From contig DASRYI010000344.1 of NCBI GenBank assembly GCA_035687255.1, positions 1 to 60,142 on the forward strand: a stretch of 60,142 nucleotides of DNA, read 5' to 3'. The notes under the pieces are model-generated. The model did not search any database. It saw nothing but the letters and a program-made list of their open reading frames with translations, and was not told the DNA's origin. Position 1 is the first letter of the stretch. Each line of letters opens with the position of its first letter. Both the position numbers and the translations under genes were made by a program. Source of the stretch: Candidatus Krumholzibacteriia bacterium (GTDB taxonomy: Bacteria > Krumholzibacteriota > Krumholzibacteriia > WVZY01 > JAKEHA01). Below are positions 1 through 60,142 of the stretch, one piece after another.

Positions 1-1271
1 CCACACCGGGGCACGAGCGCGCGCCGACACTCGTGCTGCAGGCGCACATGGACATGGTGTGCGAAAAGAACGCGGATATGACCTTTGACTTCTCCCGTGA
101 CGCCATCGAACTGGAGCGCAAGGGCGACTGGCTGACGGCGCGTGGCACGACGCTGGGGTCCGACAATGGCATCGGGCTGGCGGCTGCGCTTGCTGTTGCC
201 GACGACCCTGCGGTCGCGCACGGGCCGCTCGAGATTCTGGTGACCGTGGACGAAGAGAGCGGACTGACGGGAGCGATGGAGCTGGATCCCTCGCTGGTAA
301 CCGGAAAGCGTCTGTTGAACCTGGACACCGAAGAGCTCGACGCGCTTTATATCGGCTGCTCGGGAGGGGGGAATTCCTCCTTCACGCTTCCGCTCAAGCG
401 CGAGGCGGTGCCATCGGGCGCGCGCGCCATGGAACTGGCGGTTACCGGGCTCAAGGGAGGGCATTCGGGCATCGAGATCCACCTGCAGCGAGGCAACGCC
501 ATCCGTCTGCTTGCGCGACTGCTGCGCATGTGCGGAGACGAGTGCCGTGTGGCGCGCGTGGATGGTGGCAATGCCCATAACGCCATCCCGCGCGAGGCGC
601 ACGCACTGTGCATGGTGGCGCCGGCGAACGCGGATGCGGTGAAGCGCGCCATCCAGGCCGAAGCAAAGTTGATCCGGGAAGAGCTGGCGGCGTCCGATCC
701 GGACGTGTCGGTGTCGTTCGAGCCCGCCCGGGAGACCCCCGCACAGGTGTGGACCGTCGAAACGTCCCGCCGCGTGGCTGCACTCCTCGCCTCGCTTCCG
801 CACGGAGTCGACGCCATGAGCGCGGATGTGCCCGGTCTGGTGGAAACCTCGAGCAATCTTGCGGCGGTGCGCACCGAAGACGATGCGCTCAACGTCCTCA
901 TCTCGGTGCGCAGTTCGGTCCGGTCGTCGCTGCTCGCGATACGGGACCGCGCGTCGGCCGCGGCCGAACTGGCCGGGGCGTCGGTGGTGCACTCGGATCC
1001 GTATCCGGGTTGGAAACCGAATCTCAAGTCCGAGGTGCTGCGCGTCGCGCAGCGCGTTCACAAGGACAAACTGGGCAAGGATGCGGAGCTCAAGGCAGTG
1101 CACGCGGGGCTCGAGTGCGGCGTCATCGGTGAGAAGGTACCGGGAATCGACATGATTTCGTTCGGTCCGTGGATCGAAAGCCCGCATTCGCCGGCGGAAC
1201 GCGTCAACATCCCGTCGGTTGCCACGTTCTGGTCGTTCTTGAGCGCGCTGGTGGCCGAGCTGGCCTCCTGA
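1..1271 (+). CDS. pepD: Xaa-His dipeptidase (aminoacyl-histidine dipeptidase, peptidase M20C); 5' end cut by window edge
   Basis: The frame is open from nt 3. The translation PGHERAPTLVLQAHMDMVCEK, GTTLGSDNGIGLAAALAV, EILVTVDEESGLTGA, KAVHAGLECG matches PepD/M20 metal-ligand blocks. The GTG at 33 is internal. Confidence 0.85.
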   Translation, partial: TPGHERAPTLVLQAHMDMVCEKNADMTFDFSRDAIELERKGDWLTARGTTLGSDNGIGLAAALAVADDPAVAHGPLEILVTVDEESGLTGAMELDPSLVTGKRLLNLDTEELDALYIGCSGGGNSSFTLPLKREAVPSGARAMELAVTGLKGGHSGIEIHLQRGNAIRLLARLLRMCGDECRVARVDGGNAHNAIPREAHALCMVAPANADAVKRAIQAEAKLIREELAASDPDVSVSFEPARETPAQVWTVETSRRVAALLASLPHGVDAMSADVPGLVETSSNLAAVRTEDDALNVLISVRSSVRSSLLAIRDRASAAAELAGASVVHSDPYPGWKPNLKSEVLRVAQRVHKDKLGKDAELKAVHAGLECGVIGEKVPGIDMISFGPWIESPHSPAERVNIPSVATFWSFLSALVAELAS

Positions 1272-1274
1272 GCG

Positions 1275-4200
1275 TTATTTCAGGAGAACCATCTTGCGTG
1301 TCAACGCCTGGGCGGGTGTGGACAGCCGGTAGAAATAGACTCCGGAGCCGACCGCACTGCCGTGCCCGTCGCGGCCGTCCCACTGCACGGAATACGCACC
1401 CGGCTTGAGGATCTGGTCGACCAGAGTGCGCACACGCGCGCCGGTGACGTCATAGATGGTGAGTGTCACGTGTGCGGCGGGCCCGGCGGCGATTTCGTAC
1501 GAGATGCGCGTCGCCGGGTTGAACGGATTGGGATAGTTCTGCGCGAGACGCGTCCGGGACGGCGCGGCTGGCGTGTCTCCGACGCCGGTTGCGACAAACG
1601 TTCCGTAGCGTCCGTTGCGCAGCACGTTTCCGTGGTACATCGGCCACGGGGCGAGCGCGGGATTGTAGGGCGTCGACAGCGACCATACGTACACGGTCTT
1701 GTCGTAACCCACCCCCACGATGTCCACCAGGCCGTCCTTGTTCAGATCGGTAATGCACGGTGTTCCGCGCACGGCGTCCTTCATGACGAGCGGGAACCCC
1801 GCCAGGGGTACACCGGTTGAACTCCATGCATTGATGAAGCGGTCCTCGTCTCCCAGCAGAACGTCGACGGACCCGTCGCCGTTCACATCCGCCACGACCG
1901 GCGATGACTCGGTGTAGGTCTTGGTGGAATAGTAAACCGGCCATCCCGGCGCTTCCGAACCGTCGTACTGAATGGCGTACAGACGTCCGTTGGACGCGGG
2001 AATGATGGTTTCCAGTTTGCCGTCACCGGTCAGGTCGGCCAGCGCGGGCGATGGATTGAAGAACAGGTTGGTGTTGATCCACGTCTGCCACAACTGGCTG
2101 CCGTCGGGGCGCAGCGCGTAGATCTCGCCGGAACTACGCGTCGTAAACGTGATGTCGAGCTGGCCGTTGTTGTCGATGTCTCCCACCGCCACGCCGCCGC
2201 CCGCGTAGTTGTTCAACTGGAACGGCCAGCCCGGCTCGTTGCCCCCCACCTCGTTGAGCACGTACACCTTCATGTCCTGCGTCGGAATGATAATTTCTTC
2301 TTTCCCGTCATTGTCGATGTCGGCCAGCGCCGGAGTCTGATACTGCCACTGGTTGGTGTCGGGCAGGCGCTTGAACACGCCGTTGGTGAGCGGGTTCGCG
2401 TCACCGTCGATCACTTCGGTTCCGTCGACGTGCCACGCATAGAGATAGGCGTCCTGGTCAACGGCGATGATCTCCGGCGAGCCATCGCCGTCGATGTCCC
2501 CGATCACAACGCTGGCGCGAACCATGTCCACCGTGTCCTGGGGCCAGCCGGGCATCACGGTCCCGTCGCCCTTGAAGCAGAACACCTGCTTCGACGTGTA
2601 GGCCGCCGCCGCAATTTCGAAACCCGGGACGCCGTCGAGATCCGCCAGCGCTGCGGGTCCGACAAAATCAGTCCCCTCAGACGAGATGGGCCCCCACGTG
2701 ATGCCTTTTTGATCGCCGTCGAGGACCTCGTCGCCGTTATCGTGCCAGGCGTAAAGCTTGTCGTTGCCCACCACCACTTCCAGCTTGCCGTAGCCGTCGA
2801 TGTCACCGACCGCCGGCGAATTGGCCGATTCATTTACCAGCTCGTTGGGCCATCCCGCCAGCTGGGGCGGATTGGTAGACGCCGGCGCCGCCGGCGAGCG
2901 AGCGCCTTCGTTGCCCGACTCGTCGACGCTGGCGATCTCATAGTAGTAGCGCGTATTCGGTGAAAGGCCGGCGTCGGTGAATACCGTGTGGCTGATCACG
3001 TCGCTGTTGGCCCGGGTGTACGGGCCGGCCAGATTGGTGGAGCGATAGATGTTGTACCCCGCCACGTCCGAGGACGCCCCCGCGGTCCACAGGATGCCCA
3101 TCTTGTCCACGCCCAGGCTGGGGTCGAAGGACTGCAGGGTCGGCGGGAGTGGTTCCCGCAACTCACAATTGTGCGTCAGGACGCGTCCGTGTGAATCGGT
3201 GACAACAACTCTGAGCGCGTTGGGAAGCGACACGTTCGCTTCGCTCAACTTGAAGGCGACCGTGTTTTCCGATGACTGCAACAGGCTGAGATTCGGATAC
3301 GTCGTGACGGTGTCGACCAGGGTCGACCCGCCGTCGAGCTCGCGCAGAACCGCCGTCAGCCCGTCGGCGCGCCCGGTTCCATAGTTCTTGACGGTGGCAT
3401 ACAGGAGAAACTGTTCGCCGTTGGTGTAGATACCGTCGCCGTTCCCGACCGGGATTTCGTCGCTCTTGCGCAGTCCCGTTACCGCAAGCCTGGGTGCGTG
3501 TACCACACGCGCGAGATTGTTTACCCAGGTCTGGCCTCCGTTGACGAGCAGCACGTTGAAGTTTGCGATGGCTTCGTCGGGCGTCGAGGCGGAGACCTGA
3601 ATGCGCCACGGGTCGGTGGCGGCGACAAGCTGGCCCGCAGCCGTCGAAGGAATGGACGCGCTGGAATCGAGCAGCGTCACCCACGGATTGGCGTTGAGGA
3701 ACGTGGCCGTCAGCGTCGGCGCCGTGGCACCTCCCAGGTTGCGCACCGCCGGTGTGAGATCGATCGTCTCTCCCGCGTCGATTACGCCGTCGCCGTTTCC
3801 GGAGGTCCCACCGGTGTTGTCATCGTCCACGGCGATCGATTCGACCGCGGGCAGCGCGGCCACCGTCGGGTTCACGGTGATGGTATCCGCGAAGTGCGTG
3901 AGGTTGAGACCGGTTCCCACCACGCTGATGGACCCCACGGTGGGCGTATTGAAATTGAACACCGCCTGCCCCGACACATTGGTCGTAACGACCTGGTAGT
4001 CCTCGGCGGTTTTCCACAGGCACACCTTGACGTTGGATCGGGGGAGTCCGTTCACCATCGCCGTTACCACAATGGAATTGCGGCCGGCGGTGACCGCCGC
4101 AGAGTGCGTGAGCACGAGATTCTCCGGCGTGGCGGTCCACATCGGCATCTCGGGGTCGGCAAGCAGTTCGTAGACGTAGTGCGTCCACAGTTCCACGTTG

Positions 4201-5990
4201 TCGGAGGCCAGCGCCAGGGGCGTGCGCTGCGCCCGGGACAACGCAAACGTCTTGCCGATGTTCACATCGTTGTTGGTGTACAACTCCTGGACGTAGTCTT
4301 CCAGGTAGTACGCCGAAACTTCCGCAAACGTGCTGTTGGTTGCGCCCAGCGCCGACACCGCACCGCCCTGCGGGTTGCGAAGCATGTGCTCCGCGAGGCA
4401 GTCGTAGTCAAACGCAGCCGCCGTACAGTTGAGCATGTAGAGATTGAAGAACTCGTCGGTGTTGTGGAGCGCATCGGCGTCCGGAATCGCCACATTGGCG
4501 TCGCCGCAGTGCATGTTGAAGCGGAACCCGTGACCGACGTGGAACACCTGGTTGTAACCCGCATTGAGCGAATCGATGGCAATTGCCCCCGATTCGTGCA
4601 CCGATCCGGGGTACAGCCATTCGGTCTCGTAGCACCGCGTTGTTATCCGCGACGGGGATGCGACGTACAACGAATTGATGTAGTTCGTGTAGTCGGCGCC
4701 ATTCTGAAGAATGGTCTGGGGCGGATCCCACGGCGAGGGAAAAAGCACCTCGGCCAGGTACAGCACTTTGTTGAGATAGTCGGTTTTGATCGGGGTTTCA
4801 TAGCGCTCGATCTTGCTTATCACGGCGTGCGCGGTGGATGTGGTGGACACGGGAAGACGGCCCACGTACACCTCGGGATACAGATCGGGGTCGTCTCCCG
4901 GCACTTCACCGAACGTGCTGTTGTGGTTCGCGTTGAAATCGCCGTCCAGTCCGGCGAAGTAGATGTCGTTGGGAATGTCGGTCCCGCCGTAGAAATACGT
5001 CGAGTACAGGTAGCGCGCGGGAATTTCCGAAGTGTCACCGCCGAGCAGCACCCACTGTACGCCCCACTTCTGATACGCATCCTGAATGAAAAAGCGCACC
5101 GTCTCCGCGCGGTCGGTTCCACGCGGGTAGTTGGCCTCGATCCACTCCACGGTCTTGACGACCGTGGGCACGCCTTTCGCTGTCTTCCACGTGGCCAGCG
5201 AATCGAACTCGGCGGCGAGCGCTTCGGTGGTAATGATCACGCACTCCACGGGACTTCCCTCGAGTGAGGGAACTCCGGTGGGCTGGAACGGACCCTGCTG
5301 CTCGCTGACGCGTATGGGCGCGTAAGCGTCGATCGCTTCCGGGTTGACCACGGACTGCCGGATCACGTCATCGATGTCGGCCACAGTTCGCGCCGTGGCG
5401 CGTCCCGCGCGCAACGCGCTCTGCATATTACCGGACGCCGTGGTTCCGATGTCGATCTGGATGTTCCCGTACAGCACCACCCGGTCGCTTTCCACCCGCA
5501 CGGGGAAGACCGCGAAACTCGCGATGCTGTAGCCGTGCCATGTGCCGGTTCCAAGGTAGCGCGCAAATTCGCCCGGGAACGTGTCTCCGGACGGTGCGGC
5601 TATGGATACGGTGGACTGCATGGCCGACGGCCTGCCCGTATCCGTGGAGGGAAGCAACATCTGCGTTTTCTTCACGGTCACGCCGTTTCCAATCACCGAT
5701 GACTGCCCGGCCGTGGCCTGCACGTCCTGCACGCTTCGCCCCGCGGGCAGCACGACGCGCACGACACGGTACGGGACGGCGGGCATGCCGACATCCTGCA
5801 GCAGAGAAAACTCCACACTTCCGCGTGACGGGAGAGAAAACGACGCCGTGCCATCCGACACGTTCATGTGAATGTCGTCGGACGACGTCGCGATGGTGAT
5901 GTGCACGTGCTCGGTGCCGGCGCGCAGCGTCAACCATGCCGAGAGGCACAGCGCGCTGGCGATGCTGAGAAAGAGAGTGAGTTTGCGCAT
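1275..5990 (-). CDS. Secreted gingipain-like peptidase C25 fused to FN3, FG-GAP/VCBS repeats and a FlgD-Ig-like C-terminal sorting domain (1571 aa)
   Basis: Signal peptide MRKLTLFLSIASALCLSAW. C25 blocks TAKGVPTVVKTVEWIE...WVLLGGDTSEIPARY, catalytic-type His in VFHVGHGFRF and Cys in LYMLNCTAAAF. FN3-like AGYNIYRS...TRYYYEIASVDESGNEG. Many GD(I/V)DGDG/DLNKDG FG-GAP-like repeats. C-terminus NYPNPFNPATRISYEI...GVYFYRL...KMVLLK. Confidence 0.8.
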   Translation of the reverse strand: MRKLTLFLSIASALCLSAWLTLRAGTEHVHITIATSSDDIHMNVSDGTASFSLPSRGSVEFSLLQDVGMPAVPYRVVRVVLPAGRSVQDVQATAGQSSVIGNGVTVKKTQMLLPSTDTGRPSAMQSTVSIAAPSGDTFPGEFARYLGTGTWHGYSIASFAVFPVRVESDRVVLYGNIQIDIGTTASGNMQSALRAGRATARTVADIDDVIRQSVVNPEAIDAYAPIRVSEQQGPFQPTGVPSLEGSPVECVIITTEALAAEFDSLATWKTAKGVPTVVKTVEWIEANYPRGTDRAETVRFFIQDAYQKWGVQWVLLGGDTSEIPARYLYSTYFYGGTDIPNDIYFAGLDGDFNANHNSTFGEVPGDDPDLYPEVYVGRLPVSTTSTAHAVISKIERYETPIKTDYLNKVLYLAEVLFPSPWDPPQTILQNGADYTNYINSLYVASPSRITTRCYETEWLYPGSVHESGAIAIDSLNAGYNQVFHVGHGFRFNMHCGDANVAIPDADALHNTDEFFNLYMLNCTAAAFDYDCLAEHMLRNPQGGAVSALGATNSTFAEVSAYYLEDYVQELYTNNDVNIGKTFALSRAQRTPLALASDNVELWTHYVYELLADPEMPMWTATPENLVLTHSAAVTAGRNSIVVTAMVNGLPRSNVKVCLWKTAEDYQVVTTNVSGQAVFNFNTPTVGSISVVGTGLNLTHFADTITVNPTVAALPAVESIAVDDDNTGGTSGNGDGVIDAGETIDLTPAVRNLGGATAPTLTATFLNANPWVTLLDSSASIPSTAAGQLVAATDPWRIQVSASTPDEAIANFNVLLVNGGQTWVNNLARVVHAPRLAVTGLRKSDEIPVGNGDGIYTNGEQFLLYATVKNYGTGRADGLTAVLRELDGGSTLVDTVTTYPNLSLLQSSENTVAFKLSEANVSLPNALRVVVTDSHGRVLTHNCELREPLPPTLQSFDPSLGVDKMGILWTAGASSDVAGYNIYRSTNLAGPYTRANSDVISHTVFTDAGLSPNTRYYYEIASVDESGNEGARSPAAPASTNPPQLAGWPNELVNESANSPAVGDIDGYGKLEVVVGNDKLYAWHDNGDEVLDGDQKGITWGPISSEGTDFVGPAALADLDGVPGFEIAAAAYTSKQVFCFKGDGTVMPGWPQDTVDMVRASVVIGDIDGDGSPEIIAVDQDAYLYAWHVDGTEVIDGDANPLTNGVFKRLPDTNQWQYQTPALADIDNDGKEEIIIPTQDMKVYVLNEVGGNEPGWPFQLNNYAGGGVAVGDIDNNGQLDITFTTRSSGEIYALRPDGSQLWQTWINTNLFFNPSPALADLTGDGKLETIIPASNGRLYAIQYDGSEAPGWPVYYSTKTYTESSPVVADVNGDGSVDVLLGDEDRFINAWSSTGVPLAGFPLVMKDAVRGTPCITDLNKDGLVDIVGVGYDKTVYVWSLSTPYNPALAPWPMYHGNVLRNGRYGTFVATGVGDTPAAPSRTRLAQNYPNPFNPATRISYEIAAGPAAHVTLTIYDVTGARVRTLVDQILKPGAYSVQWDGRDGHGSAVGSGVYFYRLSTPAQALTRKMVLLK

Positions 5991-6091
5991 GTACAGAGAT
6001 AGCCCGGCTTGGTTCGGTAGCTGCTAACTATAAGACATGACAACAGGTTGTGTCAATACGCGTCCGCGCGCCGAGGGGGATGAGAGAGGGG

Positions 6092-6121
6092 CCGGGGCGC
6101 GGCCTCATCGCCGCGCCCCGG
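6092..6121 (-). terminator. GC-rich hairpin, candidate terminator of the redoxin/DsbD_N operon
   Basis: Perfect 11-bp stem CCGGGGCGCGG/CCGCGCCCCGG with an 8-nt loop, 7 nt past the stop at 6129. No U-tract follows. Confidence 0.3.
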
Positions 6122-6128
6122 GGGATGG

Positions 6129-6791
6129 TCAGTCGGCGTACTTGACGCCGCAGCCGTATGATACCGTGGACTTGGTGGCCACGGGCTTGCCCGCCATCGA
6201 TGCATCCAGACACGCCGATACGTAGTTGTCGGCAGTGGCAATGTCCCTGGGATCGGTCGACGGCTTGTTGTCGATCGCTCCGGCGTAGATCAACACGCCC
6301 TCCGGGTTGATCACGAACATGTCGGGCGTGGTCTTGGCCCCGTACTCGCGGCCCACAGTTCCGTCCGGGTCGCGCAGATACGCGGTGGACGCAACCTTTC
6401 TTTCCTTCGTCATCTCCTGCAGTGCGGCGGGGTCGTAGTAGCCCTGTTTGCCGGCCGCCGACGAACAGATGGTGAGCCACACCACGCCCTTCTCGGTGTA
6501 CTTCTTCTGCAACGCCTGCATGTTTCCCGAGCCGTAGTGCTTCTTCACGAACGGGCAATCCAGGTTGTTCCACTCCAGCACCACGTACTTGCCCTTGAAC
6601 GCGGAGAGCGCATACTCCTTCCCGTCGATTCCCGTCAGCTTGAAATCGGGCGCCGGCTTGTCGATGGCGGCGGTCATTGCGCTTTTGGTGTCGACGCTCG
6701 GGGAATCGGCGGCGGCGAGCGGCGCCAGCGCCAGCACGGCGGCCACCCCGAGTAAGCAGGGTGCGGATGTGCGCCAGTTCATGTGTTTCAT
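6129..6791 (-). CDS. Periplasmic thioredoxin-fold protein (redoxin / AhpC-TSA-like)
   Basis: Signal peptide ...LALAPLAAADS. Motifs APDFKLTGIDGKEYALSAFKGKYVVLEWNNLDCPFVKKHY and TTPDMFVINPEGVLIYAG are typical of the redoxin fold. Only one Cys sits in the CPFV motif. Confidence 0.7.
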   Translation of the reverse strand: MKHMNWRTSAPCLLGVAAVLALAPLAAADSPSVDTKSAMTAAIDKPAPDFKLTGIDGKEYALSAFKGKYVVLEWNNLDCPFVKKHYGSGNMQALQKKYTEKGVVWLTICSSAAGKQGYYDPAALQEMTKERKVASTAYLRDPDGTVGREYGAKTTPDMFVINPEGVLIYAGAIDNKPSTDPRDIATADNYVSACLDASMAGKPVATKSTVSYGCGVKYAD

Positions 6792-6828
6792 GGACGTCCT
6801 CCTGTCAGCGTGTGTGGTGAATGTCAGG

Positions 6829-7701
6829 CTACCGGCGGCCCACCGGCACGTTGACCTCGATGGCGGCCGCTTCTCCCGTCTTGAACCCCGATGAGGCGAC
6901 CAGAAGCCCGTACGCCTGTCGCAGTTCGTCGGCGGGCATGCGCGCCCGTGTGATTCTCAATTCGTACACCGGCTGCCCACCCGGGCCGGGGTGGGTAGTC
7001 AGTATCTGTGGCGCCGCATTTTCGATGAGTCCCGGTTCATACGGAAAGAACAGCAGGCCCTCGAGCGGCGCGGGCGTGCCGGACGATTGCAGTTCCAGCA
7101 CCAGCGCATTCGCATCATCGATGTGCGCGTCCACGTTCCATTCCAGCGTGTGGCCCGGCAGACGGGCCCGCGTGGCGTCAAAGAGCGCGCGGTGTTCCAT
7201 GTCGCTGCGGGCCGCGGCTTCAACGGGAAGCCGCAGGTTCAATGACGCGGAACCCGGAACACACTCCTCCGCGCACGCCAGCCATGATACGTCCGCCGCG
7301 ATATCGACGTTCCCGCCCGGGGACAGGTTCGCCGGAACCTGCACGTCGCTCACCAGCAACACATCACCGCGGTATCCGAAAATGGCAATCGGCCCGGCCA
7401 TGATGCGGGACGGGAAGGGCCACTGCAGTACGCCCGCTTTGAAACCCTCGGGCAGTTTCCAGGCGATACTGGGCGCCAGTCCGGCGTCGCCCGGATTGAT
7501 CCAGTTGACGTGCCACCCGTCGCGCATCACCAGATGCACACCCAGGCGGAAGGGCTGTCCGGGCTGAACCGACGCCACATCGGCGATCAGCTCCGCGCGC
7601 ACCAGCACCGGCTTTTCCGCCAGCAATGGCTCCGCGGCGCGCGCGGAAGCCACCAGCAGGCTTCCGGCGAACAGGGCGGACAGCAGGCGAGCTACATACA
7701 T
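6829..7701 (-). CDS. DsbD N-terminal-domain-like (DsbD_N/DsbC-type) periplasmic thiol-disulfide protein
   Basis: ATG at 7701 gives MYVARLLSALFAGSLLVASARA (signal). Motifs FRLGVHLVMRDGWHVNWINPGDAGLAPSIAW and VSWLACAEECVPG (Cys pair) match the DsbD alpha-domain pattern. The upstream 10 codons of the listed ORF are probably not translated. Confidence 0.65.
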   Translation of the reverse strand: MYVARLLSALFAGSLLVASARAAEPLLAEKPVLVRAELIADVASVQPGQPFRLGVHLVMRDGWHVNWINPGDAGLAPSIAWKLPEGFKAGVLQWPFPSRIMAGPIAIFGYRGDVLLVSDVQVPANLSPGGNVDIAADVSWLACAEECVPGSASLNLRLPVEAAARSDMEHRALFDATRARLPGHTLEWNVDAHIDDANALVLELQSSGTPAPLEGLLFFPYEPGLIENAAPQILTTHPGPGGQPVYELRITRARMPADELRQAYGLLVASSGFKTGEAAAIEVNVPVGRR

Positions 7702-7884
7702 GTGAATGGATTTTTCGGACTGAAGCACCACCGCGTAATCATAGTCGCTGCAACGCTCAAGAGCAATTTCGGCATAGAAGATCGGAAATCCGAAATTCGT
7801 CTTGACAATCCGGAGTATTTTGTCGGAAATTGGTGGTGAACATCAGCAACCAAGACCGCGAAAATCGCGCGGCATCCTTCCACA

Positions 7885-9396
7885 ATGGTCGCAAAAATCA
7901 GACTCCCAAGGCTTTTCTACAACACGATCAGTATCATCGGCGGTGCCATGACCCTCGTGGTCGGCGGCACCCTGGTGTCGTTCCTGATCGTGATGGCGTC
8001 GTTCGGCAAGGAAAACCCCTATCTGGGGATTTTCGTCTACATGGTTCTGCCCGTCATGCTGGCGATCAGCGTGGTACTCATCCCCATCGGGATGCTTCGC
8101 CGCCGCCGCCGCATCAAGCAGCACAAGGACGACCTTCCACCCCAGTTGCCCCAGCTCGATCTCAACAAGCCGACGCATCGCAACGCGCTGATCGTCGTCC
8201 TGCTGGTGACGGGCCTGGTGTCCATCGTCACCGTGGTCGGCGGTTACCAGGCGTATCACTACACGGAGTCCGTCGAGTTCTGCGGAAAGACCTGTCATAC
8301 GGTGATGAAGCCGGAATACACCGCCTACGGCAATTCGCCGCACGCGCGCGTGTCGTGTGCGCAGTGTCACGTCGGAGCCGGCGCCGACTGGTACGTGAAA
8401 TCCAAGTTGTCGGGCTCGTATCAGGTGTATGCGGCCACGTTCAACAAGTACCCGCGGCCCATCCCGACGCCCATCAGGAACCTGCGCCCGGCGCAGGAAA
8501 CCTGCGAGCAGTGCCACTGGCCGGAGAAGTTCTTCGGCGCCCAGCAGCGCCAGTTCAATCACTACATGTACGACGATTCGACCACGCACTGGCCGATCAA
8601 TCTGCTCATCAAGGTGGGCGGTGGTGATCCCAAGACCGGCCAGACGGCGGGCATCCACTGGCACATGAACATCGGCGCCAAGGTTGAGTACATTGCGCGC
8701 GACGAGAAGCGCCAGGATATCCCGTGGATCCGCGTGACGGAGAAAACCACGGGACGCGTCACCGTCTACCAGGATGAGGATAATCCGCTGACTCCGGAAG
8801 AAATCGCCGCCGCGACGCCGCGGCGCATGGACTGCATGGACTGCCACAACCGGCCCAGCCACAAGTTCCATTCACCGGACTACGTGATCGATCAGGCGAT
8901 TCTTACGGGCAAGATCAGCCAGACGCTGCCCGCGATCAAACGCATCGCCGTGGAGTCGATGGCGGGGAACTACGCCACGGAGGACGAGGCCATGCGCGGG
9001 ATCGCGTCGAAGATTCCCGCCGCGTATCGCAAGGATTTCCCCGACGTGTTCGCGAAGCGCCAGGTGGATATCGACGCCGCCGTGGTCGCCACGCAGCAGG
9101 AATTTTCGCAGAACATGTTTCCGGAGATGAAGGTGACGTGGGAGGGCTATCCCGACAACATCGGTCACTTTATCTACCCGGGATGTTTCCGCTGCCACAA
9201 CGGCAAGAAGAAGAGCGAAGAGGGATGGACCATCTCGCGCAACTGCACCACGTGTCACATCATTCTTCGTCAGGGTGCCGGCGAGCAGATGGAGATGGCA
9301 ATGTCGGAACAGGGGCTTGAGTTCAAGCACCCGGACGGCGGCGACGACTGGCGGGACACCGATTGCTATGAGTGCCACACGGGGACCCAGCCCTGA
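7885..9396 (+). CDS. Membrane-anchored heptahaem cytochrome c, NapC/NirT/NrfH-like
   Basis: Three N-terminal hydrophobic helices, then 7 CxxCH (CGKTCH, CAQCH, CEQCH, CMDCH, CFRCH, CTTCH, CYECH). The first block FCGKTCH...YGNSPHARVSCAQCH resembles quinol-dehydrogenase NapC/NirT proteins. Confidence 0.85.
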   Translation: MVAKIRLPRLFYNTISIIGGAMTLVVGGTLVSFLIVMASFGKENPYLGIFVYMVLPVMLAISVVLIPIGMLRRRRRIKQHKDDLPPQLPQLDLNKPTHRNALIVVLLVTGLVSIVTVVGGYQAYHYTESVEFCGKTCHTVMKPEYTAYGNSPHARVSCAQCHVGAGADWYVKSKLSGSYQVYAATFNKYPRPIPTPIRNLRPAQETCEQCHWPEKFFGAQQRQFNHYMYDDSTTHWPINLLIKVGGGDPKTGQTAGIHWHMNIGAKVEYIARDEKRQDIPWIRVTEKTTGRVTVYQDEDNPLTPEEIAAATPRRMDCMDCHNRPSHKFHSPDYVIDQAILTGKISQTLPAIKRIAVESMAGNYATEDEAMRGIASKIPAAYRKDFPDVFAKRQVDIDAAVVATQQEFSQNMFPEMKVTWEGYPDNIGHFIYPGCFRCHNGKKKSEEGWTISRNCTTCHIILRQGAGEQMEMAMSEQGLEFKHPDGGDDWRDTDCYECHTGTQP

Positions 9397-12178
9397 GCGT
9401 AACTGGCGCGCGGCTGTGCCGCGCTGGTGGATACTTGTTCTCCTTGGCCTGCTTTGCATCGTCACGCCCCCACCGGTGCCCTCCGCCGCCGCGGGTGGCG
9501 ATCACGAAACCTGTCTTGAGTGTCACGGCGAACGCGACGACGAAACTCCCTTCGTCGATGCAAAGCTGTTCCGCGCATCCGTGCACCGCGATCTCGACTG
9601 CTCGGACTGCCACGACGACGTGGATCCGGACGATCTCCCGCACCCCGAGCCCCTCAAACCCGTCAAGTGCGGCACCTGCCACGATGACGAACAACTCGAC
9701 TTCGACGCCAGCATCCACGGGCAGGCGCTGAACCGGCACGAACCGTACGCCCCGTCCTGCAAGGAATGCCACGGGGTGCACGACATCCTCTCGCCGAAAA
9801 ACGAACGCGCGCCCACCTACAAGATGAACGTGCCGTTCCTGTGCGGCAGGTGCCACCGTGAAGGCGCACCGGTTGCAAGCACCTACAACATTTCGGAACA
9901 CAACATCCTCGAGAATTACAGCGAGAGCATTCACGGTGAGGGGCTGTTCAAGAAGGGACTCACCGTGGCCGCGGCCTGTGCCGACTGCCACCGCGCCCAC
10001 CTGATTCTTCCGCACACCGACCCGCGCGCGTCCATCTCGCCGCGCAACATCACGAAGACGTGCATGCAGTGCCATGCCAAGATCGAACAGGTGCACACCA
10101 AGGTCATCCGCGGCGAATTGTGGGAAAAGGCGCCCGGCGCCATTCCCGCGTGCACGGACTGCCATGTTCCGCATCGCGTGCGCAAGGAGATCACGACGCT
10201 GACGATCTCGGACAACAGCTGCATGGCCTGCCATGAAAAACAGGGACTGGTCAGTACCGCGCACGGGGACACGCTCACCGTCGACCGCAACGAGCTGGCC
10301 ATGTCGACGCACAAGAACATTCCGTGCGTAAAATGTCACAGCGACGTCGACCCGCGCCGGCACCGCCCCTGCGAAACCGCGGGAAAGGTGGATTGTTCGA
10401 ACTGCCACCAGAAAATATCCGAGGAATACGCGGTCAGCGGGCACGGACAGGCGCATGCGAAGGGCGTCCCGCAGGCGCCCTACTGCACCACCTGTCACGG
10501 TACGCACGGTGTGCGTCCGCATGTCGACGAAACGTCACCCACGTACCGCGCCAATGTGCCTTCGCTGTGCGGCGGCTGCCATCGGACGGAGGGCAAGGCC
10601 CCGCAGGTGGCGCACCTTTCGGAAGTCTCGGCGTTCACGGACTATTCGAAGAGCGTGCACGGGCGCGCGCTGACGGAGAAGGGACTGCTGCCGAGCGCCG
10701 TGTGCATCGACTGCCACTCGTCACACATGATTCTCAAGCACACCGACGAGCGCTCCACGGTGTCACACGAGAACCTGCCCGCTACCTGCGCCACGTGCCA
10801 CCGTGGCATCTACAAGGAGTACATCAAGAGCGTCCATTATTCGCCGGACGCAAAGGACTCGGCCAAGCTTCCCAACTGTGCGAACTGTCATTCGTCCCAC
10901 ACCATCGGGGACGTCAAGCAGGACGCGTTCCTCACCCAGGTGACGGGGCAGTGCGGTTCGTGCCACCAGGAACTCGGTAAGACGTATCTCGAAACCATGC
11001 ACGGCAAGGCGTACCGCCTGGGATACCTGAAGGCGGCCAAGTGTTCCGACTGTCACGGCGCGCACGAGATTCTCGCCGTCGACAATCCCAACTCGTCGGT
11101 GGGGCACCGCAATATCGTGGCCACCTGTCGCAAGTGCCATCCCGACGCCAACGCCCGGTTCACCGGCTATCTGACGCACGCCACGCACCACGACCCGAAG
11201 AAGTATCCGCTCCTGTTCTATTCGTACTGGGCGATGACGTTCCTGCTCATCGGGGTGTTTGCGTTCTTCGGGCTGCACACGGCACTGTGGTTGCCGCGGT
11301 CGTTCCGGCACATGATCGAGCACCGGCAGCACGCGAAGAAACATCCGCATGCGTACTACATCCGGCGCTTCACGCGCGCGCAGCGTTTGACGCACATCTT
11401 CGTCATCAGCAGCTTCCTCCTGCTGGCGCTGACCGGAATGATGCTGAAATTCTCGCACATGACATGGGCCACGTTCCTGGCCAACGCGCTGGGAGGCGTC
11501 AAGGTGGCGGGTGTGCTGCACCGCATCGCCGCGGTCACCACCTTCGGTTACTTCACGTTCCACATCTTTTCGTTGGTGCGCATGAAACGGACGCGGCACA
11601 TGGCGTGGCGTGAATTGTTGTTCGGCCCGGGCTCGCTGATGTTCAACCGCAAGGATATCTCCGACTTCATCGGAACGTTGAAGTGGTTCTTCGGGGCGGG
11701 CCCGCGTCCCCCCTACGGGCGCTGGACCTACTGGGAGAAGTTCGATTATCTGGCGGTGTTCTGGGGCGTGGCGGTAATCGGGTTTACCGGCCTGATGCTG
11801 TGGTTGCCCGTGATGTTCACGCGCGTCCTGCCGGGGTGGCTCATCAATGTGGCCACGATCATCCACAGTGACGAGGCGCTGTTGGCCGTCGGATTCATAT
11901 TCACCATCCATTTCTTCAACACACACCTGCGTCCCGAGGCGTTCCCCATGGACACGGTCGTGTTCACCGGACTGACGCCGTTAGAGGACTACATCAAGGA
12001 CCGTCCGGAAGAATACGAGGCCATGAAGCGCTCGGGTGAGCTGCGCCGCCGTCTCGTCAAGGCGAACCTGTCGCGGCGCTGGATGACCACAGTGTACGTG
12101 TTCGGGTCCCTCTTCCTTGTTGTCGGTCTGATTCTGATCGGACTGATCATCTACTCCATGATCTTCGGTTACCGGTAG
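9368..12178 (+). CDS. 19-haem cytochrome c fused to a C-terminal FdnI/HydC/PhsC-like b-type cytochrome membrane domain (CbcL-like architecture)
   Basis: I counted 19 CxxCH, from CLECH to CRKCH. About six hydrophobic helices follow, with conserved His (LTHIF, VLHRI, IIHSDE, FTIHFFNTH). The start is ambiguous: ATG 9368 overlaps the upstream gene by 29 nt, and GTG 9416 gives MPRWWILVLLGLL. Confidence 0.85.
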   Translation: MSATRGPSPERNWRAAVPRWWILVLLGLLCIVTPPPVPSAAAGGDHETCLECHGERDDETPFVDAKLFRASVHRDLDCSDCHDDVDPDDLPHPEPLKPVKCGTCHDDEQLDFDASIHGQALNRHEPYAPSCKECHGVHDILSPKNERAPTYKMNVPFLCGRCHREGAPVASTYNISEHNILENYSESIHGEGLFKKGLTVAAACADCHRAHLILPHTDPRASISPRNITKTCMQCHAKIEQVHTKVIRGELWEKAPGAIPACTDCHVPHRVRKEITTLTISDNSCMACHEKQGLVSTAHGDTLTVDRNELAMSTHKNIPCVKCHSDVDPRRHRPCETAGKVDCSNCHQKISEEYAVSGHGQAHAKGVPQAPYCTTCHGTHGVRPHVDETSPTYRANVPSLCGGCHRTEGKAPQVAHLSEVSAFTDYSKSVHGRALTEKGLLPSAVCIDCHSSHMILKHTDERSTVSHENLPATCATCHRGIYKEYIKSVHYSPDAKDSAKLPNCANCHSSHTIGDVKQDAFLTQVTGQCGSCHQELGKTYLETMHGKAYRLGYLKAAKCSDCHGAHEILAVDNPNSSVGHRNIVATCRKCHPDANARFTGYLTHATHHDPKKYPLLFYSYWAMTFLLIGVFAFFGLHTALWLPRSFRHMIEHRQHAKKHPHAYYIRRFTRAQRLTHIFVISSFLLLALTGMMLKFSHMTWATFLANALGGVKVAGVLHRIAAVTTFGYFTFHIFSLVRMKRTRHMAWRELLFGPGSLMFNRKDISDFIGTLKWFFGAGPRPPYGRWTYWEKFDYLAVFWGVAVIGFTGLMLWLPVMFTRVLPGWLINVATIIHSDEALLAVGFIFTIHFFNTHLRPEAFPMDTVVFTGLTPLEDYIKDRPEEYEAMKRSGELRRRLVKANLSRRWMTTVYVFGSLFLVVGLILIGLIIYSMIFGYR

Positions 12179-13387
12179 GTTGTGGGCGTAAGATTGTCCC
12201 TACGAGTGACAGAGAAGTCGGGGCAGTAGCAAAATCGTCATCCGCGTTCCTCTAGAATGCGTAGCGAAGGTGGTGTGTGCGGTTGACGGAAAGCGCCGCC
12301 GTGCGAACCTCCCGCCGGTAGTAGCCCTGCCAGCGCGGTGAGAGCTCGATCTTGTCGAAGAACAGGCGCTCCTTGAGCAGATCCCGAACTCGCCAGGGCC
12401 GCGTTGTCAGTCCCAGAATCATCGCCGGCGTGACGCGCGCGCCCTTTTCCCGGCGTTTCTTCATGTAATTTCTCCAGACCTGGAAGATGGCCAGCTTTTC
12501 GATGGAGGCTTGCCGGCGCTTCGCCCAGGCGATGGTCTCGCGCTTGTGGGCCGCGGTACTGTGGCGGATCATCAAGTCCAGAAGATTGACCTCCCAGAGC
12601 GGATTGCGCCGGTCACGCCGGCGCTTTGACGACGTGATGCGGTGCGTGACGCTGCGCTCTAAAGCGGCGATGGCACGAGGGTAGGCGCGGTGGTCATCGC
12701 TCCGAATAACTCGAGATGAAATGGGAGTGAGAAGATCTCGCATGCCGTCTTCGACCGCTCGCGAGGGAGCACACCCGAACGCCTCCTCAAGCTGGTATCG
12801 GCGGGCCTTTTGACTCGCTCGCATGCGTCCCTTGCGACGGAGTGGACTATCAGTGTGATAGAGAAAGTATCCCGAGTCCACGGCCACCGCCACATTGTGG
12901 TGGAACGGAAAGTACTGGCTCCATTCGAATGTCTCGAATCCATCGATGGCGATCTCGTTGATTACGGCAATGCGATGGAGCTCCCGGGCCTGAGTGAGCA
13001 GGCAGTGGCGCCCCAGACGGGCGACCTGGTGTGCCACCGTCTCTGGGCTGCAGCGCAGCGCACGGGAGATCTGGCGGTTGCCCATGCATCCGACCACCAT
13101 CATGACGATGCGCGGGATGAGGTCAGGGCGTTTTTGCCAGTATGACGTCGAGAAGGTCTGCGTACTGAAGTGACGGCGACATGCCAGACATGTAAACCGC
13201 TGGATACGAGTGGGTGCGGCCCGGCGCGTGTAGAAGCCCTTACGTTTGTAGGGCCACTCACGAGAAAACGCGGTGAAATAGCAGCAGTTCGGGTTGGGGC
13301 AATGTGGGGGCACCCATTCTACCTCTCTTGCTCCCATGTACCGGCCCAGGCACACAGCGTGCCAGGGCCAATTTCATGGCCACAACC
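12178..13387 (-). mobile_element. IS1-family insertion sequence (~1.21 kb, single-ORF type)
   Basis: Imperfect terminal inverted repeats: 12178-12201 GGTTGTGGGCGTAAGATTGTCCCT versus the reverse complement of 13364-13387 GGTTGTGGCCATGAAATTGGCCCT (19/24 identical). Both begin GGnnnTG as in IS1. They enclose one transposase ORF. No target-site duplication was seen. Confidence 0.6.
12252..13355 (-). CDS. IS1-family DDE transposase (zinc finger + HTH + DDE)
   Basis: N-terminal Cys clusters CPNPNCCYF...FTCLACRRHF. HTH NRQISRALRCSPETVAHQVARL. DDE-like blocks IAIDGFETF, IRSDDHRAYPRAI, LWEVNLLDLMIRHSTAAHKRETIAW, which parallel IS1 InsB EMDEQW / MTDGWPLY / IERHNLNLRQHL. An alternative start is ATG 13337. 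Confidence 0.7.
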   Translation of the reverse strand: MCLGRYMGAREVEWVPPHCPNPNCCYFTAFSREWPYKRKGFYTRRAAPTRIQRFTCLACRRHFSTQTFSTSYWQKRPDLIPRIVMMVVGCMGNRQISRALRCSPETVAHQVARLGRHCLLTQARELHRIAVINEIAIDGFETFEWSQYFPFHHNVAVAVDSGYFLYHTDSPLRRKGRMRASQKARRYQLEEAFGCAPSRAVEDGMRDLLTPISSRVIRSDDHRAYPRAIAALERSVTHRITSSKRRRDRRNPLWEVNLLDLMIRHSTAAHKRETIAWAKRRQASIEKLAIFQVWRNYMKKRREKGARVTPAMILGLTTRPWRVRDLLKERLFFDKIELSPRWQGYYRREVRTAALSVNRTHHLRYAF

Positions 13388-13424
13388 AAAAAAGAGGACG
13401 CGTTCGTAAGAACGCGTCCTCTTA
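13386..13424 (-). terminator. Rho-independent terminator of the minus-strand cytochrome operon
   Basis: Perfect 14-bp stem AAGAGGACGCGTTC/GAACGCGTCCTCTT with a GTAA loop. On the minus strand a run of six U follows (A-run 13388-13393, overlapping the base of the stem). It lies 32 nt after the stop at 13456. Confidence 0.7.
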
Positions 13425-13455
13425 TCCTGTCCCGTTCCAGATATCGAAGCGAGCA

Positions 13456-14040
13456 CTAGCCTCCGCTCTTGTACTTGGCTTTGCGCTCTTCCGGAATCGG
13501 ATGTGCGATGGCCGCTTTGGCCTTCGCGAAGTCAAACCCGGTGAATGTCGGGCTCTCTTTATTGTGACACTTCTCGCAGGTTGCCTGGTCGGGCATGTTC
13601 AGCCCCACCGACGCCTTCTCGATGGTTCCCGAGATGAGACCCTCCATGGTGGACTTCTTGATGTAGTCCGCGCCCGCGCCGTGACACGATTCGCAACCGA
13701 CACCGTCCTTGATGGAGTATTTCACTCCAACCATGCTGGTATCCACGCCGGCAGCGGTGACGTGGCACTTCAGGCAGTCCATTGACTTCTGCGGATCCGC
13801 AATGCCCTTGGCCTTGGCGATCTCCAGCGCCTTCGGGCTGGCCAGCGCCTCGTACGCCTTCGAGTGCTTGCTGGCCTGCCACTTCGGGTACTGCTCGCCC
13901 GCCGTCGCCGTCTTGTGGCAAACCGCGCACTTGGCTGTGCCTACAAACTTGTGCTCCGCCGCGCCCGCCACGACGCTGTACGCGAGCAAGCAGGCGCCCG
14001 CAATCAGCAGGGTGATGCTGGCGCCACCAGATCGTCTCAT
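13456..14040 (-). CDS. Periplasmic tetrahaem cytochrome c
   Basis: Signal peptide MRRSGGASITLLIAGACLLAYSVVAGAA. Four CxxCH (CAVCH, CLKCH, CESCH, CEKCH). AAGGAG RBS upstream. Confidence 0.85.
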   Translation of the reverse strand: MRRSGGASITLLIAGACLLAYSVVAGAAEHKFVGTAKCAVCHKTATAGEQYPKWQASKHSKAYEALASPKALEIAKAKGIADPQKSMDCLKCHVTAAGVDTSMVGVKYSIKDGVGCESCHGAGADYIKKSTMEGLISGTIEKASVGLNMPDQATCEKCHNKESPTFTGFDFAKAKAAIAHPIPEERKAKYKSGG

Positions 14041-14133
14041 GCCTGTCTCCTTTCAACCTGCGGCCCACACCGTCTTCAAAGCGACCATGTTAAGCCCCAA
14101 AGGGCGTTTTTCCAATACATTCCTGTATACAAC

Positions 14134-16266
14134 TCAAGGACTCTTTTTTCGCCCATCGTGTTTGCTTCCCGCGGGAGCCGCAGGCGTTTCCGTGGCAACG
14201 ATTTCCGCGTCTCCTTTTTCCGCATATTCCCCGGCGTGGAATTCCTGCCATTCGTGGACCGGCATACGGCCCGTGATCCATGTGGTGCTCATCGGATAGA
14301 CGACCGGGAGCACAATCACGAAGAAGAAGTGCCATATGAAGATCGCCGAAACCGCCAGAATCGCTTCATAGAAGTGGACGGTTTCGGAAACGCGCACAAT
14401 CCAGGCGGGGAAGAGGTGTGTCGCCACCGTGGGGAACCACAGGACCAGTCCCGTCAGGGCCATCACCCATGTGCCCCAGACCAGCGCCCAGTACTCGGCC
14501 TTCTGTGTGTAGTCAAAGGTCCGGAAGGCGGGGCGCGACCGCCGCCAGCCCACGTGATACGCCATGTTCTCGAACGCGTGGCGGACATCGTGCGCGCCGG
14601 GCGCCATCCCGCGCAGTGCGCTGCGCCCGCGGCGGGCCGCCAGCATCCAGATGCTGTGGTAGATGGCGGTGACGATCAGCAGTACGCCGAATGTGCGGTG
14701 CAGATTGGCGCGGACGCCCTCATGACCCCCCAGCCGTATCAATCGCACCCACCATGCCGTGGGGAAGCGGAGCGCAAAGCCGGTGATGGCCAGTCCCGCG
14801 AACGTGAGGAACAGAACCATGTGCTGCACGGTCTCGGCGCGGTACCAGCGCTGTATGTACGGTTCGCTGCGCACGTGCGCAAAGTGCCGCTTCATTTCGT
14901 AGCGCGCGATCAGCGCGTTGTGGAGTCCCATGCCGCCCAGCACGACGGCGATCAGCCACAGGTACAGCTTGCGTACCCACGCGCTGGGTCCACGCGGTTC
15001 GAGGGCGGCGGCGTGAGTGTAGCTCTGTGCAAACGTCGCGGTCGCATCGGGGTGACAGCGTTGGCAGGTATGCACGACGTTGGCCGGATTCACGGTGGAC
15101 AGCGAGTCCAGGGGACTGCGGATGTCGTGGACGGTGTGGCAGTCGGTGCAGTTGGCAACCAGATCGCTGCCGCGTGACATGGCCCATCCGTGGTAGCTGT
15201 CCAGGTAACTTTCCACCACACCCGGCATAATCCCGTATCTGGAGACCAGTTCGGGATTCGTGTGGCAGTCTCCACACAGTTCGCGCGCGCGATTCTCGGG
15301 GTTGATGGCTGCCGTCGGGTCCTGGGGTTTTTTGATGAGATGTTCGTTGTGGCAGTCGATGCACGTCGGTGCATCGTGAATACCGACGGCCACCGCCCGG
15401 CCGTGGATGGATGACTCGTACTCGGTGGCGATCTTCTCGTGGCAATGGCCGCAGGTGCTGGCCACGTTGGCCCGGTTGATGTGCGCCTTCGGATCGGACG
15501 GAAGACGCGAGTCGTGCGAGCCGTGACAGTCGGTGCACACAGCGGTCCGCTTGCCCTCTTTCCATCCCTCGCCGTGGACGGACGCCAGATAGGCGGGCAC
15601 CACCACCGGCAGGCGTACGAAATACTTCGTCAACGGCGCCTGTTTCTCATGGCACCCGCCGCACGTCTTCGGTACATTGCGCGGATTCACGGGTGAGGTG
15701 GTATCTGCCACCGCGACGATATGGTGGCTTCCGTGACACGTTCCACAGGTGGCGGCGCCGCCGTTCTGCCGGCGCCCGAGCCTGTGGACGCTGGTGGCGT
15801 ACTCCACCTCTTCCTTTTCGTGGCAGTTGCCGCAGGCGTACAGCGGTTCGGTGTGACCGTTTCCGCGCGGGTGAATGGTGTGGCAGGATGTGCACGACAT
15901 CTTGCCGCTCGCAAAGAGCGGATCGTGAACAGATCCCTTGAACGTCTCCCGGACGTCGTCGTGACATGATGTGCAGTCGACCTTTGTGTACTTCTTGAAA
16001 TGGGGGACGTCTTCGTAGTCGCCGGGCGCGGAATGGCAGTCGACGCAATCCAGGTCACCGTGCTGCCCGGCGTGAAACGTCTTCGCGACGATCCCGATCA
16101 GCCGGCCCTTGTCCGAGCGCATGCCGGCGTCGTCGTGACAGTCCAGACAGTCCTGAGTGGTGACCTGGGATAAAGCCGGGGTCGCCGCGCACAACGTGAG
16201 CGCAAGAACGGCGACCCCGATGAGGTCTCCGGGCACGGAGACACGCGAACCAGAGGGGTTTGCCAT
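14134..16266 (-). CDS. 13-haem cytochrome c fused to an FdnI/HydC-like b-type cytochrome membrane domain (paralogous architecture to 9368-12178)
   Basis: Signal peptide. I counted 13 CxxCH, from CLDCH to CQRCH. Hydrophobic helices follow, with His (GLHNAL, MVLFLTFAGLAITGF, NLHRTF, YHSIW, VHFYEAILAVSAIFIWHFF). Confidence 0.85.
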   Translation of the reverse strand: MANPSGSRVSVPGDLIGVAVLALTLCAATPALSQVTTQDCLDCHDDAGMRSDKGRLIGIVAKTFHAGQHGDLDCVDCHSAPGDYEDVPHFKKYTKVDCTSCHDDVRETFKGSVHDPLFASGKMSCTSCHTIHPRGNGHTEPLYACGNCHEKEEVEYATSVHRLGRRQNGGAATCGTCHGSHHIVAVADTTSPVNPRNVPKTCGGCHEKQAPLTKYFVRLPVVVPAYLASVHGEGWKEGKRTAVCTDCHGSHDSRLPSDPKAHINRANVASTCGHCHEKIATEYESSIHGRAVAVGIHDAPTCIDCHNEHLIKKPQDPTAAINPENRARELCGDCHTNPELVSRYGIMPGVVESYLDSYHGWAMSRGSDLVANCTDCHTVHDIRSPLDSLSTVNPANVVHTCQRCHPDATATFAQSYTHAAALEPRGPSAWVRKLYLWLIAVVLGGMGLHNALIARYEMKRHFAHVRSEPYIQRWYRAETVQHMVLFLTFAGLAITGFALRFPTAWWVRLIRLGGHEGVRANLHRTFGVLLIVTAIYHSIWMLAARRGRSALRGMAPGAHDVRHAFENMAYHVGWRRSRPAFRTFDYTQKAEYWALVWGTWVMALTGLVLWFPTVATHLFPAWIVRVSETVHFYEAILAVSAIFIWHFFFVIVLPVVYPMSTTWITGRMPVHEWQEFHAGEYAEKGDAEIVATETPAAPAGSKHDGRKKSP

Positions 16267-16291
16267 GGGGTTACTCCCGCGGCCAGTTCAG

Positions 16292-16320
16292 ATGCTATTC
16301 GCCCGGTGCGTGTCTGTCAA
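16292..16320 (-). promoter_or_regulatory. Candidate sigma-70-type promoter for the 13-haem/tetrahaem operon
   Basis: The minus strand reads TTGACA-N17-TAGCAT, about 25 nt upstream of ATG 16266, with a GGGAG RBS in between. The consensus used is E. coli-type and may not apply to this lineage. Confidence 0.3.
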
Positions 16321-16371
16321 CACCATGATACAGCGTATTTTCCAAGCAAATACTGGTACTGAAATTACCTG

Positions 16372-16401
16372 TCGACAAATGCACCAACGCTAAGGTAATC
16401 T
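16372..16401 (+). promoter_or_regulatory. Candidate sigma-70-type promoter for the Rieske/cytochrome b operon
   Basis: TCGACA-N18-TAATCT, ~28 nt upstream of ATG 16429 in an AT-richer divergent spacer. Flanked by the 7-bp inverted repeat ATTACCT/AGGTAAT. Confidence 0.3.
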
Positions 16402-16428
16402 ATTTCGGACAATTTGGTATCTAAAAAA

Positions 16429-16854
16429 ATGACCCGCAGAGATTTTACTAAACTCATACTTGCCGGCGGCGTGGTTGGCTGGCTGGGAAGCGTCATCTAC
16501 CCGGTTCTGTCGTACCTGCGGCCGCCGAAGGTCCCGGAGGCGAACGTTCAGTCCGTCAAGGCCGGGCAGGTGTCCGCGTTTCCGGTGAATACCGCGCAGA
16601 TCGTAAAGTTCGGACGCAAGCCGGTGATTCTGGTACGCAAGGCCGATGGTGACTTCAGCGCGCTGGCGGCCACGTGCACCCATCTCGGATGCATCGTTCA
16701 GTACCGCGGAGATCTCAAGGAGATCTGGTGCGCGTGTCACAACGGCCTGTACGACCTCAACGGTCGCAACGTCTCGGGCCCTCCGCCCAAGCCGCTCGAA
16801 CAGTACAAGGTCAACATTGTCGGCGACGACATTCTCGTCTCGAGGATGGCCTGA
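16429..16854 (+). CDS. Rieske [2Fe-2S] subunit of a cytochrome bc/b6f-type complex
   Basis: Tat-like MTRRDFTKLIL. Box I CTHLGC and box II CACHNG, 16 residues apart. Confidence 0.9.
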   Translation: MTRRDFTKLILAGGVVGWLGSVIYPVLSYLRPPKVPEANVQSVKAGQVSAFPVNTAQIVKFGRKPVILVRKADGDFSALAATCTHLGCIVQYRGDLKEIWCACHNGLYDLNGRNVSGPPPKPLEQYKVNIVGDDILVSRMA

Positions 16855-16857
16855 CGC

Positions 16858-17967
16858 ATGGCGCGCAGCGACGAAAGACAGTCGGCCATGACCGGTGACG
16901 CCCGCGACGGCGTTGTGCGGCGCTGCTACGGCTGGCTCGACGAGCGCTTTCACATTACGCCCCTGGTGAGCTTCATGCGGCACAAGCAGGTGCCGGTGCA
17001 TCGCAACACCATCTGGTACTACATGGGCGGTGTGTCGATGTTTCTCTTCCTGGTGCAGATTGCATCGGGAATTCTGCTGATTCTCTATTACAAGCCGGAC
17101 GAGGCGAATGCGTTCGAAAGTGTTCGCTTCATCACCACCCGGGTGTCCTTTGGCTGGCTGGTGCGATCCGTGCACAGCTGGTCCGCGAACATGATGGTGT
17201 TCTTCGTGTTCGTACACATGTTCAGCGTGTTTTTCACGCGCGCCTTCAAGAAGCCGCGCGAGCTGACGTGGGTAACCGGATTCGTGCTGCTGTGCCTGGC
17301 GCTCGGATTTGGATTCACGGGTTATCTCCTGCCGTGGAATGAGCTGGCTTTCTTCGCCACCAAGGTGGGAACCGACATCGCGGGCGCGGTGCCGCTGCTG
17401 GGCCATCCCATCAAGGTATTGCTGCGCGGTGGTGACGACGTTACCGGGGCCACGCTGACGCGGTTCTACGCCATTCACATTGCCATCCTGCCGGCAATAT
17501 TTGCGGCGCTGCTGGGCGTGCACCTGCTGTTCGTCCAGCGTCAGGGAATGCACGAGCCGGAGTCGATGCACGGAATGGATGCCTCACGCCGGAAGACGAT
17601 TCCGTTCTTTCCCAATTTTCTGCTGCGCGACACGCTGCTGTGGTTGATCGTTCTCAACATTCTGCTCGCGCTCGCCGTTTTCTTTCCCTGGGAACTGGGG
17701 CAGAAGGCCGATCCATTTGCGTCGGCGCCCTCGGGCATTCGGCCCGAATGGTATTTCATGTTCATGTTCCAGACCCTCAAGCTGCTGCCCGCGCACGTGT
17801 GGTTCATGGAGGGTGAAGTGCTGGGCATCATGGGATTCGGGCTTCTGGGTCTGGCGTGGCTGCTGATTCCGTTCTGGGAGTTGCGCCGCGTGCGCCTGAT
17901 GATGGCAATCGGCGTCGGAGCCATCGTGTACATGGTCGCGATGACAGTCTGGGGTTACCTGGTATGA
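16858..17967 (+). CDS. Cytochrome b (b6-like N-terminal part fused to subunit-IV-like part)
   Basis: Helix B His pair is H-x13-H ([18 protein letters not shown]). Helix D is H-x14-H ([22 protein letters not shown]). PEWY Qo motif is present ([11 protein letters not shown]). Motif [19 protein letters not shown]. Confidence 0.9.
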
Positions 17968-19295
17968 AGACGCCCGTTCGTTTCATTCTTGCCGGCCTGG
18001 GTATCGGGCTCGTGTGCATGTTCACGGTCACAGCGGGGCCGGGCGGTGGCGTGGCGAACGCGGACGAGCACGAAGAGAAACACGGGACCGAGGCGGCCGA
18101 AAACGCCGCGGGTACGGATACGGCGCAGGCGGTGGACAATTGTGTCGTATGCCACCGCGAGAACGACAACCTCCCCGACCACTTTATGGCGGCCGACGTA
18201 CACATGCAGTCGGGGATTTCGTGCTCCGGATGCCACGGAGGCGATCCCACCAGCGACGACGAGGACGTCGCCATGTCCAAGGCGAAGGGTTTCCGCGGGG
18301 TGCCGTCCAAGGAGCAGATTCCCGACTTTTGCGGCCGCTGTCACTCGGACATCAACTTCATGCGCAAGTACCGCCCGGGCATCGCCACCGACCAGGAGAC
18401 GCAGTACTGGACGTCGGTTCACGGCCAGAAGCTGCGCGCGCATGACAAGAAGGTGGCGGACTGCACCAGCTGCCACACGGCCCACTCGATATTTCCCGCA
18501 TCGGACACGCGCTCTTCGGTGAATGCGCTCAACGTGCCGTCCACGTGCGGGCGATGCCACGGCGACGCGACCTACATGGCCGGCTACGGCATTCCCACCG
18601 ACCAGCTGGAGAAGTTCAAGAAGAGCGTGCATGGAATCGCGCTGCTGCAGAATCAGGATACGGGCGCGCCCGCCTGCAACGACTGTCACGGTAACCATGG
18701 CGCGATGCCGCCGGGCGTGAATTCCATCGCCCAGATCTGCGGACAGTGCCACGTGAACAACATGAACTACTTCACGGAGTCGCGCATGGGTCACGCGTGG
18801 GTCGAACAGGGATTTCATGCCTGCGAGGAATGCCACGGCAACCACGGGGTGGCGAAGACCTCTGACACCATGATTGGCACGACGGACGGTGCCGTATGCC
18901 TCGACTGCCACGAGCAGGGCGACAAGGGATTCGAGACGGCGGGGAAGATACGCGCCAGCCTGGATTCCCTCTCCACGGCCTACGATGCGGCCGTTGCCAA
19001 ACAGAAGGTTGTCCAGCGTATCGGCATGGATGATGTGGATATCGGCTTCATGCTGCAGGAAGCCAACCAGAGCCTGGTTCAGTCACGCACGCTGGTGCAC
19101 ACGTTCGATGCACCGAAGGTCGCTGCCCGTACCGACGAGGGCATGGTGAAAGCCCAGGAAGCCAGCGTGATGGCCGACCATCAGGTGAAGGAATATCACG
19201 TGCGCCGCCGTGGATTCGGGATGGCCACGCTGTTCACAACCATCCTCGCGATCGCCCTCTTCTTCCGTATCCGCCAGATGGAATCACGGCCGTAG
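17964..19295 (+). CDS. Nonahaem cytochrome c with C-terminal membrane anchor, third gene of the Rieske/b operon
   Basis: ATG 17964 overlaps the cyt b stop (ATGA). Signal [20 protein letters not shown]. Nine CxxCH (CVVCH...CLDCH). C-terminal helix [15 protein letters not shown]. Confidence 0.85.
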
Positions 19296-19505
19296 CCCTG
19301 CGGCGTTTTACCCGACAACCCGTTGATTAATGAGGCACCCCCGCGGGCGCAACGCGGCATTTTGCATTGCGCCGGGTGGGTGGAATTCGCCCGCGATAGA
19401 ATCCCGGCGCGGGACGGGGAACCGCGGACGAGTTTCGGCGTTCATTACCGTAAAGACCAGGATAGGAGTCACCCGCTCGCGGGAGCGGTCGGAGGTGGAG
19501 GAATC

Positions 19506-20054
19506 ATGAAAACGGGAAGCTGGATTGCAATTGTAGCGTTGTTGGCGTGGATCTGCGTGTCTCCGGCGAGCTCGCAGGCACAGGAGAGTCCGAAGAAGGG
19601 CGAGGTGGAGAAGGTACCGCCGACGCCGACAGCGCCACCTCCACCGTATCCGACTCCGGGAGCGCCGGGAGGGGGAGGTGCGGAGGTTGATTCCACTTAC
19701 CCGGATATTTCGGCTCAGCTCAGTGCCGCTGAGCAGCGGATGTCCACTCTGGCGGCTGAGGCCATGAAGCTTTCGCAGTCGTTCCGTGAGCTTGCGACCT
19801 TGCATGAGGGCGCCGACCGCAGCGAGATCCTGATGATGCAGCGCATGAGCGACGCGATGGGTTCCGTGGCGGGCGAACTCGGGTTGAGTTTCAAGCAGTA
19901 CCAGAAGATGGTGGCGGATGAATCCACCGATCAGAGCGGCACGATGAGAGAACAGGTCCAGGTTCTCAAGACGGTTCTCGACGCAATGGCGGGACAGGTG
20001 GACAGCGGCGTGAAAACGCTGCACTCGCTGCAGGCGCAGCTGGGCCAGGGATAG
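19506..20054 (+). CDS. Secreted hypothetical protein (Pro-rich linker + helical domain)
   Basis: GGAGGTGGAGG RBS. Signal MKTGSWIAIVALLAWICVSPASSQA. PPTPTAPPPPYPTPGAPGGGG linker. No recognisable family. Confidence 0.5.
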   Translation: MKTGSWIAIVALLAWICVSPASSQAQESPKKGEVEKVPPTPTAPPPPYPTPGAPGGGGAEVDSTYPDISAQLSAAEQRMSTLAAEAMKLSQSFRELATLHEGADRSEILMMQRMSDAMGSVAGELGLSFKQYQKMVADESTDQSGTMREQVQVLKTVLDAMAGQVDSGVKTLHSLQAQLGQG

Positions 20055-20060
20055 CCTGCG

Positions 20061-21341
20061 TCAGGTGTTCGTGCTCTGCATTCCGCGGGCGACTTCGGGA
20101 ATGATGCCTTTCTGTTCGTAGATCGGTCGCACCAGGCGGCGGATGACCGGCAGCCGGCGGATGAAGAACAGGGTGGCGAGTATGCAGGCACAGCCGCCGC
20201 CCAGGACGGTGTAGGGAGCACCGACGCGTGCGGCCACTGCGCCCGCGAGCAGACTTCCAAGCGGCGCCACGCCCAGTATCGCTGCCGCGTAGAAACTCAT
20301 GATGCGGCCGCGTTTGTCGTCGTGGACGATGGTCTGCAGGATGGTGTTGGCGGACGCGTTCTGCGCCATCATCCCGAATCCCACCACGAACAGCGCCGCC
20401 AGCGCCGGCACCAGCGAGCGGCAGAACGCAAACGCCATCAGCGCGGCGCCGAAAAGCAGGCCCGAGATGGCAATCACCCTTCCCAGGCCGCGAACGCTCC
20501 GGCGGGACGCGAGATACACCGCGCCGGCCAGCGCCCCCAGTCCCGACGCGCTGGCGAGGAACCCGTAGGTGTGCGCGCCGCCGTGCAGTACCTCGCGCGC
20601 GATCACCGGCAACAACACGGCGTACGGCAATCCCAACAGGCTGGCGGTGGCGACCAGCACCAGCAGGCCGCGGATCGGTTCGAAGCCCATTGCGTAGCTG
20701 AATCCCTCTCGAATTCCGCTCCACAGCGGCGCGTGCTGCGTGCGCCGCGGCAGCGGTGAAATGTGCATGGCCAGCAGGCTCACAATCACGGCGATATAGC
20801 TCACGCCATCGATGGCAAAGCACACGCCCTCACTCGCTGCGGCAATCAGTAGCCCCGCGACCATCGGTCCCACCAGGCGCGCGGAATTGAACATCATGGA
20901 GTTGATGGCGATGGCGTTGGGGAGATCGGCCGGCCCTTCCACCATCTGCACCGCGAAGGCCTGGCGCGCGGGCGTGTCGAAGGCGTTCACAATTCCCTGC
21001 AGCGTGTTCAGCACGATCAACTGTGGAACCGTGATCACTTTGGTCAGGGTGAGCGCCGCCAGCACGAACGACTGGACCATGGAGAGCACCTGCGTCACCA
21101 CCAGCACCCGGCGCAGGTTCCAGCGGTCGGCCAGCACGCCCCCCAGCGGAGAGAAGATCAGATTGGGCACCTGTCCCGCAAAATTCACGACACCCAGCAG
21201 CAGCGCTGACCCGGTCAGGCGGTACACCAGCCAGCTGGTGGCGACCCGGGTGATCCACGTGCCGATGAGCGATAACCCCTGTCCATAAAAGAACAAACGG
21301 TAGTTGCGGTGGGAGAGGGCACGCAGGAGCGGTAGGGCCAT
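20061..21341 (-). CDS. MFS transporter (EntS/MFS_3-like)
   Basis: Start at MALPLLRALSHRNYRLFFYGQGLSLIGTWI (ATG 21341). About 12 hydrophobic helices. The 102-codon upstream extension of the listed ORF is non-membrane and overlaps the divergent STAS gene. Confidence 0.8.
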   Translation of the reverse strand: MALPLLRALSHRNYRLFFYGQGLSLIGTWITRVATSWLVYRLTGSALLLGVVNFAGQVPNLIFSPLGGVLADRWNLRRVLVVTQVLSMVQSFVLAALTLTKVITVPQLIVLNTLQGIVNAFDTPARQAFAVQMVEGPADLPNAIAINSMMFNSARLVGPMVAGLLIAAASEGVCFAIDGVSYIAVIVSLLAMHISPLPRRTQHAPLWSGIREGFSYAMGFEPIRGLLVLVATASLLGLPYAVLLPVIAREVLHGGAHTYGFLASASGLGALAGAVYLASRRSVRGLGRVIAISGLLFGAALMAFAFCRSLVPALAALFVVGFGMMAQNASANTILQTIVHDDKRGRIMSFYAAAILGVAPLGSLLAGAVAARVGAPYTVLGGGCACILATLFFIRRLPVIRRLVRPIYEQKGIIPEVARGMQSTNT

Positions 21342-21450
21342 GGGCCCCAGTATCGAAAAGGTTCCAGCGTTTGCGCAAGCACGACCGCGTGCAACTTTTC
21401 GGGTGGTTTGTCCGTCTACTTTCCCAACGGCAGGCGAAAGGACGGGAGTC

Positions 21451-21840
21451 ATGATCACGGTAGACAGAAGCACGATCGGCGATGTGCACGTGCTCACACC
21501 CAGAAAGAACCTGGTGGGCGGCGACGAAACCCGGGTGCTCTCCGCAGCAGTCCAGGAACTCACCGGAAACTCGTCGGTGAAGGTGGTGCTGGACCTGGGC
21601 AGAATCAACTGGGTCAGCAGTCTCGGCATTGAGGAGCTGCGGCGCATTCATCGCATCTGTGCCAATCATCAGGGCTGGATGCGGCTGGCGTGTGTGGGTG
21701 AGCGCATCGAGAACATCATTCTGACGATGAGACTGGACTGGGTGTTCGATACGTTCGACACGGTGGAAGAGGCGGCGCTGGCGCCGGCGCGTGGTATGGA
21801 AGATGCGCCCCACGCCTGGAGGTTCGGGTCGGCTGTGTAG
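21451..21840 (+). CDS. STAS-domain protein (anti-sigma-factor antagonist-like)
   Basis: MITVDRSTIGDVHVLTPRKNLVGGDE...VVLDLGRINWVSSLGIEELRRI...ENIILTMRLDWVFDTFDTVEEA fits the SpoIIAA/STAS pattern. AAAGGACGGGAG precedes the ATG. Confidence 0.7.
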   Translation: MITVDRSTIGDVHVLTPRKNLVGGDETRVLSAAVQELTGNSSVKVVLDLGRINWVSSLGIEELRRIHRICANHQGWMRLACVGERIENIILTMRLDWVFDTFDTVEEAALAPARGMEDAPHAWRFGSAV

Positions 21841-22006
21841 CGCCACGTTCCGCAGCGCCCTTCCTCAGGCCGGATAGAGGATCACCCTTTCCGACACTGC
21901 GCGCACGGCCGGCCGCGTGCGCCGCGATCCGCAAGACAACTTCCTGTTGCATCCCGCCTGGATTGATAGCATCTTCATACCGTACCTCCCCTTGAGGACA
22001 GGATAG

Positions 22007-22522
22007 ATGCCGTTACCATTCTCCGGTCCCGTGCGATATTTCGCGTGGGGCTTTGTTGTATCCCTCGCCGTCGCAGTTTCCGTCGCGGCGAAATCTGAAG
22101 ATCCTTCCCAGACTCTCGACCCGATTGCGGCCGTCGCGGACACGTCGCTGGCACTCTCCGGCAAGGTGGTCTATGTGGACTTCTGGGCGTCGTGGTGCGG
22201 GCCCTGCCGCCAGTCGCTGCCGTGGCTCAACGGGCTGCTCCAGCGCTACGGCGACCGGGGATTCCGCCTGGTCACCGTGGATGTGGACCGCAAACCCGCC
22301 GCCGGACGGAAATTCCTCAAGGACCTCGGTGTATCATTTCCCGTCGTGTTCGATTCCACGGGCACGTTCGCGAAGAAGTATCAACTCCAGGCCATGCCCA
22401 CCTCCTTCATCTACGGGCGTGACGGTAAGCTGCGTGAACGCCGGGAGGGCTTCCACGAAGGCGAGGCGTACGGCGTGGAAGACCAGATCGAAGACCTTCT
22501 GCAGCAGAAGGGAGTGAAATGA
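22007..22522 (+). CDS. TlpA-family periplasmic thiol-disulfide oxidoreductase
   Basis: Signal anchor. Motifs VVYVDFWASWCGPCRQSLPWL (WCGPC) and YQLQAMPTSFIYGRDGKL. Confidence 0.85.
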   Translation: MPLPFSGPVRYFAWGFVVSLAVAVSVAAKSEDPSQTLDPIAAVADTSLALSGKVVYVDFWASWCGPCRQSLPWLNGLLQRYGDRGFRLVTVDVDRKPAAGRKFLKDLGVSFPVVFDSTGTFAKKYQLQAMPTSFIYGRDGKLRERREGFHEGEAYGVEDQIEDLLQQKGVK

Positions 22523-22752
22523 AACTGTTCGTACGGATCTGTCTGCTGGTCATGACGGCGCTGGCCGCGCTATGGTCGGCGGGATGCGCATCGGTGGGCG
22601 TCGACGTGTGGGAACGCGACGTGCTGGCGCGTGCCGAGATGCAGCCGGATCACCGCGCCATCGATCGCGCGCTGGATGACCACATCTACTTCAGCAAGGA
22701 AGCCTCGAGCGGCGGCCGCGGCTTCGGTGGTGGTGGCTGCGGGTGCAACTGA
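22519..22752 (+). CDS. DUF4266-family small lipoprotein
   Basis: ATGA overlap with tlpA-like gene. Lipobox LWSAGC. Motifs VWERDVLA...M and the C-terminal GGGCGCN tail are characteristic of DUF4266. Confidence 0.75.
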   Translation: MKLFVRICLLVMTALAALWSAGCASVGVDVWERDVLARAEMQPDHRAIDRALDDHIYFSKEASSGGRGFGGGGCGCN

Positions 22753-24050
22753 ACCGCCCGGAGCACGTTCGCACGGCGCTGACCGCATTTACGGCCGCAC
22801 TGCTCGGAACCCATACCGCCATGGCCGGCGACGCCGGCAAGGTGGATTCCTCGCTGCTCATCTATTCGGAGACCAACCGCGTCAAACTGGCGGAGGGCGT
22901 GGTTGACCTCAACAAGCAGATGGATGAGCAGAAGTCCTACGCACTCCACCTGGTGTTCGATGCACTCACCGGCGCCTCGCCCAACGGCGCCACGCCGTCG
23001 AGCCACGTTCAGACCTTCACCGGCGCATCCGGCCACGCCGGCTACTCCACGCCGGCGGGCGAGATCCCACTCGACAGCTCCTTCTCGGACCGGCGCTTTG
23101 CCGTCGACGGATCGATTTCCGACCAGATCAGCCGGCTGACGATGGGAAGCGTGGGCGGACACCTCTCGTGGGAGCGCGACTACGCGTCGCTGGGAATCAA
23201 CGGATCCATCAGCCGCGACTTCAACCGCAAGAACACGACCATCGGCATGTCGGCCGCTTACAACCACGACACCGTGTCGCCGATTGGCGGCGCACCCACG
23301 CCGCTGGCGTCGATGCCCGCCGCGTCGGTTTCGGTGGGTGAGGGAGAGGGCGAAGGCGAGGGTGGAGGTGGTGGGGGTGGCGGGCCCGGCAAAGGAAAGG
23401 ATATCGGCGATGTGGTGGTGAGCCTGAGCCAGGTGCTTACCCGCTACACGCTGGTGCAGATGAACTACTCCGTCGACCGCGAGTCCGGCTACCTGAACGA
23501 CCCGTACAAGCTGCTGAGTGTCGTGCAGGACGAGGGCTCCGCGGCGCCCGGAGAACCGGTCGATTATCTGTATGAATCACGCCCCGGTTCGCGCACCAAG
23601 CAGGCGTTGTACGCGGAGCTGCGCCAGTACATCGCCGGCACCGCAACCGACGTCTCCTACCGGTACTTCTGGGATGACTGGGGAATTCGCTCGCACGCCG
23701 TGGATCTGATCGAGCACATTCCGCTTCCGCGCGGGAATTCGCTCGAACCGCACGTGCGCTGGTACAGCCAGACACAGGCGGACTTCTTCCGCACCTATCT
23801 GGTCGAGGGCCACCAGATTCCGCAGTACGCATCGGCGGACGCGCGCCTGACGGCGTTCGATGCGTGGACCTACGGGTTGCGTTACTCGCTGCCGGTGGGC
23901 GAGGGCAACGAACTTGGCTTCAGTGCGGAATACTACGAACAGACCGGCACGCGGGCGCCGCCCAACCCTCCCGGAATCCTGAAGCAGTATGACCTCTTTC
24001 CCGCGTTGACCGTGTTCATGCTGCGAATCGGATTCACGCATGCCCTCTAG
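22743..24050 (+). CDS. DUF3570-family protein (predicted beta-rich envelope protein)
   Basis: GTG start overlaps the DUF4266 stop. Signal-like ALTAFTAALLGTHTAMA. Motifs SSLLIYSETNRV, HLVFDALTGASPNGA and RYFWDDWGIRSH fit the family pattern. It is in the canonical DUF4266/DUF3570/ApbE/thioredoxin neighbourhood. Confidence 0.7.
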   Translation: MQLNRPEHVRTALTAFTAALLGTHTAMAGDAGKVDSSLLIYSETNRVKLAEGVVDLNKQMDEQKSYALHLVFDALTGASPNGATPSSHVQTFTGASGHAGYSTPAGEIPLDSSFSDRRFAVDGSISDQISRLTMGSVGGHLSWERDYASLGINGSISRDFNRKNTTIGMSAAYNHDTVSPIGGAPTPLASMPAASVSVGEGEGEGEGGGGGGGGPGKGKDIGDVVVSLSQVLTRYTLVQMNYSVDRESGYLNDPYKLLSVVQDEGSAAPGEPVDYLYESRPGSRTKQALYAELRQYIAGTATDVSYRYFWDDWGIRSHAVDLIEHIPLPRGNSLEPHVRWYSQTQADFFRTYLVEGHQIPQYASADARLTAFDAWTYGLRYSLPVGEGNELGFSAEYYEQTGTRAPPNPPGILKQYDLFPALTVFMLRIGFTHAL

Positions 24051-24936
24051 TTCCACCGCGCCGTTCACCATCGGGACGCGGGGCGGGCACGTCGTCGCGA
24101 CCTATTCGGCGATGGCGAGTCCGTGCGAAATTCTGATTCGAACCGCGGACGCGGGCGAAGCCCGCAGGCTGGCTTCGCTCGCGCACCGCGAAACTCTCCG
24201 CATCGAGCACAAATTCAGCCGCTACCGCGACGATGGCGTGGTGCACACCATCAATCACAGCAACGGCGGGCCCGTCGCCGTCGACGACGAGACCTCGCGC
24301 CTGCTGCGCTACGCCGGACAATGTTTTGAACTGAGCGAGGGACGCTTCGATATCACGTCAGGGGTGTTGCGGCGCGCGTGGACCTTCGACGGCCGCGAGA
24401 CCACACCTGACCGTGCGTTGATCGAGTCGCTGCGCGCCAACGTGGGCTGGGACCGTGTCGAGTTTGACGGCGCGAGTATCCGGCTGCCGCGCGGCATGGA
24501 GATCGACCTCGGGGGAATCGGCAAGGAATACGCGGCCGACCGCGTCGCCGACTTGCTCACCGCCGAAGCTGGTCACGGTGTCATGGTGAACCTGGGCGGC
24601 GACATTCGCGTCACTGCGGATGGGGAACACCGCTGGACCATCGGCATCGAGGACCCCGCGCGCGACCGCTCGGCACTGGGCCAGCTGGATCTGGCCGCCG
24701 GCGGTGTGGCGAGCAGCGGTGACGCGCGCCGCTTCTGCATCGTGAACGGGGTCCGCCTGGGACACATCCTCGACCCACGCACGGGCTGGCCGGTGGCGGA
24801 CGCGCCGCGCAGCGTCACGGTTGTGGCCGACACCTGCACGGCCGCCGGATTCCTCTCCACGCTGGCCATGCTGCATGGAACAGACGCCGAAGCGTTTCTC
24901 GCTGCTCAGGACGTCGTCCACCACTGCGTGCGCTGA
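24040..24936 (+). CDS. apbE: FAD:protein FMN transferase (flavinyl transferase)
   Basis: Motifs AMASPCEILI, FSRYRDDGVVHTIN, RFDITSGVL, EIDLGGIGKEYAADRV, VNLGGDIRV, GVASSGDARRF, HILDPRTGWP. No obvious signal peptide or lipobox. Confidence 0.85.
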   Translation: MPSSSTAPFTIGTRGGHVVATYSAMASPCEILIRTADAGEARRLASLAHRETLRIEHKFSRYRDDGVVHTINHSNGGPVAVDDETSRLLRYAGQCFELSEGRFDITSGVLRRAWTFDGRETTPDRALIESLRANVGWDRVEFDGASIRLPRGMEIDLGGIGKEYAADRVADLLTAEAGHGVMVNLGGDIRVTADGEHRWTIGIEDPARDRSALGQLDLAAGGVASSGDARRFCIVNGVRLGHILDPRTGWPVADAPRSVTVVADTCTAAGFLSTLAMLHGTDAEAFLAAQDVVHHCVR

Positions 24937-24970
24937 GCCATTCAAGCGGCGTCAACACGCAACCCGGTAC

Positions 24971-25870
24971 CTACACGCCGGGACTCCCGCCCGCCGGCTC
25001 GTCGATCAGTTCCTTTTCCGTCACCAGGTCGTGTGACAGGTCCTCATCGGGCGTGATGTTCTTCATGCGCACCGAGAGCGAAACGATTGCCACCGCCAGG
25101 CCGAACAGACACACGATGGTGGCGCCCATGGGCCAGTCCTTGAGGTAGGAAAACACCCCACCCAGAACCGACACCACCAGCGCGATGGCCCACGCCCAGA
25201 ACAATCGCGAGCGTCCCTTGAAGCCCAGCAGCGTTGCGCACACCAGCGGAACAATCAGAAACGAGAACACCGCCAGCACGCCTGATACCTTGACCGAGCT
25301 GGTCACCACGAGTCCGAACGACGCGTAGAACAGAAAGTCCCAGAGTTTCACGGACAGCCCCATCTGCCGGGCCTTCTTGGGATGTTCGGAACAGAGCATG
25401 AGCTTCTCACGTTGCAGGAACAGGAAGATGCCCACCGGGATGAACAGCGCGATCATGACGACGAGATCCTTCCACGTCACCCAGCCCAGTGCTTCACCGC
25501 TGAGTGCGCCGCGCACGTGCTCGGCTCCGTGCGGTGCGTTCGACAGGAGCAGCAGTGTCGCCGCGGTTGCCAGTGCGAAGGAGATACCGATGAACGCCTC
25601 CTGCAGCACCGAATGATCGCGATCCCAGAGAAAGCTGAAGAGTGCGGCTCCTGCCAGCGTGAATCCGAACGACCAGTAGTACACGCTGGGGTCGTGCGGC
25701 TCCGCGCCCAGCAGGAAGGCGACACTCTGGCCGAGCGCGGCGATCTGGGCGAGTGCGAGGTCCACGAAGATCACCCCGCGGGCCAGCACGTGCTGGCCCA
25801 GCGTGGGGAGCATGAGCAGTAAGAGCGTGCATGCCAGAATCGGCATGGCCATAACGGTTACAAAGTTCAT
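24971..25870 (-). CDS. ABC-3 family metal (Zn/Mn/Fe) transporter permease
   Basis: About 8 helices. Motifs GVIFVDLALAQIAALG and SVKVSGVLAVFSFLIVP are typical of ZnuB/TroC-type permeases. Confidence 0.85.
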   Translation of the reverse strand: MNFVTVMAMPILACTLLLLMLPTLGQHVLARGVIFVDLALAQIAALGQSVAFLLGAEPHDPSVYYWSFGFTLAGAALFSFLWDRDHSVLQEAFIGISFALATAATLLLLSNAPHGAEHVRGALSGEALGWVTWKDLVVMIALFIPVGIFLFLQREKLMLCSEHPKKARQMGLSVKLWDFLFYASFGLVVTSSVKVSGVLAVFSFLIVPLVCATLLGFKGRSRLFWAWAIALVVSVLGGVFSYLKDWPMGATIVCLFGLAVAIVSLSVRMKNITPDEDLSHDLVTEKELIDEPAGGSPGV

Positions 25871-25881
25871 TGCGGTCTACC

Positions 25882-26793
25882 TCACTTCGAAAGCGCTTGA
25901 GCCAGCGACGAGATCATGAAGTCGAATTTGGAAAAGACGTCTTTGGCCTCGGGAACTCCGCCCACTTCCGTCGGCAGTTCCAGAGCCGTTGCGCCCGCCT
26001 TGCTCGCCACTTTGTTGCTGGCGTCGGCGTCGTAGTACGGCTGGTACACCACCACTTTGCAGTTGGCCTGCTTCATGGCGTCGGCCAGCTCCGCGATGTG
26101 CCGGGGACTGGGCGGGATTCCTGGCTTGGGCTCGACATGTTCAAACTCTTTGAAGCCGAAGCGCGTGAGAAAATAGATGAAGTTCTTGTGATAGGTAACG
26201 ATGGGCGCGCCCTTGAACGGTTCCATCTGCTTCAGCCACCCGGCGAGCGAGGTTTCCATGCGCTCGTCGAAGGCTTTGGCGTTGGCGGCGTAGTCGGCCG
26301 CGTTCGCCGGGTCCAGCTTCGAGAACACATCGGCCAGGTGATCGGCCACCACTTCCAGGTTCTTGGGGTCGCAGTAGTAGTGCGGATTGCCCAGCGGATG
26401 GATGTCGCCCTCCGCGCGGCTCACGGTGCCGGTGGGCTTTTCCAGCACGGGAACGCCCTCGGAGGCGTCGACGAACCCCGGCTGTCCCGGCTGGATCTTC
26501 GGGTTGCGGCTTCCCGGCAACACCAGCGGCAACCAGCCGCTGTCGAGTTCCAGTCCCACCGAAATGAATACATCGGCCTGCTGGATGACTTTCATCAGAC
26601 TGGGTTTTGCGGGCACGAAGTGCGGGTCCTCGTAGCCCTTGCACAGACTCTCGGCCTTGACGTGTTTCCCGCCCACGAACTGGGCGACCGACGCCAGATC
26701 CGAAAGGGATGTGGCGACCTTCAGATCGGCGAAGGCGGGCGTGGCCATCAGCCCGACCATCAGGACAGCGATACAACGAATCAACGATCGCAT
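25882..26793 (-). CDS. Metal ABC transporter substrate-binding protein (ZnuA/TroA family)
   Basis: GGAGG RBS before ATG 26793. Signal MRSLIRCIAVLMVGLMATPAFA. Motifs EDPHFVPAKPS, GDIHPLGNPHYYCDP, VTYHKNFIYF, PKPGIPPSPRHIAEL. The listed 447-aa ORF is an upstream over-extension. Confidence 0.85.
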   Translation of the reverse strand: MRSLIRCIAVLMVGLMATPAFADLKVATSLSDLASVAQFVGGKHVKAESLCKGYEDPHFVPAKPSLMKVIQQADVFISVGLELDSGWLPLVLPGSRNPKIQPGQPGFVDASEGVPVLEKPTGTVSRAEGDIHPLGNPHYYCDPKNLEVVADHLADVFSKLDPANAADYAANAKAFDERMETSLAGWLKQMEPFKGAPIVTYHKNFIYFLTRFGFKEFEHVEPKPGIPPSPRHIAELADAMKQANCKVVVYQPYYDADASNKVASKAGATALELPTEVGGVPEAKDVFSKFDFMISSLAQALSK

Positions 26794-26855
26794 GGGATCC
26801 TCCATGAAGTGATGCCTGGTGTGTTTTGTTTTCATTTTCGTCACCGGTGTGCGCA

Positions 26856-27953
26856 TCAGTACGCGTGCGCGGGGTGATAGCCGATGGTGTAGCTGGCCTG
26901 CGCCATGATGCGCTGGTCGTGCGGCTTGAAGCCGTTGCCGTCGTCGGCCTGCGCATAGCTGTACTCGAGGCGGATGTACGAGAATTCCGTCGGCGCCCAC
27001 TTGATGTTGGCCGACGCGCGCTTCACGTTGCCGGCGATGGGGTCGCCGGTGGCCGGGTCGACCAGGACGTCGGTGTAGCTGTCGAGCGCCTTTTCGACCT
27101 GCACACCGGTCCACCACACCTGCGAGAGCCGGTACTGAAACGACGCAAAGCCGCCGTGAGCCTGCCGGTGGTAGGTGCCGCCCACCGATGAATTTCTCTC
27201 CAGGTATTCGCCCGACAGAATCCACCCGCGCTGGTTCGACCGTCGCAGGGGAACGTTGCGAAACGTGAGGTCCGCTCCGATGGCGCCGTGGCGGTGGCCG
27301 TCGGCGCCCCGTCCCTGCAATCCCGACACACCGAATTCCATGGTGGTGCTCTCGTTCAGGTCGAACTGGTTTTTCAGGTGGCCGCCGTAGGGAATGTTGT
27401 TGTGGTTGTTGGAACCGAAATCGAGCGGGTTCTCGTCCGTCGCGTCGACGGCCTTGTAGACACCGCCGGTGAGCTCCATGTACCAGGGAACCGGTGTCAG
27501 CCAGGCAGCCTCCAGGCCCGAGTCCTTGAATCCCTCTTCACCGATGGTGTTGGCCATGATGACAGGCGCCTGGATGAACGGGTACGCGTGCGTGTGCAGC
27601 ATCCCCTGTTTTCCAAACATTCCCCGGATCTTTCCGAGTTTCAGCGAGATGTTGGGAATGCTGTTGGTGCGGACCCACACCTCCTCGGGGTCCACCTCGC
27701 CCGTTCCTGCGAAGACGATGTTCGATACCAGCGTCCAGGTCGGGTCGACCACGGAGATCAGGCTCATCTCCGCGTCATCGAAATTGATTCCGTAGGGCTG
27801 GTTCAGATTCGGCGCCGCCTGCGCCGAGACCAGGGCGTTGAGCCCGATCGACGGGTTGGCCAGATTGGAGAACATGGAGCGTGTTTGCGCCGGCGACAGC
27901 GCCGGAATGCACGCAAGGGAAACAAAAACAGCAATGAGTACGCGTGGTTTCAT
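26856..27953 (-). CDS. Putative outer-membrane beta-barrel (porin-like) protein of the metal-uptake operon
   Basis: Signal MKPRVLIAVFVSLACIPALSPAQT. Alternating beta-strand pattern. C-terminal ...ASYTIGYHPAHAY ends in an aromatic residue. Confidence 0.55.
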   Translation of the reverse strand: MKPRVLIAVFVSLACIPALSPAQTRSMFSNLANPSIGLNALVSAQAAPNLNQPYGINFDDAEMSLISVVDPTWTLVSNIVFAGTGEVDPEEVWVRTNSIPNISLKLGKIRGMFGKQGMLHTHAYPFIQAPVIMANTIGEEGFKDSGLEAAWLTPVPWYMELTGGVYKAVDATDENPLDFGSNNHNNIPYGGHLKNQFDLNESTTMEFGVSGLQGRGADGHRHGAIGADLTFRNVPLRRSNQRGWILSGEYLERNSSVGGTYHRQAHGGFASFQYRLSQVWWTGVQVEKALDSYTDVLVDPATGDPIAGNVKRASANIKWAPTEFSYIRLEYSYAQADDGNGFKPHDQRIMAQASYTIGYHPAHAY

Positions 27954-28012
27954 GCGTACACAACCTCCTGAATATGGTTAGAAAACAAGCGGCGGAAACA
28001 GGTCCGGTGTCT

Positions 28013-28309
28013 TCAGGCCACAGGAGGTGCGCGTTCGTTGCGGGTATGGACGGAGGGGTTGGAAACGAGTGCTTCGTCGGCGCAGAAGAGGCGTCCGATT
28101 GACGCCACCTGTGGGATGGGCTCGATCGGATTGTGTGCGCAGGTCACATGCGCCGTACTCAGCAGACAGGCCGCGCAGTGCGTGTTCTCGAGGATGTCGG
28201 AGTGGTGGTGGTGGAGAACCAGGAACGGGGCGGAGACGAACATCCCCACCGCCAGCAGCGCCAGAAACAGGCGCACCCGACTGAGGAAGGTATGTCTATC
28301 TTTGATCAT
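28013..28309 (-). CDS. Small membrane protein with HHHH and HCAAC motifs (possibly DUF2946-like, metal related)
   Basis: One TM helix LFLALLAVGMFVSAPFLVL followed by HHHHSD and THCAACLLSTAH. It is the first gene upstream of the metal-uptake operon. The family assignment is a weak pattern guess. Confidence 0.4.
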   Translation of the reverse strand: MIKDRHTFLSRVRLFLALLAVGMFVSAPFLVLHHHHSDILENTHCAACLLSTAHVTCAHNPIEPIPQVASIGRLFCADEALVSNPSVHTRNERAPPVA

Positions 28310-28316
28310 CCTGAGT

Positions 28317-28333
28317 TAACCTGATGCAGGTTA
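28317..28333. promoter_or_regulatory. Inverted repeat TAACCTG-ATG-CAGGTTA just upstream of the small His/Cys gene (possible metalloregulator operator or 5' hairpin)
   Basis: Perfect 7-bp arms, 8-24 nt upstream of ATG 28309 on the minus strand. Confidence 0.25.
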
Positions 28334-28637
28334 TACAGTTCTTCCCTCAAGAGCGACCCGCGGCGATCTTATAGCGGGAAAGGGAGGATTGCAAGGGCAA
28401 CCGCCCCGGAAACTGCACGCGTGCCCGGTTATACGCTCATGGGGAAGGGCTGTTCCTGAGTGATTTGGGGTGAGACCATGAATCGATCGAGCCACTGGAT
28501 GTTCAGACCAACACAAAAGCGTATGCGGCCATCCGCAGCGCGGCGCCCTTCTGGGCCGCAAATGCGAGTTCGTGTCAAGGCTTCAGTTTTCTTGAGAGCA
28601 ACCTTGCCCGCGCCGTTCTTTTGTCACCGGAGTCACC

Positions 28638-29558
28638 ATGATCAAGCCACTCAACATTGTGTTTGCCGCAGTCTTGACAATGACGTGTACAGGTACAGCA
28701 TGTGCAACGCAGTCCATGGGCAACCCCTATCGTTTCTATGATCCTCTCTTGTGGGCGCATCTGGTCGTGCGGGGAGAGGTTCTTAGCATCACTGAAGCGC
28801 CGTCCACAAGCGCTGAGTGGGGGATTCGGGTTGGTGGACAACCGTATCGGATAACGGTGGAGACGGTAGTTGTCCGAGTCAGCGAAGTGCTGAAGGGGCA
28901 GTACGTGGGGGGTGAGCTTCCCGTTGCCGTCTTTTCCGGTCGTCATTATCCGCAGCCCAATCCGATCAAGGTCGGGGATGAAGTTGTGCTCGCTGTGAAG
29001 CTGAACGGCGCAACCCATCGGTATTTGCTAGAAAACTACTCGGGTCTTCTTACTCGCCGCGGGACTGAGTGGCAACATCCGGATCCAGGTACCTATACCT
29101 ACATGGCTGACAAACGTGCGCTCTCCTGGCCTGAAGTAGAGGAGCGTGTCGCATCGATGTCGGCCCAAAACATTTCGGAGCAGGCAGACATCATTGTCAG
29201 TGGAACGTTGCGGTCCGTGTCCAACGATCATGAGGATCAAACAACGACGGCGAGCTGGAAGATGTCCGTGGACTCTGTCCTGAAGGGGAATCCCCCGCCA
29301 GGCATCGAGTTCTCAATGGCGTGGAAAGGCAAGCTGCCGGCCTGGGCGGTGCCAATTCCAATGCAGGCTTCCCCGGGACAAAAGTGGCTGGTGTTCTTGA
29401 GGCGTTCCGACGACAAGTATGTTCCATTTGCCGGGCTCAACGGAATGCTGAGAGAGGACGGGGAGCGTCTGATATATGACGATTCCGTTGAGTACCCACT
29501 TTCCCGAAAGGAAGTGTCGTCGATCGTAGAAAGCGCGAATCGTGCCCATCATGAGTAG
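28638..29558 (+). CDS. Secreted hypothetical protein in an AT-richer patch
   Basis: GGAG RBS. Signal MIKPLNIVFAAVLTMTCTGTACA. No recognisable family. Third-position composition is unlike the neighbouring genes. Confidence 0.5.
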   Translation: MIKPLNIVFAAVLTMTCTGTACATQSMGNPYRFYDPLLWAHLVVRGEVLSITEAPSTSAEWGIRVGGQPYRITVETVVVRVSEVLKGQYVGGELPVAVFSGRHYPQPNPIKVGDEVVLAVKLNGATHRYLLENYSGLLTRRGTEWQHPDPGTYTYMADKRALSWPEVEERVASMSAQNISEQADIIVSGTLRSVSNDHEDQTTTASWKMSVDSVLKGNPPPGIEFSMAWKGKLPAWAVPIPMQASPGQKWLVFLRRSDDKYVPFAGLNGMLREDGERLIYDDSVEYPLSRKEVSSIVESANRAHHE

Positions 29559-29673
29559 GAAGCTTGTCTTGGTGCCTGTGGTTGTTGGAACTCTGATAGC
29601 GTCTTCCTAGGCTGTTCGTGGAGGGAATCGAGCTGGACGGAGAGAAGGGAGTGGCTCGCCACCGGAGATAGAA

Positions 29674-29724
29674 ATTCCCGGCACCGAACAAGTCAGTACC
29701 GGGAATCTCAAGTGGTAGCGGGGG
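29674..29724 (+). repeat. Left copy of imperfect direct repeat: degenerate hairpin + last 12 nt of tRNA-fMet
   Basis: ATTCCCGGCACCGA-acaagtcagt-ACCGGGAATCT-caag-TGGTAGCGGGGG. The three capital blocks (14+11+12 nt) are identical to 33588-33641. Confidence 0.7.
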
Positions 29725-29787
29725 TGCGTGATGAGCAGCAAAAGATAGTTTTCCCACCTGTCGACATCATTGAGATAGGATCGTGTG

Positions 29788-30771
29788 ATGGACGATCACG
29801 TTCGCGAATACATCGCGAGAATCATGTCGCTGCTGCGAAAAGGGGCAGCGCGGGGCACGGCGACGAGCCATCCGTTGGACCTTCCCGGGGCCATCTTCTC
29901 AATCCTCACCAGCCGCGAATTCTGCTACCTGGGACGAACCCGGACCGAACCCTACCGGGAACGTACCGTTGCGGAAATCGCGAGGAATATTCAGGCGGGC
30001 GAACCGGTGCGTTTCTACTATGACATCGGCGCGGGCTATCACGCGAGCATCGATCCGTCCCGGTTCGGTCTCGTGTTCGGTGTCGGTTTCTCGGAGTTGT
30101 GCGTGCTGGCACAGGTTGCCTCATTCTGCAATCGCGTGGCTGAAATTCACGCTCCCGGTGCGCGCTTCATTCTTGTCATCGACAATGTGTGTGGTCTGAT
30201 GACGAACGATATCCCGCTCGAGAATACGAAAGCGTACTGCGCCGACCTGCGTGCGTTGATCGCACAGACGGGCACCGGTGACCGTGTCGACGTGCTGGTT
30301 GAATCCGAAGCGTTCTCTGTCTCGGAATACGGCATCGACCCGGCACGATTGCGCCGGGACATCGCAACGATCAATCCCTCGCCGGAGGATGTCGAGAATG
30401 TGGGTCGTTTTCTCGGGCGGCCGTGCGACGAAACCGAAGCCGTGGAGAGAATGGCCCGCTACCGCCAGGCCGGGGAGATGACCGAGGACCGGTTGGAGCG
30501 CGTGGTCTGCGGGGTTCGCATGACCCAGCGGGCAACCGGCGCAACGCTCGGATTCCGACCGTTCCCCGGGGGTGACTCGAGGACGCAGGTTGGCGAGCTC
30601 GGCATCACCTGCAATGCAAAGGGGAACCTTCGCCCGGTACTTCTCACCAGTCGGAACGTCCAGCGCTACCGGTGCACGCGTCTGGAGTATCCGGATCTCC
30701 TGCCCTCGACGATCCGATACGTGACCTTTGCCGAACCGGCGGACTCGCCGACGTCGCATCATGAAAAGTAG
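29788..30771 (+). CDS. Hypothetical enzyme; weak pattern resemblance to DIT1/PvcA-type (isonitrile-synthase family) proteins
   Basis: 327 aa. The block FYYDIGAGYHAS...GFSELCVLAQVASFCNRVAEIHAPGARFILVIDNVCGLMTNDIP...YCADLRALI loosely parallels the PvcA-family xPGAxIxIxSDGxVF region. This is unverified. Confidence 0.5.
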   Translation: MDDHVREYIARIMSLLRKGAARGTATSHPLDLPGAIFSILTSREFCYLGRTRTEPYRERTVAEIARNIQAGEPVRFYYDIGAGYHASIDPSRFGLVFGVGFSELCVLAQVASFCNRVAEIHAPGARFILVIDNVCGLMTNDIPLENTKAYCADLRALIAQTGTGDRVDVLVESEAFSVSEYGIDPARLRRDIATINPSPEDVENVGRFLGRPCDETEAVERMARYRQAGEMTEDRLERVVCGVRMTQRATGATLGFRPFPGGDSRTQVGELGITCNAKGNLRPVLLTSRNVQRYRCTRLEYPDLLPSTIRYVTFAEPADSPTSHHEK

Positions 30772-31664
30772 GCATACAGCCCCTCCGCCTGGTAACGGCG
30801 CATGCGCCGCAGACGCGCGTCATTCATGTGCCGCGACGCCCCGGTCGTCTTGTTGACGTCGAGCAGCACCGCCTCGCCGTCGTTGATCACGTAGTCGAGC
30901 TTCCCGTAGTCGAGCCCCAGCGACTTTCGCCATTCCACCACGCGATCGTCTGGCTCGATCGATTCGGTTCGAGCGTTGCGCTCCGCCTTCACGATCGGAT
31001 TCACCGTGCCGATGCGCGTGCACGTGGAGCGGTCGCCGAGAAACTGATAGACGCGCGTGTGGTAGAGCCCGTTTTCGATTTCGGGGCGAAACTTCTCGAC
31101 AATGACGTCGTGGTCGGCAAACCAGTGATCGGGGACATCGCCGATGCGGTCGAAGATCCGGTAGTCGCGCGGCCCCGAAAAGGGCAGTTTTCTGCGCCGG
31201 AGCCGGTCGATCCTCTTTCGGAAACGACGCAGGCCGTGGAGGCGGTGCTCCAGCGCGGTCATGCTCAGATAACGCTCGGGCACGCCGGCGTAGTTGAGAT
31301 CCGATTTCACGATCACGGGACCGTCCCAGGGGTCGCCCGGGCGAACCAGGTTGCGGCTGAAGGTTGATTTGCGGATGTCCCGGATTCTGGCGTTGAGCGC
31401 GATGGGGTATTGCGCGGCAAACTCCAGGTACTCCGAAGGGACGACGGAGAGGTTGACGTGGACGAGAACGACGTCGGCCTGCACGTGGCGGCGGATCCCG
31501 TAGACGTAGTCCACGTGGTGACCGTCTTCGCGCCAGCACTCGGCCAGGTGATGGACGATGTAATCGGACGGATCACGATGCCGGTCCCCTTCATGGAACA
31601 GGACCGCGATTCGCTGCAGGCGGGCGACGACCGCTGCCTCCGACGTTCCCGGTTGCTTTTTCAT
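30759..31664 (-). CDS. ATP-grasp-fold-like protein (hypothetical ligase)
   Basis: Motifs GPVIVKSDLNYAGVPE, YHTRVYQFLGDR and KLDYVINDGEAVLLDVNKTTG resemble ATP-grasp nucleotide and Mg-binding blocks. Its 3' end overlaps the convergent gene by 13 nt. Confidence 0.6.
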   Translation of the reverse strand: MKKQPGTSEAAVVARLQRIAVLFHEGDRHRDPSDYIVHHLAECWREDGHHVDYVYGIRRHVQADVVLVHVNLSVVPSEYLEFAAQYPIALNARIRDIRKSTFSRNLVRPGDPWDGPVIVKSDLNYAGVPERYLSMTALEHRLHGLRRFRKRIDRLRRRKLPFSGPRDYRIFDRIGDVPDHWFADHDVIVEKFRPEIENGLYHTRVYQFLGDRSTCTRIGTVNPIVKAERNARTESIEPDDRVVEWRKSLGLDYGKLDYVINDGEAVLLDVNKTTGASRHMNDARLRRMRRYQAEGLYAYFS

Positions 31665-31731
31665 CTATGACTTGATCTTAGCCGAGGGACGTGGTGTGGT
31701 ATACTAGTCCCGTACCTTATTCTCTGATTTT

Positions 31732-32520
31732 ATGTCGTTGCCTTCCCTGGTTGTGCTCAAGTTCGGTGGTTCCGTCCTGGACGGCGGGCAGGCCATCCCG
31801 CTTGCGGTGCGCGAGATATCCGGTCATCTGCAGAAACAGGAACGGGTTATCGCGGTCGTGTCGGCCTTCAAGAACCACACGGATGCGCTGGAGAAGCGGG
31901 CGCAGCACCTGTGCGAGCGGCCCGCACCCGACGCGTACGCCTTCTACGTCGGGCTGGGCGAGCTGTATGCCGCCGGGGAGCTCACGCTGGGGCTGCAGGG
32001 CAGCGGGATTCCAGCCACGATCCGTACGCCCTGGGATGTCTGGCTGTTCTCCGGGGGCGCACCCCTGAACGCCGTACCCGTGGCCCTGTCCCGCCACCGG
32101 TTTTTCGATGCTTTCCGGAACCACCGCGTCGTTGTGTTTCCAGGGTTTGTCGGTCGCGGCGGGGACGGTCGGCCCCATCTGCTCGGCCGCGGGGGCTCCG
32201 ACCTCACCGCAATCTTTCTGGCTGCCGAACTCGGTGCCGACCGGTGCGTCCTGCTCAAGGACACGGCGGGAATCTTCGAGTGGGATCCGGCCCGCGATGG
32301 ATCGCCACCGCGCCGCTATTCGAAATTGAGCTGGGAGGATGCCATCGTGCTGGGCAGCCCCGTACTCAAACCGGCACACGTGGAGTACGCGCGTTCGCGA
32401 CGCGTGACCATCGAAGTGACGGCGCCGGGAACATCGTACTCCACCATTGTCGGGGACGATGCATCGCAGTTCGCCGCTCAGCGCGAACCCGAACACCCGA
32501 AACCCGGACATCGCGAGTGA
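31732..32520 (+). CDS. Aspartokinase-like amino-acid kinase lacking ACT regulatory domains (262 aa)
   Basis: Motifs VVLKFGGSVL, VIAVVSAFKNHTDAL, GLGELYAAGELTLGLQGSGIPA, VVVFPGFVGRGGDGRPHLLGRGGSDLTAIFLAAELGADRCVLLKDTAGIFEWDP. The protein ends right after the kinase fold. Confidence 0.75.
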   Translation: MSLPSLVVLKFGGSVLDGGQAIPLAVREISGHLQKQERVIAVVSAFKNHTDALEKRAQHLCERPAPDAYAFYVGLGELYAAGELTLGLQGSGIPATIRTPWDVWLFSGGAPLNAVPVALSRHRFFDAFRNHRVVVFPGFVGRGGDGRPHLLGRGGSDLTAIFLAAELGADRCVLLKDTAGIFEWDPARDGSPPRRYSKLSWEDAIVLGSPVLKPAHVEYARSRRVTIEVTAPGTSYSTIVGDDASQFAAQREPEHPKPGHRE

Positions 32521-33557
32521 AGTGGAATTTCCCCGAACATCCCGTGGTCACCGTGGTCGGTTGTACCGGCGCGGTGGGACGAGAGCTCATTCGCCTGATC
32601 ACCGAACGAAAACCGGATTTCGGCAGGATCGATCTGATCGCGTCCGAGAATTCGGCGGGAAACACGCTGACGATCAACGGTGGCACGCGGGTCATTCAGC
32701 GGCTGGCCGACTACGATTTTGCGGGCTCGGACATCGCCTTTTTCGCCGTGGGCGGTGCGACCAGCGCGGAGTTTGTACCCCGGGCGGCGGCGGCCGGCTG
32801 CCTCGTTATCGACAAGTCGCCCGCGTTTCGCATGAAGGCCGACTGCCCGCTGATCGTCCCGGAGGTCAACGCCGGTGAAATGGCAGAAAGACCGGCGTCG
32901 AACATCATCGCCAGTCCCAACTGCTCTACGATTCCGCTGGTACGGGCACTTGCACCCCTGCACCGGGGCATCGGCGTGCGCAGCGTGGTGGTGGCCACGT
33001 ATCAGGCCGCCTCGGGTCTGGGACTCGCGAGCATCGACGATCTGCTGGATGACACGCGCGCGGTCCTGGCCGACACGCCGGGCGGAACCGCACGCTTTCC
33101 GCTGCCGCTCGCGTTCAACGTGGTTCCGCAGATCGACCTGTTCTGCACCGACGGGTTCACCATCGAAGAACGAAAACTCGTCATGGAGAGCCGGAAGATA
33201 CTCGGCGATCCCCATCTTGCCGTGACGGCAACCACCGTGCGGGTTCCGGTGATCAACGGGCATTCCGAGGCGGTATACATCCAGTGTGCGCGTCCGACGT
33301 CGCGCGCAGAGATCGTCGATGTTCTGCGTGCGACCCCGGGACTCGCCGTCGGCGACGGATTCGAACACTACACCACACCCCGGTTCATGCCCGATCCCAA
33401 TACGGTCTCGGTGGGACGAATTCGCCTCAATCCGGACGACCCCTGCGGTGTGTGGATGTGGCTGGTGGCGGACAACCTCCGACCCGGCGCCGCGCTCAAT
33501 GCGCTCGAGATCGCGGAGCTTGCGCTCGAGCGAAGCCGGGCGGCGGCCGCGTTGTAG
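32517..33557 (+). CDS. asd: Aspartate-semialdehyde dehydrogenase
   Basis: GTG 32517 overlaps the ask-like stop (GTGA). Motifs VVGCTGAVGRELIRLI, IIASPNCSTIPLVRAL, ATYQAASG, RVPVINGHSEAV, ADNLRPGAALNA. Confidence 0.9.
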   Translation: MKWNFPEHPVVTVVGCTGAVGRELIRLITERKPDFGRIDLIASENSAGNTLTINGGTRVIQRLADYDFAGSDIAFFAVGGATSAEFVPRAAAAGCLVIDKSPAFRMKADCPLIVPEVNAGEMAERPASNIIASPNCSTIPLVRALAPLHRGIGVRSVVVATYQAASGLGLASIDDLLDDTRAVLADTPGGTARFPLPLAFNVVPQIDLFCTDGFTIEERKLVMESRKILGDPHLAVTATTVRVPVINGHSEAVYIQCARPTSRAEIVDVLRATPGLAVGDGFEHYTTPRFMPDPNTVSVGRIRLNPDDPCGVWMWLVADNLRPGAALNALEIAELALERSRAAAAL

Positions 33558-33587
33558 CGCGACGCCCGGAACGGCCGGACAAAGAAG

Positions 33588-33629
33588 ATTCCCGGCACCG
33601 AGTTTGTCTCGACACCGGGAATCTTTTTT

Positions 33630-33641
<12 letters not shown>
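33588..33641 (+). repeat. Right copy of the direct repeat (terminator hairpin + 3' end of the intact tRNA-fMet)
   Basis: ATTCCCGGCACCGA-gtttgtctcgac-ACCGGGAATCT-ttttt-TGGTAGCGGGGG. Confidence 0.7.
33589..33630 (+). terminator. Rho-independent (probably bidirectional) terminator between asd and tRNA-fMet
   Basis: Stem TTCCCGG...CCGGGAA with inner CGAG/CTCG pairing, followed by TCTTTTTTT on the plus strand. It lies 31 nt after the asd stop. Confidence 0.65.
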
Positions 33642-33706
<65 letters not shown>

Positions 33707-33772
33707 ACAAATCTTTGGGACGCGTAGTTTGGCCGTTCGGGCCGGAAATGTCAAGGGCCTGAGAAGGGGCCT

Positions 33773-34243
33773 CTACTTCGACTTCCTGGCGTCCTTTGCC
33801 GGCTCGACGATCTTGAACACCTTGTCGCCCGGCTTGATGTAGCTGTAGCGTTCGCGGCCGGTCTTTTCGACATAGAAGGGATCGCTGTCGAGACGCGCCA
33901 CTTCGGCCTCGAGCACGGTGGCATTGTGTTCGAGTTCGTTGATGCGATGGTCGAGCGTCGCACGCTCGTGCTGCAGCATGGCAATGCGAATCACACCGCC
34001 GTCGCCGAGTACGAACGCGTACACGATACCGGCCAGCAGCACGAACACCAGAAACCGGCGAACCGGCGCGCTCACCGCCACCTGGTTGTGGTAGAAGCGG
34101 CGCAGAAACGGCCGCACGCTCCCGCTGCTTGCCACCGCCGACGTGGGCGCGGCGCCGCTGGCGGTACGCGGACGCGGACGAAAGTCGCGAAACGCACTGC
34201 GCTGCGCGTTCATCTTCTCATGTTCCGAATCCCAGAAGCGCAC
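33773..34243 (-). CDS. ftsB: Septum-formation initiator family protein (FtsB/DivIC-like)
   Basis: GTG 34243 is preceded by GAGGAGG. One TM (FLVFVLLAGIVYAFVL), then a coiled coil (HERATLDHRINELEHNATVLEAEVARL) and DPFYVEKTGRERYSYIKPGDKVF. Classical position downstream of eno. Confidence 0.7.
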   Translation of the reverse strand: MRFWDSEHEKMNAQRSAFRDFRPRPRTASGAAPTSAVASSGSVRPFLRRFYHNQVAVSAPVRRFLVFVLLAGIVYAFVLGDGGVIRIAMLQHERATLDHRINELEHNATVLEAEVARLDSDPFYVEKTGRERYSYIKPGDKVFKIVEPAKDARKSK

Positions 34244-34264
34244 GATGAACCTCCTCGTCGCTAT

Positions 34265-35572
<1,308 letters not shown>

Positions 35573-35860
35573 TTACAGAGCGCCATGAAGGGGTTGGTAT
35601 CAACTCGCCCGGGAATTGAACAAACTCTAGAAACCCCCTCCGAAATGTGTCAACATAAATCAACTTAGGCGCTTGGAGCGTTTGCTTCGAGTGCGTTCAT
35701 CCGAACGGCCTCGCATTTCCATGATCCCGGCGTGGTGTTGCCGCAGCATGCCGGGATTCATCGTCCGCGCATCCTGTCTTCCCTTCCCGGGAGGGCGGGA
35801 GCCTGCGTCTGCCGCGCGAAGGCACACGTCCGTCCCGGACATTCAACCGAGGCATCCCCT

Positions 35861-36436
35861 TTGAGAGAAGAGGACATCCAGCTCGTCGCCAGATGCCGCG
35901 CCGGTGACGAGCGCGCCTTCCGCGCGCTCCTCGAGAAATACGAGCGGGCGGTGTTCAGCATCTGCCTGCGCATGGTCCGCAACCGGGACGAGGCCGCCGA
36001 CCTGGCCCAGGAGGCCTTCATCAAGGTCTTCGGCTCCCTGGACAAGTACAACCCGGCCTATGCCTTCTCGAGCTGGTTGTTCAAGATCACGTCCAACCTG
36101 TGCATCGACCACCTGCGCAAGCGGCGCATTACCACCTTCGCCATGGACGAGCCGGTCGAAGGGGAGAAGGGCGAATACACGCGCCAGTACGTGGCGCCCG
36201 ACCTCCCGCCCGACGAGACCTTTTCACGCGACGAGAAAATGCGCCGGTTGGAGGAGGGGATTGCGGCGCTTCCGGAGCACTACCGGATCATGCTGGTGCT
36301 CCGGCACCAGGAGGATATGTCCTATGAGGAGATTGCCGAATCCCTCTCCATTCCCCTGGGAACGGTCAAGGCGCGGATCCACCGCGCCCGCGAGATGCTG
36401 AAGTCAATACTCGAAGACACGGATTTTTTTGCCTGA
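35861..36436 (+). CDS. ECF-type sigma-70 family RNA polymerase sigma factor
   Basis: Region 2 is DLAQEAFIKVFGSLDKYNPAYAFSSWLFKITSNLCIDHLRKRR. Region 4 is YRIMLVLRHQEDMSYEEIAESLSIPLGTVKARIHRAR. The start is uncertain: TTG 35861 with an upstream GAGG gives 191 aa, while the listed GTG 35732 would add 43 non-conserved residues. Confidence 0.8.
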   Translation: MREEDIQLVARCRAGDERAFRALLEKYERAVFSICLRMVRNRDEAADLAQEAFIKVFGSLDKYNPAYAFSSWLFKITSNLCIDHLRKRRITTFAMDEPVEGEKGEYTRQYVAPDLPPDETFSRDEKMRRLEEGIAALPEHYRIMLVLRHQEDMSYEEIAESLSIPLGTVKARIHRAREMLKSILEDTDFFA

Positions 36437-36518
36437 TATGTGGATAAATAGTTTATTGGCAGTCTTTTATTTGATCGGGGCGGTGGCCGGGGAGGCTGGA
36501 AAATTTTCGCCCGGGGCC

Positions 36519-36542
36519 GAACTTTTATGCCCCGATTCCGTA
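36519..36542 (+). promoter_or_regulatory. Candidate ECF-sigma-type promoter (GAAC-N16-CGTA)
   Basis: GAACTTTTATGCCCCGATTCCGTA, ~45 nt upstream of ATG 36589 in the 152-nt gap after the ECF sigma gene. Confidence 0.35.
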
Positions 36543-36588
36543 GTGTGCATCTGAAGTACTGATGGATTGCACTGTTGGAGGGTCAACC

Positions 36589-37704
36589 ATGAACCATCGA
36601 TTCCACCCCGCCGTCCCGCTGGCCATGGCCGCGGTGCTCATGGCGAGCACCGCCCTGGCCGTGCCGGGGAATCGTCAGGAGCGAGAAGAGAAGGCGAGTG
36701 TCGCCGCCAAGGGCAAGGTGGCCCTGACCATCAAGAACGCGCGCGGGCGCGCGGTCATCGTCGGCCGCCCGGACGCCACGTCGGTGTCCATCGTCGCCGT
36801 GAAGACGGTGGTGGCGCGTGACGACGCGGACGCCAAACAGATGCTCGATCGTCTGCAGATGAACGTCTCCGAGCAGGATGACCGCGTGGTGATCGAGACC
36901 CAGGACGACAACAAGTACGAGGACTGGGGATGGAGCGTCATGTCGGTCGTGAAGGGGAACCGGCGTTCGTCGTGGATCGACTACACCATCGAGGTCCCGG
37001 TTCAGTTCCGGGTCAGTGCGTCGACCACCAGCGGCGAGGTGCGCATCTCCAATATTGAGGGCCGCGCCGACGTGATGGCGACCAGCGGCGATGTGACGCT
37101 GCGCGGAATCGGCGCCGGCGGTCAGGTCAGCATGACCAGTGGTGATCTGGAGGCGTCGGACATTCGCAGTGATTTCTCGGTCACCGCCACCAGCGGCAAT
37201 GTGAGTGTGGAAAACGTGAAGGGCAAGCTGCAGGTGGGAGGCACGAGCGGTGATTTCCACATCTCCCAGGTGGAAGGCAACGTCGTCGCCGAACTCACCA
37301 GCGGTGATTTCATTCTCGATGGATGCTCCGGTGATGTGATGTTCCGCGCCGCCAGCGGGGACGCGCGCATGACCGAAGTGGGGGGTAGCGTGGACGCGTC
37401 GTCGTCCAGCGGCGACCTCCAGGTGCAGATCTCGCCGGTGGGCGAGCGGAAATTCAATTTCAGCAGCTCGAGCGGAGACATTGACATTTCCTATCTTCCG
37501 GCCAAGAATTATGGCTTCCATCTGGACATCAGCACCAACAGTGGCTCGATCGAGGGCGACATGCCCATCAAGGTGAGCCGCGTCGACCGCCGCCGACTGC
37601 AGGGAGTGGTCGGATCGGGCGCGGCGCGTATCGAAATCGAAACGGCCAGCGGTGATATTTCGCTGGTGGAAAAGAGCGACGCAGCCATCAAACCGGCGCG
37701 TTAG
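36589..37704 (+). CDS. DUF4097-family beta-strand-repeat protein (putative envelope adhesin-like, LiaG-like)
   Basis: GGAGGG RBS. Signal MNHRFHPAVPLAMAAVLMASTALA. About 10 periodic (T/S)SGD(V/I/F) repeats every ~20 aa (TSGEVRISN, TSGDVTLRG, TSGDLEASD, TSGNVSVEN...). Confidence 0.75.
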   Translation: MNHRFHPAVPLAMAAVLMASTALAVPGNRQEREEKASVAAKGKVALTIKNARGRAVIVGRPDATSVSIVAVKTVVARDDADAKQMLDRLQMNVSEQDDRVVIETQDDNKYEDWGWSVMSVVKGNRRSSWIDYTIEVPVQFRVSASTTSGEVRISNIEGRADVMATSGDVTLRGIGAGGQVSMTSGDLEASDIRSDFSVTATSGNVSVENVKGKLQVGGTSGDFHISQVEGNVVAELTSGDFILDGCSGDVMFRAASGDARMTEVGGSVDASSSSGDLQVQISPVGERKFNFSSSSGDIDISYLPAKNYGFHLDISTNSGSIEGDMPIKVSRVDRRRLQGVVGSGAARIEIETASGDISLVEKSDAAIKPAR

Positions 37705-37710
37705 GGAATC

Positions 37711-38334
37711 ATGAACTGTGAGAATGCAAAGAATCTGATCCAGACCTACCTGGAAGGGCGCATGGCGACGCTCGAACGCAATGAGTTCGTTCATCACGTC
37801 ACCGAGTGCGCCGCCTGCGAGCGCGAGGTGATTGCGTACCGCGAAGTGTTCCAGTCGCTGCGCGACATGCCGCGTCTGGAAGCGCCGGGGCGCATTTCCG
37901 TTGCGGTGCTTGCAGAACTCCGTGCCGAGGGACTGGTGCACGAGCCGCGTTTCTCGGCATTTAAGCGGCTCAGCGATCGTTTCTTTGCGATGCCGGCCGC
38001 CGCGCGTTATCCCGCGGCCGCACTGATCGTGATTGCCCTGCTGTATGCGCCGGTGGCGCTGCTGCTCGGCAGGGCGGGGCGTTCTCTGGTTGAGATCGCC
38101 GAATCGGTGGCGGATGCGGTGGTGTGGGTGCGCGGCGTGATCGGCGGATTCCCCGGAACCGCGGCCCTGGACACCTATCTGCGTGCGGTGCGGACCATCG
38201 CGCATGCGGCGGGTGGAATGCTTTCGCCGGTTTCATGGTTGCTGGTGATCGCCGTGGTGGTTGGCGCCGTTTACTCGATGTCGCGAATTCTGCGCAGAAA
38301 GAGGCATTCCGGACATGCGCTTTTCAGTTTCTAA
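37711..38334 (+). CDS. Anti-sigma factor with zf-HC2 motif, membrane spanning
   Basis: The N-terminal HHVTECAACE contains H-x3-C-x2-C. Hydrophobic helices YPAAALIVIALLYAPVALLL and WLLVIAVVVGAVY. Confidence 0.7.
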   Translation: MNCENAKNLIQTYLEGRMATLERNEFVHHVTECAACEREVIAYREVFQSLRDMPRLEAPGRISVAVLAELRAEGLVHEPRFSAFKRLSDRFFAMPAAARYPAAALIVIALLYAPVALLLGRAGRSLVEIAESVADAVVWVRGVIGGFPGTAALDTYLRAVRTIAHAAGGMLSPVSWLLVIAVVVGAVYSMSRILRRKRHSGHALFSF

Positions 38335-39478
38335 CTCGCGAATCTGGATCACCCTGGTGTGTGTCGTGGCGTTCGTGAGCGCGGCGGATACTGCGCCGCG
38401 TGCGGGCAAGGCCACGGCCGACAGCAGCGAGATTCATGCGCCCGCGCCGCCCTCCGCGCCGGCGCCGCCCAACACCGTGCGCAAGAAGATCGTGATCGGC
38501 GGCAGCGGTGTGCAGATTCGGGAAGAGGGTGGTCGGGCCGGCGCCGACAGCGACATGGTCCACTACAACTACAAGTTCAGCGTCGGGACGGACAAGTCGG
38601 GCGAAGGCGACGCCATCGTGAAAGTGGCGGAGAGCGTGTTCATCCCCGCGGACCGTGAAGTGACGGGCGACGTGGTGGTGTTCGGCGGCAACGCAATCAT
38701 CGAAGGCAAGGTCGACGGCTCCGTGGTCGTCATGGGCGGCGAGATTCGCGCCCGCCGGGGCGCCGAGATCAAGGGTGACGTGGTGGCCATCGGAGGCGCC
38801 ATCGAGGAAGACGAAGAAGTGGTGATTCGCGGCGAGCGCGTGCAGGTGGGCGGTGTGGCCAATGAAATTGGAGACCGGCTGCACGTCGGTACCCGTACCA
38901 TTCGCACGGTGGCCAGTCTGGGCCTGCTGTTCATCGCGCTGGTCCTGTTCTTCATTACGCTGCTGTTTCTGCGAGGCAAGATCGAGACCGTCAGCAGTCA
39001 TATCACGGCGGGAATGTTCAAGTGCTTCGGCGCGGGCGTGCTCACCTCGGCGGTGGGCGTGTTTGCGCTGCTGATCGTCATGATCCCGTTGATCATCACG
39101 ATCGTGGGAATTCCCCTGGCGGTGGTGCTGTGCGTGAGCTGCATCGGTGTGTACGTGATCGCGTGTACGGCGTTCGTGTTCACGGTGGGGCGGAGTATCG
39201 CCGGGCGCATGGGTATCGAGGGCGGCGCGTTTGCGCACCTGTTCATCGGCATCATCGCGCTGTCGATTCCGGAGATCATCGCATTCGTCATCGATTCCAT
39301 CGGCCATGCGCCCATGGCCCCCTACATTCTGTTCTGGGTGGTGGGGACGTTCGTGTGGCTGTTCGCCTACGTCGTGGGGCTGGGCGCCATCGTCCTCAGC
39401 CGTTTCGGGTCGCGGCCGGTCGAGCCCGCGCCGCCCTCCCGTCCCGTGGGCGAGCCGGCGCCGGTCTCGGCATCCTGA
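38315..39478 (+). CDS. Membrane protein with bactofilin-like (polymer-forming beta-helix) repeats and a polytopic C-terminal domain
   Basis: ATG 38315 overlaps the anti-sigma 3' end. Signal present. Repeat block VTGDVVVFGGNAIIEGKVDGSVVVMGGEIRARRGAEIKGDVVAIGGAIEEDEEVVIRGERV, then ~6 TM helices. Confidence 0.55.
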   Translation: MRFSVSNSRIWITLVCVVAFVSAADTAPRAGKATADSSEIHAPAPPSAPAPPNTVRKKIVIGGSGVQIREEGGRAGADSDMVHYNYKFSVGTDKSGEGDAIVKVAESVFIPADREVTGDVVVFGGNAIIEGKVDGSVVVMGGEIRARRGAEIKGDVVAIGGAIEEDEEVVIRGERVQVGGVANEIGDRLHVGTRTIRTVASLGLLFIALVLFFITLLFLRGKIETVSSHITAGMFKCFGAGVLTSAVGVFALLIVMIPLIITIVGIPLAVVLCVSCIGVYVIACTAFVFTVGRSIAGRMGIEGGAFAHLFIGIIALSIPEIIAFVIDSIGHAPMAPYILFWVVGTFVWLFAYVVGLGAIVLSRFGSRPVEPAPPSRPVGEPAPVSAS

Positions 39479-39535
39479 CCGGTCCAGCCTTTTGAGCTTT
39501 CGCGGTTCGACGGTCGCGGCGTATTCTTTATTGGT

Positions 39536-40858
39536 ATGCCGTGGTTAAGAACCGGAGCGGCGGTAGTTTGCGCGGCCCTGGTGGCCTGCCTTTTCTCCCT
39601 CGATTCCCGGGCATCCTCAAGCCATTTCGACACCCTCGCCTACCAGTGGGCGGAGGGCCGGACCATTGACTCCGTGTTCGTTCACGGGAATACGCGCGTC
39701 AAGAGCATCGCGATTCTGCGCGAAATGGAATCGCAGCCCGGCCAGAGTCTGAACGCCCTGGCCGTGGACCGCGACCAGCGCTATCTGGGCGACCTGAGTC
39801 CGTTTGCCACCGTCGATATCCACGTCGAGCCCATCGGCGAGGACCACTGCATCCTCCACGTGGTGGTCACCGAACGCCCCAGCCTGCTTCTCAAGCTCAT
39901 CTACCCGGTGCTGGAGTACGACCTGAACAGCGAACGCATCACCTACGGACTCAAGTGGAGCGATCGCAATTTTCGCCGCCGTCTCGAGAACTTCTCGGCC
40001 GACGGGTTGCGCGACAATCGCAACAACAACTCGGCCAGCATCGGGTGGTCGTCGGGATGGGTCGGGTGGAAGCACATGGGCGTGGGGATGCGTGCGTCAT
40101 ACTTCGATCGCTCGGGCCCCACGTCGAAACCCACCATCTTCCGGCAGGAGCGCGTCGGCGGAAATCTCAACATTCCGCTCACGGAACGACGCATCGCCTT
40201 TTCGCAGGTGCTCACCGGGCTGTCGTACGCGCAGAATCATATCGGGGTGAGGTCGGACAGCACCGGCCTCGAGGAACTGATTTCGCCGGCGATCGGCTTT
40301 CGTTTCGACAGCCGCGACACGTCGCTCAAACCGCGCCGCGGTGGACTTTTCTACGTCAACCTGCTCTCCAATTTCATCCTGCATGGCCAGGGCAACGCGT
40401 ACTACCTGATCGACAACGACATGCGCTACTTCCATTCCCTCGACCGAACGACGGTGCTCGCGCTGCGCTCGACGATGACGGTGCAACTGGCGGACTACCC
40501 GGACTACATCCGCCTGGGCATCGGTGGCCCCGGAACCATCCGCGGGTACGAGCGCAGCGATTTTCGTTCCGCGCACCGCTGGGTGCAGTCCGCGGAGCTG
40601 CGCCTGCTGCCGTGGCCCAAAGTGCTCTACAAACTTCCCTTCGTGGGGCTGACCGACTTTCAGCTGGGCCTGGTCCTGTTCGTGGACACGGGGATCGGCT
40701 GGACGAAGAAGTCGGAGTTCGCCTACGACAATTTCCACAGCGGGTTCGGAATGGGGCTGCGCCTGTTTTCTCCCATCCAGGATGCGTTGCGCCTCGACGT
40801 TGGCTACTCGGGAAATGGCCGGATCCGCCCCTACTTTTCCACCGGGATGAACTTCTAG
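39536..40858 (+). CDS. Omp85/BamA-TamA-family outer-membrane protein (single POTRA + surface-antigen barrel)
   Basis: Signal present. POTRA-like IDSVFVHGNTRVKSIAILREMESQPGQSLNALAVDRDQRYLGDLSPFATVDI. Barrel motifs IRGYERSDFRSAH and GFGMGLRLFSPIQDALRLDVGY. C-terminal ...STGMNF. Confidence 0.75.
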   Translation: MPWLRTGAAVVCAALVACLFSLDSRASSSHFDTLAYQWAEGRTIDSVFVHGNTRVKSIAILREMESQPGQSLNALAVDRDQRYLGDLSPFATVDIHVEPIGEDHCILHVVVTERPSLLLKLIYPVLEYDLNSERITYGLKWSDRNFRRRLENFSADGLRDNRNNNSASIGWSSGWVGWKHMGVGMRASYFDRSGPTSKPTIFRQERVGGNLNIPLTERRIAFSQVLTGLSYAQNHIGVRSDSTGLEELISPAIGFRFDSRDTSLKPRRGGLFYVNLLSNFILHGQGNAYYLIDNDMRYFHSLDRTTVLALRSTMTVQLADYPDYIRLGIGGPGTIRGYERSDFRSAHRWVQSAELRLLPWPKVLYKLPFVGLTDFQLGLVLFVDTGIGWTKKSEFAYDNFHSGFGMGLRLFSPIQDALRLDVGYSGNGRIRPYFSTGMNF

Positions 40859-41128
40859 CGACCGGCTTCCGCGGCTGGGTGGAAACGCGTATCCCGGTTC
40901 CACGGCAGTGGGAAAGCTCCCACACTCACGCGGAAAATTCTGCAGCGGCGATGACCGCTTGAGTCGACGCTCCCCGCGTCACCCGTCATTCACCGCGCCA
41001 TATCAAACACGATTACATGCACTTACGCCGCTGTGTCGGCGGCGAGAGGCATCGCGCGCCGGGACGTCGGTGAGCGGGGAATATCCAATGCAATATATGG
41101 ACTTCGGCGGGTTTTCCGGATTTGTCGT

Positions 41129-42172
41129 ATGAAGAACGGTATATCAGAATTTGTTCGCGGGACGACCTGGTTGTTCCTCGTCGCGGTGTCCGTCGCGCTC
41201 CTGGCGGGCACCGCCTCTGCCGCTCCGCTCCACTTCAACTATGCCAACGGGATGTCCGTCACCGTGTACCCGGCCGCGGATCTTGCTGCCCGTCTGACCC
41301 CGTACCAGGGAAGCTCCGCCATCGAACTCCCGGACGGGCGCATGCTTCCTGTCATCACCAGCGTTGACGACGCCTCGATCTACAACAAGGGGGACGGAAG
41401 TTTCCACCCGTTCACCCCCGAACTCGTCGACGCGGCGCTTTCCGCGATCCAGCATCCCGACATGCATCTCGCGGTGCGCGTCTACCTGCTTCCATACCCG
41501 CGGCAGGGAGTTCTGGTGAGTTCGACATCGGGTAACGAGATGTTCCTGAGTCCGCTCGTCCTGGACATCGAGCCGGACGTGGCGGCCTACATCATCGCGC
41601 ACGAGCTGGGACACGTATTCCACAATCACTTCATGCCGGCCGACTCGCCCCGCTGGGGCGAGTACCGTCAGCTGCGCGGAATCACCGACGAGAACACATT
41701 CAACGAGAATGCGCAGCATGCCTACCGTCCGCGCGAAATCTTTGCGGAGGATTTTCGTGTGCTCTTCGGCGGCCCCGCCGCGTACTTCGGCGGTCACGTG
41801 GAAAACAGCGCGATCGCCGAACCCGAGGCGGTCGCGGGGCTGCGCGATTTCTATCTGCGTGCGGCGCAGGAACCGGCGCGAGGCGCGCGCATCGCCGCCA
41901 GCAGCTCACCCAATCCCTTCAATCCGGAAACCGAGATTCGTGTGACGGTGCCTTCGGATGCAACGGTGTCGGGCGCGCGCGTGTCGGTGCGTGTGTACGC
42001 GGTGACGGGCGCGCTGGTGCGTGATCTGTACGACGGTGTGACCAGCGGTGACCTGGCGGTACGCTGGGACGGAACCGACAATCGTGGCAACCGTGTGGCG
42101 AGTTCGACCTACTATGCGCAGATCAGGATGGGAAACGAACGCGAAACCCTGAAGCTGGTGTTGCTCAAATAG
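41129..42172 (+). CDS. Secreted putative zinc metalloprotease with FlgD-Ig-like C-terminal sorting domain
   Basis: Signal WLFLVAVSVALLAGTASA. HExxH in IIAHELGHVFHNHF. C-terminus SSPNPFNPETEIRVTV...VRVYAVTGALVRDL...WDGTDNRGNRVASSTYYAQI...LKLVLLK. Confidence 0.65.
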   Translation: MKNGISEFVRGTTWLFLVAVSVALLAGTASAAPLHFNYANGMSVTVYPAADLAARLTPYQGSSAIELPDGRMLPVITSVDDASIYNKGDGSFHPFTPELVDAALSAIQHPDMHLAVRVYLLPYPRQGVLVSSTSGNEMFLSPLVLDIEPDVAAYIIAHELGHVFHNHFMPADSPRWGEYRQLRGITDENTFNENAQHAYRPREIFAEDFRVLFGGPAAYFGGHVENSAIAEPEAVAGLRDFYLRAAQEPARGARIAASSSPNPFNPETEIRVTVPSDATVSGARVSVRVYAVTGALVRDLYDGVTSGDLAVRWDGTDNRGNRVASSTYYAQIRMGNERETLKLVLLK

Positions 42173-42229
42173 CCGAATGCGTGGCCAGGGCGAACCTCCA
42201 GGGCCACCTACCCGTGAAGGGCACGCTTC

Positions 42230-43318
42230 TCAATCTCCTCCCCGACTGAGTGAAGCGCTTCCTTTCACGGGTTTCTTTTTTTCGTTCAAGAAGGCATTCC
42301 ACAGTTGGCCGCATGCAGCGTCTATGTCGACGCCGCGGCTGCGGCGCACAGTGACGGCCGGGGCAACCGGCAGCAATCGCGTCACGAAGCGGTCGATTTG
42401 CTCCTCCGCGGGGCGGGTGAACGGATCCACGCGACCGGGGTTGTACGGAATCAGGTTCAGCTTGAAGGGCTGGCGGTGCGTGAGCTCGCCGAGCCGGTCC
42501 GCGTCTTCGTCGTCCATGTTGTGTCCGGGAATCAGCACGTACTCCAGAGTGACCCGGCGCCGGCCGGAACGCACGAAATAGCGCGCGGCATCGAGCAGCT
42601 CCGCTATGGAGAAGTGCGACGCCTTGGGCATCAGGTCGCGTCGCTTCTCGTCGGTAGGCGCATTGAGAGAGAGCGCGAGGGAACAGGATACGTCCGCGTC
42701 CGCCAGTTCGCGGATGCGGTCGGGAAAGCTCGATGTTGATACCGTGATCCGGCGGTCGCTCATGTTCAATCCCAGCGGATTGTTCATGACGCGCAGCGCA
42801 CCCACCAGCGCTTCCAGATTGAGCAGGGGTTCACCCATTCCCATGAAAACCACGTTGATCTTCTGGTCCTGGGCGCCGGCTTCGGCTTTGAGCGTGCAGA
42901 TCTGGTCGAGAATCTCACCCGCCGTCAGGTTGCGCTGGAAATTGCCCTTCGCGGTTTCGCAGAAAACACAGTCCAGCGGACAGCCCACCTGGGACGAGAC
43001 GCACAGCGTGGTACGATGGTCGTAGCGCATCAGTACCGACTCCACGCGGGCACCGTCATCGAGTTCGAAGAGAAACTTGCGGGTGCCATCCACGGCAGAC
43101 TGCTGCACGGTTGCGGAGCGTACGGATGATGCGCAGCTTTCCGATGCCAGCGTGCGGCGGAAACTCGAGGGGAGGTCCGTCATCTCCTCGAAGCGGGGCT
43201 CAAGCCGGGCGTAGATCCAGGTGGCGAGCTGACGGTAGCGGTACTCCGGCTCACCGTGGGCCAGGACGAACTGGCGCAGCTCATCCAGGGAAAGATTGCG
43301 AAGATGTGTCAGGGACAT
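42230..43318 (-). CDS. rlmN: 23S rRNA/tRNA adenine-C2 methyltransferase, radical SAM
   Basis: Start MSLTHLRNLSLDELRQFV at ATG 43318. Motifs YRYRQLATWIY, CVSSQVGCPLDCVFCET (CxxxCxxC), FMGMGEPLLN, DIDAACGQL. The listed 490-aa ORF is an upstream over-extension. Confidence 0.9.
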   Translation of the reverse strand: MSLTHLRNLSLDELRQFVLAHGEPEYRYRQLATWIYARLEPRFEEMTDLPSSFRRTLASESCASSVRSATVQQSAVDGTRKFLFELDDGARVESVLMRYDHRTTLCVSSQVGCPLDCVFCETAKGNFQRNLTAGEILDQICTLKAEAGAQDQKINVVFMGMGEPLLNLEALVGALRVMNNPLGLNMSDRRITVSTSSFPDRIRELADADVSCSLALSLNAPTDEKRRDLMPKASHFSIAELLDAARYFVRSGRRRVTLEYVLIPGHNMDDEDADRLGELTHRQPFKLNLIPYNPGRVDPFTRPAEEQIDRFVTRLLPVAPAVTVRRSRGVDIDAACGQLWNAFLNEKKKPVKGSASLSRGGD

Positions 43319-43424
43319 GCGGATCGGGTGCCGTGGAATTCGTGTGGTTAAAGTATAGACAATATGGTATCGATACAAAAACCTCGAATCTGCCTGTCCC
43401 AACGTCGATTGCGGAACTGAAACC

Positions 43425-44810
43425 ATGCCCAAGACGATCCTGATCGCCGACGACGAACCCGGGGTTCGCAGCACGCTCCAGAAGCTGCTCGAGTTCGAGG
43501 GGTATCGTGTCGTGCTCGCGGAAGACGGCGCGCGCGCACTGGACGTGGTGCGCGACCGCTCCGTCGACCTGGTCCTTCTCGACATCAAGATGCCCGGGCT
43601 CGACGGCCTCGAAGTCCTGTCGCAGATGCACCGCGACCAGCCCCAGCTGCCCGTCGTCATCATATCCGGCCACGGAAGCATACAGACCGCGGTCGAGGCC
43701 ACGCGCCTCGGCGCCTACGATTTCATCGAGAAACCCATCGACGCCGACCGCATCCTGCTGGTCATCCGCAACGGCCTGGCGCAGCAGCGGCTGTTGCGGG
43801 AAAACGTCTCTCTCAAGGATGCCGTGCGCCAGAAGACGCGCATCGTGGGAGAGGACCCCGAAATCAAGAAGATCCTGGAGACGGTCCGCAAGGTGGCGCC
43901 CGCCAACGTGCGCGTGCTCATCATGGGGGAAAACGGGACCGGCAAAGAGATGATCGCGCGGGCCCTCCACGAATCGAGTCCGCGCTCCGACGAACCCTTC
44001 GTCGAGGTGAACTGCGCTGCCATCCCCGAAGAACTCATCGAAAGCGAACTGTTCGGACACGAACGCGGTTCGTTTACGGGGGCGGTGGCCCGGCGCGTGG
44101 GCAAATTCGAAATGGCGGACGGTGGAACGCTGTTCCTCGATGAAGTGGGGGACATGAGTCTCAATGCGCAGGCCAAGGTACTCCGGGTTCTGCAGGAATC
44201 GGTGTTCGAACGGGTGGGTGGCACCGAAACCATGCGGGTGGATGTCCGCGTGGTGGCCGCCACCAACAAGGACCTGCTCAAGGCCAGCCGGGAGGGCCAG
44301 TTCCGGGAAGACCTCTTCTACCGGCTCAACGTGGTGCCCATCACGGTTCCGCCGCTGCGCGACCGCCCGTCGGACATCCCCCTCTTGATCGAGCACTTTC
44401 TACGCGAAACCGCCACCGATCTCGGGCAGGCGCCCAAGAAGCTCTCACGGGCCGCCCTTGACCGGCTCCGGGAGTACGCCTGGCCCGGCAATGTCCGGGA
44501 GCTGAAGAACCTGGTGGAACGTATGGTCATCCTCTCGGCGGGGCGCACCATCGAGGTATCCGACCTCCCTGACTTTGCGCCGGCCGAGCGGTCGGGGACC
44601 CGCTTCTTTGATATCGAGACCTACCCGGCATTCAAGGAGTCGGTTGAGAAGGAGTTCTTCGAGCGTAAGCTGCGACTTTACAACCACAACGTGAGCAAGA
44701 CCGCGCGCCGGCTGGGCATGCAGCGGAGCAACCTTTACAAGAAACTGGAGAAGTACGGGATACCGTACAAGAGTGCGCCCGAGGACGAGGGTGACGAAAC
44801 CGAAAACTGA
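43425..44810 (+). CDS. Sigma-54-dependent response regulator (NtrC/AtoC family: REC + AAA+ + Fis-type HTH)
   Basis: REC ILIADDEPGVRSTL...DLVLLDIKMPGLDGLEVL. Walker A GENGTGKE. GSFTGA loop (44067-44084). FLDEVGDM. Motif ELKNLVER. C-terminal HNVSKTARRLGMQRSNLYKKL. Confidence 0.9.
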   Translation: MPKTILIADDEPGVRSTLQKLLEFEGYRVVLAEDGARALDVVRDRSVDLVLLDIKMPGLDGLEVLSQMHRDQPQLPVVIISGHGSIQTAVEATRLGAYDFIEKPIDADRILLVIRNGLAQQRLLRENVSLKDAVRQKTRIVGEDPEIKKILETVRKVAPANVRVLIMGENGTGKEMIARALHESSPRSDEPFVEVNCAAIPEELIESELFGHERGSFTGAVARRVGKFEMADGGTLFLDEVGDMSLNAQAKVLRVLQESVFERVGGTETMRVDVRVVAATNKDLLKASREGQFREDLFYRLNVVPITVPPLRDRPSDIPLLIEHFLRETATDLGQAPKKLSRAALDRLREYAWPGNVRELKNLVERMVILSAGRTIEVSDLPDFAPAERSGTRFFDIETYPAFKESVEKEFFERKLRLYNHNVSKTARRLGMQRSNLYKKLEKYGIPYKSAPEDEGDETEN

Positions 44811-44839
44811 TTGACGATACAGGGACTTGCCACTATATT
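44811..44839 (+). promoter_or_regulatory. Candidate sigma-70-type promoter TTGACG-N17-TATATT
   Basis: It starts immediately after the stop of the response-regulator gene and lies ~60 nt upstream of ATG 44899. The E. coli-type consensus may not apply. Confidence 0.35.
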
Positions 44840-44898
44840 CAGTCAGTAAGTGTCTACATGGTGCCATTTTACTGCCGAGGAAGGAGATGGTAGTTAGT

Positions 44899-45231
44899 AT
44901 GAAACGGGCGGCGATTTTTATCCTCGCAATCGCCACACTCGTGCTGATCGTATCCCCTTCGGCCCTTCCGTTTTCTAGCAGCGCATATGCAAAGACCACG
45001 TTGGATTCTCCCTACGTGGTAACAAGCGCTGCTTCACCGACTGACATTAGCGGACCAGCGACGTCAGCGGATGGCGGCACTAGCGGCGGCGGAACTAACC
45101 AGGGCGACGCGGACGGACTCTCCGGCTTGAAAGTCAGGCCGAGCACACAGGGTTCTTCCCTTGTTCAGATGCCTGAGCGGATCGCGATCACGATGATGAT
45201 GTGGTGGAGGTTCATGGTTCTTACTCGGTAA
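44899..45231 (+). CDS. Small secreted hypothetical protein (110 aa) of atypical composition
   Basis: AAGGAG lies 12 nt upstream. Signal MKRAAIFILAIATLVLIVSPSALPFSSSAYA. Ser/Gly/Thr-rich middle. Hydrophobic tail MPERIAITMMMWWRFMVLTR. Bracketed by a promoter-like site and a hairpin. Confidence 0.35.
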   Translation: MKRAAIFILAIATLVLIVSPSALPFSSSAYAKTTLDSPYVVTSAASPTDISGPATSADGGTSGGGTNQGDADGLSGLKVRPSTQGSSLVQMPERIAITMMMWWRFMVLTR

Positions 45232-45233
45232 TG

Positions 45234-45259
45234 CGTGGGGCCGATGGGACGGCCCCACG
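45234..45259 (+). terminator. Hairpin directly after the small ORF (terminator candidate)
   Basis: Perfect 9-bp stem CGTGGGGCC/GGCCCCACG with an 8-nt loop, starting 3 nt after TAA 45231. Only a weak T-rich tail (TCTGGAATTCT). Confidence 0.4.
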
Positions 45260-45296
45260 TCTGGAATTCTGAAACCACTGGCTCGAGGGATTCTCA

Positions 45297-48200
45297 ATGT
45301 CCGACGCACGGGACGAGAGAGAGTGGCTGAAGAAAGAACGGCACGGCGAAGCGCATCAGCCGACATATTCGGCTGCCGAAGAAATCGGCGAGATGCACTT
45401 CAATGCCGAAAACTTCACCACCGCATTTGAATACTTCAGTCAAGCGCTGGAAAGCCCGGAACTCAGTAACTATCCGGAACGCTTCCGGCTCCTGCTACGG
45501 ATCAGCGACTGCCACCGCAAGCGCGGTGATTTCGTTGCGGCCGCCGACCTTCTGGAACAGGCCCGCACGTCCACGCCGGAACTTACCGTTGAAGCCCTGG
45601 GCCGCCTCGAATACCGCGAAGGATTTATTCTTCTCTGGCAGGGACAGTACGACGATGCGCTCAAGGTTGCCTTCAGCGCCTACCGCAAGCTCAAGCAGTC
45701 CGAATCCCACGGCGAAGTCGCCTATATCCAGCTCCTGATCGCGAACTGTTACCAGCGCCTGGGGCTGACCGCCGAGGCGGAGGAGTTCTTCATGGACTCT
45801 CTGTCCTCGTACCGCCGCGCCGAGGACCGCGTCGGTATCGCGTACGTCTACAACAGCCTCGGACTGCTCCACAAGAATGCGTGCCGCTGGCCGCGTGCGC
45901 TGGCGTCGCTGTCGAAATCCCTGGAACTGGCCAAGACGCTCGGCCTTTCACAGCACCTGATCGTGGTCCAGCTGAACCTCGGTGTGGTGTACGGCAAGCT
46001 TCGCCGCTTTGAAGATGCCATCAGCTCGTTTGATGCGGCGGCCGCCGGAGCCGAGCGCCTCGGGGACCAGATTGGTCTCACCCGCGCGCTGCTGATGCTC
46101 GGCCGCACGCAGGTGGCGCGCGGACTGATGGGGCGCGGCGAAAAGGCGCTGCTTCGCGCCCAGACCATGGCGGACGACGCCGGCTACCAGCGCGAGTCCG
46201 CGCTGGCCGACGAGTATCTCGGTGAGTTGATGATGGCGCGCCAGGACTACCGGGGCGCGCTGGCAAACCTCGACGCTGCCCTCGAAAAGGGGCGCCGGCT
46301 GGCGCCGGAGGGCGACGTGGTGGCGGAATGTCTGCGGCGTCTGGGCGACATTCACTATCGTCTCGGCGATTATGCGGCGGCGCTCGGTGCCATCACGGAA
46401 GGACTGCGCATTGCCGGCCAGTGCGGCGAGCTGTACGAGATAGGGTTCTTCCACCGGACGCGCGCGCTGTGCCTGGCCCGCCAGAGTGACGCCGACGGCG
46501 CACTCAATGCGATGGCCGCCAGCATGTCGACGTTCGAGGAGAACGGAAATCCGTACGAAAAAGCGGTGTCCGAACAGCTGCTGGCCCGGATGTGCACGCG
46601 CATGCAGACAGAAGTCGCGTTGCTCAAGGCCAGGGCGGCACTCACCGACAGCATTGTGGTGCTGGCGCGCATCGACGACTCGCGCGGCCAGATCATTTCG
46701 CATTCGCTGCTTTCCGGAGTTGAACGGCGGCTGGGGAACTTCGATGACTCGCTGCTCGCGGTCTACGAAGCGGAACGCCTGGCGGCGGACGAAGAATGTG
46801 CGCGTTTCCGCCGGCCGCTGGCGGCGTTGCGCCACCGCGTTGAGACGCAGATGTCGAACGCGACGCGCCGTGTCCTGGATCAGTTCTCGGTACTCGGGGA
46901 TATTCAGGGTGGAGCGCGTTCTCGCGAACAGCTTGCCAAGGGCCTCGAGGCCACGTTGCGTCTGATGGTCGAACGACTCGGTGCCCGCGGTGGCTTCATC
47001 GCGATCCCGTCGGCCCAGCAGAAGGGGCTTCAGATTGTCGCGCGTCAGGGCATGACCGCGAAGGACGCGAGCGCGGTCGAGACGTGGTACGCGAAACGTC
47101 CGGAACCGGCACACGGTCCGCTGGTTATCTCCGAGCTGGAGAACAACCCTCTGGTGGCGGATGTCCTCGCGAAGCTGGCGCTCTCCTCCGGAACGTTGCT
47201 GTTCCAGGACCTCGGATTCGACCAGGAGCATCTCGGTCTGATGTGCGTGCACAAGGACGGCGAGACGCATCGCACCGCGGTCAGCCAGGACGATCTGCAC
47301 TTCCTTGCGGCATATTCGAGTTTGATTTCCCTGTCGGTGTTCGAACTGGTGCGCAACGAGCGCAAGGGGAAAGCATCGCGGCCGGCGAAGAGCGCGGGGC
47401 GGGGATTCGAGAGTATTGTCACCGAAAACCGCGAGATGATTCACCTGCTCAATCTCGCCGAGCGCGTGGCGCATTCGGATGCCACGGTGCTGCTTCAGGG
47501 CGAAACGGGAACCGGCAAAGGCCTCATCGCCTACGCCATCCATCTGCTGTCAGAGCGGCGCGATCGCCCGTTCATTCACGTGAACTGCGCCGCGCTCCCC
47601 GAGCAGTTGCTCGAATCGGAATTGTTCGGTCACGTGCGCGGAGCGTTCACCAACGCCTACTTCGACAAGGACGGCCTGCTTTTCGAGGCCAACGGCGGCA
47701 CCATCTTCCTGGACGAGATCGGCAAGACGTCGATGACCATGCAGGGCAAGCTGCTGCAGTTTCTGGATTCGGGCCGTGTGCGCAAGGTCGGCGCCAACGA
47801 CCTGGTGCCGGTGGACGTGCGCGTCATCTGTGCCTCCAAGTCGAACCTGCTCGGCAACGTGGAGGAAGGCAAGTTCCTGGAGGACTTCTTCTACCGCATC
47901 AACGATTTCCCGCTGACGGTGCCGCCCCTGCGCGAACGCCGTGAGGACATCCCGCTCCTGATGAATCACTATCTGGAGAAACTCTCACGGGAGCTCGGCC
48001 GCTCGGTGGAGGATGTCACGCCGGAGTTCCTCTCCCGCCTGTGCGACTATGCCTGGCCGGGCAACGTGCGTGAGCTCGAAAAGGTGGTCAAGCGAGCCAT
48101 CATTCTGGCCGATGACGGCGAGACGCTGGACGTTCGCCATCTCGCGCCCGAGGTGATGAGAACCGTCGAGGCCAAGCCGGCCCCGGGCGAAGCCACGCTG

Positions 48201-48344
48201 CGCGAGCGAATCGAACAGATCGAGCAGGCCATGATCCTCGATGCGATGCGCCGCCTCGATGGCAACAAGTCCCAGGTCGCCGTTCAGCTGGGAATCAGCT
48301 ATCCCAATCTGCTCTCCAAGATAAAACGCTACAATATCCAGTAG
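45297..48344 (+). CDS. Large sigma-54 activator-type regulator: TPR repeats + GAF-like domain + AAA+ sigma-54 interaction domain + Fis-type HTH (1015 aa)
   Basis: About 450 aa of TPR-like helical repeats. Walker A GETGTGKG. FLDEIGKT. Motif ELEKVVKR. C-terminal GNKSQVAVQLGISYPNLLSKI. The sigma-54 contact loop reads GAFTNA rather than GAFTGA. Confidence 0.85.
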   Translation: MSDARDEREWLKKERHGEAHQPTYSAAEEIGEMHFNAENFTTAFEYFSQALESPELSNYPERFRLLLRISDCHRKRGDFVAAADLLEQARTSTPELTVEALGRLEYREGFILLWQGQYDDALKVAFSAYRKLKQSESHGEVAYIQLLIANCYQRLGLTAEAEEFFMDSLSSYRRAEDRVGIAYVYNSLGLLHKNACRWPRALASLSKSLELAKTLGLSQHLIVVQLNLGVVYGKLRRFEDAISSFDAAAAGAERLGDQIGLTRALLMLGRTQVARGLMGRGEKALLRAQTMADDAGYQRESALADEYLGELMMARQDYRGALANLDAALEKGRRLAPEGDVVAECLRRLGDIHYRLGDYAAALGAITEGLRIAGQCGELYEIGFFHRTRALCLARQSDADGALNAMAASMSTFEENGNPYEKAVSEQLLARMCTRMQTEVALLKARAALTDSIVVLARIDDSRGQIISHSLLSGVERRLGNFDDSLLAVYEAERLAADEECARFRRPLAALRHRVETQMSNATRRVLDQFSVLGDIQGGARSREQLAKGLEATLRLMVERLGARGGFIAIPSAQQKGLQIVARQGMTAKDASAVETWYAKRPEPAHGPLVISELENNPLVADVLAKLALSSGTLLFQDLGFDQEHLGLMCVHKDGETHRTAVSQDDLHFLAAYSSLISLSVFELVRNERKGKASRPAKSAGRGFESIVTENREMIHLLNLAERVAHSDATVLLQGETGTGKGLIAYAIHLLSERRDRPFIHVNCAALPEQLLESELFGHVRGAFTNAYFDKDGLLFEANGGTIFLDEIGKTSMTMQGKLLQFLDSGRVRKVGANDLVPVDVRVICASKSNLLGNVEEGKFLEDFFYRINDFPLTVPPLRERREDIPLLMNHYLEKLSRELGRSVEDVTPEFLSRLCDYAWPGNVRELEKVVKRAIILADDGETLDVRHLAPEVMRTVEAKPAPGEATLRERIEQIEQAMILDAMRRLDGNKSQVAVQLGISYPNLLSKIKRYNIQ

Positions 48345-48582
48345 CGCCTCCCCGCAACGCGGCTCTTTATTAAAAGTTTTAATAGCGCTGTTTTCATCGC
48401 GTAAGTGATTTGGCTGCGCTCGGTTATTTCATTCCGGCCAGGTCGTCATGAATTTTCTTAACACAGCGGTCTGAATCATCGGGGAACAGGCGTATCGTTT
48501 ACCCGCCTGTGTGTCCATACAAGTCATTTGTTCGCAATCGATTATTCCCATTTTTGGAACTCTGTGGAAGAAAGTTCCCGGA

Positions 48583-48598
48583 TGGCATGCAGGTTGCC
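48583..48598 (+). promoter_or_regulatory. Sigma-54-type -24/-12 match TGGCAT-N5-TTGC
   Basis: TGGCATGCAGGTTGCC has the exact GG-N10-GC spacing. It sits in the AT-richer spacer, ~590 nt upstream of the next ORF. Confidence 0.35.
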
Positions 48599-49139
48599 CT
48601 AGCACTCCTTCGGAAGTCATCCCGTGCGTAAATGAACTTCCATCTGGTGGGGGAAGGATCCTGGGGAACGCAAGTTCCCCAGGAATCCGACCAAAGACAA
48701 AGATTTAACGGACTGAAACCAGGAGTGACTCTCGACAAATTCGGCTGACCCACAGTCACCGATAGCGAACCGACGCTCTGTTAACGTTCCGTAGCAAGCT
48801 GCTGGCTTTGCGCTGTAAGTTGATTTCGAGAGGTGGGGTCTCGATATTAACGACCGGAATGTGCAGAGCGTCGGTGTTTTTGTTTTCGGGACCATCTCTC
48901 GCCACCGTCACACACCCTCGACCTGGTTTCCCGGCTTTCCTCCAGCTATCCGAACTCCTCTTCCCGTGTCCAATTTTGGGGTCACCGGTGTAACCGGGAC
49001 AACACGCTTCCCGGCCTGCCACCGCCCCCGGCGCTCCTGACATGGTGCGCGCAATGCGGCCTTCTGTCGCGCGCAATCCGTTCACAACGTGTCACTTCAG
49101 CATTCCCGCGGTAACCCGCGTCGCGCTTCGCCGGGCATG

Positions 49140-49155
49140 TGGCATGTGGCTTGCG
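49140..49155 (+). promoter_or_regulatory. Sigma-54-type -24/-12 match TGGCAT-N5-TTGC directly upstream of the surface operon
   Basis: TGGCATGTGGCTTGCG has the exact GG-N10-GC spacing. ATG 49172 is only ~18 nt downstream of the -12 GC, which implies a very short leader. Confidence 0.4.
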
Positions 49156-49171
49156 CTATGGCCCGGTTGAG

Positions 49172-50017
49172 ATGATGCAATACGCGCGCATAAGAAACCC
49201 AATCGACCGTGTCGCGAGGCTGTCGGGTGCTCTCGTGGCGGTCGCTGCGCTGACGATGCCTCTCGTTGCTGGTTGCGAAGATGACCCCGTCGTGGCGCCG
49301 GACAATCCTCCGTTCCCGCCCGACGGGGTCTTCAGTGTTACCGGCGACAATCTCGTTTCTCTCTACTGGAATCCAAATCAGGAAAGCGATCTCGCCGGCT
49401 ACCGCGTCTATCGCGGCAACGTTGATCTGTCGGGTCCCTATTACAAGATCGCCACGGTCTCCAAGAATCAGACCTGGTACGACGACACCGACGTCAAGAA
49501 CGGCGAAACATGGTTTTATGCCGTGACGGCCTATGACACGCACGGCCACGAAAGTGATTTGAGCGCCGAGGATGTATTCGATACTCCGCGGCCGGAGGGC
49601 TTCAATTTGGTGCTGGTCGATCTGGGGCAAGATCCGTCGCACGCGGGCTACGACTTTTCGAGTCTGTCGAACGCTTCGCAAAGTGTGGCGCAGAGCACCA
49701 CGGATATCTACTTCGAGTCGCAGGGCGGCGTGAATTACGTCGTGTGTGCCAAGCCCGAAGTAGATATCCAGGACTACGGCCTGATCGATCTGATCGGCGT
49801 GGACTGGGCACCCGTGGATAACGGGTGGGCTCCGTCCAAGCGTGCCGAGGCGATCGTGGGCCACAGCTATATCGTTCGGATTCTCAATGGCCAGGGTGAT
49901 TTCAACATGGCGAAGTTCATCGTGAAGAACGTGACCAACACGAGCCTCACGCTGGACTGGGCGTATCAGGCGGTTTCCAACAACCCCGAGCTCCTCGTGA
50001 TAGGAGGTACGCGATGA
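49172..50017 (+). CDS. Lipoprotein with FN3-like domain
   Basis: MMQYARIRNPIDRVARLSGALVAVAALTMPLVAGC (lipobox LVAGC). FN3-like LVSLYWNPNQESDLAGYRVYRG...ETWFYAVTAYDTHGHESD. Confidence 0.65.
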   Translation: MMQYARIRNPIDRVARLSGALVAVAALTMPLVAGCEDDPVVAPDNPPFPPDGVFSVTGDNLVSLYWNPNQESDLAGYRVYRGNVDLSGPYYKIATVSKNQTWYDDTDVKNGETWFYAVTAYDTHGHESDLSAEDVFDTPRPEGFNLVLVDLGQDPSHAGYDFSSLSNASQSVAQSTTDIYFESQGGVNYVVCAKPEVDIQDYGLIDLIGVDWAPVDNGWAPSKRAEAIVGHSYIVRILNGQGDFNMAKFIVKNVTNTSLTLDWAYQAVSNNPELLVIGGTR

Positions 50018-51048
50018 AACTCACACACTGGTCAGGCATGATCATGGCGGCGGCCGTCACCGTGGCGGCGCTGCCGGTAACCAGCCATGCGACCCGCTAC
50101 GTGGCGCACGCGACGGTTTCGGGACCGGTCGCGGTGCGGGTATGGGTCCAGGGCGGAGACGTGTTCCCGGATTACAACCATGTGACGTTGTGGCTGAGCG
50201 CCGACCGCGATTGCTACACATCACTCTTCATCGTCGATACCGACGGCTTCATCCATGTGCTGAACATGGGGGGCGCCTACGGTGACGGCTGGCTGTACGG
50301 CGGAAGAAACTACAGCTTCCGTGCCTGCGATCTGGGGCTCGATCGTCTGGACGGCCGTGGCATCGCCTACGTCTTCGCCGTCGGCAGCCCGGTGCCGTTC
50401 GACTACTCCTACTATGGCGCCGGCGTGTACGTGAACGGCTTCGGTTTCCGCGTCGTGGGTGACCCGTTTGTCGCCTGCCGCGAGTTCTATACGTCGCTGC
50501 TTCCGGTCACGTGCCGTTGGGACTACGTCGGAGTGGGTTACACACGGTTCTACGTGCACGAATGGATGCGTTATCCGTCGTATCTGTGCGCGTCCCACGT
50601 TCACTTCGGTGCTCCTTGCCGCGAGTGCGCGTCGGTGTACACGACGTATCGCGGCAACGTGGCGGCTCCGTACCAGGCCATGCGTCCGGTGGTGCGCTTC
50701 AAGGACAGCGCGCGCTACAACCTGCAGCACGTCACGCGCGAACCCGCAGGACGGAGCCGCACCGACGTTCGTTCGACGGTTGCGGAACCGCTCACGAGGA
50801 CACCCATTGCCCGTGAAGAGACGCGGCGCGTGAAGAGCTATGAGAACGTCCGCGTGGTATCGACAAGTCGCGACGCGGCGAGTGCCCCGAGCTTCCGGCC
50901 CGTGAAGAACTCAAGCACGGTGGCGGTGCGCACGCCCGCGACGGCCGGAAACGGCAGGACGGTGGCGTTCAAGAGCGGGAAGAAATCCGTGTCGAAGACA
51001 AATGTGGCGCAGAAGGGTAACGGCAAGAAGGTGCGCCAGGCAGAATAG
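50014..51048 (+). CDS. Secreted protein with DUF4384-like domain and Lys/Arg-rich tail
   Basis: GGAGG RBS and ATGA overlap. Signal present. VAVRVWVQGGDVFPDYNHVTLWLSADRDCYTSLFIVDTDGFIHVL fits the DUF4384 pattern (pattern-level call). Confidence 0.55.
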   Translation: MKLTHWSGMIMAAAVTVAALPVTSHATRYVAHATVSGPVAVRVWVQGGDVFPDYNHVTLWLSADRDCYTSLFIVDTDGFIHVLNMGGAYGDGWLYGGRNYSFRACDLGLDRLDGRGIAYVFAVGSPVPFDYSYYGAGVYVNGFGFRVVGDPFVACREFYTSLLPVTCRWDYVGVGYTRFYVHEWMRYPSYLCASHVHFGAPCRECASVYTTYRGNVAAPYQAMRPVVRFKDSARYNLQHVTREPAGRSRTDVRSTVAEPLTRTPIAREETRRVKSYENVRVVSTSRDAASAPSFRPVKNSSTVAVRTPATAGNGRTVAFKSGKKSVSKTNVAQKGNGKKVRQAE

Positions 51049-51111
51049 ATGACCTTGCATGAATTGGTTGGCTGGTAGCGTGAAGTATCCTGGTTAGGAC
51101 AGGCCGACCAT

Positions 51112-51177
51112 AAGGGGGAGTTGCGCCGGAGTAAGCGTCGATCAGGGGCGGCGAATTACGGGCGTCAACTCCCCCTT
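51112..51177 (+). terminator. Long-range stem-loop between DUF4384 gene and M6-like gene (terminator or attenuator candidate)
   Basis: Perfect 12-bp arms AAGGGGGAGTTG / CAACTCCCCCTT, extended by CGCC/GGCG, enclosing ~40 nt and followed by TTACTATT. Confidence 0.35.
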
Positions 51178-51182
51178 TACTA

Positions 51183-51212
51183 TTGACCGTAACGCAGCGT
51201 GTCCCCTAATGT
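51183..51212 (+). promoter_or_regulatory. Candidate sigma-70-type promoter TTGACC-N18-TAATGT
   Basis: Located ~80 nt upstream of GTG 51291. Confidence 0.3.
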
Positions 51213-51290
51213 TGGCGAATAATCCGCAGTTCCCTGGACTGCTTCTCGATCAACGGCATCCCGACATTTATTCTCATTGATTCGTTTCTG

Positions 51291-54200
51291 GTGAAGGTTA
51301 CGCACGCGCGCATTTTTGTCTTTGCGACGTTACTCGCTCTGGCCGCTTCGGGTGCGACGACGGCGCATGCCGTCCGTCCCACGCCTGCCTATCAGGGCGG
51401 CAAGTCCCAGCAAGCACCCCGGGCCCCGGACGCGCTGAGCAGCAACGCGCACTCCCTCAACGACTATCAGCGCGCCCGTCTGGCGCGCATCACCGGGCAC
51501 GCCGGCTATGTGCTTGCGCCTGGCTCGAGCGACACGCTGCGCGTCGCCGTGTTTCAGGTCCAGTTCACGGACAGCCTGATGGGAGGCCAGCCCGGCAGCA
51601 ATCGGCCGCAGTTGCGCGATTCCACCTGGTTTGGCAACGAACTCACCCATGTGGCCCAGTACTTCAAGGGCGCCTCGCGCAACCGGTTCGTGTTCAAGCC
51701 GACGCTCGACGGGACGCTGTATACACTCTCAAAGAAGATGTCGTACTACGGCTCCGATGCGAACGAAGACACGCGTGTCGTCGAACTCGCGCAGGAAGTG
51801 ATCAACCTGGTGGACGACAGCGTGGATTTCTCGCAGTTCGATCACGTCATGATCATCCACGCGGGCGCGGGCCAGGAAACCGACGTGAACGGTGACTCAC
51901 CGATTCAGATCTGGTCGAGTTTCTACGATCGGTCCGACATCCGGCGCGCGCAGAAAGACCCCGCCAGTCCGGGATTGCCGACCAACGATATGCGTAACGG
52001 CCAGCCCGTCTTCGTCGACAATTTCTCCATCGTGCCCTCGCACGCGTCGCAGGACTACGCCACGGTGGGAACACTGGGTATCTGGACGTACCAGATCGGG
52101 AATCGCATCGGGCTCGTTCCGTTGTTCGATTCAACCCCCTCGGGAGCGCCCGATTCGCAGGGTGTGGGGAACTTCTGCCTGATGGGCTACGGCCTTTTCG
52201 ATGTGAACGGCTTCGTGCCTGCGTTTCCGTGCGCGTTCAACCGCGTGCTGGCCGGTTGGGTGGACCCGGTCGTGGTGGATGCGGAACCGGCGTCCGTGGC
52301 CGTGCGGCTGGCGGATATCAACACCGGCAGCGACGCGGACACGGTGTGCATCAAGGTGCCCATCACCGAGAACGAGTACTATCTGGTCGACAACCGCGTG
52401 CACGACACCAACGCCGACAGCCTGTTTACCTTCCACGACGACAACATGGATCTGATCCCGCAGAACGATGAGTCGCTGGACGGCGCCGAGTTCGATTTCT
52501 TTCTGACCGACCTCAGCAATCCGTACACCTCCCGATATGATCCCGACTACGGTTTCACGGTCCTGTTCCGGCGAACCGGCAGCGGGATGTACATCTGGCA
52601 TGTGGACGAACAGGTGATTCGTGACGCGGTCCAGCAGGGGTACCTCCCGGATGACTACGTGAACCGCAAGGGCGTCGACCTCGAGGAAGCGGACGGCGTG
52701 CAGGATATGGATCGTCCCGGCCCGGCGGCGTTCTCGCTCGGCAGCTATTTCGATTCGTTCCGCGTGGGGGACGGCAACCATTCCGTCTTTGGACCCGCCA
52801 CCAAACCCAACTCCGCGTCCAACTCGGGCGCCGCCACCGGCATTGAAATCGCGACGACGTCGGCGCCGGGCCCGTTCATGCGGGTGACGGTGCGCCGCCA
52901 GCTCCCCTATGACGACGTGCGCGTACGCTGGGCGGCCGCGTCGCCGGGGCAGGCCGCGACGCCGGTCGATCTCGACAACGACGGCAACCTGGAAATCGTG
53001 ACGCTCTCGGACAGCGCGGGTGTCTTTGTCTTCAATTCCGACGGCACGGAATGGAACGACGCTGACAACAACCCCGCCACCATTGAGCCCTACATCGCCG
53101 TGCCGGGCGTTCGCTGGGCGGGACCTCCGGCGTTCGCCAACCTGGATGCCGCACCCGACATTGAGATCGTTGCCGCCGCGACCAATGGCGACCTCTACGC
53201 GTGGAAGGCGAGCGGTGCTGAACTTGTGGATGGAGACGCGAATCCCGCGACGGTTGGAATTCTGCACAGGGGATTGCCGATTGTGGCGCCGCCCATGCTG
53301 CTGGATGTCAACGGGGGCGCACCCGACGTGGTGATCGCCGAGCAGCAGGCCACTTCGGTGCGCATTTCGCTCATCGACGCCACCGGCGCCAGCGTGACGC
53401 CGCCGTCGTCGCTGATATCGCCGCTGTGGCCCGCGTCCATCCCCGGCCAGCGTGCCGCACCGCTCGCGGAAATGCACGTCAAGGACGGCGCCACCACCAC
53501 CGTGGGCGTGGCGGTCGCGTCGGTGGATACCACGGCCGCGCGCATGACCTTTACCTGGATTCCCGCCACCTTCACGGGCGCGACGCCCGCGACCCCGCCG
53601 GTGATCGTCTCGCACAGTCTGGGTGGCGCCGCTTCGCTGGCAGCCATGCCGTCGGCGCCGGCGGTGGGTGACATCGATCACGACGGCGACGATGAGGCCG
53701 TCGTGACCACGCCGGCCGGAAAGGTGGTCGTGCTCGACGTCGGATCCGCGTTTGCAAACGACGTCACCACGCAGACGGGCGATCTGCGCGCCGCGAATCC
53801 GTCGGCGCCGGCCCTGGGCGACGTGGACGGTGACGGCGTGCTGGAAATCGCGGTCTGGGATGAATCCTACGTGTATCTTCTCAAGTCGAACGCGCGTCCG
53901 TTGCTGGAGTGGCCGCGTCCGATCCACCCCGATACCGGTGGTGACACGCCGCCGGTTCGCCTGGTCCGGGAATTCGAGAGCCCGCTGCTTGTCGACATGA
54001 ACAACGATGCGTCCATGGACGTTCTGTTCCCGCTCGACGATGGAACGTTGTGGGCGTCGCTCGCGTCGGGCACATCCGCGCCCGGATTTCCTCGCGTTGG
54101 TCCCGCGGAATCGGGCTGTGCCCCCGCGGTGGCGAAACTCACGACGGGCGGCGGCTACTCGCTGGTGGCGCTGGGAAGCGCCGGGGCGCTTCGTTCCGTG

Positions 54201-54650
54201 AACTCCGTGATCGATTCACTGGGTGTCAACAACCAGACGACGTTGTCGATTCAATCTCTTTCCGGCATCGGCACCAGTCAGTGGCCGATGGCACGCGTCG
54301 ATCTGCGGCGCAGCGGCCGCGTCGGAACCACGTCGTCGGTGGTGAAGAACGTTTCGGCCTTCGATGCATCCTCGTTCATCATCTATCCCAATCCGGTAAA
54401 GGCGGCGACCGTGCACGCACGCGTGAACACCAGTGCGCGCGCGACGGTGTCGCTCTCCGTGCTTGATCTCGAGGGACAGGAAGCCATTACGCGCTCATTT
54501 ACAGTCAATCCGAACGGCCTTCCGAACACACCCTTTGACGAAGCCATTGATGTGGCCGCGCTGAAGAGCGGTGTATACTTGATGCGCCTTCACATCGAGT
54601 CGCCGGCGGGCAGCGGGTCTGTGGTCAAGACGTTCGCGATTCGCCGGTAG
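51291..54650 (+). CDS. M6 (InhA/PrtV)-like metalloprotease-fold protein with degenerate active site, FG-GAP/VCBS repeats and type-A T9SS C-terminal domain (1119 aa)
   Basis: Signal MKVTHARIFVFATLLALAASGATTAHA. M6-like blocks LRVAVFQVQFTD, HVMIIHAGAGQE, DSQGVGNFCLMGYG, AFNRVLAGWVDP. The expected HExxHxxGxxD reads YQIGNRIGLVP. FG-GAP-like DLDNDGNLEIV, GDIDHDGDDEAVV, GDVDGDGVLEIAV. C-terminus IIYPNPVKAATVHARV...SGVYLMRLHIES...KTFAIRR. Confidence 0.75.
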   Translation: MKVTHARIFVFATLLALAASGATTAHAVRPTPAYQGGKSQQAPRAPDALSSNAHSLNDYQRARLARITGHAGYVLAPGSSDTLRVAVFQVQFTDSLMGGQPGSNRPQLRDSTWFGNELTHVAQYFKGASRNRFVFKPTLDGTLYTLSKKMSYYGSDANEDTRVVELAQEVINLVDDSVDFSQFDHVMIIHAGAGQETDVNGDSPIQIWSSFYDRSDIRRAQKDPASPGLPTNDMRNGQPVFVDNFSIVPSHASQDYATVGTLGIWTYQIGNRIGLVPLFDSTPSGAPDSQGVGNFCLMGYGLFDVNGFVPAFPCAFNRVLAGWVDPVVVDAEPASVAVRLADINTGSDADTVCIKVPITENEYYLVDNRVHDTNADSLFTFHDDNMDLIPQNDESLDGAEFDFFLTDLSNPYTSRYDPDYGFTVLFRRTGSGMYIWHVDEQVIRDAVQQGYLPDDYVNRKGVDLEEADGVQDMDRPGPAAFSLGSYFDSFRVGDGNHSVFGPATKPNSASNSGAATGIEIATTSAPGPFMRVTVRRQLPYDDVRVRWAAASPGQAATPVDLDNDGNLEIVTLSDSAGVFVFNSDGTEWNDADNNPATIEPYIAVPGVRWAGPPAFANLDAAPDIEIVAAATNGDLYAWKASGAELVDGDANPATVGILHRGLPIVAPPMLLDVNGGAPDVVIAEQQATSVRISLIDATGASVTPPSSLISPLWPASIPGQRAAPLAEMHVKDGATTTVGVAVASVDTTAARMTFTWIPATFTGATPATPPVIVSHSLGGAASLAAMPSAPAVGDIDHDGDDEAVVTTPAGKVVVLDVGSAFANDVTTQTGDLRAANPSAPALGDVDGDGVLEIAVWDESYVYLLKSNARPLLEWPRPIHPDTGGDTPPVRLVREFESPLLVDMNNDASMDVLFPLDDGTLWASLASGTSAPGFPRVGPAESGCAPAVAKLTTGGGYSLVALGSAGALRSVNSVIDSLGVNNQTTLSIQSLSGIGTSQWPMARVDLRRSGRVGTTSSVVKNVSAFDASSFIIYPNPVKAATVHARVNTSARATVSLSVLDLEGQEAITRSFTVNPNGLPNTPFDEAIDVAALKSGVYLMRLHIESPAGSGSVVKTFAIRR

Positions 54651-54679
54651 GCGGCGAGCGAAGACAAGGAGTCTCTGCG

Positions 54680-55591
54680 ATGCGTTGGCAGCACGCGTGC
54701 TTGATAGTCCTCCTGATGGCGGTTCCAGCCGCCGTACAGGCCGGGGAACCGGGCTCCGCCGGCGCCCTGTTTTTGCGTTTCGGCATGGGCGCGCGCGCCT
54801 CGGCCATGGGTGAGGCGTATTCGGCGGTGGCCGAAGACGCGACCAGCGTGTTCTGGAATCCGGGTGCCATGCCCGCCGTGCTCGGGACACATCTCACGCT
54901 GGTCCACAACGAGTACTTCCAGTCGCTGCGTTTCGAGCAGGCGGCGACCACGCACGAAACCAAATGGGGCACGTTCGGCTTCATGTTCACGGGCCTGTAC
55001 ATGGACGACATGGCTCGCTACGACGAGTTCGGCTCCGCGTCGCCCCTGGGCACATTCGGCGCCTACGACGTGGCGTTCGCGGTCGCCTACGGGCGCTACA
55101 TCGTTCCCAACACGGCGGTGGGGATATCCGTCAAGCCCGTGTACGAACGGATCGATGAACTCTCCGCGAGCGGCCTCGCCTTCGATGCGGGCATCTACCA
55201 CGTGTCCAGGATCCCGGGGGTCAAGCTGGCGGCGACGGTGGCAAACCTCGGAACGCCCATGAAGTTCGAAGCCGAAGAGTACGCCCTGCCGCGTTACGTG
55301 CGCGTGGGTGGTAGCTACGAGCGCGAGGTTCCCGAACTCGACGGACGCCTGCTGTTCACGTTCGATGCCATGTTCCCGAATGACGGGGGCGTGCGCGAAC
55401 ATATCGGCGGCGAGTACTCGTACCGTCGCATGCTTTCGCTGCGCGCCGGGTACAAGGCGGGCTACGATTCCGAGGGGGCGACGTTCGGCTTCGGCGTGCT
55501 GTACCGGCAGATCAACCTGGACTACGCCTTCCTGCCGGTGTCCAACGACCTCGGAGACAGCCACCGCTTCGGCGTGGGATTCAGCTTTTGA
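54680..55591 (+). CDS. PorV/PorQ-family outer-membrane beta-barrel (T9SS-associated)
   Basis: AAGGAG RBS. Signal present. FLRFGMGARASAMGEAYSAVAEDATSVFWNPGAM is the family N-terminal signature. Motif INLDYAFLP...GDSHRFGVGFSF at the C-terminus. Confidence 0.7.
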   Translation: MRWQHACLIVLLMAVPAAVQAGEPGSAGALFLRFGMGARASAMGEAYSAVAEDATSVFWNPGAMPAVLGTHLTLVHNEYFQSLRFEQAATTHETKWGTFGFMFTGLYMDDMARYDEFGSASPLGTFGAYDVAFAVAYGRYIVPNTAVGISVKPVYERIDELSASGLAFDAGIYHVSRIPGVKLAATVANLGTPMKFEAEEYALPRYVRVGGSYEREVPELDGRLLFTFDAMFPNDGGVREHIGGEYSYRRMLSLRAGYKAGYDSEGATFGFGVLYRQINLDYAFLPVSNDLGDSHRFGVGFSF

Positions 55592-56342
55592 CGGTTTCCA
55601 GGCGCAGCCGCCCGTTGGTAAGCCGGGCGAAGGTGAAGTGTTCGATCCAGTCGCCGAGGATCACAAATTCCCGTCCGTCCTTCGTCTCGTGCAGCGGATA
55701 GTGCACGTGACCCATCACGAACGCATCATTTCCCCGTAGAAAGAAGTGGTTCCACGCGTATGCCGTGACGGTGCGCGCGCGCTTCTCCTGGGGAACCGTC
55801 AGATACGTGCGGCTCCCGTGTGAAACTCCCCCCGCGATCGCGTCCAGAATGTCGGGGTGAATGGCCCGGGCCAGGGCCACCACGACCGGATTGCGAATAA
55901 TCTGCTTGAGCATCTTGTACCCGTAGTCACGCGGCATCACCAGGTCCCCGTGGGCCAGCAGGATACGCCGGCCCTGGGCCTCGATCATGATGTCGCGCTG
56001 GTGGACCACCACGCCGAGGTCGGAGGCGAACCGGTCGCCCACCCAGTGGTCGTGGTTGCCGCCCAGAAAGTGAACGGGAATCCCGCGGTCGCTGGCGCGG
56101 CGGATGGCGGAACACACGTCCAGATAGCGGCGCGAAACAACGGAACGGTACTCGAAGTAGAAGTCGAAGATGTCGCCCAGGAGGAAGAGAGCGCTGTTAC
56201 CCGGAAGGTTATCGAGGAACCGAATGAACCGCTCCCGCCGTTCCCGTTCGCCGGGAATACGCACATCCCGGAAATGCGTGTCGGCCAGCATGCGCACGTC
56301 GGGTGCGCGCAGGACAACGGGCTGGTTGACAGTTGGCGTCAT
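55581..56342 (-). CDS. lpxH: UDP-2,3-diacylglucosamine diphosphatase
   Basis: Metallophosphoesterase blocks MLADTHF, LFLLGDIFDFYFEY, HFLGGNHDHW, LLAHGD, FVMGHVHYP, VILGDW. Confidence 0.85.
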   Translation of the reverse strand: MTPTVNQPVVLRAPDVRMLADTHFRDVRIPGERERRERFIRFLDNLPGNSALFLLGDIFDFYFEYRSVVSRRYLDVCSAIRRASDRGIPVHFLGGNHDHWVGDRFASDLGVVVHQRDIMIEAQGRRILLAHGDLVMPRDYGYKMLKQIIRNPVVVALARAIHPDILDAIAGGVSHGSRTYLTVPQEKRARTVTAYAWNHFFLRGNDAFVMGHVHYPLHETKDGREFVILGDWIEHFTFARLTNGRLRLETVKS

Positions 56343-56536
56343 GGGTCTTTCGGCCGCACCGGGGACGGTCCGGGGCGCGGATGCAGGCCATATTGCCCGA
56401 GCCCGGACGCGATCGGCAAGCCATTTGGTGGAAGTCGCTTAAGTACAGGAACCGGAGGCCCGTCCAGGACGTACAATTGCTCGTGAACGACAGGCAGGGG
56501 AAGAGTTTCGGGAAGGTGGCGGCAATGATTGCCGGG

Positions 56537-56565
56537 TTGACGTACGGCTCCGCCACGGATACAAT
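56537..56565 (+). promoter_or_regulatory. Candidate sigma-70-type promoter TTGACG-N17-TACAAT upstream of htrA
   Basis: Good match to both hexamers. It lies ~150-175 nt upstream of the htrA start candidates. Confidence 0.35.
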
Positions 56566-56739
56566 TACGGGTGCACGGTCGAGAGTGCTTAGATCAGGTA
56601 AGTTCCAGCCCGTTTCTCCCCTACCAGTCGGCCGGGTGCCGTCAGTGGCACCGGTTTGCTCCTGATTTTTACAGATTGCTGTCGCGCACGCAGCAGTAGC
56701 GCGCGGCTGTTCATTATGAAGGAAGGCGTGAAGCGCACG

Positions 56740-58191
56740 ATGAAATTCGCACGGATTTCGGCTCTGTTGGTTGCCATGTCCTGTGTTGCTGCAACCGGGT
56801 TCGCCGCGGGCGGACCGGCGGCGGATACCGGCCTGCCCATACGGGCGGATGGCAGCTCTATTACAGCGGATGTGGCGGAAAAGGTGGGACCGGCGGTGGT
56901 GTTCATCCGGACCGAGCGGACGGTCGATTCCAAGACCGATGGTGATACCCCGTTTGATTTTTTCCGGGAGTTCTTTCCCCAGCAGGACAACGACCCGCAC
57001 CAGCGCATGCGCCGCATGCCGGGCGGCGGGTCCGGGTTTGTGTTCGACGATGAAAACCGGATTCTGACCAACTATCACGTGATCAAGGATGCGGACAAGA
57101 TCACGGTCGTCCACGAAGAAGACGGCGAGGAGCAGGAGTACGAAGCGCATGTCGTCGGCGATGACCCGCACTCCGACATCGCCATTATTCAGGTCGACAA
57201 AAAGGCCAAGCTTCCCAAAGTTGCGCTGGGCGATTCCGACAAGATGCGCGTCGGCGACTGGGTCATGGCCATCGGTACGCCGTTCGGTCAGCTGCAGGGC
57301 ACGGTGACGGTGGGGATCGTCTCGGCCAAGGGCCGCAACGACCTCAACATCATGGGCGGCTCGGCCACGTACCAGAACTACATTCAGACCGACGCCTCGA
57401 TCAACTTCGGCAACAGCGGCGGGCCGCTCGTCAACATGAAGGGCGAAGCGATCGGTATCAACACCGCCATCAATCCGTCGGGCCAGGGCATCGGGTTCGC
57501 GATTCCCATCAATATGGCGAAGCGGATCATGGGCGAGCTGATTGCGAAGGGCAAAGTCCGTTACGGTTACCTGGGCATCCGCCTGCAGGAGCTCGACAAT
57601 ACGCTGGCGCAGGGCATGGGCCTGCCGGTCAACCGCGGGATCCTGGTGGAGGACGTCTACCCTGACACGCCTGCGTCCAAGGCCGGCATCGCACGCCGGG
57701 ACGTGATCGTGAAGTACGACGGCCAGGTGGTGAAAGAAGACAGCAAATTCCGCATGATGGTCGGCTCGACCCCGGTCGGGAAGACCGTCCCGGTGGTCGT
57801 CATGCGTGACGGCAAGGAGAAATCACTCAATGTGACGCTGGCGGAACGCCCCGAGGAGGACGTGCTGGCATCCACGCCAACACCCGAGACCTCGGCGTGG
57901 CTCGGTCTCCATGTGGAAGACGCGCGCGGCGCAGCGGCTCGCCGCGAGTACGGGCTCGACCGCGGGCAGTCCGGGGTGGTTATCACCGGTGTCGATCAGG
58001 GCAGCCCTGCGGACGACGCGAATCTTCAGGAGGGTGACATCATCACGGAGGTCTATACTCAGTCGGTGAGCGGCCTTGATGACTACGTTGCCATCTCGAA
58101 GAAGTTGAAGGATCGGAAGGACCCCATCGCTTTCCTGGTGAAGAGAGGGAAAACCACGAACTACGTGACGGTCGCCCCTGCGCACGAATAA
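56740..58191 (+). CDS. htrA: Periplasmic serine endoprotease DegP/HtrA (trypsin domain + 2 PDZ)
   Basis: Signal MKFARISALLVAMSCVAATGFAAG (alternative ATG 56716). Motifs GSGFVFDDENRILTNYHVI, SDIAIIQV, TDASINFGNSGGPLVNMKGEAIGINTAI. PDZ blocks GYLGIRLQEL and WLGLHVED. Confidence 0.9.
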   Translation: MKFARISALLVAMSCVAATGFAAGGPAADTGLPIRADGSSITADVAEKVGPAVVFIRTERTVDSKTDGDTPFDFFREFFPQQDNDPHQRMRRMPGGGSGFVFDDENRILTNYHVIKDADKITVVHEEDGEEQEYEAHVVGDDPHSDIAIIQVDKKAKLPKVALGDSDKMRVGDWVMAIGTPFGQLQGTVTVGIVSAKGRNDLNIMGGSATYQNYIQTDASINFGNSGGPLVNMKGEAIGINTAINPSGQGIGFAIPINMAKRIMGELIAKGKVRYGYLGIRLQELDNTLAQGMGLPVNRGILVEDVYPDTPASKAGIARRDVIVKYDGQVVKEDSKFRMMVGSTPVGKTVPVVVMRDGKEKSLNVTLAERPEEDVLASTPTPETSAWLGLHVEDARGAAARREYGLDRGQSGVVITGVDQGSPADDANLQEGDIITEVYTQSVSGLDDYVAISKKLKDRKDPIAFLVKRGKTTNYVTVAPAHE

Positions 58192-58244
58192 GTGCCAGGG
58201 CCCCGAGCGAGTCGTCGAGAGACTTCGAACCCAGGAGGTTTGAA

Positions 58245-59150
58245 ATGGAACGCGACAACGAAGAGCGCTTTGAGCAGCGTGAAGCGGGAAAACGCGCGAA
58301 GGAAAGACAGGGAGGCGCCGGTATCCGGAGCCTGGACCTGTATCTTCACGAGATCAACCGCACGCCCCTGCTGACGCGCGAACAGGAGCGCGATCTCGCC
58401 AGACGCATTCATGCCGGTGACAAAGCGGCGCTGGATCAGCTGGTGAAGGCCAATCTCCGATTCGTGGTGTCGATTGCCAAGCAGTACTCGAATCAGGGGC
58501 TGTCGCTCGAAGACCTGATCAACGAGGGAAACCTGGGCCTGATCAAGGCAGCGCATCGCTTCGACGAAGAACGTGGTTTCAAGTTCATCTCGTACGCTGT
58601 GTGGTGGATTCGCCAGGCCATGCTGCAGTCACTGGCCGAGCATTCGCGCATCGTCAGACTGCCGCTGAACCGGGCCGGCACGTTGTATCGTATCGGCAAG
58701 GTCTCGCGTCAGCTGGACCAGGAGCTCGGCCGTACGCCGAGCGCCGAAGAGATTGCGGCGCGGCTGAAGATCTCCACGCAGGAAGTCGAGGAGACGATGG
58801 TCATCTCGAACACGCACGTGTCGCTCGATGATCCGTACTCCGCCGACAAGGACGACACCGCCCTGGTCGACCACCTCACCGCGGAAGGACAGGAGTCACC
58901 CGACGAGGGCACGTATACGGCGGCGCTTTCGGATGACCTCGAACGCGCCCTGGGCACGCTCTCGGAGCGCGAGCGCCGGGTACTGGCCATGTATTTCGGC
59001 CTCGGGGGCGACGAGCCCATGACGCTCGAGGACATCGGCGGCAAACTCGGGCTGACGCGTGAGCGGATTCGCCAGATCAAGGAAAAGGCAATCCAGCGCC
59101 TGCGCCACTCCACACGCGCGCGCTTCCTTCAGGGCTACGTGGAAGGTTGA
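58245..59150 (+). CDS. Sigma-70 family sigma factor, short RpoD/group-1-2-like (301 aa)
   Basis: AGGAGG RBS. Motifs LYLHEINRTPLLTREQE, LVKANLRFVVSIAKQY, LEDLINEGNLGLIKAAHRFDEERGFKFISYAVWWIRQAM, RIVRLPLN. Region 4 is MTLEDIGGKLGLTRERIRQIKEKAIQRLR. Confidence 0.9.
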   Translation: MERDNEERFEQREAGKRAKERQGGAGIRSLDLYLHEINRTPLLTREQERDLARRIHAGDKAALDQLVKANLRFVVSIAKQYSNQGLSLEDLINEGNLGLIKAAHRFDEERGFKFISYAVWWIRQAMLQSLAEHSRIVRLPLNRAGTLYRIGKVSRQLDQELGRTPSAEEIAARLKISTQEVEETMVISNTHVSLDDPYSADKDDTALVDHLTAEGQESPDEGTYTAALSDDLERALGTLSERERRVLAMYFGLGGDEPMTLEDIGGKLGLTRERIRQIKEKAIQRLRHSTRARFLQGYVEG

Positions 59151-59182
59151 CGCGCGGCCGCACGGACGTGGTCGATTGCGCT

Positions 59183-59214
59183 GCGAAGGGCAGGGTTATC
59201 ACCCTGCCCTTCGC
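59183..59214 (+). terminator. Hairpin terminator candidate after the sigma gene
   Basis: Perfect 14-bp stem GCGAAGGGCAGGGT/ACCCTGCCCTTCGC with a TATC loop, followed by GTGTTTCGG. It lies 32 nt after the stop. Confidence 0.5.
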
Positions 59215-59285
59215 GTGTTTCGGCGCAATCGGCTTGACAGGGTGCGGGGAGCCTTTCTAGCCTGACCCGGTTGCCTGAGACACGC

Positions 59286-60142
59286 ATGCAAGATCGCTTT
59301 CTGACATTCCTCTATTTGCCGGACGGCGCCAGCGAGCCGCGTTCACTGCGGGTTCGCCGCAGTGTATTGATGGCGCTCGTCATCACAGTGCTGGCGGCGC
59401 TGGGCGTTTCCGGTTGGATGATCCTTCATTACTCGAGCCGGCTGAAGGACGCCTATCAGGTGGAAATGCTCGAGACGCAGAACCACGAGCTTCGCAGCGG
59501 CGTGGCCTCCCTGGAGTCCGAAGTCGCGACGCTGCGGCGCCAGGTGGCGCAGAACTTTGATTTCCAGAAGAAGGCGCGAATTCTCGCCAATCTCGACGAT
59601 GTGGCGGAGGACGTGACCCAGGTGGGGGTGGGAGGACCTGCGTACGATGTCTCGCGAGTCATGACCGGGCTCGACCCGGCGACGCGTAACCGGCTTCTGG
59701 GCGCCCGCTCCGACATCGAGAAGTTGCTCCGTCAGGCGCGCCTGCAGAAGGTGGATTACGAGGAGATTCTGTCCCGGCTGGAGAGTTCGAATCAGCTGAT
59801 GCACATGACACCCTCGCTCAAACCCGTCAACGTGGGTTTCGTGTCCAGCCGTTTCGGGTGGCGCATGGATCCCATCACGGGCCGGCGCACGCTGCACCGG
59901 GGCGTGGACTTCTCGGCGCGTCTGGGCACCCCGGTGATGGTGACCGCGGACGGAGTCGTCACCTTCTCGGGGGTATGGCAGACCTACGGCAACGTGGTCG
60001 AAGTCTCCCACGGCAACGGGTTTCTCACGCGCTACTGCCATCTCCAGCGCCGCCTCGTGGCCAAGGGGCAGCGGGTCACCCGCGGGGATGTCATCGGCCG
60101 GGTGGGCTCGACGGGACGCTCCACCTTCTCCCATCTGCATTA
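59286..60142 (+). CDS. M23-family peptidoglycan DD-metalloendopeptidase; 3' end cut by window edge
   Basis: Not in the ORF track because no stop falls inside the window. The frame is open from ATG 59286 to the end: MQDRFLTFLYLPDG..., a TM helix, a coiled coil, then HRGVDFSARLGTPVMVTADGVV, VEVSHGNGFLTRYCHL, GRVGSTGRSTFSHLH. Confidence 0.85.
   Translation, partial: MQDRFLTFLYLPDGASEPRSLRVRRSVLMALVITVLAALGVSGWMILHYSSRLKDAYQVEMLETQNHELRSGVASLESEVATLRRQVAQNFDFQKKARILANLDDVAEDVTQVGVGGPAYDVSRVMTGLDPATRNRLLGARSDIEKLLRQARLQKVDYEEILSRLESSNQLMHMTPSLKPVNVGFVSSRFGWRMDPITGRRTLHRGVDFSARLGTPVMVTADGVVTFSGVWQTYGNVVEVSHGNGFLTRYCHLQRRLVAKGQRVTRGDVIGRVGSTGRSTFSHLH

Follow-up and report, generated by a model that had tools for sequence, protein, structure and literature searches.

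The locus raises the question of why several multihaem cytochromes and quinol-interacting membrane proteins should be encoded side by side in a Krumholzibacteriia genome, and where the electrons that pass through them would go. In the window, that is, the whole stretch of 60,142 bp that was analyzed, a six-frame scan finds 51 CxxCH motifs, all within nt 8356–18897 and all belonging to five ORFs (6 + 19 + 4 + 13 + 9) that lie between 7885 and 19295; none occurs outside these ORFs in any frame. A single CxxxCH in the first ORF (C133-GKT-C137-H138) brings the total to 52 haem sites. The initial annotation had counted 7 + 19 + 4 + 13 + 9 = 52, and this sum stands as 51 CxxCH plus one CxxxCH; its "heptahaem" protein does have seven sites, but six are canonical and one is CX3CH. 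The number of motifs is far above chance, as mononucleotide shuffles of the window yield a mean of 2.6 CxxCH and a maximum of 8, and residue shuffles of each protein give 0.01–0.10 expected motifs where 4–19 are observed. The five proteins have only 0–2 spare cysteines each outside their haem motifs, mostly in signal peptides, which together with the shuffles argues against the inflation by non-haem CxxCH that had been considered possible. Given the signal peptides predicted on g2, g3, g4, and g7, the Tat motif of g5, and the C-terminal anchor of g7, the topology is consistent with periplasmic haem domains.

The first gene, g1 (7885..9396, plus strand, 503 aa), is on its sequence features a member of the ImcH family of inner-membrane heptahaem cytochromes c, a family surveyed in Levar et al. 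2014 and in Zhong & Shi 2018. Three N-terminal TM helices are predicted (17–35, 48–66, and 101–119), the CX3CH at C133 follows directly after TM3, and six CxxCH motifs lie at 158, 207, 317, 434, 454, and 494. A NapC-like character had been proposed for this protein and is borne out by matches to Pfam Cytochrom_NNT (1.4e-12) and NCBIfam NrfH (4.5e-14), and by NrfH 2J7A, the sole PDB sequence match, whose alignment spans TM3 and haems 1–3; this region of NapC/NirT/NrfH homology is common to ImcH and g1. The correspondence with Geobacter sulfurreducens ImcH (GSU3259; Zhong & Shi Table S3) extends to length and to motif and TM positions. GSU3259 is of near-equal length (507 aa), has TM helices at almost identical positions (13–35, 45–67, and 100–122), and likewise carries an atypical CX3CH right after TM3 and then six CX2CH (motifs at 132, 156, 205, 311, 428, 448, and 486), so that motif spacing is 24, 49, 110, 117, 20, and 40 in g1 against 24, 49, 106, 117, 20, and 38 in GSU3259. 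Whereas imcH is monocistronic in Geobacter, g1 overlaps a co-oriented 19-haem cbcL-type gene, g2, by 29 nt.

The product of g2 (9368..12178, plus strand, 936 aa from ATG 9368) is made up of a signal peptide, a periplasmic domain with 19 CxxCH, and a di-haem b domain that has the FdnI fold, six helices, and His676, His718, His833, and His848. Most likely it starts at ATG 9368, with a signal peptide and the 29-nt overlap, rather than at GTG 9275 or at the database start, 9476. A second fusion of this kind is encoded by g4 (14134..16266, minus strand, 710 aa), in which a signal peptide precedes 13 CxxCH and the FdnI-type b domain carries His482, His523, His631, and His646. The two proteins share 30% identity over 681 aa with all four b-domain histidines aligned, and on this sequence evidence they are paralogues of the CbcL/MtrH/MtoC family. 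Both halves of the g2 haem domain align to g4, and by the same comparison its 19-CxxCH domain is an internal duplication of a unit of ~9–10 haems. The suggestion that both are multihaem/FdnI-type b fusions held up, as both match Ni_hydr_CYTB (Pfam), formate dehydrogenase gamma models (NCBIfam), and Escherichia coli FdnI (1KQF chain C), the latter being the only significant PDB match for their C-terminal domains in both sequence and fold. In the AlphaFold model the TM region of g2 forms six long helices and matches 1kqf_C in Foldseek with a target-normalised TM-score of 0.75 and a probability of 1.00; the haem domain of the model, with pLDDT below 50, is unusable. FdnI ligands H18, H57, and H155 align to conserved histidines of the g2 and g4 b domains, and in the phmmer match of g4 H169 falls one residue off, as the helix-IV histidines are spaced by 15 in g2 and g4 and by 14 in FdnI. 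Further differences are two extra TM helices relative to FdnI and fusion of the b domain to a c-type haem chain, whereas FdnI instead docks an Fe-S subunit. The bis-His ligands of the b domains, which had been named as a point to verify, are preserved in both paralogues: in g2, 19/19 motifs and 4/4 TM histidines are invariant in 20 relatives, and among 83 relatives the motifs and TM histidines are 96–100% conserved, with the four b-haem histidines at 100%. The 19-haem subfamily also has an invariant unpaired cysteine (Cys335) that is absent from g4.

With a periplasmic multi-CX2CH domain at the N-terminus followed by a six-TM FdnI/HydC-type di-haem b domain, g2 and g4 are built like CbcL (GSU0274), MtrH, and MtoC. 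The likeness of g1, g2, and g4 to Geobacter ImcH and CbcL was established from matching motif and TM positions and from transitive homology through proteins listed by Zhong & Shi, and the resemblance to Geobacter Cbc/CbcL modules noted earlier can thus be stated as homology, with g1 in the ImcH family and g2 and g4 in the CbcL/MtrH/MtoC family. The 19-motif spacing of g2 is identical to that of the 19-haem members in Zhong & Shi Table S2, namely Caldithrix abyssi Cabys_319 WP_006928296.1, Ignavibacteria OGU58019.1, Gemmatimonadetes MAF27600.1, and Solibacteraceae WP_105502606.1. g4 reproduces the CbcL spacing (…29, 28, 42/43, 28) and adds one extra four-haem unit. Relative to Geobacter CbcL (9 haems, 619 aa), g2 (19 haems, 936 aa) and g4 (13 haems, 710 aa) do have the much larger haem counts that had been pointed out; these are nevertheless not new, because both lie inside the published family range of 3–23 haems and 416–1034 aa (PMC6295460) and 19-haem homologues already appear in Zhong & Shi 2018.

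Downstream of g4 on the same strand, g3 (13456..14040, minus strand, 194 aa) encodes a secreted tetrahaem protein with a signal peptide and 4 CxxCH that matches Pfam Cytochrome_C554 (8.1e-19; 68.8 bits against a cut-off of 20.8). It is a candidate periplasmic electron carrier. Cytochrome c554 of Nitrosomonas carries electrons towards a NapC/NirT-type quinone reductase.

Divergent from g4 is a Rieske/cytochrome b/nonahaem operon whose earlier identification is upheld by profile and PDB matches. The Rieske [2Fe-2S] subunit g5 (16414..16854, plus strand, 146 aa from TTG 16414, with ATG 16429 the likely start) carries a twin-arginine motif (TRRDFTKL), a single TM anchor, and the cluster boxes CTHLGC and CACHNG, and it matches Pfam Rieske (2.9e-14) and the b6f/bc1 Rieske NCBIfam models. 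Cytochrome b, g6 (16858..17967, plus strand, 369 aa), fuses a b6-like N-half to a subunit-IV-like C-half and has seven predicted TM helices, H-x13-H and H-x14-H histidine pairs, and a PEWY motif. It matches Pfam Cytochrome_B (4.9e-53) and Cytochrom_B_C, and its best PDB matches are cytochromes b6 (8.7e-64), with all four ligand histidines aligned. The start of g7 (17964..19295, plus strand, 443 aa) overlaps the g6 stop (ATGA); it encodes a cytochrome c subunit in which a signal peptide is followed by 9 CxxCH and, at the C-terminus, by a TM anchor (418–436). The haem domains of g2 and g4 are homologues of the one in g7. The g7 family is widespread, with 6769 proteins at E <= 1e-20. The Rieske boxes, the PEWY Qo motif, and the b6-type histidine spacing (13 and 14) are shared with b6f/bc1 complexes. 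Unlike in b6f, a tyrosine occupies the position of the haem-ci cysteine of b6, and cytochrome b6 and subunit IV are fused; the nonahaem g7 replaces the c1/f subunit. Multihaem cytochromes in place of monohaem c1/f, alongside a Rieske protein and a b6-type cytochrome b, also characterize Geobacter ExtMNOPQ (GSU2935-2932; Rieske ExtO, cytochrome b ExtP, ExtQ, and cytochromes with 12 and 10 haems; PMC5877670), and the N-half of g6 scores 225.5 bits (E 5.7e-67) on NCBIfam ExtP, below the equivalog cut-off of 290. Unlike ExtMNOPQ, the operon has b6 and subunit IV in one 369-aa protein and a single, C-terminally anchored nonahaem subunit, and the island lacks a rhodanese, an ExtI porin, and a selenoprotein ExtKL.

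Between the convergent operons lies an IS-like insertion of 1.2 kb (12178-13387, minus strand) that the initial annotation had missed. Imperfect terminal inverted repeats of 24 nt (12178-12201 / 13364-13387) enclose a transposase-like ORF of 367 aa (12252-13355, minus strand) with weak, below-cut-off matches to IS1 and ISL3 transposase models (34.7 and 25.7 bits). The element sits exactly between the g2 stop codon and a terminator-like hairpin (13392..13423) with a perfect 14-bp stem flanked by an A-run and a T-run, which is placed to serve g4-g3 and, prior to the insertion, presumably served g1-g2 as well; in the close relative L003 the g2-g3 gap is only 118 bp. As the element parts g2 from the terminator, the locus may be in flux. 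The hairpin between convergent operons, like the g1/g2 and g6/g7 overlaps, supports the operon structure. The divergent g4/g5 intergenic region (16267..16413) contains a sigma-70-like site upstream of g4 (TTGACA-17-TAGCAT, 16320-16292, minus strand) that is a consensus match only, and promoter-like sites in this region are no more numerous than shuffles predict.

Full-length relatives are found in at least 593 species genomes from more than 10 phyla, and for every part of the island the protein family has previously been catalogued in many other bacteria. Among 83 loci that carry a g2 relative, the g2 relative is adjoined by ImcH in 26, in several phyla, by a c554-type tetrahaem in 25, by a second CbcL paralogue in 23, and by a Rieske/cytochrome b/multihaem operon in 6. 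All four modules occur together in L003, in L045 (a Bacteroidota MAG), and in L065 (Zixibacteria RBG-1), and the gene order of the window recurs in the close relatives L003, L085, L086, and L087. In L003, L086, and L087, the nonahaem gene is directly followed by genes for a DmsE/MtrA-type decahaem (E 1.5e-45), a secreted, Cys-free protein of 527–534 aa, and a lipoprotein hexahaem; the fourth close relative has a variant of this trio. The middle protein matches no Pfam or NCBIfam family and is a putative porin, its barrel nature being presumed. The trio resembles Mtr/Pcc conduits (MtrAB(C), OmaB-OmbB-OmcB), and no member of it is present in the window. L045 has a porin-like gene with 14-haem and 8-haem cytochromes, L065 has MtrAB homologues, and in L001 Fe-S and NrfD genes precede ImcH-CbcL. 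In the loci inspected, no oxidase or N-oxide reductase genes are linked to the four modules.

L065 is the "Mtr-like" iron-respiration cluster described in Zixibacteria RBG-1 (Castelle et al. 2013, PMC3903129). It shares with the window the Rieske protein, cytochrome b, nonahaem, ImcH, 19-haem CbcL, and a second CbcL paralogue (11 haems), at 38–54% identity. Its order differs in that the bc operon lies upstream and on the same strand as imcH-cbcL, and it additionally encodes a 13-haem cytochrome, Fe-S and NrfD-like proteins, two monohaem cytochromes, and the MtrAB homologues, none of which is in the window. The possibility that this is a widespread, characterised respiratory locus is thus half right: it is widespread, and it is catalogued through the 19-haem CbcL of Zhong & Shi 2018 and the RBG-1 cluster of Castelle et al. 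2013, but experimental characterisation exists only through the Geobacter ImcH and CbcL orthologues.

We consider it probable that the island specifies four inner-membrane (mena)quinol:cytochrome c oxidoreductases that work in parallel, together with a soluble carrier, and that these would move electrons from the quinone pool into the periplasm and on to acceptors beyond the cytoplasmic membrane. What is observed is which genes are present, the families they belong to, the conservation of cofactor ligands, the topology, and the synteny; from these we infer which way electrons flow, which proteins are partners, how potentials are tuned, and what the final acceptor is. The decahaem, putative porin, and surface lipoprotein cytochrome in related genomes suggest extracellular transfer to Fe/Mn oxides, humics, or similar acceptors, and a Krumholzibacteria MAG enriched in an iron-fed bioreactor has been proposed to cycle iron (PMC7914226). 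A survey of the whole window agrees with the earlier remark that it holds neither a porin-cytochrome component nor a terminal reductase; there is no outer-membrane conduit, extracellular cytochrome, or terminal reductase on the 60-kb contig, which suggests that the trio of the relatives was lost or moved.

The flow could instead run inward, from extracellular Fe(II) or another reduced donor through an outer-membrane conduit and the haem chains to quinone via the CbcL/MtoC-like b domains, with the Rieske/cytochrome b complex operating in reverse for NAD(P)H generation or downhill to an oxidase. Fe(II) oxidisers, among them Gallionella and Dechloromonas (MtoC), possess CbcL/MtrH/MtoC homologues, and oxidising and reducing members cannot be told apart by any sequence feature (PMC6295460). 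For the RBG-1 cluster, Castelle et al. considered Fe(II) oxidation the likelier process since it lacked extracellular cytochromes (PMC3903129), a Krumholzibacteria MAG has cyc2 as well as omcS (PMC7914226), and the c554 affiliation of g3 fits as well. However, ImcH homologues are to date known only from reducers of extracellular acceptors (PMC6295460), and g1 appears to be co-transcribed with g2. Moreover, the surface lipoprotein multihaem beside an MtrA-like/porin pair in L003, L086, and L087 is an arrangement typical of reducers, and the window has no cyc2-like gene, oxidase, or carbon-fixation gene. We regard inward flow as unlikely.

The absence of an outer-membrane component from the contig would also fit a general periplasmic hub for electron distribution, in which the Rieske/b6/nonahaem complex is an ordinary complex III that feeds oxidases or N-oxide reductases and the ImcH-, CbcL-, and c554-type proteins feed soluble reductases of nitrite, N2O, or sulfur/selenium compounds encoded elsewhere. 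NapC/NirT-type proteins commonly serve periplasmic reductases (bioRxiv 10.1101/2023.05.03.539133), the Caldithrix Rieske/cytochrome b pair has been proposed to feed Nap/eHao via a tetrahaem (PMC5317091), Krumholzibacteria MAGs encode cox, cbb3, norB, nosZ, and nrfAH (PMC7914226), and the Fe-S and NrfD genes ahead of ImcH-CbcL in L001 point the same way. We likewise find this reading unlikely given that, in several phyla, the modules are linked to one another and to MtrA-like/porin/lipoprotein-cytochrome genes, that linkage to oxidase or N-oxide reductase genes is missing from the loci inspected, and that chains of 13–19 haems are unnecessary for reaching soluble periplasmic partners. The missing trio and the IS-like element directly after g2 might also mark a remnant that decays in this genome, its pathway disused after conduit loss and IS insertion; this is highly improbable, as g1–g7 are all intact and have kept every haem motif and ligand, GC3 stays high and gene-like across the island, the IS-like element is intergenic and breaks no ORF, and the conduit may sit on another contig of the MAG.

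The island thus most likely encodes parallel menaquinol oxidases that feed extracellular electron transfer. In g1, quinol would be oxidised at an NrfH-type site beside the CX3CH haem 1, just after TM3, and electrons would then run along seven haems; in Geobacter, ImcH oxidises menaquinol electroneutrally and reduces PpcA (bioRxiv 10.1101/2023.05.03.539133). In g2 and g4, oxidation would take place in the four-His di-haem b domain, which would pass electrons to the covalently attached chains of 19 and 13 haems; the haem domain of CbcL is bis-His ligated, has an Eapp of -194 mV, and likewise reduces PpcA (PMC9129911). In g5-g6, quinol would be oxidised at the Qo (PEWY) site, probably with a Q-cycle, and the membrane-anchored nonahaem g7 would accept electrons in place of cytochrome c1/f; the c554-type g3 would probably act as the shuttle in the periplasm. 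If roles are divided as in Geobacter, ImcH would be used with acceptors at potentials above about -0.1 V and CbcL with those at lower potentials, and such parallel modules would let the cell match energy conservation to acceptor potential.

The window is a 60,142-bp contig of a Candidatus Krumholzibacteria MAG, and from its ORF listing and a GC3 filter, seven genes were assigned to the multihaem island at 7885–19295. On the plus strand lie g1 (7885–9396), which encodes a heptahaem protein of the ImcH type, and g2 (9368–12178), which encodes a 19-haem fusion of the CbcL/MtrH/MtoC family. These are followed on the minus strand by a transposase-like ORF (12252–13355), the tetrahaem gene g3 (13456–14040) and the 13-haem fusion gene g4 (14134–16266), and again on the plus strand by g5 (16414–16854), g6 (16858–17967) and g7 (17964–19295), which encode a Rieske protein, a cytochrome b and a nonahaem cytochrome. 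The three-operon layout proposed in the initial annotation is sound: g1 and g2 overlap by 29 nt, given the start of g2 at ATG 9368; the stop of g6 and the start of g7 share the sequence ATGA; g3 is followed by a hairpin (13392–13423) whose perfect 14-bp stem is flanked by A and T runs; and there is a sigma-70-like site upstream of g4. A six-frame scan of the whole window found 51 CxxCH motifs, all between nt 8356 and 18897 and in frame (six in g1, 19 in g2, four in g3, 13 in g4 and nine in g7), and zero outside these five genes in any frame. The chance level is far lower, as shuffled copies of the window had a mean of 2.6 motifs and a maximum of 8, and residue-shuffled individual proteins had 0.01–0.10 each. 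The 52 haem motifs counted previously (7 + 19 + 4 + 13 + 9) correspond to the 51 CxxCH plus one CxxxCH at C133 of g1, which accounts for both the seven given for that protein and the total. Inflation of the count by non-haem CxxCH is ruled out, since nearly all cysteines of the five haem proteins lie inside haem motifs, the motifs are invariant across phyla and the conserved distal histidines suffice (20 for 19 haems in g2). Thus, the motif count stands.

As read from its sequence, g1 matches every point of the published definition of ImcH, that is, three N-terminal transmembrane (TM) helices, a CX3CH by the third helix, six CX2CH motifs and a length of 495–519 aa (PMC6295460). The protein has 503 aa, hydropathy peaks at 17–35, 48–66 and 101–119, a CX3CH (C133-GKT-C137-H138) immediately past TM3 and CxxCH motifs at 158, 207, 317, 434, 454 and 494. 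We set it against GSU3259, the 507-aa ImcH of G. sulfurreducens, by published motif and TM coordinates rather than by sequence alignment; in GSU3259 the motifs are at 132, 156, 205, 311, 428, 448 and 486 and the helices at 13–35, 45–67 and 100–122 (PMC6295460). Compared with the Omnitrophica protein OGX39360.1, the six CX2CH motifs fall within one residue, four of them at identical positions. Furthermore, g1 is 42% identical to EQB63199.1, a protein of the Zixibacteria genome RBG-1 (locus L065) that Zhong and Shi (2018) listed as an ImcH homolog (PMC6295460). The earlier description of g1 as a NapC-like heptahaem protein agrees with these data: Pfam PF03264 scores 48.1 bits against a cut-off of 24.1, NCBIfam also detects the NapC/NirT/NrfH region, and the sole PDB sequence match is NrfH (2J7A), aligned over residues 102–212, which comprise TM3 and haems 1–3.

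The products of g2 (936 aa, 19 motifs) and g4 (710 aa, 13 motifs) are paralogs, with 30% identity over 681 residues including the membrane domain. In both, a signal peptide precedes a multihaem c domain, and the C-terminal domain is of the FdnI/HydC type. Homologs of CbcL/MtrH/MtoC with 3–23 haems and 416–1034 aa are known from 15 phyla, and ImcH homologs from 12 (PMC6295460). Several lines of evidence bear out the identification of two FdnI/HydC-type fusions. The Pfam model Ni_hydr_CYTB matches g4 at 40.2 bits, above its cut-off of 30.1, and g2 at 25.3 bits, below it; NCBIfam formate-dehydrogenase-gamma models match both; in the PDB, g4 has a single significant sequence match, E. coli FdnI (1KQF_C); and Foldseek, given the g2 model, likewise returned FdnI as the sole meaningful match (target TM-score 0.75, probability 1.00). 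The membrane region predicted in that model has six long helices. This AlphaFold2 model was built from a 20-sequence alignment and has a mean pLDDT of 51, with the TM domain alone usable; the haem domain is below 50, as expected for a model without haems, and we discarded the model as evidence on a linear 19-haem chain. The bis-His ligands of the b haems were upheld on alignment: H676, H718, H833 and H848 of g2 align with H482, H523, H631 and H646 of g4. At these four positions, histidine is present without exception in 20 relatives and is likewise 100% conserved in a set of 83 that spans more than 10 phyla. The FdnI ligands H18, H57 and H155 align to histidines of g4, and H169 is one residue off a histidine.

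The haem domain of g2 is an internal duplication, in that residues 12–347 and 270–601 of the translated stretch each align to the haem domain of g4. Outside the motifs, it contains 20 histidines with at least 96% conservation, which suffices to give all 19 haems bis-His ligation. Successive motifs are spaced by 29, 23, 30, 28, 45, 28, 30, 23, 35, 23, 30, 28, 45, 28, 30, 25, 30 and 28 residues, compared with 37, 23, 30, 28, 45, 28, 30, 23, 37, 23, 30, 28, 45, 28, 29, 25, 30 and 28 in Caldithrix Cabys_319. Members with 19 haems, about 920–950 aa and g2-like spacing were already included in Table S2 of Zhong and Shi (2018), from Caldithrix (Cabys_319), Ignavibacteria, Gemmatimonadetes, Solibacteraceae and Handelsmanbacteria (PMC6295460). 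In Geobacter, the haem domain of CbcL is bis-His ligated, has an Eapp of −194 mV and reduces PpcA (PMC9129911). The mature g2 protein has a sole non-motif cysteine, Cys335 (10370–10372, motif HRPCETAGKVDCSNCH), without a partner cysteine. All 83 relatives, which cover more than 10 phyla, retain this residue (100%). Its place is taken by leucine in g4, and the first internal repeat of g2 lacks it as well. Candidate roles for it are a His/Cys haem ligand or a thiol that senses redox state. Read from ATG 9368, the g2 protein has a typical signal peptide (…WWILVLLGLLCIVTPPPVPSAAA) and, at 936 aa, is as long as its closest long-contig homolog. The public protein of 900 aa starts at GTG 9476 and has lost the signal peptide. 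Based on the signal peptide and the homolog length, the database start was probably mis-called.

The remaining island genes encode a secreted tetrahaem cytochrome and a Rieske/cytochrome b module. The four-motif product of g3 belongs to the c554 family (PF13435, 68.8 bits against a cut-off of 20.8). The Rieske protein g5 has the boxes CTHLGC and CACHNG, a twin-arginine motif (TRRDF) and a Pfam Rieske score of 53.2 bits. In g6 (369 aa), a b6-type cytochrome b is fused to a subunit-IV-like half in a single ORF; its best PDB matches are cytochromes b6 (8.7e-64), all four b6 ligand histidines are aligned as helix B/D pairs, and it carries the Qo motif PEWY (RPEWYF). The nonahaem protein g7 has a signal peptide, a C-terminal TM anchor and a haem domain homologous to those of g2 and g4, and from its sequence it would take the place of cytochrome c1/f. 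The Rieske boxes, the four histidines and PEWY of g6 and the nine CxxCH of g7 together confirm the Rieske/cytochrome b/nonahaem operon. We rule out that g5–g7 encode a cytochrome b6f complex. There is a tyrosine in g6 at the position of the cytochrome b6 cysteine to which haem ci is covalently attached, there is no cytochrome f, and the c subunit is a nonahaem protein. In addition, subunit IV is separate in cytochrome b6f, whereas it is fused to b6 in g6. The NCBIfam equivalog model for ExtP (NF040969) gives g6 225.5 bits, under the curated cut-off of 290, and because of this score we regard g6 as related to ExtP yet not as an equivalog. ExtMNOPQ of Geobacter is a conserved, uncharacterized Rieske/b6 cluster with multihaem cytochromes (PMC5877670).

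Relatives of g2 are numerous, with 5447 in the database at E ≤ 1e-10. The best 120 of these 5447 are all about 900–950 aa long and at least 61% identical, and come from Krumholzibacteria, Latescibacterota, Eisenbacteria and Calditrichota. When one genome was scanned for each GTDB species, a relative turned up in at least 593 genomes, from phyla that include Bacteroidota (Prolixibacteraceae, Draconibacterium and the isolate Maribellus sp. YY47), Ignavibacteria/Chlorobiota, Acidobacteriota, Gemmatimonadota, Zixibacteria, KSB1, Omnitrophota and Hydrogenedentes. Among the listed loci and proteins, identity within the 19-haem subfamily is 45–84% across phyla, and its 19 motifs are fixed. Neighborhoods were counted by tblastn in 83 loci carrying a g2 relative, which has exactly 19 CxxCH in 78 of them. 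An ImcH-type gene, always with exactly one CX3CH, lies beside the 19-haem gene in 26 of the 83, in either order; a second CbcL paralog is nearby in 23, a c554-type tetrahaem gene in 25 and a Rieske/cytochrome b/multihaem operon in six. All four modules (ImcH, 19-haem CbcL, second CbcL and Rieske/cytochrome b/multihaem) are united in L003, L045 (Bacteroidota) and L065, and four close relatives (L003, L085, L086 and L087) repeat the gene order of the window. Directly 3′ of the nonahaem gene, L003 (19026–22654), L086 (11429–15047) and L087 (11498–15150) carry a trio of genes whose decahaem product is of the DmsE/MtrA type (E 1.5e-45, full model coverage), whose middle product is a secreted, Cys-free protein of 527–534 aa and whose third product is a lipoprotein hexahaem. 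The 527-aa protein of L003 has no Pfam or NCBIfam match even at E ≤ 1. We call the middle protein a member of a putative new porin family because it has a signal peptide, lacks cysteine and is encoded between two cytochrome genes. A comparable porin-like gene is found in L045 with 14-haem and 8-haem cytochromes, and L065 has MtrAB homologs. Castelle et al. (2013) described the L065 cluster, with its multihaem cytochromes and Rieske/cytochrome b complex, as an Mtr-like cluster for iron respiration (PMC3903129).

Some further features of these loci should be recorded. Homologs of the trio hexahaem lie near the 19-haem gene in about a dozen other loci, mostly labeled Bacteroidota. In the ENA assemblies that hold L085, L086 and L087, the 19-haem gene was called as two or three fragments (e.g., 538 + 412 aa), which are probably assembly frameshift errors and not true splits. 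In L001, from Latescibacterota, genes for a 4Fe-4S protein and an NrfD-type membrane protein (6440–9975) lie directly upstream of the imcH–cbcL19 pair. In L065 (16196–18341), a similar place beside a 13-haem cytochrome gene is taken by two ORFs, one of 409 aa and one of 315 aa that carries a Tat-type signal peptide; they may be an NrfD/Fe-S pair. Such a pair in L001 and L065 would count as a fifth kind of quinol-interacting module that accompanies this gene set.

The best-supported reading of these data, from sequence, is that the island would encode four parallel quinol:cytochrome c oxidoreductases together with a periplasmic tetrahaem carrier. We infer the direction of electron flow, the partners and the acceptor: the oxidoreductases would send electrons towards acceptors beyond the inner membrane, and in relatives with a porin–cytochrome conduit this route would be extracellular electron transfer. 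If they work as in Geobacter, the modules would span different acceptor potentials and energy yields, with ImcH electroneutral, CbcL FdnI-type and the Rieske/b6 module operating with a Q-cycle. In Geobacter, ImcH oxidizes menaquinol electroneutrally and reduces PpcA (bioRxiv 10.1101/2023.05.03.539133), and it is required for high-potential extracellular acceptors. An enrichment fed with iron led to the proposal that Krumholzibacteria cycle iron (PMC7914226). One of the main rivals to quinol oxidation is reverse operation of the modules, in which Fe(II) would be oxidized and quinone reduced.

The other main rivals are a general periplasmic hub serving soluble acceptors or oxidases and a decaying locus. 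The initial annotation saw neither an outer-membrane conduit nor a terminal reductase in the window, and our scans concur: the six-frame scan reveals no further cytochrome or recognizable porin–cytochrome gene elsewhere in the window, tblastn with the trios of L003, L045 and L065 returned nothing in the window except weak matches to g2, g4 and g7, and Pfam scans of the other large window ORFs gave no terminal reductase. It had missed an IS-like insertion of 1.2 kb (12178–13387), which lies right behind the g2 stop codon and ahead of the terminator hairpin, in a gap that measures 118 bp in L003. The candidate element ends in 24-nt imperfect inverted repeats (GGTTGTGG…/…CCACAACC, 79% complementarity) and has an ORF of 367 aa with a Cys-rich N-terminal region and weak similarity to IS1 and ISL3 transposases (34.7 and 25.7 bits, under cut-offs of 100 and 180). 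The sequence around the element shows no clear target-site duplication.

A more specific arrangement can be envisaged, in which ImcH and the 19-haem CbcL form one periplasm-spanning inner-membrane supercomplex gated by Cys335, rather than independent alternatives as in Geobacter. In its support, imcH and the 19-haem gene overlap in the window, and at least 26 loci have the two side by side, with either one first; these loci come from Krumholzibacteria, Latescibacterota, Zixibacteria, Acidobacteriota, Bacteroidota and Ignavibacteria. The text of PMC6295460 contains no explicit statement of this adjacency. Nineteen haems in line, as in MtrA, would give a chain of about 150 Å, which could reach across most of the periplasm to an MtrA-like/porin conduit with no need for soluble carriers, and Cys335 would serve as a His/Cys haem ligand or as a thiol redox gate on electron flow. 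We consider such a supercomplex improbable, and if true it would be of real interest for the field.

Thiol-redox genes lie on both flanks of the island. Upstream (6129–7731) are genes for a DsbD_N-domain protein and an AhpC/TSA protein, and downstream (22007–24936) are genes for a thioredoxin/TlpA-like protein, an ApbE flavin transferase and a DUF3570 protein (389 bits), a predicted barrel of the outer membrane. Their products may assist in the maturation of cytochromes or belong to a separate periplasmic redox system. The ORF straight after g7 (19323–20054; 243 aa, more likely about 183 aa from MKTGSW…) encodes a signal peptide, a Pro-rich linker and a helical C-terminus, and has no family match and no counterpart among the related loci. 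Large secreted proteins are encoded at 1275–5990, 41033–42172 and 51291–54650; one, of 1571 aa, is a C25 peptidase that contains FG-GAP repeats and has FlgD_ig at its C-terminus, and the two others have C-terminal FlgD_ig or Por_Secre_tail (T9SS-type) domains, all compatible with an origin in the FCB group.

The anatomy of the island was thus described correctly at the outset. The novelty implied by that description does not hold, as the families, the high haem counts and the combined cluster have already been published at the level of genomic surveys, and by itself the locus does not reveal a new kind of system. What is new is the Krumholzibacteria member, the quantified linkage of the four modules and a conduit across phyla, the IS-like insertion and missing conduit on this contig, the probable correction of the g2 start and the invariant unpaired cysteine in the 19-haem subfamily. 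The practical use of these results lies in annotation and in the selection of experimental targets: the 19-haem subfamily is unusually conserved but has never been the subject of any biochemical study, and its cultured carriers include Maribellus sp. YY47 (L024) and Caldithrix abyssi. Krumholzibacteria join the lineages with the full set of ImcH, 19-haem CbcL, 13-haem CbcL and Rieske/b6/nonahaem modules, a set that travels jointly across distant phyla, often next to an outer-membrane conduit. This joint travel supports the idea of branched, potential-tuned quinol oxidation for extracellular electron transfer beyond Geobacter, which may be a common trait of soil and sediment bacteria of the FCB group and of Acidobacteriota.

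Follow-up and report, generated by a model that had tools for sequence, protein, structure and literature searches.

The CbcL/MtrH/MtoC proteins are inner-membrane cytochromes in which a periplasmic N-terminal domain with multiple CxxCH motifs is followed by (mostly) six C-terminal transmembrane helices harboring a HydC/FdnI-like cytochrome b with conserved ligand histidines. Their homologues range from 3 to 23 CxxCH motifs, and a single homologue with 23 has been tabulated (Zhong & Shi 2018, PMC6295460). The nine haems in the periplasmic domain of CbcL from Geobacter sulfurreducens are low-spin and bis-His, and the domain reduces PpcA (PMC9129911). In Betaproteobacteria that oxidise Fe(II) or reduce Fe(III), MtoC and MtrH are members of the same fusion family; each with 9 haems, they are encoded together with the porin-cytochrome genes mtoAB/mtrAB and have been proposed to reduce quinone. 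Proteins of the ImcH family, about 495-519 aa long, have three N-terminal transmembrane segments, an atypical CX3CH motif by the third helix and then six CX2CH motifs. In GSU3259, these motifs are at 132, 156, 205, 311, 428, 448 and 486 and the transmembrane segments at 13-35, 45-67 and 100-122 (PMC6295460, Table S3). Here we compare with these systems a locus in a 60,142-nucleotide stretch of Candidatus Krumholzibacteriia DNA, referred to as the window.

Results

The gene at 9368..12178 on the forward strand (stop codon 12176-12178) is open throughout and encodes a complete product of 936 aa, in which exactly 19 CxxCH motifs lie between residues 49 and 591. This agrees with the 19 haem motifs counted in a preliminary description, whose three example peptides are all present in the translation; neither CX3CH nor CX4CH was found in the product. 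Full-length homologues share 61-82% identity with the protein, the nearest database protein being the one at 82%. The ATG at 9368 is supported as the start by the N-terminus (MSAT/MNAT...) conserved among close homologues, while the public gene call (P0001) of 900 aa has the signal peptide cut off. Residues 1-42 (9368..9493, +) form a putative signal peptide or N-terminal anchor with the core WWILVLLGLLCIV, a hydropathy segment at residues 14-42 and A-A-A before G43; its cleavage is predicted. The N-termini of the homologues are likewise hydrophobic and end in AxA-like motifs.

We considered whether a frameshift or an assembly join had fused two genes artificially, or whether the gene was a decaying pseudogene. 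Nineteen motifs with near-identical spacing are found in 117 of the 120 best database matches and in 28 of 29 genomic orthologues, which share the architecture and many of which are on long or single-contig records. With one open frame, all ligands invariant and no evidence found in its favor, this explanation was rejected as having a negligible chance of being correct, and the fusion is genuine.

The preliminary description had the haem domain built from tandem dihaem modules and expanded by internal duplication of this unit. The spacings between consecutive motifs are 29, 23, 30, 28, 45, 28, 30 and 23, followed by 35, 23, 30, 28, 45, 28, 30, 25, 30 and 28. Five modules of ~60 aa follow the pattern S/T-x-H-G...CxxCH..H...N/R-(V/I/L)-P..CxxCH: U1, residues 110-170 (9695..9877), U2, 183-243 (9914..10096), U3, 352-412 (10421..10603), U4, 425-485 (10640..10822), and U5, 538-598 (10979..11161), all on the forward strand. 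Their similarity exceeds what the fixed Cys and His residues would produce, with z values of 5-15 against shuffles in which the CxxCH letters were held, and module pairs aligned in hhalign at 97.8-99.9% probability compared with 0.1% for the negative control. PF09699 (Paired_CXXCH_1, a doubled CxxCH) matched three stretches, one of them residues 124-166 in U1, at 58.9 bits against a gathering threshold of 20.6 bits. The five modules are thus alike as described. However, they account for only 10 of the 19 haems and the protein is therefore not simply a tandem dihaem array.

The strongest repeat is instead a block of ~242 aa with 8 haems, in which copy A (residues 71-300; 9578..10267, +) matches copy B (residues 313-546; 10304..11005, +) with 37% identity and an E value of 7e-52 in BLAST and with 100% probability and an E value of 8e-55 in hhalign. 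Haems 9-19, at residues ~281-598 (10208..11161, +), form an 11-haem unit collinear with 11-haem relatives. Four of these (P0126, P0128, P0130 and P0131) align from residue 277 or 282 to residue 932 or 934 with 40-46% identity and the same spacing, and a 22-haem relative (P0133) consists of 11 + 11. The internal repetition is real and hierarchical, and the protein is composed of 8 + 11 haems. Expansion by internal duplication is borne out by the BLAST and hhalign repeats, but the dominant and latest unit of duplication is the 8-haem block rather than the dihaem module. We propose that an 11-haem ancestor gave rise to this form by tandem duplication of its first 8 haems. Tandem copies of entire multi-haem blocks, added to older dihaem modules, explain the growth of haem number in the family.

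Of 201 genomes sampled from the phylum, 124 gave a match to the 19-haem form, and its homologues come from several phyla. About 16 entries with 19 motifs, 913-952 aa in length and with spacing matching that of the 936-aa protein, were already listed in Table S2 of PMC6295460. Since this widespread family had been catalogued in 2018, the 19-haem form is ordinary rather than exceptional, a conserved and widespread orthologue group, and the suggestion that a fusion of this kind is unusual in having 19 haems does not hold. The architecture, the spread over phyla and the 19-motif variant are in the literature and carry little weight as a discovery. Literature searches found no experimental work on any member of the 19-haem subgroup. 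The same genome contains 16 multihaem ORFs, one of which encodes a 42-haem protein.

The C-terminal third of the protein is the polytopic, histidine-bearing domain noted in the preliminary description. It spans residues 612-936 (11201..12175, +), with six helices at 614-658, 670-694, 711-743, 788-812, 823-853 and 903-934 in an AF2 model that is of moderate confidence (mean pLDDT 68, mostly ~65-85 in this domain) and was built without haems. Hydropathy picks up three of the six, and the helix pattern agrees with that listed for CbcL homologues in Table S2. Residues 662-888 (11351..12031, +) correspond to an FdnI-like four-helix dihaem cytochrome b core. When the family profile was aligned with E. 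coli FdnI in hhalign (97.7%, E 1.7e-12), H18, H57, H155 and H169 of FdnI were matched with H676, H718, H833 and H848, all four invariant across 45 homologues. These results suggest H676 and H848 as candidate ligands of a cytoplasmic-side b-haem and H718 and H833 as candidate ligands of a periplasmic-side b-haem. The core also contains the invariant motif R785-W-T-Y-W-E-K-F-D-Y794, and the best Foldseek match is 1kqf_C (probability 1.00, TM 0.77). The hhalign and Foldseek matches thus uphold the first description of the haem chain as covalently joined to a cytochrome b of the FdnI/HydC type.

A PF01292-type match had been expected of this domain. PF01292 (Ni_hydr_CYTB, prokaryotic cytochrome b561) scored 23.8 bits on the protein and 22.7 bits on the DNA, below the gathering threshold of 30.1, so the homology of the b domain rests on profile-profile comparison and structure and not on Pfam. 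The paralogue encoded at 14134-16266 has 30% identity to the protein across the entire b domain, passes the PF01292 threshold at 40.2 bits and has a TIGR01583 match at 2.6e-13. Many orthologues of the 936-aa protein have a precomputed PF01292 match, and PDB sequence searches with the C-terminal domain and with the family profile did not recover FdnI. The weak TIGR01583 and PF01292 matches, together with the name assigned automatically by JGI ('cytochrome b subunit of formate dehydrogenase'), could be taken to mean that the protein serves a formate dehydrogenase or hydrogenase as its membrane subunit. However, no FdnG/FdnH or hydrogenase genes adjoin the 19-haem gene in the window or in loci L001-L003, the 19-haem N-terminal domain stands where the catalytic partner would be, and the closest relatives are CbcL/MtoC-type fusions. 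We consider such a role very improbable.

The gene immediately upstream (7885..9396, +) runs 29 nt into the 19-haem gene and encodes a 503-aa protein with a NapC/NirT Pfam match. It has transmembrane helices at 14-42, 44-73 and 97-123, a CX3CH motif (CGKTCH) at 133 and CX2CH motifs at 158, 207, 317, 434, 454 and 494; judged from these positions beside those of GSU3259 and other ImcH homologues in Table S3, it is an ImcH-type inner-membrane cytochrome. An ImcH-type gene lies immediately 5' of the 19-haem gene in 14 of 20 other loci with at least 60% identity, and this adjacency is missing in orthologues of ~50% identity. Downstream, a convergent gene (13456..14040, −) encodes a tetrahaem cytochrome c554-like protein (PF13435, 68.8 bits) that is also found in L001, L002, L003 and 11 other loci; it is possibly a periplasmic partner of the 19-haem protein. 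No outer-membrane conduit was found within the window. The island also encodes a Rieske/cytochrome b complex and additional multihaem cytochromes, which are compatible with either direction of electron flow.

Discussion

We regard it as highly probable that the 936-aa protein belongs to the CbcL/MtrH/MtoC family of inner-membrane cytochromes, is of the bc type and passes electrons between menaquinone and the periplasm. In addition to the domain organization, there is a collinear match of residues 296-932 to the CbcL-clade protein L046 (RBG_16_49_23), with 35% identity and an E value of 2e-123. L046 serves as a proxy for GSU0274, as it agrees in length and haem positions with OGP74219.1, which stands beside GSU0274 in Table S2 of PMC6295460. 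This collinearity supports the earlier view that the protein follows the same logic as Geobacter CbcL.

We propose that the N-terminal ~570 residues, directed by a Sec signal, enter the periplasm, where 19 c-haems would be attached at the CxxCH motifs. Both these motifs and about 20 additional histidines are invariant in the homologue alignment; because of the latter, all 19 c-haems are probably bis-His ligated, and the expected occupancy is 19 c plus 2 b. The first helix would bring the chain back to the cytoplasm, followed by the FdnI-type bundle with one b-haem near the periplasm (H718/H833) and the other near the cytoplasm (H676/H848), and the sixth helix would close the protein. By analogy with FdnI, a quinone site may lie beside the cytoplasmic-side b-haem, at the invariant RWTYWEKFDY motif. 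The 2 b-haems and 19 c-haems could then form a wire within one polypeptide that links the menaquinone pool to the periplasm and hands electrons to putative partners among periplasmic or outer-membrane cytochromes. The overlapping gene encodes an ImcH-type quinol oxidase, with which the protein may be co-expressed. Its function is likely menaquinol:periplasmic-cytochrome electron transfer, the most likely direction being menaquinol oxidation for anaerobic or extracellular respiration.

Electrons could also flow the opposite way, with the protein acting as a quinone reductase that passes electrons from periplasmic or extracellular donors such as Fe(II) to the menaquinone pool. The FdnI core of Fdh-N normally reduces menaquinone, its fold and ligands are conserved in the 936-aa protein, and MtoC of Fe(II)-oxidising bacteria has been proposed to work in this reverse direction. 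The family spans Fe(III) reducers and Fe(II) oxidisers, with no sequence feature that separates the two directions (PMC6295460). However, the overlapping gene encodes an ImcH homologue, a type implicated so far only in quinol oxidation (PMC6295460), and mtoAB-like genes are absent nearby. We consider the quinone reductase direction doubtful and favor menaquinol oxidation.

The length of the haem chain raises another question, whether it could span the periplasm as a rigid wire and touch an outer-membrane conduit directly. The 10 haems of MtrA span about 8 nm, and with about twice that count, a line of 19 could extend to roughly 15 nm. The spacing of the 8-haem extension is strictly conserved, and the overlapping ImcH-type gene points to coupled translation. 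Such a wire may form a supercomplex with the co-translated ImcH-type protein, making soluble periplasmic shuttles unnecessary. On the other hand, the conserved small tetrahaem c554-like neighbor looks like a soluble partner, and the ImcH adjacency is lost in the more distant orthologues and, by locus tags, apparently in Caldithrix abyssi. The periplasmic domain of CbcL is moreover described as largely disordered and as using soluble PpcA (PMC9129911). We find the rigid wire improbable. It is quite improbable that the ImcH-type and 19-haem CbcL-type proteins constitute one supercomplex whose arm spans most of the periplasm into an outer-membrane conduit; if true, this would be a hard-wired link from inner to outer membrane without soluble shuttles.

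E. coli FdnI (1KQF chain C), the gamma subunit of formate dehydrogenase-N, shares with the 936-aa protein a four-helix bundle with four histidines for two b-haems and, by inference, a quinone site beside the cytoplasmic-side haem. Identity between the two is 17-19%, the histidines of the last core helix are 15 residues apart here versus 14 in FdnI, and FdnI lacks the c-haem domain and the first and sixth helices, all three of which are present in the 936-aa protein. MtoC-like cluster representatives with 9 haems are ~38% identical to the protein in the b domain.

The closest described counterparts are the tabulated 19-motif homologues, such as Cabys_319 of Caldithrix abyssi (WP_006928296.1; 920 aa, 19 motifs) and ALGA_0747 of Marinifilaceae bacterium SPP2 (BAX79136.1; 932 aa, 19 motifs). 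Their spacing is 37, 23, 30, 28, 45, 28, 30, 23, 37, 23, 30, 28, 45, 28, 30, 25, 30 and 28, with six transmembrane helices in the same relative positions, and they and the 936-aa protein are one orthologue group, although the first spacing is 29 here versus 37 in the homologues. In Caldithrix, the CbcL-type and ImcH-type genes are apparently apart (locus tags Cabys_319 and Cabys_1801), whereas here they overlap. To our knowledge, the CbcL gene is not adjacent to imcH in Geobacter either, where the two are alternative, potential-specific routes; in the present clade, the 19-haem gene is physically coupled to the ImcH homologue.

CbcL itself (GSU0274) shares the order of a periplasmic multihaem c domain, six transmembrane helices and an FdnI/HydC-type dihaem cytochrome b, and its final spacings (…29, 28, 43, 28) resemble the 30, 28, 45, 28 of the 936-aa protein. 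It has 9 haems in 619 aa compared with 19 in 936 aa, and its role in oxidizing menaquinol when the acceptor is at or below -0.1 V is experimentally tested, whereas the function of the 936-aa protein is predicted. Anyone asking why certain bacteria need a wire twice as long as that of CbcL would find the 19-haem form a sensible target.

A conserved 19-haem fusion protein

The 19-haem gene lies in a single open frame on the + strand (9275..12178). Translated from the ATG at 9368, it gives a 936-aa protein whose CxxCH motifs number exactly 19 and all lie within residues 49-591. No CX3CH or CX4CH motif was found in this protein. Its public gene call, P0001, has 900 aa, begins 36 codons past ATG 9368 and is without a signal peptide. 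The close homologues share an N-terminus of the form MSAT/MNAT...PSPD and have a hydrophobic segment and then an AxA-like site after it; ATG 9368 is therefore supported as the true start and the N-terminus is predicted to be a signal peptide. The upstream gene ends at 9396, so that 29 nt are shared by the two genes. As judged from the sequence, the 19-CxxCH domain is clearly predicted to be exported, with enough additional invariant histidines for bis-His ligation.

The possibility that a frameshift or an assembly join had artificially fused two genes was raised in the preliminary description. Among the 120 best matches in a collection of 5.8 billion proteins (61-82% identity, ~925 aa), 117 have exactly 19 CxxCH and the other three are shorter. 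Nineteen motifs with near-invariant spacing were likewise present in 28 of 29 fetched loci, the one exception ending at a contig end. Of 201 genomes sampled from the phylum, 124 contain a match to the protein, and most of the top matches are full length. Because this architecture is conserved and several of the orthologous loci are on long or single-contig records, such an artefact is excluded.

Repeat structure and origin of the haem domain

The spacings between successive CxxCH motifs are 29,23,30,28,45,28,30,23 and then 35,23,30,28,45,28,30,25,30,28. Self-BLAST of the entire protein gave the diagonal only, and the repeats became visible only after the protein was split. Residues 71-300 and 313-546, each an eight-haem block, are 37% identical over 234 columns by BLAST (E 7e-52), and when the corresponding profiles, taken from a 45-homologue alignment, were compared by hhalign, the two matched with a probability of 100% (E 8e-55). 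Within this arrangement there are five dihaem modules of ~60 aa each at residues 110-170, 183-243, 352-412, 425-485 and 538-598. Pairs of these modules scored 5-15 SD over shuffles in which the motif Cys and His were held fixed, and their hhalign probabilities were 97.8-99.9% as compared with 0.1% for the control. A four-haem sub-repeat was also detected between haems 2-5 and haems 16-19 (hhalign 99.2%). The paired-CxxCH unit that had been described initially is therefore real, but the periodicity is hierarchical: the modules account for 10 of the 19 haems and the remaining nine lie between them.

Shorter and longer relatives bear on the origin of this arrangement. In the 11-haem cluster representatives P0126, P0128, P0130 and P0131 the motif spacings follow the pattern 37,23,29,28,45,28,27,25,30,28, and these proteins are collinear with residues ~280-932 of the 19-haem protein (40-46% identity), while the 11-haem pattern is present twice in P0133, which has 22 haems. 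These relatives show the 19-haem protein to be an 11-haem unit in front of which the unit's first eight haems are present a second time. The earlier proposal of expansion by internal duplication is borne out by these relatives together with the match between the two blocks. When a b-domain tree was labelled with haem counts, the 19-haem proteins fell within a well-supported clade containing 11-haem proteins; because many of the cluster representatives are N-terminally truncated fragments, the tree cannot date haem gains or losses.

The C-terminal cytochrome b domain

The C-terminal domain had been likened to the formate dehydrogenase gamma subunit and HydC. PF01292 scored 23.8 bits on the 19-haem protein, under its cut-off of 30.1, and TIGR01583 gave an E value of 1.5e-4. 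No match to PDB sequences was obtained for this domain with phmmer, and what the family profile recovered from PDB was limited to fragments of c-type cytochromes (NrfB, MtrA-like) and did not include E. coli FdnI, the gamma subunit of formate dehydrogenase-N. Since these sequence searches missed FdnI, the link was established by hhalign and Foldseek. A profile of 94 family b-domains aligned with FdnI over 202 columns (97.7%, E 1.7e-12). The AlphaFold2 model, with a mean pLDDT of 68 and mostly ~65-85 in the membrane domain, has six long helices. Among PDB structures it was closest to 1kqf_C, which is FdnI (probability 1.00, target-normalised TM 0.77, rmsd 3.7 Å). The likeness to FdnI thus holds, although the protein falls short of the Pfam threshold.

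In the hhalign alignment, H676, H718, H833 and H848, all invariant among 45 homologues, correspond to H18, H57, H155 and H169 of FdnI. In FdnI these four residues ligate the b-haems on the cytoplasmic and periplasmic sides, as reportedly assigned by Jormakka et al. in 2002. The 19-haem protein has a dihaem b core of the FdnI type in which none of the four ligands is missing. Its most conserved motif, R785-WTYWEKFDY-794, aligns with a segment of FdnI that presumably lines the menaquinone/HQNO pocket, and we infer a quinone site at this position. The membrane loops, as read off the sequence, fit the positive-inside rule with the N-terminal domain periplasmic. In the membrane domain, one extra helix flanks the four-helix core of FdnI type on either side; CbcL is described with the same layout (PMC6295460, PMC9129911).

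Genomic neighbourhood

The gene immediately upstream (7885-9396, +) encodes 503 aa with three TM helices, a CX3CH motif at 133 and six CX2CH motifs, the arrangement by which ImcH is defined. The positions of these features nearly coincide with those in GSU3259, the ImcH of Geobacter sulfurreducens, and the product is predicted to be an ImcH-type heptahaem quinol oxidase homologue. An ImcH-type gene is immediately upstream in 14 of 20 other loci with at least 60% identity, and a c554-like gene, here a convergent tetrahaem gene downstream (13456-14040), is near the 19-haem gene in 11 loci. Neither was found within 1.5 kb of the ~50%-identical orthologues. A tight pairing of imcH- and cbcL-like genes is absent from the text of the 2018 survey (PMC6295460).

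Farther downstream is a 13-haem b-fusion gene (14134-16266, -). Alignment confirmed its product as a paralogue (30% identity, E 5e-82); unlike the 19-haem protein, its b domain passes PF01292 (40.2 bits). Genes for a Rieske/cytochrome b complex and then a nonahaem cytochrome follow, convergent to the 19-haem gene. The gene order in L002, a locus from the same genus, is the same, including counterparts of the paralogue and the Rieske/cytochrome b genes. Between the 19-haem stop and the c554-like gene, separating the two convergent units, is an ORF of 367 aa (12252-13355, -) with sub-threshold similarity to IS1 and ISL3 transposases (34.7 bits). L002 lacks this ORF and has only ~120 nt at that place, so the ORF was apparently inserted recently. 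Just past it, at 13392-13423, is a hairpin with a perfect 14-nt stem.

No catalytic genes for formate dehydrogenase or hydrogenase were found near the 19-haem gene in the window or in L001-L003. The automatically assigned name, 'cytochrome b subunit of formate dehydrogenase', refers to nothing more than the fold. In L001 (CP070677.1, labelled Candidatus Latescibacterota, same order), genes for a 241-aa four-cluster ferredoxin and a 403-aa membrane protein of the NrfD family at 6440-8391 directly precede the ImcH-type and 19-haem genes and would represent a third type of quinone-interacting module in the operon.

Other multihaem genes in the genome

An ORF of 1078 aa on another contig of the same genome (L115, contig C352, 11257-14493, +) contains 42 CxxCH motifs, roughly one every 26 aa. 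With 19 separate Paired_CXXCH_1 stretches (586 bits), it is a genuine tandem array of dihaem modules. Upstream are genes for an NHL-repeat protein, two cytochromes of 395 aa with six haems each, a protein of 541 aa without a Pfam hit and two CsgG/LpoB-like lipoproteins; the cluster may encode an outer-membrane or extracellular electron conduit. The 541-aa protein did not match the 527-aa protein found between multihaem genes in L002. A further locus (L116, contig C208) has adjoining, overlapping ORFs with 19 (4023-5519, -) and at least 20 (5516-7279, -) CxxCH, the second extending past the contig end. Next to the pair is an ORF of 695 aa for which Pfam gave no hit.

Comparison with the CbcL/MtrH/MtoC family

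The 19-haem protein belongs to the CbcL/MtrH/MtoC family. The survey by Zhong & Shi in 2018 found homologues in 15 phyla, of 416-1034 aa with 3-23 CxxCH, mostly six TM helices and conserved His (PMC6295460). Of the proteins in its Table S2, ~16 are 913-952 aa long and have 19 motifs spaced as in the 19-haem protein; they come from Caldithrix abyssi (Cabys_319), Marinifilaceae, Marinilabiliales, Salinivirgaceae, Ignavibacteria, Gemmatimonadetes, Handelsmanbacteria, Syntrophaceae and a marine sediment metagenome. A few further entries have a count of 20 and one has 23 (PMC6295460). When only the b domain was searched against 1.84 billion cluster representatives, 2416 relatives were returned. In the best 150 of these, the number of haems on fusions ranges from 2 to 22, the low counts being due in part to truncated fragments; 9 and 11 are commonest and three clusters have 19. 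Nineteen haems on a b-fusion is a high count, but not a rare one, and higher counts are known. The preliminary description was largely correct in its observation and structural interpretation and wrong in regarding this number as unusual, given the tabulated homologues and, in the same genome, the 42-haem protein and the adjoining 19- and 20-haem ORFs. The nearest database sequence is 82% identical, and literature searches on 19-heme forms and on the phylum with CbcL/ImcH did not turn up any paper other than the 2018 survey that deals with the 19-haem subgroup. The protein is a newly found member of a subgroup already tabulated there.

The earlier comparison with CbcL was pursued using a published CbcL-clade protein as a proxy for G. 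sulfurreducens CbcL (GSU0274). This protein, from locus L046 (Deltaproteobacteria bacterium RBG_16_49_23), matches OGP74219.1 of Table S2 in PMC6295460 in length and haem positions. It is collinear with residues 296-932 of the 19-haem protein (35% identity, E 2e-123), in agreement with a CbcL-like logic. Scanning genome contigs for CbcL-like sequences gave 80 loci from Desulfobacterota MAGs and none from Geobacter.

We propose that menaquinol would be oxidised, or quinone reduced, beside the cytoplasmic-side b-haem, and that electrons would cross the membrane via the two b-haems and then pass along the c-haem chain to periplasmic partners, one of which may be the conserved c554-like protein. 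Were the quinol site, like that of FdnI, on the cytoplasmic side, the membrane potential would assist outward electron flow, which would suit low-potential acceptors. A role with low-potential acceptors is described for Geobacter CbcL (PMC5322298, PMC9129911).

Follow-up and report, generated by a model that had tools for sequence, protein, structure and literature searches.

The window analysed here, a stretch of 60,142 nucleotides, is a contig of a Candidatus Krumholzibacteria MAG. Four overlapping genes on its plus strand encode a TlpA-like thioredoxin, a small probable lipoprotein of the DUF4266 family, a DUF3570 protein and an ApbE flavin transferase. The TlpA stop codon and the DUF4266 start codon share an ATGA (4 nt), the DUF4266 and DUF3570 genes overlap by 10 nt, and the DUF3570 and ApbE genes overlap by 11 nt, with the ATG of ApbE inside the DUF3570 3' end. 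All four open reading frames (ORFs) were found where a previous sequence-only reading had described four tightly packed or overlapping genes, and the Pfam matches of all four proteins are far beyond the gathering scores. The genes and their features are as follows:

22007–22522, plus strand: TlpA/ResA-like thiol:disulfide oxidoreductase, 171 aa
22193–22207, plus strand: W63-C-G-P-C67, redox-active motif of the TlpA-like protein, read off the sequence
22519–22752, plus strand: DUF4266 small probable lipoprotein, 77 aa
22729–22749, plus strand: G71-G-G-C-G-C-N77, DUF4266 C-terminal tail with a CXC dithiol, read off the sequence
22743–24050, plus strand: DUF3570 protein, 435 aa, GTG start, predicted 16-stranded outer-membrane (OM) beta-barrel and predicted flavinylation substrate
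22743–22826, plus strand: predicted Sec signal peptide of DUF3570, residues 1–28 (...T-A-M-A/G-D), from the model and hydrophobicity
22959–22979, plus strand: sequon 1, D73-A-L-T-G-A-S79, with the FMN phosphoester predicted on Ser79, where strand beta3 has its outer end
23010–23030, plus strand: sequon 2, Q90-T-F-T-G-A-S96, with a second FMN predicted on Ser96, within the beta3-beta4 loop
23328–23381, plus strand: disordered low-complexity loop of DUF3570, residues 196–213, GEGEGEGEGGGGGGGGPG, between beta7 and beta8 (pLDDT <50)
24040–24936, plus strand: ApbE-family FAD:protein FMN transferase without a leader, 298 aa

The first protein matches Pfam Redoxin (E 2.7e-18), as well as AhpC-TSA and Thioredoxin_8. 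Among NCBIfam models, ResA, StoA, DsbE and TlpA fit best, every one under its equivalog cut-off (ResA 88 bits vs 170, TlpA 56 vs 230, DsbE 63 vs 123), which leaves the protein without an equivalog-level identity. A hydrophobic signal or anchor lies at its N-terminus (residues ~11–28; 12-aa hydropathy maximum 2.62). The WCGPC thioredoxin reported earlier as the first gene is confirmed, with the motif at residues 63–67, and WCxPC is kept in almost every TlpA-like syntenic homologue. With a thioredoxin fold, a WCxxC motif and an N-terminal anchor or signal, all features of the TlpA/ResA/DsbE type, the protein is assigned from its sequence to the periplasmic thioredoxin-fold proteins.

The second protein combines the DUF4266 profile (PF14086, E 1.2e-20), a secretion signal and a C-terminal CXC, as expected for this family. 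Its hydrophobic signal peptide is followed by L-W-S-A-G-C23, a slightly non-canonical lipobox (Ser at -3), and lipidation is probable; a lipobox-like motif is present in 67 of 80 homologues. The C-terminus reads GGGCGCN in 79 of 80 loci. Here the earlier description was right about the GGGCGCN end and overstated in calling it Cys-rich, as the tail holds one CXC pair. The conservation of this CXC in DUF4266 was recognised by Méheust et al., who suggested that it may redox-cycle (PMC8238504).

The third protein, which has no cysteine, matches DUF3570 (PF12094) with an E-value of 3.4e-116 and 389 bits vs a cut-off of 25, over profile positions 3–425 of 427. In NqrC/RnfG-type substrates, FMN is phosphoester-linked to the last Ser/Thr of the sequon. 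Across the ~16,800 aa of proteins predicted in the window, the pattern Dxx[ST]GA[ST] occurs a single time, in DUF3570, where DALTGAS occupies exactly the residues (73–79) and nucleotides (22959–22979) given before. To quantify conservation, we used 135 full-length, divergent DUF3570 representatives, one per 50%-identity cluster. Sequon 1, whose invariance had been proposed as a check, is near-invariant among them: D73 is found in 135, [TS]76 in 131, G77 in 135, A78 in 118 and [ST]79 in 134. Given its uniqueness in the window and its conservation in the family, sequon 1 is not a chance match. Only this motif had been noticed at first, and the second sequon, QTFTGAS, was overlooked. At sequon 2, S96 is kept in 132 and G97 in 130 of the 135 representatives, while the family consensus is Q-T-F-T-x-P-S-G and a strict TGAS is present in only 5.

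The AF2 model of DUF3570 (pLDDT 85.1, pTM 0.81) contains 16 long strands, and nearly all of the best 50 Foldseek matches listed from the PDB are OM beta-barrels (probability 1.0, TM <=0.43). Residues 1–29 are modelled with pLDDT <50 and a helix at 10–20, upstream of the first barrel strand; a hydrophobic N-terminal stretch exists in 115 of 127 representatives, and the signal peptide contains no twin-arginine motif. The C-terminal residue is F/W/Y/L in 113 of 135 representatives and Leu in the window protein. Moreover, the DUF3570 of Chlorobium luteolum was insoluble in E. coli when expressed without its signal peptide (PMC8238504), which we count toward an OM barrel. DUF3570 is thus predicted to be a Sec-exported, 16-stranded outer-membrane beta-barrel, with a signal peptide, an even-numbered antiparallel barrel and a C-terminal beta-signal, all at the level of prediction. 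In the model, strand 64–77 stops just short of S79, and both S79 and S96 are predicted within the long, well-ordered beta3-beta4 connection. Standard OMP topology, applied to the strand order only, would put these flavin sites on the extracellular or lumenal side.

The fourth protein matches ApbE (PF02424, E 7.6e-67). Its sequence matches in the PDB are ApbE/Ftp/FmnB structures (1vrm, 6nxi, 4xdt and others; best TM1553, E 3e-39), and the conserved segments IDLGGIGKEY, ASSGD and HILDPRTG line up with the solved enzymes. The AF2 model (pLDDT 93, pTM 0.90) has disorder limited to residues 1–5 and strands at 10–33, with a Foldseek TM of 0.83 to 1vrm and 4xdt. By sequence and modelled fold it qualifies as a bona fide FAD:protein FMN transferase. 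It is not the E. coli-type equivalog (NCBIfam NF007774, 86 bits vs a cut-off of 498), and belongs to a distinct clade of the family.

Neither a signal peptide nor a lipobox was found in this ApbE by hydropathy heuristics and the model (N-terminal hydropathy maximum 1.08). This had been raised as a caveat for the one protein and turns out to be general: none of the 120 closest ApbE homologues (mostly ~300 aa, range 276–362) has a hydrophobic N-terminus, and the linked ApbE lacks a leader in all ~68 syntenic loci examined, a survey of loci whose DUF3570 shares an identity of ~36% or more with that of the window. A mis-called start, named earlier as a possible refutation, is excluded, since N-terminal extension is impossible (in-frame TGA at 24007, no start codon from there to 24040) and the missing leader is a conserved property of the clade. 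Since the lack of a leader is conserved, the DUF3570 precursor probably receives its FMN in the cytoplasm, while still unfolded.

The neighbourhood recurs in genomes, as had been stated before. At least 62 of 81 loci, spread over several phyla, have the order TlpA, DUF4266, DUF3570, ApbE. Carriers include Latescibacteria, Zixibacteria, Ignavibacteria, Gemmatimonadota, Eisenbacteria, Elusimicrobiota and many Gammaproteobacteria; the culturable Colwellia, Moritella, Marinomonas and Glaciecola also carry the genes. In about 10 loci, DUF4266-DUF3570 pairs keep the sequon with no ApbE alongside. No further gene is universally linked to the four-gene cassette among the loci examined. A full-length DsbD adjoins it in about 6 loci. 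A scan of the larger ORFs in the 60-kb window revealed no DsbD_TM/CcdA gene, only a DsbD_N-domain protein, encoded at 6829–7731, about 15 kb from the cassette. A ZnuA/ZnuB-type transporter is also encoded in the window, and in 6–7 Alteromonadales loci the cassette has Cupredoxin_1 and CusA/AcrB-type genes as flanking neighbours.

The module had been presented as uncharacterised and without assigned function, and this implied novelty is not supported at the level of biochemistry, as both the flavinylation and the four-gene cluster were published in 2021. Méheust et al. (eLife 10:e66878, PMC8238504) co-expressed the C. luteolum DUF3570 with its adjacent ApbE (ABB24424.1 and ABB24423.1) and obtained a UV-fluorescent band, and Ser-to-Ala substitutions at both motifs were needed to abolish flavinylation. 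Their constructs had no signal peptides, and the flavin was attached in the cytoplasm of E. coli, in line with a cytoplasmic ApbE. The same study catalogued clusters with genes for ApbE, for DUF3570, for a thioredoxin-like protein and for DUF4266, 227 with DsbD and 316 without (VIT1 is present in 25 of the published clusters), and proposed a hybrid thioredoxin-like/flavinylation system that is DsbD-fed in some bacteria. The four-gene flavin/thiol module is therefore a rediscovery, and judged by its gene content the window cluster belongs to the DsbD-less class of 316. Together with the conservation, synteny and structure results, the published work supports the earlier proposal that DUF3570 is an ApbE flavinylation substrate in a flavin/thiol envelope module. 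It is highly probable that the four genes form one operon and encode the hybrid thioredoxin-like/flavinylation module, built on ApbE and DUF3570, that Méheust et al. 2021 described, here with no DsbD linked to it. Neither the OM-barrel fold of DUF3570 nor the leaderless ApbE was found discussed in the literature searched.

In the mechanism that we infer for the module, reducing equivalents from cytoplasmic thioredoxin would cross the inner membrane via a DsbD/CcdA-type protein encoded elsewhere, which is an assumed source because no DsbD_TM/CcdA was seen among the larger window ORFs scanned. This protein would reduce the periplasmic TlpA-like CxxC protein, which would pass electrons on to the DUF4266 lipoprotein, at the CGC of its Gly-rich C-terminal tail. 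From the tail, electrons would reach the FMNs of the DUF3570 barrel and then an acceptor that lies at the outer membrane or past it. The best guess for this acceptor is a metal ion, going by gene context, which is an inconsistent guide (ZnuA/ZnuB-type genes here, cupredoxin/CusA-like genes in Alteromonadales, VIT1 in the clusters of PMC8238504). Attachment of FMN would probably precede export by Sec and insertion by BAM, with the DUF3570 precursor still unfolded in the cytoplasm. In a bolder reading, which is possible but rather unlikely, DUF3570 would be a haem-free, flavin-lined OM conduit whose beta3-beta4 loop bears two covalent FMNs in the lumen or close to it; DsbD/CcdA, TlpA and DUF4266 would feed it, and a dedicated cytoplasmic ApbE would flavinylate its precursor before Sec and BAM.

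Cytoplasmic attachment departs from the canonical ApbE, which acts outside the cytoplasm, cytoplasmic ApbEs being known for cytoplasmic targets only (PMC12052999). Flavinylation might instead be periplasmic, if the leaderless ApbE were exported non-classically (by an unrecognised signal or piggy-back) and modified chaperone-bound, unfolded DUF3570 as lipoprotein ApbEs do NqrC/RnfG. Such a route would agree with the characterised ApbE substrates with signal peptides, all of which are modified outside the cytoplasm, and we know of no precedent for an FMN-bearing polypeptide passing through SecYEG. In Salmonella, ApbE function required a periplasmic location (PMC12052999). We nevertheless regard periplasmic attachment as unlikely: in the window ApbE, the 120 homologues and the ~68 syntenic proteins we found neither a signal peptide or lipobox nor a twin-arginine motif or TM segment, and the model places residues 10–33 with confidence in strands of the globular fold. 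Moreover, the whole 298-aa protein aligns to the mature crystal constructs of secreted ApbEs, and its five conserved cysteines, an odd number, suit a reducing compartment better.

For the thiol side, the module could be an envelope sulfhydryl-oxidase or sensor, in which the barrel flavins oxidise the TlpA/DUF4266 thiols with O2 or another oxidant as the sink. Its role would be to make or isomerise disulfides or, through the CGC tail, to deal with a thiophilic metal, e.g. Cu(I). Yeast Erv2p, a thiol oxidase, works by shuttling electrons to its flavin on a flexible Cys-Gly-Cys arm at the C-terminus, and CXC peptides have PDI-like redox potentials. These two points, the Cupredoxin_1 and CusA/AcrB-type neighbours in Alteromonadales and the lack of a linked DsbD at most loci speak for this reading. 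However, TlpA/ResA-type proteins are typically reductants, DsbD, which is reductive, occurs most often among the membrane partners that could be identified (227 clusters in PMC8238504; about 6 loci here), and nothing in the window points to copper, which makes an oxidase or sensor improbable. It is very improbable that the adjacent ApbE serves another, cytoplasmic target while DUF3570 is flavinylated by a secreted ApbE elsewhere or not at all: cytoplasmic ApbEs with cytoplasmic substrates exist, e.g. in Klebsiella pneumoniae (PMC12052999), ApbE and DUF3570 are predicted in different compartments, and the ApbE-less loci that keep the sequon would allow a trans-acting enzyme, but the 11-nt overlap, the DUF3570-ApbE order held across phyla, the near-exclusive occurrence of this ApbE clade with DUF3570, the lack of the sequon in any other window protein and the flavinylation of C. 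luteolum DUF3570 by its adjacent ApbE (PMC8238504) all argue for the linked pair.

The window adds one Candidatus Krumholzibacteria MAG member to a catalogued cluster type. With 1,811 cluster representatives matching at E ≤ 0.001, the DUF3570 family has a wide distribution, and some carriers are culturable. Two features were not found in the literature searched, namely an OM barrel as predicted flavin carrier and a conserved leaderless ApbE beside an exported substrate, and they raise the testable question at what place and by what means an OM protein receives its covalent flavin. A haem-free bacterial electron route across the outer membrane is also at stake. If the conduit model with cytoplasmic maturation is true, this would be the first phosphoester-linked flavin to pass through SecYEG, and no earlier case would exist of a cytoplasmic ApbE whose substrate is exported.

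Compared with the clusters of Méheust et al., the four Pfam families, the two N-terminal Ser sequons of DUF3570 and the C-terminal CXC of DUF4266 are shared, while the thioredoxin-like gene fits best as Redoxin/AhpC-TSA here and PF13899 is listed in the paper. The host is a Krumholzibacteria MAG, and site 2 has a strict TGAS in the window lineage, whereas most relatives have T-x-P-S-G. With NqrC, RnfG, NosR and PplA, DUF3570 shares the Dxx(S/T)GA(S/T) sequon and the transferase family. However, those carriers are small soluble or membrane-anchored FMN_bind domains served by a secreted or lipoprotein ApbE, whereas the window carrier is a predicted 16-stranded OM barrel with no FMN_bind domain and a leaderless ApbE. 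The cytoplasmic ApbE of K. pneumoniae, which acts in fumarate reductase maturation, likewise has no signal peptide (PMC12052999), but its substrate is cytoplasmic, and the linked substrate here has a predicted signal peptide and OMP fold. As in the DsbD to TlpA/ResA/CcmG pathways, an anchored WCxPC thioredoxin-fold protein is present, with a full DsbD adjoining in some genomes; unlike in them, no DsbD_TM was found in the window, the ResA/TlpA/DsbE cut-offs are not reached, and the downstream partner is a CGC lipoprotein plus a flavoprotein instead of apocytochrome c or Sco/CoxB. Erv2p provides a functional analogy, a flexible Gly-rich CGC tail communicating with a flavin, although its fold and compartment are unrelated and its FAD is non-covalent, whereas here the CGC arm is on a separate lipoprotein, the putative partner of the flavin. 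The analogy to MtrAB-type porin-cytochrome systems is functional only and implies no homology: both would be OM beta-barrels with redox cofactors and possibly pass electrons across the outer membrane, but in DUF3570 the cofactors would be FMNs bound covalently to a loop of the barrel itself, where porin-cytochrome systems use the haems of a cytochrome inserted into the barrel.

The four genes at 22007-24936 form a tightly overlapping operon on the plus strand, and the open reading frames (ORFs), overlaps and Pfam families agree with those proposed by the sequence-only reading:

22007-22522, plus strand: TlpA-like protein (Pfam Redoxin, AhpC-TSA and Thioredoxin_8); ATGA overlap with the DUF4266 gene
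22519-22752, plus strand: DUF4266 protein (PF14086); 10-nt overlap with the DUF3570 gene
22743-24050, plus strand: DUF3570 protein (PF12094, E 3e-116); GTG start and 11-nt overlap with the ApbE gene
24040-24936, plus strand: ApbE (PF02424, E 8e-67)

Third-position GC is high in all four ORFs (0.76-0.82), and an NCBI entry identical to the window ApbE is annotated as "FAD:protein FMN transferase". The motifs picked out by eye were also found, namely WCGPC at residues 63-67 of the TlpA-like protein, the C-terminal GGGCGCN of DUF4266 and a DALTGAS sequon in DUF3570. The TlpA-like protein is predicted to be anchored and periplasmic, and DUF4266 is a predicted lipoprotein. An Rfam scan of 21000-25500 gave no match at E ≤ 1 to an FMN riboswitch or any other RNA. 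Sigma-70 promoter and terminator scans around the operon gave no signal exceeding shuffle expectation, and the sole terminator-like match nearby falls within the TlpA gene.

The DUF3570 protein carries two canonical sequons, site 1 (D73-A-L-T-G-A-S79; nt 22959-22979) and site 2 (Q90-T-F-T-G-A-S96; nt 23010-23030), of which the second had been missed in the sequence-only reading. In order to measure their conservation, we scanned 1.84 billion cluster representatives with HMMER, which returned 1,811 DUF3570 relatives (883 at E ≤ 1e-10), and aligned 135 full-length representatives with mutual identity of at most about 50%. Site 1, whose invariance had been proposed as a check, is nearly invariant (D in 135 of 135, [TS] in 131, G in 135, A in 118 and [ST] in 134), and a conserved P-N-G-A comes after it. 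At site 2 the family form is Q-T-F-T-x-[P/A]-S-G, with S96 in 132 and G97 in 130 of the 135 representatives, while strict T-G-A-S is rare (5 of 135) and T-S-P-S and T-R-P-S are common. The majority form Q-T-F-T-x-P-S-G is a non-canonical ApbE sequon, and among the representatives examined (P0241-P0389) strict TGAS at this position is confined to close relatives of the window protein. A chance motif is ruled out by the family-wide conservation and because Dxx[ST]GA[ST] occurs just once, in DUF3570, among the predicted proteins of the window (about 16,800 residues).

That DUF3570 belongs to a flavinylation module has already been published, so this interpretation stands while its novelty does not, and the result amounts to a re-derivation of a known finding from the sequence alone. 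Starting from "orphan" apbE genes, Méheust, Huang, Rivera-Lugo, Banfield & Light (eLife 2021; PMC8238504) found DUF3570 adjoining them and pointed out two conserved [S/T]GA[S/T] motifs. Clusters that combine ApbE and DUF3570 with a thioredoxin-like protein and DUF4266 numbered 227 with DsbD and 316 without in their count. When C. luteolum DUF3570 (ABB24424.1) was co-expressed in E. coli with its cognate ApbE (ABB24423.1), it became UV-fluorescent, and loss of this fluorescence needed Ser-to-Ala replacement at both motifs (PMC8238504). Flavinylation of a DUF3570 homologue is thereby demonstrated, and the experiment implies that a second site is modified as well, despite the non-canonical majority form of site 2. 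Within the portions of the supplementary tables of that paper that were available, no per-gene SignalP calls or C. luteolum accessions were found. In the later ApbE literature (mSystems 2024 and JBC review 2025; PF12094 and outer-membrane-barrel topics) we found no further treatment of DUF3570, and the same gene neighbourhood is touched on briefly in a preprint from 2023 about C-terminal sorting signals.

An AlphaFold2 model of DUF3570 built from 83 homologues is of good confidence (pLDDT 85.1, pTM 0.81). Except for one short helix, the first 29 residues are modelled as disordered, in keeping with a Sec signal peptide whose end would be T-A-M-A|G, and sixteen long antiparallel strands follow this N-terminal region. 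The only other disordered stretch is residues 196-213 (23328-23381), a low-complexity GEGEGEGE-GGGGGGGG-PG (GEGEGEGE-G8) insert in the beta7-beta8 loop; a similar acidic and Gly-rich stretch appears in the alignment consensus of the homologues. Among the top 50 Foldseek matches listed from the PDB, nearly all are outer-membrane beta-barrels (OccK1/OpdK, OmpG, FadL, PfeA, BtuB), with E ≈ 1e-10 but TM of at most 0.43, indicating that the fold class is clear and a close solved relative is absent. Of the 135 representatives, 113 have F, W, Y or L as the C-terminal residue, in line with the beta-signal expected of outer-membrane proteins. DUF3570 is therefore predicted to be an outer-membrane barrel. 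The C. luteolum protein was recovered in the insoluble fraction in E. coli (PMC8238504).

Both sites lie within a long ordered connection (pLDDT 83-93) between strand 3 (64-77) and strand 4 (115-128), with S79 shortly after strand 3 and S96 behind a mini-strand at 90-93. The modified serines are thus modelled at strand-loop junctions and not inside a buried strand, a location that the sequence-only reading had named as counting against it. In all outer-membrane proteins known to us the termini are periplasmic, which would make this connection extracellular loop 2. From the strand order, the flavins are predicted to sit on this loop, which may also be folded back into the lumen. DUF3570 contains no cysteine, so any thiol-flavin chemistry would have to be intermolecular.

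In one genome per GTDB species we confirmed 571 DUF3570 loci, of which the best 80 were kept; the survey covers DUF3570 proteins that share about 36% identity or more with that of the window, with distant carriers (Chlorobi and others) outside the 80. Carriers with complete genomes include Opacimonas (CP182485) and Zixibacteria (OY760907 and OY969724), and Colwellia, Marinomonas, Moritella and Cellvibrio are culturable. The order TlpA, DUF4266, DUF3570, ApbE on a single strand is found in at least 62 of 81 loci (the 80 and the window), from Latescibacteria, Zixibacteria, Ignavibacteria, Gemmatimonadota, Eisenbacteria, Elusimicrobiota and many Gammaproteobacteria (Colwellia, Moritella, Glaciecola, Marinomonas, Cellvibrio, Woeseiaceae and Steroidobacteraceae). 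GGGCGCN ends DUF4266 in 79 of 80 loci, and WCxPC occurs in nearly all TlpA homologues. Clustering of all flanking ORFs in the surveyed loci gave no universally linked fifth gene; the flanks include response-regulator/GGDEF genes (23), full-length DsbD (about 6), Cupredoxin_1 (6) and CusA/AcrB-type pumps (7). Some of the Alteromonadales loci (L040, L041, L053, L057, L060, L064, L070, L073, L079) are flanked by Cupredoxin_1, an unannotated protein of about 243 aa and a CusA/AcrB-type pump, which hints at a copper link in this lineage.

About 10 surveyed loci (L014, L017-L020, L022, L023, L029, L030, L044) consist of a DUF4266-DUF3570 pair with no adjacent TlpA or ApbE, and the sequon is retained. 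Several of them are second copies beside a full cassette in the same genome (L029 with L002, L019 with L010, L020 with L013). A protein of about 240 aa with no Pfam match lies upstream in 8 loci. In the representative library, P0370 (717 aa) looks like a DUF3570-ApbE fusion; the final barrel strands are missing at the junction, and a frameshift artefact where the two genes overlap is its probable origin.

The caveat that this ApbE has no signal peptide proved correct, and it is general among relatives and syntenic loci. The hydropathy maximum of the N-terminus over 12 residues is 1.08 for ApbE versus 2.6-2.75 for TlpA and DUF4266, and a hydrophobic N-terminus is found in none of the 120 closest relatives in the database, which are 57-100% identical and 276-362 aa long (mostly 300 aa). 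Across about 68 syntenic loci, usually 16-46 hydrophilic residues precede the conserved "AMASPCE" strand, and the few ORFs with longer apparent N-terminal extensions are likewise not hydrophobic. A miscalled start concealing a signal peptide is excluded by the equally short homologues and by an in-frame TGA at 24007, 33 nt upstream of the ApbE start, with no start codon in between.

The AlphaFold2 model of ApbE (pLDDT 93, pTM 0.90) is disordered in residues 1-5 only, and residues 10-33 are already part of the fold as strands. Over its full length the chain superposes on the mature crystal constructs of secreted ApbE, Ftp and FmnB (TM 0.81-0.83), and it aligns with the solved enzymes in the catalytic segments IDLGGIGKEY, ASSGD and HILDPRTG, which establishes family and fold. 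Five cysteines are conserved among the relatives P0121-P0240, C29 and C233 in 120 of 120 and C95, C266 and C296 in 113-116 of 120; they may form a metal or redox site, or merely mark a cytoplasmic location. In the DUF3570-linked clade "AMASPCE" stands where the usual first-strand motif is "MGT". From the above, the missing leader, the N-terminus within the fold and the conserved cysteines argue that this ApbE is of the cytoplasmic type and dedicated to an outer-membrane protein that is exported by Sec. In the 2025 ApbE review (PMC12052999), cytoplasmic ApbEs are listed for cytoplasmic targets only, and in the literature on ApbE/DUF3570 flavinylation we found no comment on a leaderless ApbE paired with DUF3570.

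The co-expression in PMC8238504 used constructs lacking leaders, took place in the cytoplasm of E. coli and had a largely insoluble substrate, which shows that ApbE is able to work there and that a folded barrel is not needed. In the simplest reading, FMN would be put on the unfolded DUF3570 precursor in the cytoplasm before export. SecYEG would then have to pass a Ser-phospho-FMN side chain, for which we know of no precedent. Alternatively, ApbE would be exported by a non-classical route, or the genome would encode a further ApbE that is secreted. Tat export of folded, cofactor-loaded DUF3570 is rejected, as the twin-arginine motif is absent from the window protein and from the alignment consensus.

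The surroundings of the operon contain further redox and transport genes:

6129-6791, minus strand: Redoxin (AhpC/TSA-Redoxin), adjoining the next gene
6829-7731, minus strand: secreted DsbD_N-domain protein of 300 aa (PF11412 only), about 15 kb upstream of the operon
7885-9396: NapC/NirT-like gene
9275-12178: multihaem c protein with a cytochrome b561/Ni_hydr_CYTB-type membrane domain, 967 aa
13456-14040: c554-like protein
14134-16266: multihaem c protein with a cytochrome b561/Ni_hydr_CYTB-type membrane domain, 710 aa
16414-16854: Rieske protein
region 20061-21840, minus strand: MFS_3 transporter ORF upstream of the operon, with an N-terminal extension of about 100 aa that is probably spurious
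21304-21840, plus strand: STAS-domain ORF overlapping the MFS_3 ORF, with its end 166 nt before the start of the TlpA gene
24971-27953, minus strand: ZnuB-like ABC-3 permease, ZnuA-type binding protein and OmpL-like beta-barrel porin, directly downstream and convergent with ApbE

Beyond the MFS_3 and STAS ORFs, genes for multihaem cytochromes c are densely clustered at 7885-19295, with MtrC/MtrF-like domain matches, and the whole group suggests an extracellular or periplasmic electron-transfer locus. No DsbD transmembrane domain or DsbD/CcdA was found among the larger ORFs scanned in the 60-kb window, and no ABC ATPase gene was seen beside the ZnuB-like and ZnuA-type genes. Two very large secreted proteins are also encoded, a gingipain-like C25 peptidase that carries FG-GAP repeats and an FlgD_ig domain (1275-5990, minus strand) and an FG-GAP protein with Por_Secre_tail, a T9SS C-terminal sorting domain (51291-54650, plus strand).

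The remaining interest lies in the DUF3570 family as a whole more than in the finding as stated. An outer-membrane barrel that is flavinylated, paired with a conserved ApbE of the cytoplasmic type, makes a specific and testable oddity. In the proposed route, electrons from cytoplasmic thioredoxin would pass to a DsbD/CcdA encoded elsewhere, then to the CxxC of the TlpA-like protein and on to the Gly-rich CGC tail of DUF4266. This tail would reduce the FMN on S79 and S96 of the DUF3570 barrel, which could deliver electrons to an acceptor located at the outer membrane or outside it. Our best guess for the final acceptor is a metal ion, because of ZnuA/ZnuB in the window and of VIT1, cupredoxin and CusA elsewhere. 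For the step from the CGC tail to the flavin, the known system to compare is Erv2p, in which a C-terminal Cys-Gly-Cys shuttle arm communicates with the flavin.
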